Shown here piece after piece: positions 1 to 64,000 of a stretch of 64,000 nucleotides of DNA. The translations under genes and the position numbers were made by a program. Each line of letters starts with the position of its first letter. Position 1 is the first letter of the stretch. Origin of the DNA: Antedon mediterranea (lineage: Eukaryota > Animalia > Echinodermata); assembly GCF_964355755.1 (NCBI RefSeq), contig NC_092671.1:34234304-34298303 (forward strand), written 5' to 3'. The notes under the pieces are model-generated. The model had not been told where the DNA came from, searched no databases, and saw only the letters and a program-made list of their open reading frames with translations.

Positions 1-473
1 TCCAGTGCCTGAATAATTAAATCAATATTGTTGAAAAGTTTTTGCCACAGCAGAACGGGTAAATTAATACCTAGATGTCCAGGTTTGTAGACACCATATT
101 CTTCCGTTTGATAATAATCTCTGAGATAAACATAAACATCGTCACCCCATCGTTGGGCCACTACATGGCGTTTTTCAGACAAGAAAATCCGATTCGTTGA
201 AGTTATGGAAATCTTTGGTACACCATCATTCATTACGGCAAAATCTCGGGCGCTCATTCCTGAGGCTTTACTCAAACCTTTACACTCATCTGTTTGACCG
301 TTAAAAGATTTTATAGAATCCAATATATTCGCTGATGTAGAAGCCATCGTTGGTAATTTTAAACTGCTACACTCGTCAGCTTGACCATTAGAACTCCACA
401 TCACTCTTTTCATTGTCCTACGGGGTTTCTCACCAATTGCTAATTTCGGAGTAGGTAAACAGCTGAAACTCAT
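1..473 (-). CDS. PC4 (p15 coactivator, ssDNA-binding) domain protein, 3' end outside window
   Basis: Hand translation from the ATG at 473 is open to the edge. It ends ...FLSEKRHVVAQRWGDDVYVYLRDYYQTEEYGVYKPGHLGINLPVLLWQKLFNNIDLIIQAL, matching the PC4 pattern (IDIREYW..GEMKPGRKGISL..EQW..L...I..I..A). Absent from the ORF track because no stop lies in the window. Confidence 0.7.
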   Translation of the reverse strand, partial: MSFSCLPTPKLAIGEKPRRTMKRVMWSSNGQADECSSLKLPTMASTSANILDSIKSFNGQTDECKGLSKASGMSARDFAVMNDGVPKISITSTNRIFLSEKRHVVAQRWGDDVYVYLRDYYQTEEYGVYKPGHLGINLPVLLWQKLFNNIDLIIQAL

Positions 474-628
474 GTTTATAGACTGTAGAGATTTACAGAG
501 AGTGAAACGAACGATTACGCTTGAAACAGGATATGCAGCTCAGTAGGGAAGTAGCCCAGTACAGTAATTAAAAAGATAATGATTGTTATTTCCGGTCAAT
601 CGTTTCCGTGACACGTGCGAAACACAAT

Positions 629-1183
629 TTAAATGTCCTCGCACAACAGCTTAAAAATAGTCTCTGAATTAATCAGGGTATTGACAAGAAAATAAACGAA
701 ATGTCTATACCGAGGCAATGAATATTCTCCGTGCATATTTAGTTTGTTGTAAACGGTATCGACTGAAACATACTTCTTATCCAGAACCTCCCGATAAAAA
801 TAGTCAATCTGTTCTTCTAGAGACTTCATACAACAGAAATCATGATCTTTTTGACTGCTCCTGTCAAATTCACAACCATAACAAGCCACTTTACTTAAAA
901 CCCAACACTTGGCTAACACTTGAGCAGCAAACAATTGTTTAACCAAACGCTCCATTTTCAACAAAAATTCTCTCTCCACCTCGTCCACGTACGTAAATAT
1001 ACAACTTGTAGGCCTGTTACTCCTCTCGACTCCTTCATCTATACCGACGGGGATAACCTCTTCGGCCGCCGTGTTACGATCATCTATATCACTGCCAAGA
1101 ACAACAACAGTATCCTCATCATCGCTAATTATTATAACAGTATCTACACAACTCCCTTGCGAAAAATATATACTTCCAGACAT
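629..1183 (-). CDS. Hypothetical Polinton-type accessory protein with CYGC-x5-SQxxH-xx-C putative zinc-binding motif
   Basis: 184-aa ORF with an acidic N-terminus (VIIISDDED, SUMO-interacting-motif-like) and CYGCEFDRSSQKDHDFCC; co-oriented with the PC4-like ORF. Confidence 0.6.
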   Translation of the reverse strand: MSGSIYFSQGSCVDTVIIISDDEDTVVVLGSDIDDRNTAAEEVIPVGIDEGVERSNRPTSCIFTYVDEVEREFLLKMERLVKQLFAAQVLAKCWVLSKVACYGCEFDRSSQKDHDFCCMKSLEEQIDYFYREVLDKKYVSVDTVYNKLNMHGEYSLPRYRHFVYFLVNTLINSETIFKLLCEDI

Positions 1184-1353
1184 AATGAAATACTGTAAAG
1201 AGATACTCTACGCAAAAATAGGCAAAACAACTGGAAAATAGTACAACAATAACCGATTCACTTTCTTACACCATCTTAAATCGTAAATAAAGTAATGACG
1301 TCACTCACCACGTACCAGAACCTCGCGCCAAAAATTAATAAATATGAGACAAA

Positions 1354-1620
1354 GAAACACCTGGCGGAAATTACATAACTATTACAATAACAGGAAAAGA
1401 ATAACCTTCATTAGAAACACCTGGCGGAAATTACATAACTAGTACGAAACCAGGAAAAGAACGACCTTCATTAGAAACACCTGGCGGAAGTTACATAACT
1501 AATACAATAACAGGAAAAGAACGACCTTCATTAGAAACACCTGGCGGAAGTTACATAACTAATACAATAACAGGAAATGAACGACCTTCATTAGAAACAC
1601 CTGGCGGATATTACGTAATC
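1354..1620. repeat. Tandem array of about 4.5 x 60-bp units, subterminal in the putative Polinton
   Basis: GAAACACCTGGCGGA recurs at 1354, 1414, 1474, 1534 and 1594, with near-identical intervening sequence. Confidence 0.95.
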
Positions 1621-1664
1621 AGGAAATACACCAAGGTCGGGTCTGAAGTACCTTTCTTTCTACT

Positions 1665-4600
1665 TCCATCCATCTCAATGCCTGGTGGTCAGTATGAACT
1701 TGAAATTCACAACCATACAGATAATACTTAAGTTTATTGATAGCCCAAACAATAGAGAGGCACTCTTTTTCTGGCACAGAATATCTCTGCTCATGTAGAG
1801 ATAACTTTCTACTTATGTACACAATTGGATAATCATTACCCTCACGATCTATTTGGCTCAGCACTGCACCTATGCCATAATTTGAGGCATCGGTTTGCAA
1901 TATAAACATCTTAACAAAATTTGGGGCTTTTAATACATTATCATCAGTAAGTCGTTTCTTTAAAGTTACAAAGGCATTTTCACATTGTTCATTCCACTTA
2001 ACGGTATTACTTTTACTCTTTAAAGTTAAATCAATCAATGGCTTAGCAATATCGGCATAGTTCTGTACAAATTTTCTGTAATAGCCAGTTAATCCGAGAA
2101 ATGATCGGACTTGTTTCTTAGACAAAGGTCTGGGGAACTTTTCCACAGCCTCAACCTTATCAATCATGGGTCTAATTTCTCCATTACCAATCTTATGCCC
2201 CAGAAATTCTACCTGTGCATAGGCAATTTTACATTTCAAAGGCTTTGCTGTCAATTCAGCACTACTTAATCTTTCTAATACATCATTCAAATGAAAAATA
2301 TGATCTTTCCAAGTTTGACTATAAATACATATGTCATCTATATATGCCTTAGCATATCCCTCAGTACCTTTTAATACCTTATCCATTAATCTTTGGAAAG
2401 TACTAGAGCTATTTTGCATACCAAATGGAAGTACATTGTAACAATACTGTCCAAATTGTGTAATAAATGCTGATTTGTCTTTGGTCTTAGGATCCAGAAG
2501 CACCTGGTAAAATCCTTTAGTTAGATCTAACGTAGTTATGTATATTGCGGATGATACCTCATCAAACATTTCGTCTATGCGAGGCATAACATAAGGGTCA
2601 ATTTTTGTAGTCTTATTTAGTGATCTAAAATCTGTCACCATTCTAATTTGATTCTGGCCTTTCTTCAGGGCAATAATAGGTGCAGCATAGGCACTAACTG
2701 TGGGTTCTATTATACCCATAGCCAACATACTATCTAATTCTTCTTTCAATTTAACCTTTAATGCTTGGGGCATTCTATATGCCCTATGCCTTATAGGCAT
2801 TTCACCATTAGTCTTAATTTCATGTGTCACTAAGTGAGTTCTACCTGGTACATCCGAGAATACATTCTGTTGGTACTTTAACAATTCTGTTAATTGTTTA
2901 GTTTGTGTATCATTTAAATTACTACTAACGTTAACATCTCTCCATGTTTGTGATTGATGATAAGACAATCCTATGTCTATTTCACTATCTAACTCATTGT
3001 CATGGACGGTTTCATTTAAGTCTACTTCTTCTATCGACTGAACATTTGTTACTACATAATAACCATCTTTACTTATTTCTACTTTATCATACCATCTCTT
3101 TAACATAGTAACATGTATAATTTGTTTTTCTTTTCTTCTACCTCCTATGTATATTTCATAATTTACATCATTGACCTTTTTTGTAACAGTGAAGGGGCCT
3201 TGCCATTTACTGCCTAACTTACTATTTCCTACTGGAAGGAATATCAACACTTTGTCCCCTTCTACAAATTTTCTATCAATAGCATTCTTGTTATAATTGT
3301 GGGACATAATTTCTTGTTGTTCAAGTTTGTTTACATTAGCATCTTTCATTAATTCCTCCATTTTTTCTCTTATGTCTAACATGTATTTGATAACATCAGT
3401 AGATGTTTCTTCATCTTCTACCCAATTACTTTTGAGTAAACTCAAGGGTCCTCTCACCTCTCTACCATAAAGCAATTTAAAAGGTGAATGGCCCGTCGCT
3501 TTACTAGGAACTTCTCTGTATGCAAACAGAAAGCGGGGTATGTAGTTATCCCAATTTTTTCTTTGCTTAACTGTAAGTGTCCTTATCATATTTTTCAATG
3601 TACCGTGAAATCTTTCAACAAGCCCATTGCTTTGGGGGTGGTACACTGTAGTCTTTAATTGATTATTCCCCAACATACTACATATAGATTGCATAATTGA
3701 AGACATGAAATTAGTTCCTTGATCATGTACAATCTCTTCGGGTAATCCTACTCTAGTAAAGACTTCTATTAGAGCCCTGGCTACTGTTTCAGCTCTAACA
3801 TTGGGTAACGGGATAGCATCCGGATATCTTGTATCATAGTCAATTATAGTAAGCATATATTTGTTATTACGGCTTGTTCTAGATAAGGGTCCAACAATAT
3901 CTATCGCTATACGTTTAAATGGTGTACTTATAATCGGTAATGGTATCAAAGTATGTTTCCTTTTACTTTTACCCTTATCTACCTTTTGCCATTCCTTACA
4001 GACTTTACAATAGACTACCACATCTTTAAATATACCTGGCCAATAGAATTGGTTCAGGACGCTACTTTTAGTTTTCTCAACACCCATGTGACCTGCAAAT
4101 GGCACATTATGACCTAAGTGTAATACACCCTGTCTACACTGAGTGGGTAATACAATCTGTTCCACTTGGTTATTCTTATCTTTAATACTACTCCAATTTC
4201 TCATCAATATACCTTGTCTCATAAAGAAACACACCCTATGCTGACCTATTTCTTCTATAGGGACTACCCTGTCAAACACTCCTTTGAGTGAGTCATCCTT
4301 AGTTTGCAATTTGATCAGTTCTTGTTTAGTTAGGTTCAGCTTGTGCTGTTGTTCATAAGTTTTATGTTTGACTGTTTTATCTTTAGCTTTATCCTCATTT
4401 TCGTCAAACAAATTATTCATTTCTGTTCCATTCATATCTTCTAAACACTTAGTTTTATTTACTTTGTTGTCATTTACTACTGCTTTCAACAATTGTACAT
4501 TAGTTTCTTTAGGCGGCTCTTCTATCGGCTTAAAGTTACTATCTTTCCCTAACAATATCATTTCGTCTTGTATTCTAACATCATTTTCTATTCTGGCTTG

Positions 4601-6465
4601 CTCTCTAGTTAGAACGAACATTTCTTTAGCCATTGTTTCCCCACAATTCTGGTCCAAATCATGACCCAATAACATGTCCTTCTGTAATCCTTCGATTACG
4701 GCTACAATCACTTTTCCTGTCACTATCTTACTTTCTATAGCTAGCTCAGCTAAGGGGACGGTTATATCGCCTCCTATACCTCTTAACGTAACCCATTTTC
4801 CTGGCAAGTAACATTTTTTAGGCACTAGACTTTCCTTAACAGCTGACTGGGTACATCCCGAGTCTCTAAGCATAGTTATATCCTGTCCTTCTAATTTTCC
4901 TGGTATTGTACACTTCTCCATTTTATTTTCTACACTATCCATAACTACTTGGGGTCTATCTGATTTTATTTCTTCACATCTTAAGCCATCTTTCACATTC
5001 GTGCCCTTCTTAGTGTCACTAGTCTTTCCTTTTGCTACCATCTTAGGACAATCCCCTATTTTATGTCCCTTCTCCTTACAATTAAAGCATAGGCCATTAA
5101 TCCATTCATTAGAAGGTTCTCTCTGTTGGAAATTTCTACCATAGTTATGGAATTTGCCTCCCTTTCCGCGATACCTATTGTATCCTTGCTGCCTAGCTCC
5201 AGGGTTATTCTGAGTCGTACTATTCTTAGGTTTACTATTTTCTTGGCCCTTATAATACGTAGGCTTATTTTCAGAATTTACGGCATTCCAATAGCCACGG
5301 CCACCTCTATTAGCTATATAATCATCGGCTATCATAGCCATATCATAGCTCTTATTTACTTGTTTATATCTAAGATAAAGCCTCAGATCTTCAGGCATTT
5401 TATCAAGTGCCTGTTCCATTATAATCATTTCAATAATGCCTGCAGCATCATCTTCTTTTACATTAGCACATTTCATCCAACATTTTAAATAATGGGAGAG
5501 CTCATTCAGCCATTCCCTGATGGACATATCTTTAACTCTGTTTGAATTTCTAAATTTAAGTCTGTAGGTCTCTGCGGACACATCATACTTTTCTAAGATT
5601 GCCTTCTTTAAGGTATCATAATCTACACATTCTTTTACGGTTAAGGATGCATATGCTGTCCTAGCTTTACCAGACAGTTCAGGTGCTAACCTAGCGGACC
5701 ACGTATTCTTATCCCAACCTGTGGCTTCTGCCAAGTGTTCAAATGTTCTAAAATATATATCAATATCATCTGATTCCTTTAAAGTAGGAACCTTTACCTT
5801 CATTTCATCTACTATATTCCTAGCATTACTGTAGCTAGACCTATTTTCTAATTCCATCATTTTCACTCTTTCTTGTGATTCAATTTTTCTTAGCTCTATA
5901 TCTGCTTTTAATTGGTCTTGTTGGTATTCTAACTTTTTGTTTTCGGCCTCGAACTTCATTCGAAAATATTCGAGCATCATATCTTTAGGCATAACACCGG
6001 GTATTTCGGGAAAATCAATATCCCTAGCCATTTTATCATATATTTCATTGACTTGGTCAACATCTTCTTGGTCAACCATATCTTCCCTAGTATCTTTGTC
6101 TGACATAGTCTTATCTATATTTTTACCCGATCTTAAAGTTGTCATGCTAATAACAATTTTACTAATGAAATATGTAAACTTATGTATACAAAACATGTTA
6201 TAAAAGTATTTGTATTACCTTTATTCCATTCAGATATGTAAAAAATATGAAATCCACATACATTTTTAAATGCAATACATTATAAGACATTAATTTACTT
6301 CAAAGTCACAAACAACGTTCCAAGTTCGCTCCGTACAAAAATTTACTTTAGAAATAAAAAATAGTTTACAAAGTCAGCTTTGCAAATCTTCTCAAAATTT
6401 ACTGGGCTTCCTTCTGTTACTTCAGTCTTCTTCTTTCAGATCTCGGTGAATATATATCTCTCCGA
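1665..6465 (-). mobile_element. Gmr1-like Ty3/Gypsy LTR retrotransposon copy 1 (no 5' LTR; 3' end cut by the insertion at 1664/1665)
   Basis: ORF 1619..6196 encodes Gag with CCHC knuckle, protease LRDSGC, integrase, RT YIDD and RNase H. Identity to copy 3 stops at ...ALRWM. Integrase zinc-finger Cys is changed to Trp (CKEW). Confidence 0.95.
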
Positions 6466-9400
6466 TTTAGAACATTTGAACACTTGGCAGAAGCCACAGG
6501 TTGGGATAAGAATACGTGGTCCGCTAGGTTAGCACCTGAACTGTCTGGTAAAGCTAGGACAGCATATGCATCCTTAACCGTAAAAGAATGTGTAGATTAT
6601 GATACCTTAAAGAAGGCAATCTTAGAAAAGTATGATGTGTCCGCAGAGACCTACAGATTTAAATTTAGAAATTCAAACAGAGTTAAAGATATGTCCATCA
6701 GGGAATGGCTGAATGAGCTCTCCCATTATTTAAAATGTTGGATGAAATGTGCTAATGTAAAAGAAGATGATGCTGCAGGCATTATGGAAATGATTATAAT
6801 GGAACAGGCACTTGATAAAATGCCTGAAGATCTGAGGCTTTATCTTAGAGATAAACAAGTAAATAAGAGCTATGATATTGCTATGATAGCCGATGATTAT
6901 ATAGCTAATAGAGGTGGCCGTGGCTATTGGAATGCCGTAAATTCTGAAAATAAGCCTACGTATTATAAGGGCCAAGAAAATAGTAAACCTAAGAATAGTA
7001 CGACTCAGAATAACCCTGGAGCTAGGCAGCAAGGATACAATAGGTATCGCGGAAGGGGAGGCAAATTCCATAACTATGGTAGAAAATTTCAACAGAGAGA
7101 ACCTTCAAATGAATGGATTAATGGCCTATGCTTTAATTGTAAGGAGAAGGGACATAAAATAGGGGATTGTCCTAAGATGGTAGCAAAAGGAAAGACTAGT
7201 GACACTAAGAAGGGCCCGAATGTGAAAGATGGCTTAAGATGTGAAGGACTAAAATCAGATAGACCCCAAGTAGTTATAGATAGTGTAGAAAATAAAATGG
7301 AGAAGTGTACAATACCAGGAAAATTAGAAGGACAGGATATAACTATGCTTAGAGACTTGGGATGTACCCAGTCAGCTGTTAAGGAAAGTCTAGTGCCTAA
7401 CAAATGTTACTTGCCAGGAAAATGGGTTTCGTTAAGAGGTATAGGAGGCGATATTACCGTCCCCTTAGCTGAGGTAGCTATAGAAAGTAAGATAGTGACA
7501 GGAAAAGTGATTGTAGCCGTAATCGAAGGATTACAGAAGGACATGTTATTGGGTCATGATTTGGACCAGAATTGTGGGGAAACAATGGCTAAAGAAATGT
7601 TCGTCCTAACTAGGGAGCAAGCCAGAATAGAAAATGATGTTAGAATACAAGACGAAATGATATTGTTAGGGAAAGATAGTAACTTTAAGCTGATAGAAGA
7701 GCCGCCTAAAGAAACTAATGTACAATTGTTAAAAACAGTAGTAAATGACAACAAAGTAAATAAAACTAAGTGTTTAGATGATATGAATGGAACAGAAATG
7801 AATAATTTGTTTGACGAAAATGAGGATAGAGCTAAAGATAAAACAGTCAAACATAAAACTTATGAACAACAGCACAAGCTGAACCTAACTAAACAAGAAC
7901 TGATCAAATTGCAAACTAAGGATGACTAACTCAAAGGAGTGTTTGACAGGGTAGTCCCTATAGAAGAAATAGGTCAGCATAGGGTGTGTTTCTTTATGAG
8001 ACAAGGTATATTGATGAGAAATTGGAGTAGTATTAAAGATAAGAATAACCAAGTGGAACAGATTGTATTACCCACTCAGTGTAGACAGGGTGTATTACAC
8101 TTAGGTCATAATGTGCCATTTGCAGGTCACATGGGTGTTGAGAAAACTAAAAGTAGGGTCCTGAACCAATTCTATTGGCCAGGTATATTTAAAGATGTGG
8201 TAGTCTATTGTAAAGTCTGTAAGGAATGCCAAAAGGTAGATAAGGGTAAAAGTAAAAGGAAACATACTTTGATACCATTACCGATTATAAGTACACCATT
8301 TAAACGTATAGCGATAGACATTGTTGGACCCTTATCTAGAACAAGCCGTAATAACAAATATATGCTTACTATAATTGACTATGCTACGAGATATCCGGAT
8401 GCTATCCCGTTACCCAATGTTAGAGCTGAAACAGTAGCCAGGGCTCTAATAGAAGTCTTTACTAGAGTAGGATTACCCGAAGAGATTGTACATGATCAAG
8501 GAACTAATTTCATGTCTTCAATTATGCAATCTATATGTAGTATGTTGGGGATTAATCAATTAAAGACTACAGTGTACCACCCCCAAAGCAATGGGCTTGT
8601 TGAAAGATTTCACGGTACATTGAAAAATATGATAAGGACACTTACAGTTAAGCAAAGAAAAAATTGGGATAACTACATACCCCCGTTTCTGTTTGCATAC
8701 AGAGAAGTTCCTAGTAAAGCGACGGGCCATTCACCTTTTAAATTGCTTTATGGTAGAGAGGTGAGGGGACCCTTGAGTTTACTCAAAAGTAATTGGGTAG
8801 AAGATGAAGAAACATCTACTGATGTTATCAAATACATGTTAGACATAAGAGAAAAAATGGAGGAATTAATGAAAGATGCTAATGTAAACAAACTTGAACA
8901 ACAAGAAATTATGTCCCAAAATTATAACAAGAATGCTATTGATAGAGAATTTGTAGAAGGGGACAAAGTGTTGATATTCCTTCCAGTAGGAAATAGTAAG
9001 TTAGACAGTAAATGGCAAGGCCCCTTCACTGTTACAAAAAAGGTCAATGATGTAAATTATGAAATATACATAGGAGGTAGAAGAAAAGAAAAACAAATTA
9101 TACATGTTAATATGTTAAAGAGATGGTATGATAAAGTAGAAATAAGTAAAGATGGTTATTATGTAGTAACAAATGTTCAGTCGATAGAAGAAGTAGACTT
9201 AAATGAAACCGTCCATGACAATGAGTTAGATAGTGAAATAGACATAGGATTGTCTTATCATCAATCACAAACATGGAGAGATGTTAACGTTAGTAGTAAT
9301 TTAAATGATACACAAACTAAACAATTAACAGAATTGTTAAAGTACCAACAGATTGTATTCTCGGATGTACCAGGTAGAACTCACTTAGTGAAACATGAAA

Positions 9401-11191
9401 TTAAGACTAATGGTGAAATGCCTATAAGGCATAGGGCATATAGAACGCCCCAAGCATTAAAGGGTAAATTGAAAGAGGAATTAGATAGTATGTTGGCTAT
9501 GGGTATAATAGAACCTACTGTTAGTGCCTATGCTGCACCTATTATTGCCCTGAAGAAAGGCCAGAATCAAATTAGAATGGTGACAGATTTTAGATCACTA
9601 AATAAGACTACACAATTTGACCCTTATGTTATGCCTCGCATAGACGAAATGTTGGATGAGGTATCATCCGCAATATACATAACTACGTTAGATCTCACTA
9701 AAGGATTTTACCAGGTGCCTCTGGATCCTAAGACCAAAGACAAATCAGCATTTATTACACAATTTGGACAGTATTGTTACTATGTACTTCCATTTGGTAT
9801 GCAAAATAGTTCTAGTACTTTCCAAAGATTATTGGATAAGGTATTACAAGGTACTGAGGGATATGCTAAGGCATATATAGATGACATATGTATTTATAGT
9901 CAAACTTGGAAAGATCATATTTTTCATTTGAATGATGTATTAGAAAGATTAAGTAGTGCTGGATTGACAGCAAAGTCTTTGAAATGTAAAATTGCCTATG
10001 CACAGTTAGAATTTCTGGGGCATAAGATTGGTAATGGAGAAATTAGACCCATAATTGATAAGGTTGAGGCTGTGGAAAAGTTCCCCAGACCTTTTTCTAA
10101 GAAACAAGTCCGATCTTTTCTCGGATTAACGGGCTATTACAGAAAATCTGTACAGAACTATGCCGATATTGCTAAGCCATTGATTGATTTAACTTTAAAG
10201 AGTAAAAGTAATACCGTTAAGTGGAATGAACAATGTGAAAATGCCTTTGTAACTTTAAAGAAACGACTTACTGATGATAATGTATTAAAAGCAAACCAAA
10301 TTTTGATAAGATGTTTATATTGCAAACCGATGCCTCAAATTATGGCATAGGTGCAGTGCTGAGCCAAATAGATGGTGAGGGTAATGATTATCCCATTGTG
10401 TACTTAAGTAGAAAGTTATCTGTACATGAGCAGAGATATTCTGTGCCAGAAAAAGAGTGCCTCTCTATTGTTTGGGCTATCAATAAACTTAAGTATTATC
10501 TGTATGGTTGTGAATTTCAAGTTCATACTGACCACCAGGCATTGAGATGGATGGACTCAATGAAGGGTGCCAATGTTAGACTTATGAGATGGGCTCTGTT
10601 TTTACAAGGATATAAATTTAAAGTTATTTACAAGAAAGGATCATTAAATGGAAATGCAGATGGATTAAGCCGTGCATAATAATATTATAGAGGTGTTATT
10701 TGTAGATAGTTTATAGTAAAATGGTTTTAAATGTTAAATTTTTGGAAAGATTGACACAATCTTTTTCCCAAAAAGGGGAATGTCATATTATTGATGTTGT
10801 GATTCTCTGTGTTTAGATAAGGATGCTTTAGACCAGGTCCGCCTTATATTATTAGCCAATCAAAATTGTATAATTTTTGGAGGGAAAATGTTATCCTCCT
10901 CTGAAGCCTAAAATTTGCATGTCCAGTATAAAAGTGGAATGTAATAGAGATTAGAGAGAAGAGAGAATAAGATCAGAGTAGATAAACGGAAAGATGATAA
11001 AGAAAATATTAAGGCTTGACTGGTAGTGGTAGAAAGATGTATTAATCGAATTACAAGGAATAAAAGTTCTAGTTGAGTTAAATATACTTTTTGTATGAGT
11101 TATCATTCAGTGACAGTGTACGTCGCGTGGAGTTATATATATATATATACGCCTGAGAAAGCTCGGAACCAACTAAGATATATTCACTACA
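6466..11191 (+). mobile_element. Gmr1-like Gypsy copy 2, 5'-truncated and defective, with 3' LTR
   Basis: ORFs 6484..7929, 7939..10350 and 10311..10679 are one gag-pol broken by TAA at 7927-7929 and a frameshift near 10295. Protease DSG is changed to DLG. PPT AAAAAGGGGAA precedes the LTR. Confidence 0.95.
10781..11191 (+). repeat. 3' LTR of copy 2 (411 bp, TGTCAT...CACTACA)
   Basis: TG...CA ends; homologous to the reverse complement of the LTRs at 50845-51328 and 56592-57075. Confidence 0.9.
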
Positions 11192-11474
11192 CTTCTTTAG
11201 TATTTTGAAGAAACACTTCAATATCCAGATAGGCAAAAGAAACAAGAAAAAAATTCAACATTTATATTTTTTACGATTTATTTAGAAAGTGTGTTTACTA
11301 GAAATGTTCGCGCTTTGTGACACTTAAAATATGGTCCTCGGTCAAGTTGTCCTTTAATGCCTCGCTTTTGGAAACATAGATATACCGGTTGAGTATTATA
11401 GGATAAACAAGTACTAAGAAGAATTTACATTATTTATATAAGCTTACTAATAAAACATTAATAATTTGTTACAG

Positions 11475-14400
11475 TAAATGGAGTAGACAGCTAGAGTAAG
11501 TATATAAACATAATTATCTGTATATTAATGCCATGCCAAAATGTAAAATGTATTACGTAACAGTGGTAAAATACGTAACAATTCAATTATTTCACGAGCA
11601 CAAAGAATAATAAATGTATTACAAAACAATTGAAAAACAATGAAGTATAATGAAATTTAAATTTAATGGTATTTTATAAAATAATTATGGTCAAGACAGA
11701 CAAAGCATAACAAAATCTAAGTTGCATTTCTACACATCAGAAATTGGGTAGTGAATTCTTTATATTTTTAAAAAAACATGACTACATATAGAATGATCAG
11801 GTTTTAAATAATAATAGAGCAGTATATTGCAGAATTAAGACATTAATATTATGTAAGCTTACTATTAAATCTTAATTATTTTACAGAGAACAGAGAAGAA
11901 AGAGAGAGTAAGTATAAACATACTATTGCTAATGGTTTGCCATGCTAAAACGTGAAATTGATTACGTAAAACTTTAAAATACACTGTATAATGAAATATA
12001 ATTTATGAAGGGGCTTGTATTAGGACCAAGACAAAGTATAACAAAATAAAGATTTCATTTCTTACTACTACTACTGCGTCGAGCTTGCTCGGATTCTTTT
12101 AACTACTTCTTTCCAGCCGTCTCTATTAATCATTGCTCCTGGTAGCTCTTCAATTTTTTGGCCGGAGTCCGCAACTAGTTGGTCAATTAATGATTTTGGG
12201 GGCCTGCCTGGTCTTATTGTCCCATGTGATGGCATCCAGAGCATAAGTTCGCTTATCAGTTCACTTTTGTTGCGGAAAGAGTGTCCAACAAAGCGGACTC
12301 TTCTTTCTTTGATAACATCGGTGATCTTGCGAAGATTCCCATATAGCTGAGCGTTCGAGAGGTGCTCTTGCCACGAAACGTTAAGAACGGCTCGTAGCAT
12401 CCTAGTATATGTTCCGTTTAGAGTGTTTTCAAGTTTCTTAGTTAGGGTCCATGTCGATGACCCGTAGAGAAGGACAGACTCGACTGTGGTCTTAAAGAAA
12501 TTTTTCTTCATGTTGTTTGAGATGTTGGACTTCCATATGACAGTCAGGCGTTTGAGAGCTGACCAGGCTTTGCTGATACGTATATCAACGTCTTTTGCTG
12601 TTGAGGCAATGTTGCTGCCAAGATAGGTGAACTGGTCGACTTGATTGAGAGCGTATCCGGAGCTAGTTTGAATTTGACCTTGACAGTTTACGTTCATACT
12701 TTCTGTCTTTTTGGCATTTATGTTGAGGCCGATTGAGGATGCAGCATTTTCAAGGGCGTGTAGGAGGGTTTTTGCTCCAGCGATCGTGTTCGACAACAGG
12801 GCTATATCGTCAGCATAATCAGCGTCAGTTACCAATGTCGCAGGGAACCTCTTACTGATTCTTGGCTTCAATTTTAAGCCGTGTTTGTTGAGTGGATCAA
12901 TAGCCGAGCGGAGAACATAATCAAGACATATGATGAAGATGTAGGGAGCGAGAGTATATCCTTGAAGGACGCCTGCTTTTACCTGAAACGGATCAGTATC
13001 ACCATCTGGAGAACGAACCAGGGCACTTGAGTTTTTGTACAGCATCATTATGGCATTGACAATCTCAAGTGGAATTTTGTAGACGAGAAGAATTTCACGC
13101 ATCTTTTCACGATGGACAGAATCGAAGGCTTTTGCGAAATCTACAAAGAGGAGGACTGCAGGAAGATTTTTGTCACGCACTCCCTCAAGTATTCTCCTAA
13201 TTGTGAGAATCTGGCTGCTTACTGAGCGTCCCTGTCTAAAACCATCATTTCTTACACCTCCAGGAATTGTGTATAAGCCAACTGTATAAACTAACTTAAT
13301 ATATATTTACAAAAACAATATAGTAACCTACTACTTGTAAAATAATAATAAATCAAATGTTTTCAGCCTAAATGCCTCACTTTCAATCAATCAATAATCA
13401 ACATTTTTATTCCATAATTTAAAAAAACATATACAAATACAATAAAAATGATAGTGGAATGGGATACAAAATAAGCACAAGTGCATTAAACATGTAACCC
13501 TAGCTAACTAGAACAAACACTAGTACCAAAAAAACCTAACTTAAATATTTTTATTGATATAATGTTGCTTCAATCTCTGCTTAAACAAACTTAATGTGGG
13601 GATTGTTTTATATAATATGTTACATTATTCCAAATATGTGTTCTTGATAAGATATACATTGTTTTAGTTGTGGACAATAGTTTGACCTGTTTCTATATTT
13701 GAGTAATTATGGAACGCCTGGCCAAATCATTGATTAAATGATGCTGTTAATAGATTATGTTTATATCTGTGCATCAATATAGCAGCATAGTTGCTAATAA
13801 ATATTAGAGCTGATAATTTAAACAACTATTTTCATACATTATTTATGTCAACATACTATTGCATTTTTTATTTATTTTTTTTACAGAAAAGTGAGACAGG
13901 AAAAGTAAGTAGAATATTGCTTTTACTATCCAATAACATGACCATATAGAATAATCAGGTTTTTTTATAATAATACAGCAGGACATTTTGGGGAGAATTA
14001 TTAAGACATTAATATTTATGTAAGCTAACTATTAAATCTTAATTATTTTAAAGAGAACAGAGAAGACAGAAAGAGTAAGAATAAACATACTATTGCAAAT
14101 GGTTTGCCATGCTAATATGTAAAATGTGTTATGCAACATTTTAAATTACAAGTAGTATAATGAAATATAATTGTCAATTACTGTAGTAAATTGTATCTTT
14201 AAAATAATTTTCAATTTATTTTTGTTTTAAGTTCATGACATATTTTTAAATCATAATAAAGTCAAGGTTTAGTTTAAATGCACCATTATTGAAAAAAATA
14301 ATAAGAAAAAAATATAATAACAGGTAAAGTTTAAAAACATTAAGACAATTTATAATTATGTATGTTTAATATAACGTAATGAATATGAATACTTGTTTAT

Positions 14401-14613
14401 CTTATAGAAAATGGGAAAGACTACGAGAGTAAGTATATTTACACGATATAGTAATTTACCATGTGAAATGTGAAATTTGTTACGAAACACTAATGAAATT
14501 GATAATGTAGAAGACATTAAAAGTATATATGTTTTACTATTAAGACATAAGGTTTAAATAAATCACTAACAAAACTTAATATTTTTTGACAGAGAAACAA
14601 GTAGACTGTTAAA
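11475..14613 (+). CDS. Six microexons encoding the N-terminal E/R/K-rich helix of ROCO paralog 1: 11475-11495, 11887-11907, 13887-13904, 14054-14074, 14408-14428, 14593-14613
   Basis: Each is AG|exon|GTAAG, with lengths 21,21,18,21,21,21. Spliced in phase 2 they read KWSRQLEEQRRKREKVRQEKEQRRQKEKWERLREETSRLLK, in frame with the DED exon at 15031. Confidence 0.8.
12066..13244 (-). mobile_element. 5'-truncated RTE-clade LINE (RT fragment)
   Basis: ORF 12071..13180 has VDFAKAFDSV, GVLQG and YADD, with a (TAG)n tail. 11-bp TSD TCATTTCTTAC at 12055-12065 and 13245-13255. Confidence 0.9.
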
Positions 14614-16333
14614 GTAAGTATAAATTATATATTATTTTTAATCTTTTGTCTTTAGACTTTGTGGCCAAGGATTGCCAATAGTAAATTAATCACTGTCCTA
14701 TCAGATAGTTGGTAATCCCCCTGATGCAGGGCTATTTTGTGAACCAGTTCACCGAGGTAACCCCCTTCTCTTCTCGAAAATGAAGTGGGTTCTAATTGGT
14801 AAAAATAATAGGTAAGACATAATTTTTTTAATGCAAAAATCATATAATACGTATAGTAAAATGAATACAATGTAAATGAACATTTTATAATTTAGTTAGA
14901 CACCAGGTGAAAATGCATACACTTAATGGAGAAAGAGTAATTAATGGGAGACACCAACTAAAGAGAAAACAACCGTAGTAGTAGTAGTTCAAAACAAAAG
15001 AAACACACTTTTTCACTTTATTTTTAATAGGGTGAAGTTTTGGTCAGTGACTGATGAACTTTCAAGTGAAATTAAAGTGAATGATTTGCAGATGCTGAAG
15101 GTCGCCCTATATGACATAATCAACAACAAAAAGGAATTAAAAGCAGCGTCAGCTAATAGTTTGTTCAGACTATTACATTCAGAGGGTTACGTTGAAATTA
15201 GTTGGTTTGTGGAAGTTGATTGTGATCTGCTATTTGAATTATTTGAGTTAACAGGACTTCAAAGACTATCTCAAATATTATCCAAGAACTATCGTAAGCA
15301 GAGGCAGACAAATATAATCACAGGCTACAGACGAATGCTAGTTAAACTTGGCAAATCATTAAATACTCAACAAGTTGAAATCCTTGCGAAGCTCTGCAAT
15401 ATTAGAAAAGTTGATTCAAAAAATGCGTGGAATTTAATTAGCAGATTGACTCAAGGCAAAATTGAAGACACTATAGAATCGTTGACGGCATTTGAAGCTC
15501 TTCTGAAAGACAAACAAGATTTGAATCATGTAGGCCTACTTACTATTGTAAAATCATTTGGTAAGTATATCTTTTTTAGCAGCATCGTTCTATTTCAATC
15601 AGAATATCTTACTCTGGGCCAACTTTTAAACGCAAAATGTTCTGGTTTTTTTTTTATGAATGTCTTTAATATAAAAAAACTGAAACAGTCATGATATCAT
15701 AAATGAAATTTTACACAATTCATTTCTAACCTGGCTCTAGTCTTACAATATAATTACAATTGTAATATTTGTTTTGATTTTAGAAAAAAACTATAATACG
15801 CCCAATAATATTTTTTTTTTCAGTGCAACAGAAAAAACTGAATGATGGTAAGAATAGTAACTAAGCAGTAAATGTAATATTCAATATTGATCTAATGAAA
15901 ATAGTGTCTGATATGTTTCTTATATTTTGTAAATCGTTTATTTCGAATTAATAATTATTTATTTTTACACCATGTTCCTTGACTGCATGTTATATTCTCC
16001 TTCACTAAAAGTCATCTTATTCTAGAAACTCTCTGTCTAATATCATACATGTACTGCATATCTAAAAAATCCGAAACCACACACATGTAATTCCTAACCA
16101 AGTAGTGCATGTGTATTTACATAATGTATGTCTTTTAAACATAATAATAGTTCCTCTTGAGGTGTTGGCAAGAAGGCAGGAGGCTAATGATGCATTTCTT
16201 GATGCCATACAAGAAGGAAGTAAATCTATATACCAAACACGTCTAATGCTTGTAGGACAAGAGCGTGTTGGTAAAACCAGTTTAACCAAAGCACTCACTT
16301 GTCAACCGTAAGTAGGCCAAAATCCAGAACAAC

Positions 16334-16464
16334 AAGAACAATAGTTACATTAACAATTATTTTTAATTAATTATAGATTTATTTTAAAACAGAGCCTGCG
16401 TATTTAAGAACAATAGTTACATTAACAATTATTTTTAATTGATTATAGATTTATTTTAAAACAG
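16334..16464. repeat. Intronic direct duplication of about 60 bp
   Basis: AAGAACAATAGTTACATTAACAATTATTTTTAATT...TTTTAAAACAGA occurs twice, 72 bp apart. Confidence 0.9.
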
Positions 16465-16730
16465 ATATGTTTCTTAAAATAATACATTGAAGGTTCATAG
16501 GAACACCTACGAAATTGGGCAAAGATCATTAACGCTTGATGCATGACCAACCTTCGGGACTAGTACAATGGTAGCAATCTTCCATTTTTTGGCAAATATT
16601 TCCTTTACGTAATGCAGTGTCTCTTAGTAAAATGAGAAGCTAATTCAGTGTAATTTGATTTTTAGTTTATGTTACTCAGTTCATCATTCGTAACAAGTGG
16701 TACATATAAGTGTTGGCTTCATTATAAAAA

Positions 16731-18174
16731 CTAGATGGTACGCTCGCTTCGCTCGCGTACCATCTAGGTCGTGCCCACAGATGGTTCTCGAATACATAAT
16801 AATTTCAGCGTTAAAAAACTGGCAATTTCAAATGTACGTACCGCAGGACAATAATACATGTCGTGTACAGGAACGAATAAATAGACACTGTGATTTATGT
16901 ACTCAACTAAAATTAGCACCCTATTACTTCCAAAAGAGAAACTTGTCACAAAATAAGACCAATTGTTTAAGTCAAATTTAAACAAACTTAATTTGTGTTT
17001 TGTATGTAACATTAGGGTTGAGGGATGGGGAAGAGGATGGGTGCAAAGAGGAACAATGTTAAAATATATTCTTTATCCATTTAGTAACGAAATATTAATT
17101 GCTTTCATGTTTTACAAATAATATACCACTAAACACAGTAAAACATTGCGATGTAATACTTTGTTGAACTATCACCGTCCTAGTCGATTGAAATAGTACA
17201 GCACATGTAACGATACATCACTACGACGTGTATATGTTTATAATATAATGTAAAACAATTTGTGAAAACCACCTCTATTCGGGGAAAATCATAAATTTGA
17301 TTTAATCGTCAATAAATATTAAATTATCTAACTCAACTTAATTAGTAGGCCTAATGGTTTTCAATTGTTTCTTAGAGCCAATTCATACTTAAGTTGGTTC
17401 CTACCCTACCCACCAAAGTTGTTCTGCGTTTAGGGCATGTGATGTACCGTAGGCCTATTCTCTACTGGTTTTACAACGCTACTCATGCCAGTGAGGGAAA
17501 GGTGATGATGTGGGTGGTTTAACTGCAATAATAAAGATTTGTACATAATATACGGCAAGTGAAAACGCTAGCTCTCATTATCCGTTTAAAAAAAAATTAT
17601 ATCCAACCTCTGCAGCACAGATTGAAAACAAAAATGGATCGAATTTCGAGTATACAGTACTGTACTTGCCTTTACGACGCCTGAGGGAATAGACACTTGT
17701 GAAACAGAGATTGGAATGTTCCATTCATCGCAAATCAATACATTTGTATAATCGTATATTAAATCTATCAAAATAGTATTTTTTAAAGAAAATCGGCCTG
17801 TCTTCAACATTATGATGCTGTACTCTAGCTGTTCAACCAGTTTTCAGCTATTAAAAACCATTATCGTAGGAGGAGATAGGAAAATGCGAAGCCTCCTCGT
17901 ATTATTGTGGCGGGTATTTTTCAAGATGGACATCCATTAGACAGTGTATACCACGATCGGAAAACACCCCTATTTGGGGCAAATCGTTGAACCTAAATTC
18001 GTTTTAATCGTCAATAACTAATTACCTAACTCAATTTAATTAGTAAACAGGGTTACATCAGATGGTTAAAATCAGTACCGAAAGTACGAACCAACTTTAT
18101 ATACCATCGAGTAGAAATTCTAGAAATAAACCGAGATTTACCGAATTTTGCCCTTACGTAAATTTATATATAGA
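16731..18174 (-). mobile_element. Non-autonomous Helitron
   Basis: Minus strand begins TCTATATATAAA at 18174 and ends CTAG at 16731, with a GC-rich hairpin (16731-16767). Inserted between A and T with no TSD; homologous to 21682-22311. Confidence 0.8.
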
Positions 18175-20327
18175 TTAAATGATTTAAGTAATAACAATCC
18201 ATCTGATTACACAAAATTAAAAGCTTGTATAAAGGTCACGGAGTTAGACCTAATAGGCCAAATATGTTAACAGCGTGTTCTTTTCCTACACTGTATATTT
18301 TAAATATTTTGAATGACTTTTGTATTGCTTGAAATAATATGTTAAAAGTTTGTGTCATAAAATGTGTTTAAGTTGTGATATGTAGTAGAATGTGTTTCAG
18401 ATATAATACCACTTGTAACATTTATTTAGATTTGATGCTACTGAGGAAGTGACTGATGAAATTGAAGCATCATTGTCATGCACAATTAGTGTTAAGCATA
18501 CTACTAACTGGAAACCAAGTCAAATTAAAGGTATAGTACATTCACATTCAGAAATAAATATCTTAAATTAAAAATTGAAATTCCAAATAAGAAGTACGGA
18601 TATGAATATCCTCATTCATCCAAGTAGTATTAATTTTAGAAAGATATCAATCTAATCATTCAACCTAAGTCGTGAAACACTGTTTACTAAACAAGTAAGT
18701 GTAGTGGATTAAGGAAGTTTCAAAGGGTAATCATTACTGTAGGTAAACAATATTTGTATTTTTTATTTTTTTTATTTAAAAACATATTTATACATACTAA
18801 TGTAAATGTAATGCTTAACTTAATAAAGTAATGAGGTTCGGTTAGGTTTGCAATATGGTCCTGTTCGTATAATAAAAATAAAATAGAAAATGAAAATTAT
18901 AAAAATGAATCTTCTATTCAACTATACTGTAAAACTATAATAGAAAGTTGTATTGTGTTTCAAACCATTGCACCTGAAACACTTAGTGAACTATTCATGA
19001 GCATTCATTTAGTTGTTAAGGAGGATTAATGTTGAGATTTTCCTAAAAGATCCATGTCAAAAACCATTTCAATGTTATTATTTACATGTATATATTTTGT
19101 CCATTTTAACACGCTATAGCATAACCTCTGAGTTTTTTTTTTATAATTTGTTTAAAAATGTGCAGCTTCTGTAACCTCAGTAGTTTCTCAAAACATAATA
19201 CAGAATTGGGTTGTACGTTTATAGAGTAAATTTAAAAACGTTTTCCTGAGTGTCTCAGCTAATTTTGTATTTAATTGGCGTATAATAATGAGCATTCCAG
19301 TTTCACGGATTTGAATTCCTTAACTACTTGATTCATGTCACATGGGCATTCAGAGATACAGAAGAGCGTAAAGTAACTAGGTAACCATTCATAATGACAA
19401 TGTATGCAAAGATTTGCATTGCTTATATTCGCAGCAAAGAATGAAGTACGACAAGAATATATAAGAGCTCTTGCAGAAAAAATCGTAACTGACATTTTGA
19501 AGGATAAACGAGAGAATCAACATGAGGTTAGAACAATGTGATTACGATTATTAAATGTAAACAATGCTTGTATCATTATGTTATCTGTTGTATTTATGCT
19601 AATTATTGTTAAAATATGCCATTGTTTGCAATATTATACAGAAGTTAATGCACCATGGAAATGCAAAACAAGAAAATAAAGAAGTTGGCAGTGTTGCTGA
19701 GCCAGAGGAAGATAATCCAATAACGTATTTAACTTCCTCACATGAAGGTATGAAAACTCGATTAATACAATACCATGTTTTAAAGTCCATCTGGTTACAT
19801 ATATTGAAGAACAAAGAAATAACAACATTTACGATGGTTGGCAGCAACACACAAAACTGTTGGTAGGTAGAATTGCAATACGGATTTTGAATTTTATCCT
19901 TACTGGGAGTCCTTATTATTAATAGTCTGTCTTGTAGTACTTGATTTTATTCTGGTAGGATTGTATTTAAATTATTATTGCATGTTGTTGTTGCTGCTGC
20001 TGTTTGTTTTTTTTTTGCTGTTTTTTGTTATTGTTTTCTTTGGCGTTGTCACTAACCAATTGTAAAGAGTTATAACTATTTTTCCAAATATTATTTCTCA
20101 TTTCTCATACGATATTTATTAAATATTAATTTACAAATAAATTGTTTCAAATAGTTAATAATTTGTGCAGGCATTAAACACATCCATACATAACATTTAA
20201 ATTTCTATTAGAGAGCACAAGTAAAACATTGAAAGAAAGAGTGGTAAGAGCAGTTAGAGAAACATAAAGAAGGATTTTGACAATGAAAAGAAAGAAGGGA
20301 GAACAACATCAGGTCTGTATGCCTTCA

Positions 20328-21041
20328 TTTTTAGTCGCGTGCAACGCGACTCTACAGCTCAATATGTCGGTCGGTTGGTCGGTCGGTCGGTTGGTTGGTC
20401 GACACTAACTTGTATATGGCCTTGTCTTGATATCAGTTTCATCTAGCTAAGTCAATATATTACTTATGGCCAGGACTCGATGTGGTTATGTTTTTCACAA
20501 TGCGCAATCAAAAATTACGCGGTCTACGCACGATTTAATGAAATCACGTTTGTAATCATATCTTCACAAACATGAATCACAATTAAATAAAAGTTGGTAC
20601 TCATAAATTTCAGATCATATTTCATTATCATCATAATTTTGACAATACAATTACGTGCGTAGCGCATATAACGCACGCGTACGCGCGCTTAAAATTTTTC
20701 AAAATTGTCAAATTTATTTTCGATAAAATTAGAGTACGTTTCAGGCAATTTTAAGCGTTTAAAACATTGCAATGAGTGCGCAGATTTTTGCACTCGCACT
20801 GCACGTAAAACGTTAATACGCACTCTTTTTCCCTATTTGATTCACTTTTCAAACTAGAAATTACGTTATACGAGCACGTCAAAGTGACAGGCTACGCACG
20901 TGTAAATTAAAAAAATATAAATGTTTTTAAACATTTTCCACATTTTTAAACATGTTTAGCAATTTCGGTCGGCCGATTGGTTGGTCAGTCGGTGAACACT
21001 AACATGAGCAAGCAACTACAGCCATGTATATGGCCTTGTTT
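20328..21041 (+). mobile_element. DINE-1/HINE-like (Helentron-associated) non-autonomous element
   Basis: T-run start, inverted repeat AGTCGCGT..ACGCGACT, (GTCG)n microsatellite, 3' small hairpin; second copy at 45503-46251. Confidence 0.7.
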
Positions 21042-21681
21042 ATTAACAGTTTCAGTTTATTTAAACATTATATAAACAAGTTGAACTTTCAATTAACCAA
21101 TTGAGTACTTGATAATTAGTTTATCGAAAGTTAAAATGGTTTATACAATATTATTTTGAAACCAGATGAAATTTTTCGAGAATTTAAAAATTGTTCAGAT
21201 TAAGGGTTTAGACAGAACAAATACTTTAAAAAATATAATAAAAATTAAATTGTTTTGTATCAGTTTTAGGTGTCAACTTGCACCTAAAAACATTGCTGCT
21301 TGAAACAGCTTAGCCTTCAAATTCCACATCATGTCAATGCAACATTATATATTATTATATACTGTTTTATTAATCAGGGTATATACTAATGCATACTTTA
21401 AACATTATTATTTCATTTTGTAACAGGTTATTTTGCTTATTTTGTCATCTTTGCCCTTTTTACTTGTACTGTATATTACTATATTGATTTTTGTTATACA
21501 GAAATCAAGAGAAATTGTAAGAAAGAAACAGGAAGATGATAAATTTGGTAAGGTGTAATGGAATGTGCAATGTATGGCTTCATTAAGTTGTTGCTTTTTG
21601 TATTTTCTATATCTTGATTTTGGTTACAAAAAAAAGGAATAGTAAAAAATAGGTATGATTTATTGGAATTATACATTACTA

Positions 21682-22311
21682 CTAGATGGTACACGAGAGA
21701 AGCGAGCGTACCCACAGATGGTTTTTTATATTTAAACTCCTGTAAACAAACCCAATTTGTGTTTTTGTATGTAACATTAGGGTTGAGGGATGGGGAAGAG
21801 GACGTTTACAAAGAAGAAAAATGTTTAAATATATTCTTTATCCACACTCAGTAATGAAATATTGTTTTCATGTTTTATAGGCCTATAAGTAATATACCAC
21901 TAAATACAGTAAAACATTTGCGCTTTAATACTTTGTTAAAACTGTCACTATCATAGTCGATTGAAAAGTACATGTAACGATGCACCACTTCGACGTTTAT
22001 ATTTTTTGTAATAATTAATTAATACAAACGTTCAGAAGCAACTGTAAGTAATACAGTTTATTTGTATATCATGCGTCTATAATCTAATAGTGTATACCAT
22101 GATCGGAAAACATCCATATTTGGGGCAACCCGTTGAACCTAAATTCGTTTTAATTGTCAATAACTAATTATCTAACTCAATTTATTTAGTAAACAGGGTT
22201 ACATCAGGTGGTTAAAATCAGTACCGAAAGTATGAGCCAACTTTATATACCATCGAGTAAACATTCTAGAAGTAAGGCGCGATTTACCGAATATTTCCCT
22301 TACGTAAATTT
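21682..22311 (-). mobile_element. Shorter non-autonomous Helitron of the same family, 5' end interrupted
   Basis: CTAG end at 21682; shares long blocks with 16731-18174; broken just before the expected 5' TC terminus. Confidence 0.75.
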
Positions 22312-23275
22312 AACTCGTTGAATATTATACAGATATTGACTGCTTAGAGGTTAAATATAAGATTTGACATCCCCGAGGGAATGATATTAAGTTCGAGGGA
22401 ATATATATTTCCCGAAGCGCCAGCTGAGGGAAATATATATTCCCCGAGAACTTAATATCATTCCCGAGGGGATGTCAAATCATATATTTAACCGATATAA
22501 AAGGCAATATCTGTTATATTATACAGTATAGCCAAGAACAAGTCTGCTGGGTTGGGTGAAGCTAGGCTAGGCCTCCTATATTTCTATTGTATTTAAACAA
22601 GCCTGCCTAGACACCTTACCTTGCGAAGAATAATATATTGATAATTACTAATTAATGATTCCTTGGCAATAAAATATTCACTTAGGCCTAGGTCGTTTAA
22701 ATTAACAGAAGCATTTCCATCAATAAGCTTATTAATAATAATATTATAATCAGGTAGGCCGAATAAATAATTCGTCTTCTTAATTCTTCGAGGAGCCGAA
22801 CCACCGGATGTTCAGCGCGTACTAGTTACTAGGTTACTACACCGTGAGTATTGACCAATCACAAACGGTGTTTCATCACATTTAGGGTGGACTAATAACA
22901 AATGAGGGCGCTATGTATGCATAGCTTAAATAGTTTAGAAGATTAATTTCTTCAAGCAAGTTCAGTGGCGCAGCGGTTGAAGCGTTGTCTTGCGATGGAG
23001 TGACAATTCCACCCAAGTTCAAGATCGAGTAGATGACTTTTGTTTATTTATCGGCAACGCGAGTGTTGGCACACGAAAATTACACAGTCAATATCATCGT
23101 ACTCGAGAATCTATATGTTTAATGACAGGGGACACGATAATTACGCGAAAATTACACAGTCAATATCATCGTTCTCGAGGATATATACGATTTACGATCC
23201 TCGCAGCGGTAGTAATGTGATGCAGTTTCAACCAATCACGTTAGCGTATTTACATAGGCTATGTAATATAATATT
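22312..23275. mobile_element. Non-autonomous element with a palindrome of about 200 bp (Crypton-like or MITE; class uncertain)
   Basis: Inverted arms about 22321-22525 (GATTTGACATCCCCGAGGGAATGATATTAAGTTC / GAACTTAATATCATTCCCGAGGGGATGTCAAATC); internal direct repeat about 23070-23190. Right boundary approximate. Confidence 0.5.
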
Positions 23276-26200
23276 ATATCAAGTGTATACATATCAGTAA
23301 AACGTTCATGTCGGCAAGTTATAGGTAAAATAATATGGGCGTTTAGTCTATACGATAGTGAAAGACATTCCGTTTCGAAAAAGCTGTATTTATTTATTCT
23401 TTACATTAAACAGCACTTAGTGCATCTTCACAAATGACGCATGATACTCAAGAAGATGTTACTGAACTGGTTGTAGACATGCTTGAAGAAAAGAGAAGAT
23501 CTGCAGAAAAAAACGTGTTGAAAGAGAGTAAAGATTTACAGGAGACAATTGATGATCTGACTCTGAGCATTTGGGATTTTGCTGGACAAGATCTTTATTA
23601 CATTACTCATCAGGTACTATAGTAATAGACCATTTTAATATGTGTTCTTCACATTATTAGACATAATTTTAGATCTAGTTGACAAGAGATAACCATTCTT
23701 ATTACAATAAAGAACTAAAAAACAAACAATATAAATGTAAAGGTTGATATCTATACTATCGTGTAATAACTTATAATATGTAAACAATAATAAGTATTGT
23801 CTGGTCTGGCAATTTAAACATAACAGAATATAAAAACTAAAGGTCGTCGTATACTATGGCTGATTAGCCTAAAGTCGATAATTGACTCAAATGATCAAAC
23901 GTATTCAACTTTTTTTTTAAATGACACAAATTTATCAAAAAGATATCATTATTTGAAAACCATATGAACGCCACTTGGTGTTCAAGTACTATGCCATCGA
24001 TAACAGTGTCAGGTCACCATTGGATAAGTCTATTTTTGAGCTTAGAGATAACATCACAGAGGTAGCTAAGAATGAACCGTATATGGGCGAGAAGATGCCA
24101 TTGAAGTGGTTACATTTCTTGCATGAAATTGAAAAATTACGTGCACAGAATGAGCACTCAGTTACCTTCAAACAGGCAAGTATACTACCTCTGTATATCA
24201 TATCATTCAAATGAAAGATGCATTAACATGTAGAAGAAGAACAACACATTTGGAATTTTCGATTATAAATGCAAAATGCTTTTTTCATCAAAACAAACAT
24301 TAAATAAAAGAATGGTAAATTCAGCACAAAATATATGTCAATTACAGTATATGTGAGTGGTGTACGTTAAAACAGTTCAATATTACATGTATACCGCATA
24401 CATTAATACAAAATCAAAGTGAGAACAGAGAAAGAAAAGACAACAGTAGGTATACCATTTAGGATTGTTGCCAACAATAAAACAATTTAGCTTTTTTCAG
24501 TTCTTTTAATATAACTATTGTAAAGCTTTTTTGTGTCCAAGTGTGATGATTTTTGTATTTTTTTTTCATTTTTCTACTTATTGTTCATATTTATATATTA
24601 CTAATCAATTTTTTTTATCTTATACTTTTGTACTTATTTCATTCTATTGACCTTTTTTTCAAATGTCAGGTAACCAAACTAGCTTCCAAGTGTCATATCA
24701 CTAAACAGGATCAATTGTTTGCTATGTTGCATTTTCATCATGACCTTGGAAACATTGTTTACTACGGAGAACGAGACACACCAGATTGCGCCCTCAATGA
24801 CATTATCATTATAATACCGCAATGGTTGATTTTCATTTTCAAACTAGTTATCACAGTTAAAGATCCTTCAAAACAAGTATGAAATTTAGTTCAATTTTTT
24901 TTTTTCTGTGTTTCAAGTACAGATATTGGTGTGTTGTTTCAGTGCAACATGCATTTGATCATATGTTTTTAGCGTGGTAGTATTTCATTAGTTAACAATT
25001 AAAAATAACTATTTCAAACTAATTGTCAGCATTTTTTGCAGTTAATAGATATATATTTACAGACCATGCCTATTGATTTTTTAAAAAAATTGTATTTATA
25101 TTTTATCAATATCTTGTTATCTTTATTTTCAATATGGTTCAAAATATTAAATAGGACGACCACTGTTATTTTACCAAGTATTTCCCTCAGAAACTGAGCA
25201 CTTAAGTGTATTTTTTTAGTATGCAGAGCTTAGAAGCTCTTGGAGAAAACTTGACGAAGAGGGTCTCCTGGAAGAGAGATTACTTAGACGTATGTGGGAA
25301 GAATTTCTTGAGATATTCGAAGCATTGTTAGAGCTGATGCAGAAATTTGACTTACTATGTGTCAAGACTCCATCTACTCAGGTAAAGACAGGTTGATAGC
25401 AGTTAGTATCAAATTGATGTTTCCGGTTGTTTCTGTATCAATTTACATAATTGTTTGAAATCGCCCAACCAGTATCTGAGCAATATTGTAAACCTTTCGT
25501 TAGTCTCCTCATAGTTAATTTTAACAAAAATTAATTTCATTATTTGAAATTGTTACAAAAGATAACAAGTGTTGAAGGCAATCGTCTCTTTTATGTGCCA
25601 TCACTGCTGAAGAAGGATGAAGGTGACGAAATGGTATCACTTGATAAACTGACAAAGTCAATGAATACTGCGGTATTTTACGTTGACTTTGATGGTTTCC
25701 TACCTGAAGGACTGTACTATCGACTCGTAGTAAGAATCGTGCATTGGTCACAACAGAGGTCACATGATGAGAGATATGATCCTAGACTCTTTTACCAGCA
25801 GGTGAAAGTATACATTGATCTAAATCATGATGCAATCATCAGGATCCTACCTGAAAGAAGATCTTGTATTCAGGTAGGCTAGGAGTGTTTGCAGCAAGTG
25901 TATTACAAGTATGCCCTTAAAATCCTAAAGGTCAAATTTTCAATACTAAGTCCAAGAATTATCTTTCCATAATCATGACATTTGTTTGATAAAACAACTT
26001 TCATTCTGAGGCACAATTGTTTTGTTAACCAAAAAAAGTTCCCATATAAGTATTAAACATGAAAAATGAAAATTAATAAATCAGACTTTGAATACCTCTT
26101 GTTTTAATCAAGTTAATCACTTCCATAGAAATTTAAAAACACCAGAAAATTAATGTTTCAGTTATAAAAAGATACATTAAACGGTTAAATCAAACCAAAA

Positions 26201-26602
26201 ACCCACTGTCTGGCAGACAATTTGACTATTTGTTGTTTTAAACTACAGTTAAAATAATTTGTTTTAGGGCCAATTTTTTGACAAAATGAAAAAATATTAC
26301 GTGTCATTAAAATGGCTTATTCAACAAAAAAAATTAAACAAAATTTTCAGGGAACAATTTATTATTATTATTATTAGTGTTATTATTATTATTATTTATT
26401 TTTAATTTAAATGTTTAAACAAATCCTGAATATAAAATTGTTATTACAATCAAGTAAATTTGTTTTTATTCTATTACACTGTAGGTGGTTATTTACAGAC
26501 TTAAAGTTGACGATGATAAAGAGCTTGAACCATCACCGCGTGTATGCAAAGAGGTGAGTGATGAATGTTGTATTCCAACTTCTTCAATATGGTGAGAGAG
26601 TA

Positions 26603-27100
26603 TCTATATATAAATTATGGTTAATTCCATAGGCGAGCCCAGTGGAAAAGCTTCGGGACAAATCTCCGCCTTGGATACCCACCTTATCTATCTCAGATGT
26701 ACCGCAAAACGTAGATTTGATAACATTAGTTCACTATTACGATATTGTCCATTTCTATCTTAGGAAGATATTATAAAGAGTTTTATAACAAACTTTATTA
26801 TTTCATCGGTAGATTTTTAACTCTACGCGCGGTAGAAGTCATTTCCTGGTTCACGGTAAGGTGTAAACTTCGGTTTAATACCTTTAGTAGAGCCTCTTTT
26901 TTTGATTTAGGTATCATTAACACATGGAACTCATTACCCTTTCACATTGTTTCAAGCCCAACACTTAACACTTTCAAGCAAAAATATGACACACACATGA
27001 GCAGTATGAGAGGAGGCAGCCTCTACGAGTAAATACAGTTTGACATTATCCCGAAAGAAACTTCCCAGATTACACGCATATTGGTCTTGTGACGCATTAG
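26603..27100 (+). mobile_element. Possible degenerate Helitron carrying a CR1/L2 3' fragment
   Basis: A|TCTATATATAAA start and TTAG|T end. ORF 26745..27032 contains INTWNSLP..IVSSPTLNTFKQKYD, typical of a LINE ORF2 C-terminus. Confidence 0.4.
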
Positions 27101-30100
27101 TGATAAATTAAATGTATCCTGATGTTATGGCTAGGTTATACAAAAAATGCATGCTGTGACAGGCACAGCAGATCTCAAGCCATGTTTAAGTACATAAATA
27201 GAATCGAGTAAAATGAATTAAGTAGTGACCAAAAATGTGTTACTGATTATAGATGATACAGCTTCTCAAGAAAAACTTAAAGGACATTTGCCAAAAATGG
27301 ATAAAACATGTTGCTTTTAACTTCTGTGTTCTATCCACCAATCGTTTGGAGAAGGTCCTCTTGCACAACCTTGATGACTGCCTAAAGTCAACTGGATGTC
27401 GACATCATGATCGAATGGATAATTCCAAAATTAGGCGTTTGTTTGGAGAGGAAATTTCAGGTACTGCTTAAAATCACTCTTAAAACAAAAATATTTTAAA
27501 ATACCTGTAGGGCAAAACGCCATCCGGAAAATATCCATGACTTTCTATTACATGTCGAGGCTAAATACAGAATTAAACGTCCAAGTTAAAGTATAGTATC
27601 TTTTTTTTTAAACGTTTAAGCAGCAATCTTTTAAACTTTTTACCTTTAAATCAATTATGATGGGGCTGCAGTCATAAATTATGTCAAGGGTTAAAACAAT
27701 CTCATAAATAGAATAAAAAGCTTGGTTTTATAACAGGAAACATTTCTTTTAGTCTGCCAAGCCACTGATGCTCAAGAAACCTCAAAAGTTCCAGGATTTC
27801 TGCGATATCTCATTGGCGTCTATAAAGACATCCCGTCACCATTCCTGCCATTTGAAATCATGACAGAGGTTTGTGTTCTCCTTGATCCTCCACACCCACG
27901 GGCTAATGACTGGCGTAGTGTAGCATGTAAGGTTGGCTATGATCATTATATCAACTACTTGATGGACATGATGAAAAGTCCTACTATGGCTGTAATGCAT
28001 GGATGTTATGAGAAAGGTTGGTCATTGGAAGACTTCGAAAAGTGTATGATTGACATACAACGTCATGATGTTGCAAGTTTGATCAATGAATATCTTTCTA
28101 CTAAAGAGGAATGAACATGCATAACAAACCAGAATGCTCTTTATCGATATGATTTTTCAGACTAATTTTATATTTTAGAACAATTACAGTATTGGTAAGA
28201 AGTCAGACATAATGACATGAAGAAGATATTAATAAGATAACTAAAAATAATAACAAATAGCAACAACCTAAAAACATGTTATCATTTGCATGATCATGTG
28301 ATATATTTTCATTGAATTTGTTTAGACTTTTGGGGACCATATGCAAATGGGGAACCAGTTGTTTTTTTCATTATTGTTTTTATTTTCTACACTATGTGGT
28401 TAGCTGTGTTGGTTTAGTTTAAAATGATATTATAATTATGTCATTTTCAATTGTATTCTTTTTTAAATATGCATTTGAAAGGTGAAATTGGTATAAACTT
28501 GTAACAGTAATTACTTTATCGGTAAGTTGTTCCACATTATTTTATATGTGACATAACATAACCATTTATTATGTTGAGGTTTTTGTGTTTTGTAATAAAT
28601 AGGAATTTATTCCATGACATACTGTACGTACGTACTGTTTATTTTTTGGACTATTAAATTATTTGCACTTATCTCCTAAACTTCACATGGTTTTTTTGCA
28701 CCTCAGAATTTATTTTTTCTGTGTATATTGTGTAGCAAGATGCAAGAGAATTTACATATTATTTTATCATATTTCTAGTACTAATCACAAGTTTAATTAA
28801 ATAGTATAGTAGTATAATAATCAATGTATCCTTAAAACTCTTTGCAAAGTGTATTTATTTACATTTGAACAATGCATATTATAGTATTTCTTCATCTGCA
28901 ATGATGCCACATATTTGGTGGTTTTTTTTTGTATGAATGTTTGTAGTTAAGTTGCACTAAATTTAGTCTTTCATTTACGTATTTATCGTTTTTAAAAAAT
29001 CCATTAATGTATGATATAATTGGTAGAAAAATATTACCCTTGAAACTGATGTAATGTTGTTGTTGAGAGTCTGACGGATTCGAGTCTGACCTGCTTCCCG
29101 TTTTAAGATATTAATGACACCAACATCCAGAAGTTAACAAGTTTCCTTTGATTTCTTGATATTAACCATTTTATCATCAATTATTAACATAACATTAACA
29201 TAAGTTTTCTACTAATCCAGTATGTCTAGTATCCAGTAAGTATTCATTCAATAGGCATTCACCATTTTTTAAGTTGGATCTTTTTTTTCTCTTCATTCTT
29301 TATAATATTCTATATAGGCCTAACAGTTTTTATTTTTTATTATAACATAAATGTTTAATATATCCTTAATGTTATGCTTGAATTCAGTTTACAAAGTACT
29401 ATCCAATGGTGTAGGCTAATGAGATAGGGGCACTAGTTTAAAAAAAGATTGAATAATATATGAGGGGGTATGTGGAAATAATATATGTATTGGTCACAAA
29501 GAATATAAGATAATAAATAGAATTGAAGAAGTAGTACCTGATTGAAACTTGTAATAAACAAATAATGAAAGTTATTGTTTTTTTTATTATTATTATTTGT
29601 TGTCGTATCTACCTCGTCCCTATCACACTATGTTCTCATACCGACAAGGAACCCTTATTAATAAGTCGTCAGTAAAATTGTGTAGGTCTAGTTTTGTTAT
29701 TTTATTGACATGATTTTAAAAAGTCTTTAATTTTTCACTTTTTGTCAAGTGGATTGCCTGATAACAAATCTGATAAAACACAATGACACAAGAGTCTTTT
29801 TGAAAAATAAATATTTGAGTGTATGGCGTGGGCAGATACTAAAAAACATTCATATTCAATGATAAAAGGAATAAGAAAATTGTTTTTACAGAGAACTATC
29901 ACTTGAATATAATGGGTTTCACGGTCTGTAGCTAACGCAGTATACGCCCATTTGTTTTATTATCAAACATCTATTGACAATTTCTTGTTAAAAATGTGTA
30001 AATCTCCTTGTAATAATAGTCTATAATTATACTAATTCATCGATCTAAGCTCCTAAAAGCACCCTTGTTGGCATACCATACCGGTACTGAAATGTATAAA

Positions 30101-30612
30101 TGGACTCATTCATATTGATGAATTATAAACATTTTCCTAAAATATAAGTTTGAAAAAAGAGATTCGTGATTTTAATATTTAATAAAGTCATTAATATAAA
30201 ACCCCTATGCATGGACTGTACCATTTTTCGGAACATATTTTTATAACATACTCTACCAAGTTTAACCTAAAAATCTGTAAAACAGATATTGTCCCACATT
30301 TGTATATGTCCAGCTGTCCCAGCCCGTCCCAGCACTTAACTGCACTGCTTTTATAAAAATATATATATAAAAGAACTAAACTGACTCTACGTGAATCTTA
30401 GTATAGTATCTTCAGCTTAAGCTTGCATCATTTAATATACCATTTTTCTGTCCAAAAAAATCTTTACGTTGTGGTGCGATGTTGCGTGTGTTTTAAAGAG
30501 AATTCCCAGGCTTGATCAGTATTGTTTAGTGTACATTTGCCACCTGCGTTATATCTAAATTAAGCCCACTTTTCTCCCTAATATACATTATAAATAGACT
30601 GATATTACGGGA

Positions 30613-30616
<4 letters not shown>

Positions 30617-30648
<32 letters not shown>
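30617..30648. repeat. (TA)n microsatellite
   Basis: Direct reading. Confidence 0.95.
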
Positions 30649-30652
<4 letters not shown>

Positions 30653-30667
30653 CATACTTTATAATAT

Positions 30668-30681
30668 TTCCGGGAAGTCCC
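30668..30681 (+). promoter_or_regulatory. Overlapping STAT (GAS) and NF-kB consensus sites upstream of paralog 2
   Basis: TTCCGGGAA (TTCN3GAA) overlaps GGGAAGTCCC (GGGRNNYYCC). A second kB-like site, GAGAATTCCC, lies near 30498, and a candidate 5' UTR donor GTAAGT at 30949. Confidence 0.4.
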
Positions 30682-31587
30682 CCACACCGATTTCGAAACC
30701 AATAGAGTATTTCTGACTGACAATGGTCTGAATAAAATAAAGAAAGATAGTTCTGTCACCTTGTCAATACATATCAACCATGAAACCATTGATAACTATC
30801 TGTATTATGGTCTGTGGGCTCATAAAATGCTGCTGCTATTCATTGGTTTTGCTTGGTGTACGTTATTCATCAAGCTTAGAAAGATATATATATTGCTTGA
30901 TTTCAGTTTAAATATTTTATGGCGTTTTCCTTATAAATAAAATAACCGGTAAGTAGATTTGAAATTTTTTAATTTACATTTGTAATTATGATCATCATAG
31001 TTTAGAACGTCTCTAAAGACGATTATTTTGCTTTAATGTACTTTTCAAAATTGTAGACAAAAATTGATACACGATTGAAGTTGACTTTAAGATATTTTAA
31101 TTTATATACCCATGATATAACAAAATAATTGTTTGGTAAACTTACTTCATCGATAACCATTAGGAGACTACATAGAAATAATTAATTTATAAGTTTTTAT
31201 ATTGTTTTTATTTTAAACGACGACGACGACTTTTTTTTTTTTTTTTTTTAATTTTTTAGATGTATATTTTTCTATATTGATGTTTTTTATACTATGTTTA
31301 TGTTAAAATGGCAAATACCTTGAAATGAAAAAAAGAAACAGCCAAGACATATATGGTGGTATCATAATTATCTGAAAAATATGCTTTCTCTCTATAATGT
31401 TACCAGATAGTAAAACACATATAGGCTAGTTAGTCTGCCTACAAGTTTCTAATTCAGAAACAAAATTTTAAATTCTAAAGGTTGAACATTTTAAAAGAAG
31501 ATAGATGATTTTCTCCTGTGGAAATAAAGTACCAACAAATACATTTTCAATTAAGTAGGCATATTAAATGGAAGTACTGTACTTGTA

Positions 31588-34071
31588 ATGGCATTTAATT
31601 TTGAAACCGAGGCAGAAGGCAGCAGGAAGAAAGAAAAGAAGAAAAAACGGTAATTATGTGTTAATTATGTTTGCCTCACTATAAAAATAGTAGTACGCCT
31701 AAATATAAAGTATGAACAATTAAATGATAAATATGGTGGTCTAGATGTCAATATTATTAGTAAGACAATTAAATAATTGATGCTGTATCATTATACAAAT
31801 AACCTTAATATTGTATTTAACATGTATTAATCATTGTATATAAAAATATTTTAAACAATTCAATATTGGTCAATTACTGGAAATTTGACTTCTTTTGCCA
31901 ATACATATTTATACACATTAACATTAACCTACTTAACGATCCATCATTGCAGTCACGAGTGTTGAGTTATTGTTACTAAACTAAAATCTGGTAAAAAACT
32001 GATGTCGGTATAAAAGATAGTGATAGTACATTTACCCTGCTAAACACCTTGACAAATATAATTGTATTGATCATATGTACGGTATACTGTCTATAATACG
32101 CTTGGCCACTTTTTACAACCAGTTTATATTTCCCTTTTTTCATTTTGATTCATTACCATAACAACATAATAAGTTTATATTTAATAGTATGTTGAATTAT
32201 CTATTACCGGAGTTTCTACATTGTATTTAAAAACCAGTGATGATTGGACTCATTCTCAAAGTGCCCCAATACTAGGCTACAGTGAGCATCGAATTCCATT
32301 TTCTTGCTTACATATTGTAGTCTGTGAAACTGTTAAAGCCATACCTGCTGAAAACTTATTATTAATAGTATATAGTATTATTTTTTTAATATTTAGACAA
32401 CACGTTCATTCAGCATAATGTTCCTCCTCTCTGATATAACCTAAAGTAGTTCAATACTTTATTTTTACAGAGTTTCTACCTCAATCCCAGAATTGGAGTA
32501 AGTATGCTGTAACTATACTTAATGCCTTTATATCAAAGTAAAACTTACGTTTATACCATGTAGGATCATGAACGATTAATCTTTTGTTGGAAATTTCAAA
32601 CTGAATGGTTCTTTGACAGAAATAAACTGATAAGCAGTTAATTTTATCACATTTATTTTCACACCAGTAATAGTTATTACTTTAAAAAATACTAAATGCA
32701 AGCATTTCATTGTTTTGACATTGTTAAATTTTTAGTATAATATAAGAAACGTTTCTATCGTTATTAAAAGGTACGAAATACAATAATAAAAAATACATAG
32801 AACACATGTTATAGAATACAAGAAAAAATAAAGTAATAATATGATGAGTAAAAATTATTGTGAATATAATTATAATGAAATGTAAACAATTCAGAATTAT
32901 TTATACATTATATCTATGTAAACATTACTGATGAAAGTTAAATCTTTTTTACAGAGAATGGAGAAGCCAAGAACTAGAGTAAATATCAACTTAGAATATT
33001 TTAATACTTTACTTTCAAAGTGTGAAATTTACTCATTATATGTCAGTACAAAAATCATATTCTAATCTAGATTGCTATGAAACAATTAGCATAACAACGT
33101 CAAGTGGCATTCACGAACTTTTTACACTATTTAGTGCTTAAGCAAATTTAAACATTATTGTCTAAAAGAAGAAATGTTGTTTGCCAAATTATAACACGTT
33201 GACGACTTTTAAATCGCGAACAAAGTTTCAAATCGAAAAAAAATCAGTTTAAATAAAAATAATAAGCTACTGTACTAAACAATATAGGATGAAAAATAAC
33301 AAAATACTGTATTCGATAGTCCGATTGTATCTAAATAATAGAATATCAGACATTAATTATGTACACATACTAATGAACCTTTTAAATTATCTTTACAGAA
33401 AAGAGGGAAAATTTAAAAAGTAAGTATATTTTTTACTGTTTACAATAATTAGTGTGAAATTTATAAGTACCTTCAAAGGTGGCTTACTGTAAATCGTATA
33501 AAAATATAAAATGGAAATGCCTTTTATATGCACGGCATTAAAATATTCCTAAACCTCCTAATGCATAAGAATATATTTTTTTTTTATTAAAAAGCTGCTA
33601 CAGCTGTGTAAATAATAAAAACACCTTATAATATAACTTACGACAGTCAAACAATACAGAACTAATTATTAGACATTAATTACTAACCTACTAATAATGA
33701 AACTTCATTTTTATAGACTACAAAGAAAAATCTCTGAGAGGTAAGTAAAACTTAAACTATGTCACTCTAAAGTAGGACTGTAGTATAATGAAATATAACT
33801 TCATGAATAAACGTGCATAATGACAAACTCAACAAAATAAAATTGCATTTAAATACTATCTAAATCTTGGGAATTGGTATTGAATGTATGTCCCACAAGG
33901 CGAAACGCAAGCGTGTTAACCAATGAAAAGCGTCAGTTTGATTATTCAATCGCTCGTAAATGGTCAAATTACTTACGTTGCACTTACGTCCTTGTATTGC
34001 TCCCTAGTGTTATTGTGTAATTAAACATACTAATAGATCATAATAATTTGTTTTAGGGAACAGAGAAGAGG
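31588..34071 (+). CDS. First coding exon (31588-31649) and five microexons (32471-32497, 32955-32978, 33399-33419, 33717-33740, 34057-34071) of ROCO paralog 2
   Basis: Microexon lengths are 27,24,21,24,15, all phase 2. The spliced product MAFNFETEAEGSRKKEKKKKRVSTSIPELEEWRSQELEKEGKFKKLQRKISEREQRRG runs in frame into the DED exon at 34251. Confidence 0.75.
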
Positions 34072-34250
34072 GTAAGTAACACACTAATTATCTAATAATA
34101 TTAGTTTAAAATATTATTTAAAACATGTGAAATTTAATGTTAAATAGTTTTAGTACAGTAGTATAATAGTGAATTATACTTTATGGTTGAACTTGTAAAT
34201 TAAAAATATAACAAAATAATCATTAAATTTAAACTGTTTTCTATGAGCAG

Positions 34251-37200
34251 GGATGAGTTTTGGTCGGTGATTGATAACATTTCAAGTGAAATTGCAGTTT
34301 ATGATCTATAGATGCTGAAGGTCGCCCTCTATGACATAATAAAAAACAAAGATGAATTAGATGCAGCATCAGCTAATGCTTTGTTCAGACTATTACATTC
34401 AGAAGGTTACATTGAAATTGGTTATGTTGTTAACTGTGATCTATTATTTGAAGTATTTGATGTAACAGGACTTCAAATACTACTTAAAATGCTCTCCAAG
34501 AAATATCACAGACGGAATCAGGCAAACAAAATCACAGGCTACAGACGGATGCTAGTTAAACTCGACAGATCATTGAATAGTCAACAGGTGGACATTCTTG
34601 CAAAACTCTTCAAGATTGAAAGGAATCCGAACAATTCTTGGAATTTAATTAAGAGATTGACTCAAGGAAATATTGAAAACACTATAGCATCATTGAAGAA
34701 TGTTGAAACACTTGTGAAGGACAAACAAGAATTGAATCATGTACTTACTATAGTAAGATCATTTGGTATGTATTGCTTCTTTTGTTTCTAAGGACTGTTT
34801 TGGTTGATATACCATTATGTTATATGTAACAAATAACTTAACATTTTATTGAATTTTTGATGATAAAAAAATAGCTCTGTAATCTATAGCAATATTGTTA
34901 TTGTTTACTTTTTTCAGTGCAATTGAAGAAACTGAATGATGGTAAGTATGAAAGTTTAAGAAAAGGATGATAACTTGAACAAAAAAGTGTATTTTATTTC
35001 TGCACAATCCCTGTTTCAAAATTAGTTTTTCATTGACTCCTTTAATATACTTTCTGATAAATATAATACTTAATTCTGTGTATTTGCATTATTTTTTATC
35101 AAAATATTAGTTCCCCTTGAGGTTTTGGCAAGAGGTAAAGAGGCTAATGATGCATTTCTTAATGCCATACAAGAAGGCAGCAAACCTATATACCAAACAC
35201 GTCTAATCTAAAAGATTGGTGTTTCAATCATATGTACTGCTTTTCTTTTGATAGGGAATGTAGGTAGAGAATTGAACGAAAGACCTGATGTGGAAAATTT
35301 TCCAATAAAGGTAAAAAATAAAGACAAACTTCAGGTTTGAAGACAATTTTAATAAAGATGTTGGAAAACATTAATTATTATTGTTATTGTTGTTAATGTT
35401 TTTGTTGTTTATAATGTTATTCTTATGGTTGAATATGATGTTGATGATGTGGATGTTGTTGTTTTCCCTCTTCCTTTGTTGATCCCACTGAAACTATATA
35501 ACAAGTAATAATTATACTGTATCATACTGTTTCATACTGTATTTGATAGACAAATCTACTGTAGTTTTATATAATTTGTTCTATTTGCCTGTTTGCAAAC
35601 TTTACTTTGATTTAAATATAGAAATTTGGAAGGAAGAAACGGGAATATGAAGAGGAATTTGGTAAGAAAATTCGAATTGAAGGGACAGCAGAAATTCAAC
35701 CAAAAGCATGTTTGTTCTTCCATTGTTCTTCCTATCTAGTCAGTGTATTTGAAACCATTTTTGTGAACACAATGATGTAAAAACATTATTTTAAACATTC
35801 ATTTCAGATTGTTTTAAATATTTTTTTAACATTGACTTCGAACCGCTGAAAAAATCCTAAAAATTGAAATATAAAATATCCTTAGTAAAACAAAATATTT
35901 TTGTAATGAAATTGAAAAAGCCTAAACATCTACTAATTGTAAACTTCACAATTCACTAATGAATGAAAGATAAATTAAAAAGACGCTCAAAGTAAACAAG
36001 TACTGTAATACGACTAAAAATGGTGTATTTATGAATTTTCAAATTATTCTTTTCTTTTACTTTATTTAGCCTCATTTACACAATTACGTTACATTACTAA
36101 AAATGCAATCCACTCAAAAGAAAGAATTCAGCAATACATTAATTCAAATAGATAATTTTGTACCTTTATGTGGTAAAATCTTTCGTAATAAGACACTGTA
36201 AGCAAACAATTCACTTACGGGAACAGTAGGCCTACCAGTAATAAAATATTTGTGATAATAATATAAGCTATGTTTGTTGGGCATTATCATAGGCCTAACA
36301 TCGGATATTCAAGATGAAGTATTTGAACTTGTTGAACACATTCTAGGAGAAAAGAAAAAAGATGGAGAGACGGATGTGTTGATAGAGAGTGAAGAGTTAC
36401 AAGAGGCAATTGATGATCTGACTCTCAGCATTTGGGATTTTGCTGGACAAGATCTGTATTACATTACACGTCAGGTAGAATATAAATATCATTATAAGGT
36501 CACAACCCACAAAAGATTTCTTTAAATTTACCGCTTAAATGGGTCACACAATATCGTCAACTTGATGAGCTAACATCTAAGAGTAGTTACATTTTGAAGG
36601 GGAAGAATAAGGCCAAGGTTACAATCCACAAAACTCAAATTATTTAAAAGAAACACTTTCCTCCGCAACATTGAACCTGTTTCCACTCATGGAATGGACT
36701 AGACTCATTAAACCAAACTTATCATCGAGTTTTCACTATCTTCAATATTAAATAGTCACTCTCAGTTTTTGAAGACATCATTTATTTCTTTGGTTTGTCG
36801 ACAGATGTTTCTGGTATCTCGTGCTATTTACATCATATGTTTCAATCTCTGCCATGACCTCAATGCACCATCAAGAGTAAAAGTTTTTCATAGAGATTAT
36901 GGAAAGGTAACCTACAGATATTTAAAAATATTATGGTTTGATATGTATTCACATGCACTAAGGAAGGATAAGTATTATCCGAAATCTTTTAGCTTATTTT
37001 ATTTGTATCTCTATTGAGATCCAGTTACTGATAACCACAATATTGTCATTTTTTTTTGACAAAAAGCTAAAAATCAAACATTAAAAACACATTTTTAGTT
37101 TTATTTTTTAATTATTTTTGGATTGGCCTAAACCAATACACTTTCAATATTATATGTTCTCTGTTAAATAACGTATGTTTGGTATGATTATCTTTGTAAT

Positions 37201-40200
37201 TATTTAAATTCTAACTTGTACAGATTTCAGTCTACTACATGACCAACTTGGATCGTGTGGTTTTCTGGGCACAATCAATTTACTCACATACGAGTACGAC
37301 AAAAAATTCAACCCTGAAGCAGTATTCACCACCAATATTTATCGTTGGCACTCATTTTTCATACACTTCCAACAGCGAGTAACTCGCCAATTACAGGATG
37401 GATAAACTAATTTTTGAACAATTTATCGTGTTTATAAGCCAAGTCTCATTTTAGGCTTAAGGAGTTGAAAGAGTTGTGAGTTAAAATCCTGGCACTAGGT
37501 CAGGATTAAGCCCGGACCTTGGGGTTGGAAGGCAAGCACGTTAACCACCAAGCTACAGCTCCACTACAATTTATTAAAATAATATTATTTGGTTTTCAGA
37601 CTGAAGAGAAGTTTTCACTGATAAGAGAAGCATTTTAGGGTAAACCATACGAACACCATATTGTGTGTATTATGTCCTTGACAACAGCGTCATATCAGAA
37701 TTTGATATTTTATCAATTTTTAAGCTTAGACGTCATACCAGAGGTACCTAAGAACGAACTATATATGGGAGAGAGGATGCCCATAAGTTGGTTGAATTTC
37801 ATGGGTGAAATTGAGCAATTACGTGATCAGCATAAGCACTTAATTAACTTCAAGCAGGCAAGTAATAATCATGTAGACTAGACTAAAACTACATAGTCCA
37901 AGAGCAATTAAGTCAAAATAAGCCATAAACCTGGACATTTCTGGTAGCAAGCTTATTTTTATCTTTAGGTGTGTTACATGAATATATCTGATTAACGTAC
38001 TAAAGGTCCTCGTTGATACAAATAATAATTAAATGCTCTTGGCTTAACCCCTGTGTCTCACTAAAACAAAAGTAGGCCTGCAGAACATGTTAAACAAACA
38101 AACATTGTTTCTTGAAATCCATGGATCATATTGCGTACAATACGAAAACAAACTGGTATTAATCGGCTCTACACTATTATTTTAAGATTTATTCCAAATC
38201 TCAGGAATAAATGAATTGACTGAGCATTGGATTTTGTCTTTATTTATTATCATCTCATTCAAATATTAAATTAATATTCATGATCTGAGTTATATGACTA
38301 ATGACAAATATAAGTATTTAAAATGTTGTTTTGTTCTTTCATAGTAGAATTTTATGTTCATGGTGCTTATTTTATAGTTACACATCTAGGCCTACCGAAT
38401 AATAGTATTTTATGGTAGGTCTACTGAAGTACATGGTAAGGGGAAGGTATAATACATTCTGAAATTCAATGGCGACTGGAATGATGCGATTTAATTTCTA
38501 GCCGGGAAAAAATATTATAGTGGACAAAAGCCATGTTTCCGCAGCCAAAACAAAAATTATTGGTTTAATGTTTTAACCAATCAGGTAATTTCTTAAGAAA
38601 CAATGTGCGCATAATCAATCATTACCAAACAACCAATAATTATCCGATTTGAATTATCGGTTAATTTTTCTCGAGTGGAATTGGTTACACCCCTTTTCCA
38701 TCGGCAGTTCGGTTATACGCCCTAAATAGTTGGTGGCACATTTGCTGTTATTGTTTTGTTTGTTTTTTTTTTGTAGTATGCAGAGTTCAGAAGCTCTTCG
38801 AAAAAAGAAAGTAAAAATAAAGAATAACCAAGGTGGTGAAATGGTGTCACTTGACAAACTGACAAAGTCAGAGACTGATGCAGTTCTTTACGTTGACTTT
38901 GATGGTTTCCTACCTGAAGGATTGCACTACAGACTCGTAGTAAGACTCGTACATTGGTCACAACAGAGGAAGCTTGATAAAGGATATAATCCAAGACTCT
39001 TTACCAGCATGTCTTAAATTCTAACAACTAAAGTTGTTTGTCTTTTTACTGAAACTCCAAAACATATTTATTTTCATCCAAACTATGAATGATAAAAATG
39101 ATTTAGATCGTTAAAAGTCATAGGAATTGTAATTTGTTTTTCACTTTCTATTTAACACTATTAACTGTATTGGCAAATAAACTATTGGATGTTTTAATTA
39201 AAAGTAATATAATTGATAGGCCTACGCATGGTTATTTAAATAATAATTACCGTCTCAATCATGTTACTATCAGAATACATAACGCAAAGTCCAATATTTC
39301 TGAATAGGTTGTTATTTACAGACTTAAAGCTGGCGGTAACAGCTTGAACCATCCCCAAATGTCTGCAAAAAAGAAAGTGCTTTTAATTAGAATGATTTTT
39401 TTTTTAAATTTTATGATGGAGTATAAATTGAAATTGTAAAACAATTAAAAAGATGTAGACAGCACATCACTGCATTTTGTGTGCACATGTATGTTAGATT
39501 AAACTTAAAACGAAATCCAATCCTTAGCTTGTATATCTGATATACAGGCTCATTGAGGCAAATCTACTGGACATTGGTCACAAATGGATGAAACGTGTTG
39601 TGTTTAACGTATGTGCTTTGTGCAACGTCTGTCATATGGAGAGAGTCCACTTGCACAAACTTAAAGATTGCATGCAGTCTACGCCTCGATGTGGGCCAGA
39701 TGACGGAATGGATACTACCAAAATCAGACGTTTGTTTGCAAAACACGAAACAAATCCAGGTACTGCATGTCACCATTCTTGTTCAGTAATATCTCACAAG
39801 TACCATGTAACACGTTTCTTTTTATTTTTTTGGATATAATAAATCCATTGACTATGATTAAAATGGGTCCACATAGAATTCGGGCACTAAAATGAGTCTC
39901 AGTGTCTATAATTTCCCTGGAATCACAGGGAAATCATGTGACATACCCATGATTATCTTAGCTTCACATGATATACACGCCGCTTTTGGTACACATGTGA
40001 CAAACGAGATGATGTATACAGAGTTTGCCCATAACATAATGAAATATGGAGAAACCGTACTGATAATTGGGTTTCTCAGTGGCATATTCTATTATCTATT
40101 TTTCCCCAAAGCAATTGTCTTAAATACAACAAAACGTTAAAAATCTTTATATTACCAAATAAGTATTTTGTATTATTTCAGCTTTCCAAGCCACTGCTAC

Positions 40201-40552
40201 TGAAGGAAACTCAAATGTTCAAGGGTTTCTGCGATTTCTCATTGGCATCTATAAAGACATTCCATCACCAATCTTGCCATTAGAAGTTATGACACAGATT
40301 TGTGTTCGTCTGGACCCTCTTCGCTCAACAGACTACAATGACTGGCGTGGCGTAGCATGTAAGGTTGGCTATGATCGTTACATAGACTATATCATGAGCA
40401 TGAGCTTTGTATCAATGATCAATAGCCCTACTATGTGTGTAATGCATGGATGGTCTGAGAAAGGTTTGTCATTGGACGATTTTAAGGAGTGTATGATTGA
40501 GATGAATCGTCATGATGTTGTACGTATAATTGATAAACATCTTAATCTCTAA
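34251..40552 (+). pseudogene. ROCO paralog 2 body (DED-DED-ROC-COR-Death domain), pseudogene
   Basis: TAG at 34309-34311 (CAG in paralog 1). Exon 35111 is cut at about 35207 just before the P-loop. Retains WDFAGQ (36293-36474), FLVSRAIYIICFNL (36805-36906) and SPPIFIVGTH (from 37224). Stop and frameshifts in the 37600-37857 exon, fused COR remnants about 38777-39010, Death domain 40182-40552. Confidence 0.85.
37455..37566 (-). mobile_element. tRNA-derived SINE head fragment
   Basis: Minus strand has A-box-like TAGCTTGGTGGTT and a degenerate B box; no complete cloverleaf. Confidence 0.4.
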
Positions 40553-43500
40553 AGATGAATGAACAAAGTAGAATGATGAACTACAGTTTACTGTATTTAT
40601 TCAGAGAGTTATGTAGAATCAATATGAATTCTAATAAATTTTATAAAATCAAAGACACAGCTTTTCAAAAATCATCAAGTTCTTTAAACAGAAGCTTAAA
40701 TCAAGAGACACATATCTAAAGAATCCAAATATATACATACACTCCGCTTTAATGTTTAAATTTATTGTTCAACTAATATTGTTTGGTTATAATATAAATA
40801 AATACGACCTGAAATTAATATGCAAACACTGTACAAATATTATTATAATTTGAGAAACAATAACTGAACAAAGTACTATAGGCACTGCAGCACTAGGTTG
40901 TAAAAATGCAGTAAAAAACACATAAGGGAAAAGATTCACATGAGTACTAGTTCTGATTTCATGAAATGAAATCACTTCTTTGGACCTTGAGATGTCGGTA
41001 AAATCCAGAAACTAATTTGCATAACAAACATTGTTTCACAAAAATGTTTAAGAATATCTTTACTAATAGTTTGTACTTAACCGCGAATAAGGATTTCTTA
41101 CAAAACATCGTCTATTTTAACTAAAACTTATAAATTAACTAAATCAATCATTCTGTTTAGTATGTGTATTAGATTTCTATATTTTCAAATAAGAAGCTAA
41201 TAATACAAATATCACAATTGTATTTTTCAAGGATATTATCACCCATGATTATATTGGTAAGTAAATTTATAACCAGCTTTTATGTCTGTAACTTTACATA
41301 ACCAATGTTTGTGTATAAGTTTATTATCTTATGTGTTACATTACATTAGTTCTACTGTTAGATTAGTTGCACTTTTATCCTAAATTTGACAACATTTGTT
41401 CGTAAACATTAGCTTTAAAAAATACTTCCCAAATTGTTTTAATACAGTATTGTATTTACATATGAACACTGCACTTTTTACAGTTTTAACCAGACTAATT
41501 GCTTTGTAACGTAACTTCCTGAACATTACGTTTACAATTACTAAAAACTACATAAGGAAGTTCATTACATGTAGGCATATGCTGCTACTATCTCGTCAGA
41601 CGTTAGTGAATTAGCTGTCTGTTTTAAGATCGTCCAATTTTAGGTGTAAATGGAATTGGTATTTAAATTTGCAAATGCTACACAAGCCACTTTCAGACCA
41701 ATTGTTTTATTTTTAACCGTCTTACTTTGATTGTTCGATTGAATCTTGGAAAGTAGGTAAGTTATCTTACAATCAATGTTTAGAACCATAGGCCTACATA
41801 GTGAGTTTCAGATCTACGATGATTAGTTCTCTGGGCCAATATAATTATCATAGTGATGACACGAGTCAAGGTTTCGTCCAGTAAGTTCGATAACAATTTA
41901 TAGACGGCAACGTATATCGCGCGATGGCTTGTTTTAGGCGACGCGACGTGTGGATAAGAAGAGACTGGTTTATATGTGGCGTAGATCTAAAACAGACAAC
42001 GTAATAATAATAATAATAATAATAATAAATACTTTATTTTAACACGGAAAAGCTTGTGTCACCATAAAGGTGTTCTTCTACAAGGCCGTATTGTTTGTAT
42101 TGTTTGTGGATAACGCGTCATATCCACATAGCGTGTTCTAGGCTACTCGTTGTCGCTGATCTAAAACGCATCATTATACAGTACCTATTTCATCCCATAC
42201 CAGATCATTCGTTGTGATCGTAGTAAATTAAGGAGACTCGCAAGTTCAATCAAGAACGGACATTGTAAGAAATGTCAATTGTACTACATGATGATTATCT
42301 AAATTTTAGACGGCGATTTAGCTTAATATGTCTATGAAAGAAATAAATTTCGGCATACATGTTGTTTTCTAACTATATTTAATTAAAATTAATTTATTAA
42401 ATTTACTGTGCTGTAAGCTTGTTTAAATATTTTTAAACACTTATTCTATACCAGTACATATGAACGTTCATTCGTATACCTGAGTTGGAATCAGGTAAAC
42501 TAAATAAAGTCTGTCTAATACAAAGTGCATGCGTTGATTAAATGAATTAAACTTCAATCTCTAATTAATCATTAACAATATTTTTCCGTGGAAAAATGAG
42601 ATTTTAATTAAACTAGATAGGCGTTTATAGGATCATTATCATTATTTTTGAGTTGATATAAATAAATAATTGTCATTGTAGTACTTGTACAAAAAATCAT
42701 CATGCACCTATTGTATAAATACACTTCGATTGAGCATATTTTCTTTCTTATTTTGAGCACAACAATGCTTAAAACAAGTACTTTGTTATTTCTTGTCCAT
42801 TTTAGTTAAAAATTCCATTAAATTCATCCACATTATTGGTAAATAACATAACATGTGGTATTGCTATCTCGTCAAATCAGATTTAATACGGTAAGTAATT
42901 AAATGCTCAACTAATTATTCTCAACATGGTCTTAAAGTGTATCATTGAAAGTAAATAAATTATGAATGTATGGGGAATACGTCAATATTATTGTTGAAGA
43001 AAAACTAGGTTGTTCGTTTCTTTTCTTATTTATTGGACCAGCAGTTTCCTAAAATTATAGATCATGTGTTTATACTTGATGTATGTACAGATATCATTCC
43101 ATAAATTAATATTCATAGACCTACTTCTGTATATCCCGTCATCGTGTAAAGTTTTTAGATATTAGCTTAAGAAATGTTCGCAGGAATGAGTAGAGTAAGG
43201 TAGCATATATTGCAGTTAAATTATACTTTTCAAAGTGAAATTCCCAATCTTCTCCAACGTAATATATTGCTTGTCAATGTTGTATTGTTGTAGGATTAAC
43301 CCTAGAACCTTGCTTCCTGACAAGAAGTTTACAATTGCTATTATGAACTTATAAGGAAGTTCAACTTCCTTCAAAGGTAAATGGCATAATATAAACCTAT
43401 TATTGCCTACCTAATCTTTTACAATCATCCTCTTCCTCCTCCTTTCCCGTGATACCGAATATTCCTGTTCAAGTCCCAGTTTGTAGGGGTTCGAAACGGA

Positions 43501-43760
43501 TGGGAACACTAGACTATGAATATCACGTCAAAATGGATGGGAACACTAGATTATGACCATCTACATTATCATTTATTAATCCGTATTCTTGGCACTTTTT
43601 ATGATATTCATGTTTCATTTCTTTTTAGTGAATTTTTTTTAATTTAATGTGAATTTGATAGGTTGATATTTGACAAAAGGGAAATTAAAATGATTCGATC
43701 AGTTTGTTAATGTTTTCAATATGTTAGCCCTGCGTTTCGGATCGACTTCATAATGATGGT

Positions 43761-44165
43761 TTAATGTTGTTCACAATGTAATGTGTATGAATTTAAAAAA
43801 GTATACGAGCAAACATATGTTTTAATTAACATTTGTTTTAAGGCTATAATAGCTCCTGGAAAGAAACTATTTGTAAATCGTGCCCTATTGACCTTAATAG
43901 AACGAAATTTCCGACCGCTGCGCATCAACTGGAACATACTAGAGGCCGGATGAAATTGATCATCCTTGATAGCCACTGCCTTTTTCAGAAGACGATCCGA
44001 CAAAATGTTCTCCAAAGGCAATTGTGCAGATCCAATTATACGCGATGCGGTCTTGACTATTCTATTTTGGTCACGCTTTTCATTTTCGGTAGCGCTACCG
44101 AACCATACCGTTAAAGAATACATTATAACACTCTCTGTAACTGACCTATAGATGGACGACAGGAA
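43761..44165 (-). mobile_element. Rex1/Babar-type LINE 3' fragment
   Basis: YRSVTESVIMYSLTVWFG..RIVKTASRIIG..DQFHPA...LMRSGRKFRSI...RFTNSFFP matches the C-terminus of Rex1/Babar ORF2. Confidence 0.8.
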
Positions 44166-45502
44166 TGATTCATGATTATAATATAATTATAGAATTATAG
44201 AAAGTAATTTACCAAAGTAATTTACTAAAATGCTAGGTCAATTTTGATAAATAGCAGTTTTTAAAGTCCTCACTCGCTTTGATGTTACGCTATAGGCCTA
44301 GGCAGCCAACCAACACGTACCTGCGCTTCGCTCAAATTTACCGCAGGTTTTGGACGGCGCGCTCAATATTAAAAACAGATTTTTACTGAGGTATCCGTTT
44401 CCGTTATCGTATTCGTAAGGTTGCGAAACCTCTCTAGTTCTAAATTACCTGTTATGCTTTTATTCATGCGTTGAGTGGTTACTTGGCCAGTACTTAATAC
44501 ATTTACGTTCTACGTTTGTTACGTCATATTTTGTAATAATTGTCATATTTGTTTTGTAATTTTCGTATTTTGTAGACCAAATTACCTCTCGTAATTTTGT
44601 ATCAAACCTATTTTAAAACAAATGTGTGCGCCTATTGACTGGTGCATAGCCGCGTGGAGCGTCGTGAAAACGAAACACTGAGTCGCCGTACCGGAACCGT
44701 GCCGGAACAGGTGTGAAAGACCCTTTACTTCGGCCACTCGCACATACTAACTACTGTAAGTATATATCTTATTCTTATCTGTCAATATTTGACCTCATAG
44801 AATTAAATGACGCAGTTTCTACACAGATACTTTCCAGATTACACAGTACAAAACTTGTGTTTGTATGTCAAGGGAGTCACTGACAGACCATAAAACTAGT
44901 GTCCCTTTTTTCTCAATACACATGATTGACATACTTTCATCGAGTTTTGATGATTAATTTGATTAAAGTGTCTATGGCCGGCTTTGAGTATTGTTTTTGC
45001 TTTGAGAATTGTATAATTATGTATAGATCTACATCTGTAAGACAAATGGGAAACTTAATAATAAAAAGAAATATATAAAGAAATGTATGTATTATTATAT
45101 AATTAATTTCCAGAATATCACCCGGGCGGTTTAGAATTAATTTTTGGCACCTGTGGTGTTTATATTATCATTATGCATATGCAAAAAACAAAAGTAGAGA
45201 AACAAGAACCGATAGATTATAAAGAAATATATTTATTCAACATTGACGGACGTTTTAGTCTGTCGTCCCCGACCAAATAATGATACCTTTTGTTGTTCTT
45301 TTATTTGTTTTTTAATTGTACTTGTACTACAGTATGTTGATGATGCTTTTGTCGAAATAAATTGGGTCTGCCGATATTATTTCAATCTGACCATCTCCTA
45401 TACAATAACATTCGTTTAAAACGAATGATATTGTTCAAATTGTGACTCAGTTTAAACTAACAGTATCTAAAGCAAAAGGACTTTGCCATATAAATTGTTT
45501 TA

Positions 45503-46251
45503 TTTTTAGTCGCGTGGACGCGACTCTATAGTTCACTACGTTGGTCGGTCTGTCGGTCGGTCGGTCGGTCTGTCTGTCGGTCCGGTATCACTATGCATGT
45601 TATCGCTTTCTGACCTTATCTTGATATCAGTTTAATCTAGCTAAGTCAATTTTTCACAGTATATTCCTTATGGCCAGGAATCGATGTGGTTATGTTTTCA
45701 CGGTGCGCAATAAAAAATTACGCGGTCTACTCACGATTTAACGAAATCACGTTTGTAATCATAATCTTCACAACCATGAATCACAATTAAATAAAATTTG
45801 GTACTCATAAATTTCAGGGCATAAATCATCATAATTATGGCAATATAATTACGTGCTTAGCGCATGTAACGCATGCGTACGCGCGCTTAAAATTTTCAAA
45901 ATTTATTTTCGATGAAATAAAAGTACGTTTCATGCAATTTTAAGCGTTTACAAAATTGCCATGAGTGCGCAGATTTTTGCGCGCGCACTGCGCGTTAAAT
46001 GTTATTGCGCACTCTTTTTGCCCGATTTCTGTTTTCTTGACTTACTTTTCAACTAGAAATTACGTTATACGAGCACGTCAAAGGTGACAGACTACGCACG
46101 TGTAAATTAAAAAAATATAAATGTTTTTAAATATTTCAACATTTTTAAACATGTTCAGTAATTTCGATCAGTATAGTTCACTATGTCGGTCGGTCTGTCG
46201 GTCCGGTATCACTATGCATTGTAGCACGCGACTTAATGGCTGTTGGCCTTG
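45503..46251 (+). mobile_element. DINE-1/HINE-like element, second copy
   Basis: Colinear with 20328-21041, with the same inverted repeat and (GTCG/GTCT)n tract. Confidence 0.7.
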
Positions 46252-46952
46252 CCTCTTTCAATATTTGATCTACCATAGCAATAAACGACAATGTTTCATG
46301 ACTGATTATTTCGCGATTATACATATAACCTGTCAATCTAGGGATACACCATAAAGACGTCTCTTCTTAAATTCTATTCTATCTATGGCGAAATGTTTGC
46401 TTTGAGTATGAAAACTAGGTAAGTAGTTTTATATGGTACATAACTTGTAATATTCTATCTCTAGTACAAAACACAAGTTTACTATGACAGCATAATTTCT
46501 GCAATGACGCCGCACTTTTAACTGTTTTTGTTATTGTTTGCTATTGTGTGCAACTGTTTTTTAAAATTATATTACAGTTGCTCAATGTTTTAAACATACA
46601 TTGTCGTATGTATAACACATGCTATCAACTTTAAACACGAAAAAACAGGTTTATCTTTAAATGTCTAAATTAAATATTTGCAGCTTAGTAGCATTACGTA
46701 TGTAAAATAGTAATAACAGATATTAATTGGTTGTGCTATAATTATTATAAAAGATATATATATTGATACTATATTATATACACAGGGTTTCTAATAAACA
46801 TTTGTTATAGTGTGTCTGATTGTAATTTAGAAATAAATGCGGGTCAGACAAAAAGCATGTAGGCCAAGCGTCGGAAACTCATGCCTTTTAAGGATATTAA
46901 GAGTGTTTTCCCTTTTATCTGTAGCTCTTTCGCGAGCCGACGAAGTGCAACC

Positions 46953-46984
46953 ATGGCATCTAATTTTGAAAACCCGGAAGAAAG
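46953..46984 (+). CDS. First coding exon of a putative third ROCO paralog (MASNFENPEE)
   Basis: ACCATGG start context, phase-2 donor GTAATA, and similarity to the paralog 2 start MAFNFETEAE. Confidence 0.6.
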
Positions 46985-47180
46985 GTAATACTATTTGTAT
47001 CTTATAATAATAGTAGATATAAATAATAAGTCTTCACAATCTGTATCTCAATTATTGCTTCAAAATGTCATTTTTCCACTATAATGAATCAAAAGTAAAA
47101 TTACTATACATGTAGTAGCCTAGGTGACAACAAATAATTAAAACAAATTTAACAAACAGTAGCCCTTCTATTCAATAAAG

Positions 47181-50100
47181 GTACTTACTTACTTACTTGT
47201 TTACTTGTTTCCGGAGCTCAGCAATGCTGGGTCCGGAGTCGAGGCTAGGCTATGCCTATAAGCCCCTCTTGATAATTACATCAACTCTTGAATATGGCGC
47301 AAATTTAAGAGGGTGGTTGGACCATGCCCGTTCAAGACCGGACTTAAATTGATTGGTTGATCTTGAAGCTACTACATCCTCCGATAACGAATTCCATAAT
47401 ATAATAGCTTTTCGACCAAATGAGTCCCTCATCCAATTTGTGCGTGAGAACTTAAATTTTAATTTAAAAGAATGACCACGTGTTCTAACATCTTCATCAC
47501 GCTCAAAAAAAGAATCAGCAGAAATACTATCCACTCCATGTAAAATTTTAAAAATCTGTATCAAATGAGCTCTTTGCCTTCTGTATGCGAGAGTAGGTAG
47601 GTTGAGAATTTTCAGCCTTTCTGAATAAGGTAAATGACGAATGGAAAAAATAAGCTTGGTGGCACGTTCTTGGACTTTTTCCAATAGGTCTTCCTCCTTA
47701 CAATGTAGCGAGTTAAAAACAACGTTGCAGTATTCCAAGGTCGGACGAATAATAGCTTTATATAAACGAAGAAACCCATCCATATTTAAAAACTTGAAAG
47801 CTCGATATACCATGCCCAACTTCCGATTTGCTCTCATTGCTACATCTGCCACATGTACATTAAAAACAAGTTTAGAGTCAATAGTAACACCGAGGTCTTT
47901 TTCATGATCAACTTCATTCAATAAGAAACCACGAATGGCATACAGATGTTTGTTGTTTTTCTTCCCAAAGTGCATTACTTTGCACTTACCCTCGTTAAAA
48001 GGTAATTGCCATTTGTCAGACCAGTCACATGCTTTCTCTAAATCTTCTTGTAGAACTTGAGCATCATTCACAGTAACTATTCTATACAATTTAGTATCAT
48101 CTGCAAACATGCGTACAGAGGAAGAAATAACAGAAGGTAAATCATTTATAAACATAATGAAAAGAACAGGTCCAACGACGCTTCCTTGCGGGATACCACT
48201 ACGAACATCAGCCCAATCTGAAACACATCCATTGACACTAACCCGTTGTTGTCTATCGTTAAGAAATTCTTGAAACCATTTTAGAAGTTTACCTCTAATA
48301 CCCAATGCACTCATTTTCAGAAGGAGTCTATGATGAGGCACACTATCGAAAGCCTTCTTGTAGTCAAGGTAGATACAATCAAAACAATCCTGATTATCAA
48401 AATAAGAAAACCAGTTTTCAAGAACATCAAGTAATTGTAAAGCACAAGAACGACCTTGCCGGAAACCAAATTGCTCATAACAAATAAGTGAGTGATGTTC
48501 AAGAAAGTCCAATAATTCCTTCCTGATAATTCTCTCCATAATTTTACCAACTACCGAAGTTAAACTCACAGGTCTATAGTTGCTTGGGTCAGACTTCACT
48601 CCTTTTTTAAAAATCGGTACCACTGTAGCCCGTTTCCAACTATTAGGGACGGCTCCTTCTTGAAACAATTTCGTAAAAATAATATGGAGGGGATAGCAAA
48701 TGATATCCTTTAGTTCGACTAAGATGCGTGGGTGAATACCATCAGGTCCAGCTGTTTTAGTAATATTCAACGTTGATAAAATATTTAAGATTTCGTCACA
48801 AGGAAAGTCAACTTGAGATAAAAAATCCTCTGAAATGTCATCAATAGCCGGTACATTCGAAAAATTTTCATCGACAAATACACTACTAAAAAACGTGTTT
48901 AGCAACTCAGCCTTATCCTTGTCATCAGACACATGCCTTCCATTACTATCAGTTAAGTTGGGTATACCAGACTTTATATTGATCTGAGAACTGAGATACC
49001 TCCAAAAAGACTTTTCATTAGATTTGATCTCAATTGCTATTTTATTTTCGAAGTCAGATTTACTACATCGAATCAGATCTACTGTTTGATTTCTTACTTG
49101 GACAAACTTCGACCATTTTGCTGACACACATACTTTTTGTTTTCTCTTGGCCTTTACATACTGTTTCCAACATTTATTCTTTTTGGCAATCTGCTTTTCA
49201 ATTTTTTTGTTCATCCAAAGAGGTTTTCTTCCGTGGCAAACCTTCCTCATCGGGATACACTCATCAATATTCTTCGTAAGAATATGCTCAAATTCGTCCC
49301 ACGATTGAATACCTGATTTGTCATTGAAAACCACATCCCAATCTACCAAATCAATTTTCTCGCGCAGCAAATCATAGTTACCATGCCTGTAACTTCGAAT
49401 ATTTGGTTCAATTCTGTCATCTCTTACAAGATCCAATGAAAATTGTAACACCATATGGTCGCTTTTACCCAGTGGTGGAGACTGCATAATGCCATTTATA
49501 GTATTCTCTTTGTCTGTAAAAACCAGATCCAAAACATTGGGTGTTTCGCCTTCTCTGTATCTAGTAGGTTCCATAACGTGTTGAATTAAAAATAGATCGT
49601 TGATGGTGTCAAAGAAACTTCTGCTGGAATCTCCATCTTCCGAAGACACACAATTTAATTCCCAGTTAATACTTTTATAGTTAAAATCGCCGACAACGAT
49701 TAAATCAGAAAAAGATGATTTATATACTTCACGGAACAATGAGTTCAGCTTGATATTATTATCCATACTACAAGTCGGGCTACGGTAAACACAACCTAAT
49801 AAAAGATCCGTTTTTACTTCTTTTACTCTAACCCAAACTGACTCTACAAACTTATTCTTCTTAAAGAAAATTTGAGAAACTGAAATTCCATTTCTGACAT
49901 AAATTAAAACACCACGACCAGAAGTAAAATCCTCATTCGAAAAAAATGCTTGGTAACCTTGGACACGAAATTCATTTATCAGTGGCGGGTACAAACAATG
50001 CTTTGGTAAAATCTCTGTCAATGCAATAAAATCAACTTTTTCTGAAACCAAACGGGAAAGTAACTCTGACTTCTTATTTAGAAAACCATCACAATTTGAG

Positions 50101-50250
50101 TACCAAAAGTTAAATTTCTGATTGGAAAACGTACTTTCTTTTAAATTAGAGAACTTTCTGTTTTTATTTTCTTTATTGGGAACGAAAAAGCTTCACAATC
50201 TTCCCACTTCGGATAACTATGTCTTTCTCACCTGCATCTAATCGCGTGCG
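47181..50250 (-). mobile_element. CR1-clade LINE with intact ORF2 (APE endonuclease + RT), 5'-truncated within ORF1
   Basis: ORF 47256..50051 has GDFN, SDH, YLDYKKAFDSV and FADD. The frame is open upstream to about 50190 (WYSNCDG). ORF1 tail RLDAGEKDIVIRSGKIV; (AAGT)n 3' tail at 47181-47210. Confidence 0.93.
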
Positions 50251-50844
50251 GTACGGCTTACTACTGAATACCAATTTTACAAGTAGCTATTCTGAACATA
50301 ATTGTATTAATTTACTTCATTAATTATATGTATGACGTACAATACGCTACTGTAATACATATTTATTTCAATACTATTTTATTAGAATGGTCCTTCCAGC
50401 CGAAACATTTTAAGCATATTACTACACTATTGCACATTTTCAAACGTTCATTATAATAGTAAATGACTAGATTTATCTTTATGACATGACTAGTGTTATT
50501 ATTTATTGCAAGGTCTGATATTTTGTTTAACTAACAGAAAACAATTTATATACAAATAAATAGCATCAAACATTATGATGAATTCTACCGACATTTAGAG
50601 ACAATGAACTGATTTTCAATAAATAATAGAGCAAGAAATGTAAATAATTAATACAGCACTATTCATAAATTATTTATGTAAGCATAATGAAATTTATATA
50701 TTCTTTTCTTTTTACAGTGACTTATACAGTTTTTCATAAGTATAAACTTAAATCAGTAAAATTAATAATAAAATCATGTGTCAGTATCATGTACTATTAG
50801 TATGGTACTGTAAAGTGGTACAGTACAATGAAATATAAGATGAT

Positions 50845-51328
50845 TGTAGTGAATTTATCTTTTAGTTGGTTCCGAGCTTTCTCATGCGTATATCCACTCG
50901 CCGTACACAGCTGTCGTTCCGAGCTTTCTCGGGCGTATATATTTCCACGCGACGTACACAGCTGTCACTGAATGATAACTCATACAAAAAGTATATTTAA
51001 CTCAACTAGAACTTTTATTCCTTGTAATTCGATTAATACATCTTTCTACCACTACCAGTCAAGCCTTAATATTTTCCTTATCATCTTTCCGTTTATCTAC
51101 TCTGATCTTATTCTCTCTTCTCGTTTATCTACTCTGATCTTATTCTCTCTTCTCTTCTAATATCTATTACATTCTACTTTTATACTGGATATGCAAATTT
51201 TAGGCTTCAGAGGAGGATAACATTTTCCCTCCAAAATTTATGCGATTTTGATTGGCTAATAATAAGGCGGACCTGGTCTAAAGCATCCTTCTCTAAACAC
51301 AGAGAATCACAACATCAATAATATGACA
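50845..51328 (-). repeat. 3' LTR of copy 3
   Basis: TG...CA ends; PPT adjacent from 51329; only two substitutions noticed versus the other LTR. Confidence 0.95.
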
Positions 51329-51429
51329 TTCCCCTTTTTGGGAAAAAGATTGTGTCAATCTTTCCAAAAATTTAACATTTAAAACCATTTTACTATAAAC
51401 TATCTACAAATAACACCTCTATAATATTA

Positions 51430-54400
51430 TTATGCACGGCTTAATCCATCTGCATTTCCATTTAATGATCCTTTCTTGTAAATAACTTTAAATTTATATC
51501 CTTGTAAAAACAGAGCCCATCTCATAAGTCTAACATTTGCACCCTTCATTGAGTCCATCCATCTCAATGCCTGGTGGTCAGTATGAACTTGAAATTCACA
51601 ACCATACAGATAATACTTAAGTTTATTGATAGCCCAAACAATAGAGAGGCACTCTTTTTCTGGCACAGAATATCTCTGCTCATGTACAGATAACTTTCTA
51701 CTTAAGTACACAATGGGATAATCATTACCCTCACCATCTATTTGGCTCAGCACTGCACCTATGCCATAATTTGAGGCATCGGTTTGCAATATAAACATCT
51801 TATCAAAATTTGGGGCTTTTAATACATTATCATCAGTAAGTCGTTTCTTTAAAGTTACAAAGGCATTTTCACATTGTTCATTCCACTTAACGGTATTACT
51901 TTTACTCTTTAAAGTTAAATCAATCAATGGCTTAGCAATATCGGCATAGTTCTGTACAAATTTTCTGTAATAGCCAGTTAATCCGAGAAATGATCGGACT
52001 TGTTTCTTAGACAAAGGTCTGGGGAACTTTTCCACAGCCTCAACCTTATCAATCATGGGTCTAATTTCTCCATTACCAATCTTATGCCCCAGAAATTCTA
52101 CCTGTGCATAGGCAATTTTACATTTCAAAGGCTTTGCTGTCAATCCAGCACTACTTAATCTTTCTAATACATCATTCAAATGAAAAATATGATCTTTCCA
52201 AGTTTGACTATAAATACATATGTCATCTATATATGCCTTAGCATATCCCTCAGTACCTTGTAATACCTTATCCATTAATCTTTGGAAAGTACTAGAGCTA
52301 TTTTGCATACCAAATGGAAGTACATTGTAACAATACTGTCCAAATTGTGTAATAAATGCTGATTTGTCTTTGGTCTTAGGATCCAGAGGCACCTGGTAAA
52401 ATCCTTTAGTTAGATCTAACGTAGTTATGTATATTGCGGATGATACCTCATCCAACATTTCGTCTATGCGAGGCATAACATAAGGGTCAAATTGTGTAGT
52501 CTTATTTAGTGATCTAAAATCTGTCACCATTCTAATTTGATTCTGGCCTTTCTTCAGGGCAATAATAGGTGCAGCATAGGCACTAACTGTAGGTTCTATT
52601 ATACCCATAGCCAACATACTATCTAATTCTTCTTTCAATTTACCCTTTAATGCTTGGGGCGTTCTATATGCCCTATGCCTTATAGGCATTTCACCACTAG
52701 TCTTAATTTCATGTGTCACTAAGTGAGTTCTACCTGGTACATCCGAGAATACATTCTGTTGGTACTTTAACAATTCTGTTAATTGTTTAGTTTGTGTATC
52801 ATTTAAATTACTACTAACGTTAACATCTCTCCATGTTTGTGATTGATGATAAGACAATCCTATGTCTATTTCACTATCTAACTCATTGTCATGGACTGTT
52901 TCATTTAAGTCTACTTCTTCTATCGACTGAACATTTGTTACTACATAATAACCATCTTTACTTATTTCTACTTTATCATACCATCTCTTTAACATATTAA
53001 CATGTAGAATTTGTTTTTCTTTTCTTCTACCTCCTATGTATATTTCATAATTTACATCATTGACCTTTTTTGTAACAGTGAAGGGGCCTTGCCATTTACT
53101 GTCTAACTTACTATTTCCTACTGGAAGGAATATCAACACTTTGTCCCCTTCTACAAATTCTCTATCAATAGCATTCTTGTTATAATTGTGGGACATAATT
53201 TCTTGTTGTTCAAGTTTGTTTACATTAGCATCTTTCATTAATACCTCCATTTTTTCTCTTATGTCTAACATGTATTTGATAACATCAGTAGATGTTTCTT
53301 CATCTTCTACCCAATTACTTTTTAGTAAACTCAAGGGTCCCCTCACCTCTCTACCATAAAGCAATTTAAAAGGTGAATGGCCCGTCGCTTTACTAGGAAC
53401 TTCTCTGTATGCAAACAGAAAGGGGGGTATGTAGTTATCCCAATTTTTTCTTTGCTTAACTGTAAGTGTCCTTATCATATTTTTCAATGTACCGTGAAAT
53501 CTTTCGACAAGCCCATTGCTTTGGGGGTGGTACACTGTAGTCTTTAATTGATTAATCCCCAACATACTACATATAGATTGCATAATTGAAGACATGAAAT
53601 TAGTTCCTTGATCATGTACAATCTCTTCGGGTAATCCTACTCTAGTAAAGACTTCTATTAGAGCCCTGGCTACTGTTTCAGCTCTAACATTGGGTAACGG
53701 GATAGCATCCGGATATCTCGTAGCATAGTCAATTGTAGTAAGCATATATTTGTTATTACGGCTTGTTCTAGATAAGGGTCCAACAATGTCTATCGCTATA
53801 CGTTTAAATGGTGTACTTATAATCGGTAATGGTATCAAAGTATGTTTCCTTTTACTTTTACCCTTATCTACCTTTTGGCATTCCTTACAGACTTTACAAT
53901 AGACTACCACATCTTTAAATATACCTGGCCCATAGAATTGGTTCAGGACCCTACTTTTAGTTTTCTCAACACCCATGTGACCTGCAAATGGCACATTATG
54001 ACCTAAGTGTAATACACCCTGTCTACACTGAGTAGGTAATACAATCTGCTCCACTTGGTTATTCTTATCTTTAATACTACTCCAATTTCTCATCAATATA
54101 CCTTGTCTCATAAAGAAACATACCCTATGCTGACCTATTTCTTCTATAGGGACTACCCTGTCAAACACTCCTTTGAGTGAGTCATCATTAGTTTGCAATT
54201 TGATCAGTTCTTGTTTAGTTAGGTTCAGCTTGTGCTGTTGTTCATAAGTTTTATGTTTGACTGTTTTATCTTTAGCTTTATCCTCATTTTCGTCAAACAA
54301 ATTATTCATTTCTGTTCCATTCATATCATCTAAACACTTAGTTTTATTTACTTTGTTGTCATTTACTACTGTTTTCAACAACTGTACATTAGTTTCTTTA

Positions 54401-56049
54401 GGCGGCTCTTCTGTCGGCTTAAAGTTACTATCTTTCCCTAACAATATCATTTCGTCTTGTATTCTAACATCATTTTCTATTCTGGCTTGCTCCCTAGTTA
54501 GGACGAACATTTCTTTAGCCATTGTTTCCCCACAATTCTGGTCCAAATCATGACCCAATAACATGTCCCTCTGTAATCCTTCGATTACGGCTACAATCAC
54601 TTTTCCTGTCACTATCTTACTTTCTATAGCTACCTCAGCTAAGGGGACGGTAATATCGCCTCCTATACCTCTTAACGTAACCCATTTTCCTGGCAAGTAA
54701 CATTTGTTAGGCACTAGACTTTCCTTAACAGCTGACTGGGTACATCCCGAGTCTCTAAGCATAGTTATATCCTGTCCTTCTAATTTTCCTGGTATTGTAC
54801 ACTTCTCCATTTTATTTTCTACACTATCTATAACTACTTGGGGTCTATCTGATTTTAGTCCTTCACATCTTAAGCCATCTTTCACATTCGGGCCCTTCTT
54901 AGTGTCACTAGTCTTTCCTTTTGCTACCATCTTAGGACAATCCCCTATTTTATGTCCCTTCTCCTTACAATTGAAACATAGGCCATTAATCCATTCATTT
55001 GAAGGTTCTCTCTGTTGGAAATTTCTACCATAGTTATGGAATTTGCCTCCCCTTCCGCGATACCTATTGTATCCTTGCTGCCTAGCTCCAGGGTTATTCT
55101 GAGTCGTACTATTCTTAGGTTTACTATTTTCTTGGCCCTTATAATACGTAGGCTTATTTTCAGAATTTACGGCATTCCAATAGCCACGGCCACCTCTATT
55201 AGCTATATAATCATCGGCTATCCTAGCCATATCATAGCTCTTATTTACTTGTTTATCTCTAAGATAAAGCCTCAGATCTTCAGGCATTTTATCAAGTGCC
55301 TGTTCCATTATAATCATTTCAATAATGCCTGCAGCATCATCTTCTTTTACATTAGCACATTTCAAATAATGGGAGAGCTCATTCAGCCATTCCCTGATGG
55401 ACATATCTTTAACTCTGTTTGAATTTCTAAATTTAAATCTGTAGGTCTCTGCGGACACATCATACTTTTCTAAGATTGCCTTCTTTAAGGTATCATAATC
55501 TACACATTCTTTTACGGTTAAGGATGCATATGCTGTCCTAGCTTTACCAGACAGTTCAGGTGCTAACCTAGCGGACCACGTATTCTTATCCCAACCTGTG
55601 GCTTCTGCCAAGTGTTCAAATGTTCTAAAATATATATCAATATCATCTGATTCCTTCAAAGTAGGAACCTTTACCTTCATTTCATCTACTATATTCCTAG
55701 CATTACTGTAGCTAGACCTATTTTCTAATTCCATCATTTTCACTCTTTCTTGTGATTCAATTTTTCTTTGCTCTATATCTATTTTCTTTTGCTCTATATC
55801 TGCTTTTAATTGGTCTTGTTGGTATTGTAATTCTAACTTTTTGTTTTCGGCCTCGAACTTCATTCGAAAATATTCGAGCATCATATCTTTAGGCATACCG
55901 CCGGGTATTTCGGGCAAATCAATATCCCTAGCCATGTTATCATACATTTCATTGACTTGATCAACCTCTTCTTGGTCAACCATATCTTCCCTAGTATCTT
56001 TTTCTGACATAGTCTTATCTATATTTTTACCCGATCTTAAAGTTGTCAT
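51430..56049 (-). CDS. Gag-Pol polyprotein: Gag/CCHC - protease - integrase - RT - RNase H
   Basis: CFNCKEKGHKIGDC, LRDSGC, H..H..CKEC, DIVGP/DQG/GLVER, YIDD, TDAS, TDH, NADGLSR. Confidence 0.97.
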   Translation of the reverse strand: MTTLRSGKNIDKTMSEKDTREDMVDQEEVDQVNEMYDNMARDIDLPEIPGGMPKDMMLEYFRMKFEAENKKLELQYQQDQLKADIEQKKIDIEQRKIESQERVKMMELENRSSYSNARNIVDEMKVKVPTLKESDDIDIYFRTFEHLAEATGWDKNTWSARLAPELSGKARTAYASLTVKECVDYDTLKKAILEKYDVSAETYRFKFRNSNRVKDMSIREWLNELSHYLKCANVKEDDAAGIIEMIIMEQALDKMPEDLRLYLRDKQVNKSYDMARIADDYIANRGGRGYWNAVNSENKPTYYKGQENSKPKNSTTQNNPGARQQGYNRYRGRGGKFHNYGRNFQQREPSNEWINGLCFNCKEKGHKIGDCPKMVAKGKTSDTKKGPNVKDGLRCEGLKSDRPQVVIDSVENKMEKCTIPGKLEGQDITMLRDSGCTQSAVKESLVPNKCYLPGKWVTLRGIGGDITVPLAEVAIESKIVTGKVIVAVIEGLQRDMLLGHDLDQNCGETMAKEMFVLTREQARIENDVRIQDEMILLGKDSNFKPTEEPPKETNVQLLKTVVNDNKVNKTKCLDDMNGTEMNNLFDENEDKAKDKTVKHKTYEQQHKLNLTKQELIKLQTNDDSLKGVFDRVVPIEEIGQHRVCFFMRQGILMRNWSSIKDKNNQVEQIVLPTQCRQGVLHLGHNVPFAGHMGVEKTKSRVLNQFYGPGIFKDVVVYCKVCKECQKVDKGKSKRKHTLIPLPIISTPFKRIAIDIVGPLSRTSRNNKYMLTTIDYATRYPDAIPLPNVRAETVARALIEVFTRVGLPEEIVHDQGTNFMSSIMQSICSMLGINQLKTTVYHPQSNGLVERFHGTLKNMIRTLTVKQRKNWDNYIPPFLFAYREVPSKATGHSPFKLLYGREVRGPLSLLKSNWVEDEETSTDVIKYMLDIREKMEVLMKDANVNKLEQQEIMSHNYNKNAIDREFVEGDKVLIFLPVGNSKLDSKWQGPFTVTKKVNDVNYEIYIGGRRKEKQILHVNMLKRWYDKVEISKDGYYVVTNVQSIEEVDLNETVHDNELDSEIDIGLSYHQSQTWRDVNVSSNLNDTQTKQLTELLKYQQNVFSDVPGRTHLVTHEIKTSGEMPIRHRAYRTPQALKGKLKEELDSMLAMGIIEPTVSAYAAPIIALKKGQNQIRMVTDFRSLNKTTQFDPYVMPRIDEMLDEVSSAIYITTLDLTKGFYQVPLDPKTKDKSAFITQFGQYCYNVLPFGMQNSSSTFQRLMDKVLQGTEGYAKAYIDDICIYSQTWKDHIFHLNDVLERLSSAGLTAKPLKCKIAYAQVEFLGHKIGNGEIRPMIDKVEAVEKFPRPLSKKQVRSFLGLTGYYRKFVQNYADIAKPLIDLTLKSKSNTVKWNEQCENAFVTLKKRLTDDNVLKAPNFDKMFILQTDASNYGIGAVLSQIDGEGNDYPIVYLSRKLSVHEQRYSVPEKECLSIVWAINKLKYYLYGCEFQVHTDHQALRWMDSMKGANVRLMRWALFLQGYKFKVIYKKGSLNGNADGLSRA

Positions 56050-56577
56050 GCTAATAACAATTTTACTAATGAAATATGTAAACTTATGTATACAAAATAT
56101 GTTATAAAAGTATTTGTATTACCTTGATTCCATTCAGATATGTAAAAATATGAAATCCACATAAATTTTTAAATGCAATACAATATAAGACATTAATTTA
56201 CTTCAAAGTCACAAACAACGTTCCAAGTTCGCTCCGTACAAAAATTTTACTTTCGAAATAAAATAGTTTACAAAGTCAGCTTTGCAAATCTTCTCCAAAT
56301 TTACTGGGCTTCCTTCTGTTACTTCAGTCTTCTTCTTTCAGACCTCGGTGAATTATACAGTATCTCCGATGAATATCCAGCAGTCTTGAGCTCAACAGTA
56401 CTTCTTCTTCGTTGTAATATCCAAACAACGCACGGTATAAAAACTGTCAGGAATCCAGATCTTCGTAACCATTTAACTTTTTGGTTACTGATTTAACAGG
56501 CCCGTAGAGTAGGCACTGTCACTTCTTCTTCTTCTTCTTCTTCTTCTTGATACTTAAATCATGTAAACAAAAATTTT

Positions 56578-56591
56578 CACCGCTGCCACCA
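56578..56591 (-). promoter_or_regulatory. Primer binding site complementary to the tRNA-Leu 3' end
   Basis: TGGTGGCAGCGGTG immediately follows the 5' LTR; animal tRNA-Leu(AAG/TAG) ends ...CACCGCTGCCA-CCA. Confidence 0.8.
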
Positions 56592-57075
56592 TGTAGTGAA
56601 TTTATCTTTTAGTTGGTTCCGAGCTTTCTCAGGCGTATATCCACTCGCCGTACACAGCTGTCGTTCCGAGCTTTCTCGGACGTATATATTTCCACGCGAC
56701 GTACACAGCTGTCACTGAATGATAACTCATACAAAAAGTATATTTAACTCAACTAGAACTTTTATTCCTTGTAATTCGATTAATACATCTTTCTACCACT
56801 ACCAGTCAAGCCTTAATATTTTCCTTATCATCTTTCCGTTTATCTACTCTGATCTTATTCTCTCTTCTCGTTTATCTACTCTGATCTTATTCTCTCTTCT
56901 CTTCTAATATCTATTACATTCTACTTTTATACTGGATATGCAAATTTTAGGCTTCAGAGGAGGATAACATTTTCCCTCCAAAATTTATGCGATTTTGATT
57001 GGCTAATAATAAGGCGGACCTGGTCTAAAGCATCCTTCTCTAAACACAGAGAATCACAACATCAATAATATGACA
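56592..57075 (-). repeat. 5' LTR of copy 3
   Basis: 484-bp direct repeat of 50845-51328. Confidence 0.95.
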
Positions 57076-57588
57076 ATGATGAATAAACTTGCATGTTATG
57101 ACCAAGACAAAGCATCCAAAATCAAAATGCATATAAACCTTAATCCCTCACTAGTACGTCTATGTCACACTTTGCTTAACTCATCCCTTGTATATAATAG
57201 TTCTTTTAAACGATTTAAATTTTGTTTAAATAAAAATTAATTGACACACATTTTGTAGACACACTGCTTATAGGTCAGGAAATGTCTATTGAATTATATG
57301 TAGGTACTGCGTTAATTTAGATTGTGATATTTATATAAAAAAACATTTAAAAAAAATTAAGACTCATTTTGTGAGTTTCTCTTTCGGATGTATTTTCCAG
57401 GGTGCTATTCTATTTGACTACATCAATCACCGTGTTTGTATTACGACATGCATTAGTCCTACACTGTCCTGTGGTTCATATATCCTTTAAACATTATGAA
57501 ATTTATCATTTAACAATTGAAAGTAAATGCAAGTAGTAAACCTGTAATGAAATGTACATTTTTGAATGGATTTGTATTATTATTATAG

Positions 57589-57615
57589 TCAACCCGAAGA
57601 AAAACAAAATTCCAT
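57589..57615 (+). CDS. Candidate 27-nt phase-2 microexon of paralog 3 (QPEEKQNS)
   Basis: TATAG|27 nt|GTAATT, open in phase 2; flanks are less similar to the cassette consensus than the others. Confidence 0.4.
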
Positions 57616-57985
57616 GTAATTGTAAAATAAGTTCATGGATTATTATTTTAACAAACAAAACATATTAAATGTTACTGTCTTTTGGATATTTTAGAATGTT
57701 CTCCAAATTTTGAATTAATTTGATATAAAAAGGCGAAATAGAACGAATTATATGCATCAGCGTATTCTGCAAATTGTGCTCATAAATCGATCATTAACCT
57801 GTGTCTTGGAATATAGCATCGCCTTATTGTTAAACATTCGTAACAGCTTCCATAATTTCGAATTGACATTAATTATTTTGTTCATGCCAACACTCACAAA
57901 ACAAAAGCCGTTCAAAACAATGTGATTAGTGACGATAGTATTTACGTTTAGGCTAATTTATTTTTCAAAGTTAAAAAAGTGTTTA

Positions 57986-58252
57986 ATATAATAATAATAA
58001 TAATACCAGATTTATATAGCGCCTTTTTCATGAGTAATCATGCTCAAAGGCGCTTTACAAGCATTATTACCCCAGTATTTTTTGGGATCAAACACGTATG
58101 GAAACATACTCCCATAATGCAGCCGGTAACCAGCGCAGTTGTGTCTAGATCTAACTGGGTACCCATTTATACACCTGGGTGGAAAGAGGCAACGTAAGTA
58201 AAGTATCTTGCCTACGGATACAAGCAATGCGGCGAGAGTTGGATTCGAACCT
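57986..58252 (-). mobile_element. tRNA-derived SINE with conserved central domain and (TTA)n tail
   Basis: B box GGTTCGAATCC on the minus strand, central CCACCCAGGTGTATAAATGGGTACC, 3' GCGCTATATAAAT and TTA repeats. Confidence 0.7.
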
Positions 58253-58809
58253 AGGTCTTAATTAATCAAATCGGTATTCCCACACTGTCAAAAGACATGA
58301 TAGTTCCAGTTAACCCACCACCTAAATTGTCCTCATCATCAAAGTTAAATAAAAAAGACTTTTCTTTTCAAGCATTGCCCGTGGTGGTGAATACAAAGAG
58401 AGATACAGTTCTCTCCTTTATTAAGTGATGGTGAATTGTTATCGTGTCTAACCGTCTATCTCCCAGGCTTGTGATGAGACGACTATTCAACAGTCTCCCC
58501 GATTTTCAACTGATTGTCGACGTCTACGTACTTCAAAATAAATCACTTTTCAGTCTGGAGTACGCCCTCTAGCCTTCGGCTTATAAAAACTCTCTGCTTT
58601 TTCCATCCATTCGACACACCCCGATCCCCGCCCCCAACCTCCCAGGAAGTCTCCCTGCTGGCGGTAGGGCCTAGCATTTTTGGCCGGTTGTAATTTGATG
58701 TCTATTTTATGTTTTAATTACAACTGAACAATATAAATAATCGAGGATTGTGAATTTTTCAAAGAATACACAATTAAAAGTATCGAAACTATTTTATATT
58801 CATTTTGTC

Positions 58810-59070
58810 TATCTAGCCTAGCTAGCTAGGCCTAGGCCTTAGTATAAATAGGCCTAGGCCTAGTAGCTAGGCATATAGGCTAGTATAGATACAGTAGGCC
58901 TAGGCCTAATTAGCTTACTCTCTAACTAAGGGCCTCCTAGCCTAGCCTACCCTAGGCCTAGAAGCTATGTAGGCCTTCCTTAGGCCCCAGAACTAGCCTA
59001 GTCAACAGTAATAATAGGCCTATAGGCCCTTGTACCTTGATATCTAAAAACTAAGCCTAGACTAGGCCTA
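58810..59070. repeat. TAGGCCTA/CTAG-rich low-complexity tract
   Basis: Dense AGGCCT and CTAG palindromes. Confidence 0.8.
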
Positions 59071-59424
59071 TGCATCATCCAAATTGTAAAATAAATTCAT
59101 AAATTATATAATATTATCTTTATAAATCATAAAAATCAAAGGTACAACAAGTAGTATAAATATAATTACAGTATGTAAAACATAATAGGATTCTCATAAG
59201 ACTAGAGTGAGTATAGACTTTGTTGCAGGGCTGCAAATTAACTTTTTTACTTGGTAGCACTATCAAATGTGTATGATGGCCGGCTCATAATAATTTTTGG
59301 TAGCACCACCAATTTTTTTAGTAGCACCTCGACAACTAACCCCCTTCCCTCAAACCATATCCGCGCAGATCCGTTTTTAGTTTAGTGGGGGGGGGGAGGT
59401 GTATAAAAATGAAATACAACCTTA

Positions 59425-59798
59425 AGCCGATTTTCCACTAGGCGAATTTGTTCGCGCGAATCGAAAGCGTCATGCTCTGCGCATGCGTATTCGAGTTTCT
59501 GTCTGTCATACTCCCTTCTGCGACGAATTCTAGTTCCTTGAATTTTCGCTGTAGCGAAATTTACTAGTTCGAATTGTTTCTACTTTTTGCGAAGCGAAAT
59601 ATTGCGCAACCAATCAGAGCTCAGGAAATGAGCTATGACGCTTTCATGAGCAGTCATGCGAATCGAAATGCTCAGCAACCACGCGAGGAACATGAACGTC
59701 GCAGCTATTCGCTCATGTAGTGGAAAGAGAGTAGGCGATTTTTGTCTCTTCGAAACGTTTGATTCGCGCGAACAAATTCGCCTAGTGGAAAATCGGCT
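59425..59798. mobile_element. PIF/Harbinger-type MITE
   Basis: 38-bp TIR AGCCGATTTTCCACTAGGCGAATTTGTTCGCGCGAATC with TTA TSD on both sides. Confidence 0.9.
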
Positions 59799-60994
59799 TT
59801 AGGCTGGCGTCAGGGGGGCGCCAATGGCCCCGCTTTGGGGGGGGGGATTTTTGAGTAATTATAGGTTGTTTCAATCGATTTCTGAGCACATAAAAATTCC
59901 GCCCTGAAGAATTCAATTAATTTGGGTTATGCACATTTAGGCACTGGTCCTGATGCGCCACTTATATTCACGCAAGATCTATTCTTTTTACGGTAACAGA
60001 AAGAAATTACTGCTTTGTATATACGCGTAACCTTTCGTAGCCTACGCGTAAATAGATCGTAGGTCATTGTTCGCTAAACGTATCCTGCAATCAAAGTATT
60101 GTTCGTTGCCTACGATGTATTGATAATGATAATATCTACGCGTCGATCATAGGGTGGTTTGTAGGTTTAGTAATTTGTAAACACCAATGTCATCGCCTTT
60201 AGGAGCATGAACAATGGAAACAAACATGTATTGTTGGCTAATTAAAATCCTAGACGTTAATTTTTGTAGCCGCCCTACACATCGGTTGTCCTAATTTGGC
60301 AGGACATCCGCCGACGAGACGAAATCGTGCCCGAGGCTCACGCAGAGAGAGTTTCGGTGGCCTACATGATTCAATCCTACCTTGGTTTAGCGAATTATAA
60401 AAACAACACCACCTTGGCTAGGACACCAACAAAATATATGGAAAATAAATATATATTCCATGTTAAGATTTAACATAGTTCTTTGCATGTTCTTTGTAAA
60501 TTATTATTACGACAAAAGGCCCGACCAGAATTTGAAGGAGAAAAACGTGCGAATCGTGGGAACAGTTTAGAGCTGTATTACGTTTCATGTGACGCAAAAT
60601 TCAGGTACACTGTTTTGTAGCCACCCCTCGTACCGAGTAAAAAAAAACATGCGAGAGGTTTGCGGTGGTAAAACAGAGTATCGCGTTTCATGACATGTGA
60701 CCAAAAAACTAGGTCTGTATTAATTACGGTCTAGTCTGTCGGCAGTCTTTTTGAGCGACCGGTTGAACGTTCTGATACTATATTTAGAATGAATTGTTTA
60801 CGATCTTTTTGTTTGCATGTTTCTGGATCGACTGGACGTTCGCTATATTATTTTTATTAGTTGGCATAGTTCATTGTGTTGGATCGTGTCTCTACGTTTA
60901 CATTGTGGGAAATTTATATTCGCCGTTGAGAGTAAAAAAACACACACGAATGAAACATTTACGAATAAAAAATATATATATTATATATTTCTTA

Positions 60995-62131
60995 AGCCCC
61001 TTTCTCACAGATGTGCCTGCAATATACCGGTACAGTGCTGGCGTCGTGCCGGTATCGTTACCGGCATATACCCATTCTCATCGGACTATCGTGCCGGAAA
61101 TATAACCGGTATATACCGGCTGCGATATTTTTTTTCGCTCAACGAAACTGCCAGCTAGCCAGAATACTGTTTTCTGATTGGATGTTGATGTCACGTGAGT
61201 TGTTCAAATCACTCACGCATGCAGTTCGTCTCAGTAGGTAATTCCTCCTCGCACTCTCAGAGCGGTTGCGACTCGCACTGCATGCTCTCTAGGCTAGCAA
61301 TTTACGTGTTGTAGGAATCGTACATTTCAATGGCTCGCTGCCTGAGAGCGCGCTGCCTGAGACAACTACTAACTCCTTGCACAACAGACAGAGGAGGCTT
61401 ACAATTTCCCGCTTAAGAGCTGGCCCGGCTTTCTGTGAGAAAGGAGTCGGGCATATATTCGGCCAATAAAAAGTCTCTGACAAATAATTGTTGAGGGCGT
61501 CCTTTATTGTTATTATTTTTGTCTAGTGATGATATGGCGGCGAATGTTAAGTTACAGATTATTATCTTCCTTTATAGCATATTTATGCAATACATGCTAT
61601 GTACAGTATATTGTGCATATATTATACAGGTGTAGCAATTAATTTGCCGTCATCGGCAATCTGTAAAACACCTTATTAGAAGGCTGTAGGCCTACAATTT
61701 ACAAGGCGACGAAAGGTCAGGCACCAACAAACAAATCAAAGAGCTATGTTATGGCCTAGCCTAGCGGCCTATAGATTATGCTACAAATTTCTTCTTGTCC
61801 CCTTATTTTAAGCAGCTCTCTTATCTCATTATCCCTCCAGTTCGACATTATTATTGTTAATTGAATTGAATAGGCGCCAAAGTGATACACTTGACCGCGC
61901 AAGGTGTCAAAGCCTCGACGGGGAACCCCGGAATATAACGGCGATACGTTCTCACAGAATGCCCGTCTGGCATTGCGGGGAATATCCCTAGAATATTACT
62001 AGGTCTAAAGAAGTGGTCATGTCGATGCCGGCATGATGCCAAGACGACCCGTTCTCACAGAAAACCATACCGGCATGGTAATGGTATATTCCCGCAATAT
62101 TCCTGGCACACAACTCTGTGAGAAAGGGGCT
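60995..62131. mobile_element. PIF/Harbinger-type MITE
   Basis: TIR AGCCCCTTTCTCACAGA, TTA TSD at 60992-60994 and 62132-62134, internal TTCTCACAGA repeats. Confidence 0.88.
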
Positions 62132-63749
62132 TTAGTAATGTACAAATTGGTCCTCCTCCGCCAGTCAAAAATAACACATTAAATAATAATGTTCACACCT
62201 TGCTACTTACTAAAGAACATCATCGTGAGGTTGTTTATTGAGGTTACTAACGAAGCCAAACAATGTAACCTACAAAGCCAACAACGTAGCCTGTTTTATC
62301 TACGAAGCTACTTCGTAGGAAAAGTTGCGGTATTTTCTCTGATATATAATTTTCGATAATCAGAATCTGGAATAAAGTATTAAATCTACTGATAAACAAT
62401 ACTGCTGTTTAATCTATATAATGAATAGATATTATATATATCATTAATTACATTATTTAGTAATCATGATAACCATACTGCCTAAAAAATGCTGATGGCT
62501 GCGCGGCGACAATCCTTTGTTTTCTGCCGCGCCCGCCCTGGCTAACTTCTGTGTACGGCGGTACAATTGTTTTTATATTCCTTCTTTAAAACGGAGGTGA
62601 TTTTCCACGAGGTTTGTGTCGTCCGCGCGTCACACTGTGCTGTGTGTTTGGTGTCCTTTTGTGTGATTGTGTAAGGCAGCATGCAATAAATGGACGAACT
62701 TCCAATCACAACGAGTGTAAAATGTTTAGGGGCTTTGTACGCTTGAATGAACCTGACTCCTTTGCGGCGGCAGCGGTGACTAGTGGAAACTCCTGAGCCT
62801 TCCGTAGTAGAGAGATTAAATTACAACACAGTGTTTGAAATAGGGAAAACACACCTGACTTCAATTTGAAACAACTCGCACAAGCAGACGATCTTGTCTT
62901 GACGACCTATTCTGTTTCTTTAGTTGCAAACAGAAAAATCAGGTCGCAAATGCGACCAAATACCCCTTAATTTGCAGCCCTGCGTTGCTTTCTAAAAATA
63001 TAATATTTATTTGAAAGAAATTAAAAGTAAAGTAGTATTAATAGTTATAATAAAATATAAATTCATTAATGGAATTAATTATTATTGTCAATTAAAAGCA
63101 TAACCAAATACAAATTTAAACTTCCTACACCTCAAGAATTGTGTATTGAATTTCATGTACGTTATTATTAATTGAAATCTCTCAAATAATTATGATAATT
63201 TTAAAATACATTCACATAGATTGTTATTCATATTATATTATGTAAACAAAAAGATTTATAAATAAATGATTATGATTGTACAGAATTTAGTGTGAATAAA
63301 TAATGGTTACCACAAATCATAACAAACATCAACATTGCATTTACACATACTTCCTACACATTATTTAAATATAAAAATCAATCTTACAACTTTTGAATGT
63401 CTTTTTGAATATTTTAGATAATTGTCCAATTTGTAAAATAAGTTAATACAGTACTATAGTATCATGTACCTATAAAATGTATAGGTCCATGATAGTAATA
63501 CAAAACAGGTACAGGTACTGTAACTTGTTAAAACATAAGATAATCAAAATGCTTTTGACCTTTAACTTGCTATTGCAAATGTAATAACAAAATCAAGTTT
63601 AAGCTAACTATAATATAGTATGTTAAAACAATGACAGTACATAGCAATCTGGTTGTCAATAAATAACAAAGCTGGTAATTAAACAATGCATTAATATTCA
63701 GACATTATTTATGTAAATTTACTAATGAATCTTAATACTTTTTTTACAG

Positions 63750-63761
63750 AAAAAGGCGAAT
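63750..63761 (+). CDS. 12-nt phase-2 microexon of putative paralog 3 (KRR)
   Basis: GACATTATTTATGTAAATTTACTAATGAATCTTAATACTTTTTTTACAG|AAAAAGGCGAAT|GTAAGTATAAAC, with full cassette-consensus flanks. Confidence 0.7.
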
Positions 63762-64000
63762 GTAAGTATAAACTTTCATTGTCTAATTGTTTACTAAATT
63801 AAAAATGCAAAATGTATTACAAAGTAAAAGTAGTATAATGAAATAAATGAATGAATCAACTTGCAAATTATGGTAAAAACAAAGCATAATAAAAACAAAA
63901 TTTCATTTAGACACTTCCTATAACTCAGGAAGTGTGTATTGCATGTACTGTATTAATCTTTCAAATAATTATAATTATAAAAATGAATTCATAATTCATA

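Follow-up and report, generated by a model that had tools for sequence, protein, structure and literature searches.

Duplicated frame-symmetric cassettes of probable microexons preceding the tandem DED exons of ROC-COR-Death genes in Antedon mediterranea

The 64,000-nucleotide stretch of Antedon mediterranea DNA analyzed here (the window) is matched by RefSeq models of this species, and contains two genes (A and B) with a tandem death-effector-domain (DED) exon followed by ROC, COR and Death exons, together with the start of a likely third paralog (gene C). In gene A an array of six very short exons, interrupted by a LINE fragment, lies in front of the DED exon:

11475..11495, + strand: microexon 1, 21 nt, phase 2-2; absent from all RefSeq models seen
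11887..11907, + strand: microexon 2, 21 nt; present in RefSeq model P0002
12071..13306, - strand: reverse-transcriptase fragment of a 5'-truncated LINE, lying in intron 2 (RVT_1 E 1.5e-23), with an apparent 10-bp target-site duplication
13887..13904, + strand: microexon 3, 18 nt; present in P0002
14054..14074, + strand: microexon 4, 21 nt; a recent duplicate of exon 2 with weaker splice sites
14408..14428, + strand: microexon 5, 21 nt; identical peptide in sister model P0001
14593..14613, + strand: microexon 6, 21 nt; present in P0001 and P0002
15031..15560, + strand: tandem DED exon; Pfam DED E 6.8e-5, below cut-off

All six have an upstream AG and a downstream GT, and in phase 2 they would join without a stop to the DED exon at 15031, as the original prediction described; all 64 of the 64 subsets are likewise open. 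Applied to the region without its LINE (2391 nt), a fixed-rule scan (T-rich tract, AG, 9-45 nt, GTAAG[TA]) finds exactly these six, compared with a mean of 0.28 and a maximum of 3 in 1000 dinucleotide shuffles; the rule was drawn up with the exons already known, so that the significance is somewhat overstated. The two stretches previously noted as duplicates (11772-12003 and 13932-14172) share 83.5% identity. The proposal that every exon sits in a full repeated cassette needs correction: the downstream TATAATGAAAT block follows three of the six, and a CTAAY motif resembling a branch point is found at -26 to -29 in three of the six, exon 2 being without one. In exon 4 the acceptor is AAG, a weaker site, and the donor is GTAAGA; its sequence departs from that of exon 2 at two positions, both non-synonymous, which are too few for a test of diversifying selection. 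Each of the 21 downstream junctions that gene A could form would encode E or K.

The remainder of gene A encodes a death-fold ROCO protein, in agreement with the original assignment, and is broken:

15824..15847, + strand: linker exon, 24 nt, not a member of the cassette family; found in a sister-copy contig of run X5
16151..16307, + strand: first ROC exon with the P-loop
20265..20267, + strand: in-frame stop, 395 codons past microexon 1; no such stop in P0001
23614..23956, + strand: short gap, where exons for P0001 residues about 462-573 (second ROC half) are missing
23957..28114, + strand: COR-A, COR-B and C-terminal Death exons

The DED pair is modelled with a pLDDT of about 90 as two death-effector folds in series, and this predicted structure matches the caspase-8 tandem DED (Z 14.3, rmsd 3.1, 152 aligned, 18% identity). 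Caspase-8, cFLIP and MC159 are the top structural matches, with Foldseek E-values of only 0.003 and above. An Atlas lookup, taken as a lead, returned DED clusters only (0.89). Eight of 18 remote DED-pair relatives were examined and none has a comparable N-terminal charged arm. For single exons in the window, the Roc, COR-A and COR-B matches fall below the Pfam cut-offs and the Death match above; the related P0004 is above the cut-offs for all four. Together, the stop at 20265 and the gap in ROC, where about 110 residues are missing, leave gene A with an incomplete G domain (G1-G5), and there is no start exon for gene A within the window. Any receptor role would therefore belong to the sister copies, and the array, in a broken gene with no start exon in the window, may now be free of selection.

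Further cassettes are found in genes B and C:

31588..31649, + strand: putative gene B start exon, inferred from sequence (ATG, lysine-rich)
32471..34071, + strand: gene B array, five cassettes whose exons measure 27, 24, 21, 24 and 15 nt
32471, 32955, 33399, 33717 and 34057, + strand: starts of these five exons, the last two present in sister model P0005
34251..40552, + strand: body of gene B (tandem DED-ROC-COR-Death), broken by a stop at 34309 and by missing exons
46953..46984, + strand: putative gene C start exon, an 18/19 nt match to the gene B start
50718..50735, + strand: dead cassette, 18 nt, with the donor GT changed to AT and the peptide charge lost
63750..63761, + strand: gene C microexon, 12 nt; the remainder of gene C would lie past the window end

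Both putative start exons are hydrophilic and end in phase 2. The seven cassettes outside gene A were overlooked in the original prediction, as were the host-gene lesions and the lack of a gene A start exon in the window. In all there are 13 cassettes on the + strand, 12 live and one dead; 11 precede the tandem-DED exons of the two ROC-COR-Death genes and two lie downstream of the putative start exon of gene C. The proposed linkage to ROCO genes is supported. A high-copy dispersed repeat can be dismissed at 80% identity or more, because the depth of DNA run X1 is 15-53 over the cassette region and about 90,000-114,000 at an adjoining true repeat. The exons fall into six length classes of 12, 15, 18, 21, 24 and 27 nt (4-9 codons), and all 13, including the dead one, are divisible by three. 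A scan for exons of any length gives multiples of three in 11/11 cassette matches and 4/10 others (Fisher p 0.004, with two 24-nt linker exons left out and the cassette copies not independent). Read in the coding frame, none of the 12 live exons contains a stop; in each of the other two frames four of the 12 do. The donor is GTAAGT in 10/12 cassette exons and in 2/15 ordinary gene A donors, a comparison biased by shared descent and by the way in which the exons were found. Sequence likeness among the exons is barely above that in shuffles (0.50 and 0.47), and the downstream flanks have drifted (0.55 and 0.51); in a tree of the flanks, cassettes of the same gene group together weakly (83/92 and 85/85, none starred). 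The dead cassette matches the cassette profile (E 0.0072) though it lies outside the profile's training set, and in this one case the loss of charged composition accompanies the loss of the donor.

Four of the six gene A microexons are already part of RefSeq models, at the locus or in a sister copy. Exons 2+3+6 are joined to the DED exon in P0002, 5+6 in P0001, and the last two gene B exons (B4+B5) in P0005. The P0001 and P0002 exon sets thus differ, despite 97% identity between the copies. However, the starts of P0001, P0002 and P0005 all fall in sequence that is intronic under our gene model, and these joins may therefore be ab initio; the current RefSeq N-termini of the cluster are probably incomplete. 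P0004 has two isoform records, and its N-terminus consists of a segment resembling the gene B and C starts, then a charged stretch with tryptophans seven residues apart (by eye). In the RNA-like run X5, chosen by its species label, a contig of a sister copy is spliced, with the 24-nt linker exon between the DED and first ROC exons, and record 8 extends about 42 nt upstream of the DED exon. Among the rows listed, the X5 contigs show no array junction in the comparison with gene A exons 3-6. Depth is nil over these exons, but it is also nil over the 24-nt exon that one of the X5 contigs contains, so this blank carries no information. Among 112 candidate near-length homologs there were no transcript-derived N-termini.

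These observations bear on whether the cassettes are simply local repeats, decayed or neutral, whose splice-like motifs are no longer used or never were. Both host genes are broken, the cassette at 50718 is already dead, no array junction is observed among the X5 rows listed, and three RefSeq starts are intronic under our model. But the uniform divisibility by three, the open coding frame of every live exon and the retention of splice sites amid drifted flanks would be hard to obtain neutrally, and the X1 depth also argues against it, so we regard this reading as quite improbable. The cassettes are likely real microexons that alter helix length between paralogs, with combinatorial skipping possible.

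Another proposal makes the array a device for combinatorial splicing: by skipping different subsets of microexons, cells would produce numerous helix versions of an immune signalling protein, in the manner of the LRR exons of brown-algal ROCO genes or of schistosome micro-exon genes (MEGs). The open subsets of gene A, the 32/32 stop-free subsets of gene B and the constant E or K at downstream gene A junctions would permit this, and the unlike exon sets modelled in near-identical copies, the weak sites at exon 4 and the absence of CTAAY at exon 2 are in keeping with it; the DED pair is also common to NACHT, caspase and TIR proteins. Symmetry allows skipping, but it arises from duplication alone too, and most cassette exons have perfect-consensus donors. 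An upstream TGC plays a role in regulated microexons, and none of the 12 cassette exons has one within -25 to -4 of its acceptor. Moreover, the encoded peptides are charged, of low complexity and devoid of a binding scaffold, and gene A, the host copy, is broken. Even with the precedent offered by the brown-algal genes (PMC11378527), we consider such a device unlikely.

The charged helix of the original prediction finds support in an AlphaFold model of P0002, the three-exon version, which has a single predicted helix at residues 2-41 (pLDDT about 90), the segment from the three cassette exons running continuously into DED helix 1. The full-length P0004 model has a pLDDT under 50 over residues 15-203 and is too poor for use at the N-terminus. 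The gene A array peptide has 41 residues, of which 26 carry a charge (net +8), and it shows a modest excess of opposite-charge pairs from i to i+4 (p 0.0185 uncorrected, one of three spacings tested); the excess at i+3 and i+7 is not significant. High charge, opposite-charge pairs from i to i+4 and a continuous helix are features of the E/R/K single alpha-helix. The more specific notion that each exon is one coiled-coil heptad, with the array setting the length of a dimerising coiled coil, draws on the 21-nt length of six of the 12 live exons (five of them in gene A) and on a tryptophan and a leucine at like places in exons 1 and 5. The other six exons have different lengths, exon 3 with its 18 nt interrupts the register within gene A, and homologous lengths of 12-27 nt, all multiples of three, defeat the heptad idea; hydrophobic residues occupy at most 3/12 a/d positions in the best register and mean hydrophobicity is strongly negative. 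We therefore reject the heptad as the unit, and a heptad-based array is very unlikely.

We favor the interpretation that duplicated, frame-symmetric cassettes contribute exons, probably spliced mostly together, to a charged helix that would extend DED helix 1 in a crinoid DED-DED-ROC-COR-Death family, of which gene A is a broken member. A unit of roughly 150-400 bp would duplicate and die inside each gene, with selection preserving not the sequence itself but the splice signals, lengths in multiples of three and a composition rich in E/K/R/Q, and each paralog would thereby gain a helical arm of its own length (about 41 residues predicted for gene A, 37 for gene B and about 10 for P0004). The predicted arm most likely serves as a rigid spacer or docking surface of net basic charge, which would alter DED-pair assembly or localisation; a role as a ligand-recognition repeat is improbable. 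Variation would arise chiefly over evolution, from one paralog to another, rather than combinatorially within a cell. The locus is a small-scale natural example of how microexons are born and die: its 13 homologous cassettes, one of them a recent duplicate and one dead, preserve frame, splice sites and charge while sequence drifts. It suggests an adjustable-length helix assembled from exons of 4-9 codons on an animal death-fold ROCO protein.

A literature search, with most subscription papers outside its reach, found nothing on microexon arrays in echinoderm ROCO genes, and the family may be placed against several known systems. The proteins resemble the DAPK1-group ROCO proteins (PMC6337361) in the ROC-COR tandem, the C-terminal Death domain and the lack of LRRs (none found in P0001-P0005 with Pfam profiles of the LRR family), but no kinase is detected in P0001-P0005 and the N-terminus is a predicted helix plus tandem DED. 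Crinoid relatives have Macro domains in place of the helix and tandem DED. The predicted DED fold matches the caspase-8 and cFLIP prodomains, but with 18% identity to caspase-8 and fused to ROC-COR-Death and not to a caspase. The N-terminal extension of a caspase-8 isoform has a targeting role. A caspase-8 isoform extended in this way is represented by 7lvj (chain range 60-228).

In schistosome MEGs (PMC5825161), about 80% of the coding region is in symmetric exons of 6-36 bp and the products are secreted or membrane-anchored. The Antedon arrays share runs of short symmetric exons within this size range, but MEG membership is rejected, since the array is 123 nt of about 3225 nt (in a 1075-aa paralog); the product is moreover a predicted intracellular multidomain GTPase. 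The closer comparison is with the LRR-ROC-COR genes of brown algae, whose 72-bp exons encode one LRR each and undergo phase-2 exon shuffling, alternative splicing and diversifying selection according to PMC11378527, which cites Zambounis 2012 on these exons; the suggestion in the original prediction that no such case was known for ROCO proteins is therefore not supported. Both systems have a ROCO host, tandem phase-2 symmetric exons arising by duplication N-terminal to ROC, and a proposed immune role. They differ in that the Antedon exons are 12-27 nt and would encode a charged helix N-terminal to the DED pair, and in that splice variants and diversifying selection are reported for the algal genes. 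The fullest extension of the parallel, in which a self-duplicating cassette and skipping re-lengthen the arm within an individual to tune death-fold filament assembly in innate immunity, would be an independent animal counterpart of the algal exon shuffling with a different module; we think this distinctly unlikely, but if skipping does occur it would add a splice-based route of diversification to echinoderm immunity.

The ROCO gene A and its paralogue gene B both carry arrays of very short putative exons upstream of a tandem death-effector-domain (DED) exon:

11475-11495, + strand, gene A microexon 1
11887-11907, + strand, gene A microexon 2
13887-13904, + strand, gene A microexon 3
14054-14074, + strand, gene A microexon 4
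14408-14428, + strand, gene A microexon 5
14593-14613, + strand, gene A microexon 6
15031-15560, gene A DED exon
32471-34071, + strand, gene B array, five cassette exons of 27, 24, 21, 24 and 15 nt, 5' of the gene B DED exon

As the original prediction held, each of the six gene A exons is preceded by AG and followed by GT, and all are phase 2 and stop-free through to the DED exon at 15031; the units around exons 2 and 4 are indeed duplicates (83.5% identity over 243 columns). The cassette, a duplicated intron-exon-intron unit, does recur, but the uniform make-up ascribed to it does not hold, as the downstream block is found 3' of only three of the six exons and only three have a CTAAY motif upstream of them, between -26 and -29. 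A fixed microexon rule, devised only after the exons had been seen, finds these six in 2391 nt of the region, compared with 0.28 on average, and never more than three, in 1000 shuffles.

The cassette family has more members than first described. A cassette profile built from 12 copies recovers all 12 of them plus a further one, at 50658-50839 (E 0.0072; next-best match, E 0.91). All 13 are on the + strand, with six 5' of the gene A DED exon, five 5' of that of gene B, and two 3' of a putative start exon at 46953 (gene C) similar to the gene B start exon, both start exons ending in phase 2. Depth in the DNA run X1 is 15-53 over the cassette region versus about 90,000-114,000 over the adjoining true repeat, so the cassette is no high-copy element. 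In a tree of the flanks, A1, A2, A4 and A5 group weakly, as do B3 and B4, with no starred forks, an arrangement in line with duplication within each gene. We note a very high-copy short repeat at 14617-14782, within the intron separating exon 6 from the DED exon. An X1 contig links 14228 to 14661, a join that would leave out exons 5 and 6, and from this a sister copy or haplotype may have other cassette content.

On indirect evidence, the cassette exons are likely to be real exons. The lengths of all 13 are divisible by three, in six length classes, and in a whole-window scan this was so for 11 of 11 cassette matches versus 4 of 10 others (p 0.004, with two 24-nt linker exons excluded and cassette copies that are not independent). 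None of the 12 live exons has a stop in the coding frame, and 4 of 12 do in each other frame; GTAAGT is the donor in 10 of 12, versus 2 of 15 ordinary donors, a comparison biased by shared descent and mode of discovery. The thirteenth copy, at 50658-50839, no longer has a donor or a charged composition and is still 18 nt long. Alongside these counts, the alternative that the cassettes are decayed repeats that are not spliced strikes us as quite improbable. Mean identity between cassette exons is 0.50, barely above the 0.47 of shuffles, so that the exons keep composition and frame, not sequence.

Among the RefSeq models, P0002 uses exons 2, 3 and 6, P0001 uses 5 and 6, and P0005 uses B4 and B5, with the caveat on these joins that each model begins within an intron of our gene model. 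P0004 has two isoform records, and its 24-residue N-terminus is similar, at the protein level only, to a start exon plus cassette-type residues. Run X5 is taken as RNA by guess only; its coverage is confined to exons, the repeat and its edge aside. In one X5 contig, 15560 is followed by the letters of a 24-nt exon, the non-cassette linker, and then by 16150; because the contig departs from the window sequence it shows a spliced transcript of a sister copy, with a very short exon in use in the gene family. The deepest X5 contig over the DED exon has P0004-type letters and extends about 42 nt beyond the exon's 5' edge. Array junctions were not seen in X5 contigs, in a mapping that could not place 21-nt pieces reliably, so splicing of the array is something we infer. 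All 64 subsets of the gene A exons are free of stops; combinatorial skipping, as originally proposed, is nonetheless unlikely in our view, and we would likewise not expect skipping in the array to be shown. An X5 contig at 15259-15466 with only 4 differences from the window (depth 5.5) suggests transcription of an A-type copy in a different sample; its depth sums suggest a change that would turn DED-exon codon 101 into a stop, at low depth and possibly in error.

In the structure model of P0002, which includes exons 2, 3 and 6 only, a single helix spans residues 2-41 (pLDDT about 90) and continues from the part encoded by these exons into DED helix 1. In the six-exon segment 26 of 41 residues are charged (net +8), i to i+4 charge pairs are modestly over-represented (p 0.0185 in one of three tests), and all 21 possible downstream junction codons encode E or K. 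The heptad coiled coil to which the seven-codon exons had pointed is highly improbable, as at most 3 of 12 a/d positions are hydrophobic. We favour as reasonably probable a reading in which the cassette exons would form a single charged helix, lengthened or shortened by cassette birth and death, that would give the DED pair a spacer or a basic arm for docking.

The five closest relatives of the DED exon are RefSeq models of Antedon mediterranea, and P0002 (XP_071941107.1) is likely the model of gene A because its tblastn-placed pieces match the locus at 94-100%. Members of the family have the domain order tandem DED, ROC, COR-A, COR-B and Death. The DED exon scores under the Pfam cut-off; a confident structure model of the pair resembles the tandem DEDs of caspase-8, cFLIP and MC159 (Z 14.3, rmsd 3.1, 152 aligned; best Foldseek E 0.003), and NACHT, caspase, TIR and ZU5-ROCO proteins carry remote relatives of the pair. 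By association only, this supports a setting in death or immune signalling. The crinoid relatives P0007-P0010 have very similar ROC-COR cores and differ N-terminally, with Macro domains and other death folds, so that N-terminal modules are exchanged within this family.

The gene A copy itself is broken. Read from exon 1, it matches P0001 at 96.9% identity across 384 columns, with a stop at 20265, downstream of the P-loop and upstream of the remaining ROC. Between 23613 and 23957, gene A lacks the exons that encode P0001 residues about 462-573, a sensitive search giving partial matches in gene B only, and there is no gene A start exon within the window, the first 11 kb of which is mostly LTR-retrotransposon sequence. 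Gene B contains a stop at 34309 and is missing further exons; P0004 and P0005, both located elsewhere, are modelled in full, and P0001 has a complete ROC in a model that stops short of the Death domain. For gene A, message decay would be more likely than a stable helix-plus-DED fragment. An apparent GC donor at 24176 closes its first COR exon; P0002 continues through this and terminates in the intron.

One LTR retrotransposon is present in three copies, 97-98% alike (1619-11169 and 50845-57075), two of them inverted relative to each other directly upstream of the gene A array. In one copy the LTRs are 99.6% identical and a frame of 1562 aa, with integrase ahead of RT, is open; the family, found inside or close to the first introns of two paralogues, was active recently. 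The first intron of gene C contains a LINE (47256-50192) with an open 978-aa endonuclease-RT frame. The stretch 629-1618 holds a minus-strand 192-aa ORF with no Pfam match and, after it, a tandem repeat with a 60-bp unit (1353-1618).

A literature search, supplements excluded, turned up no paper that describes arrays of microexons in the ROCO genes of echinoderms; the ROCO groups are summarized in PMC6337361. Schistosome MEGs have symmetric exons of 6-36 bp making up about 80% of the coding region (PMC5825161), a coverage unlike that at the Antedon locus. Brown-algal ROCO genes differ in their LRR feature, which is not found at the Antedon locus, but are alike in exon logic, with phase-2 LRR exons of 72 bp that are shuffled and alternatively spliced (PMC11378527).
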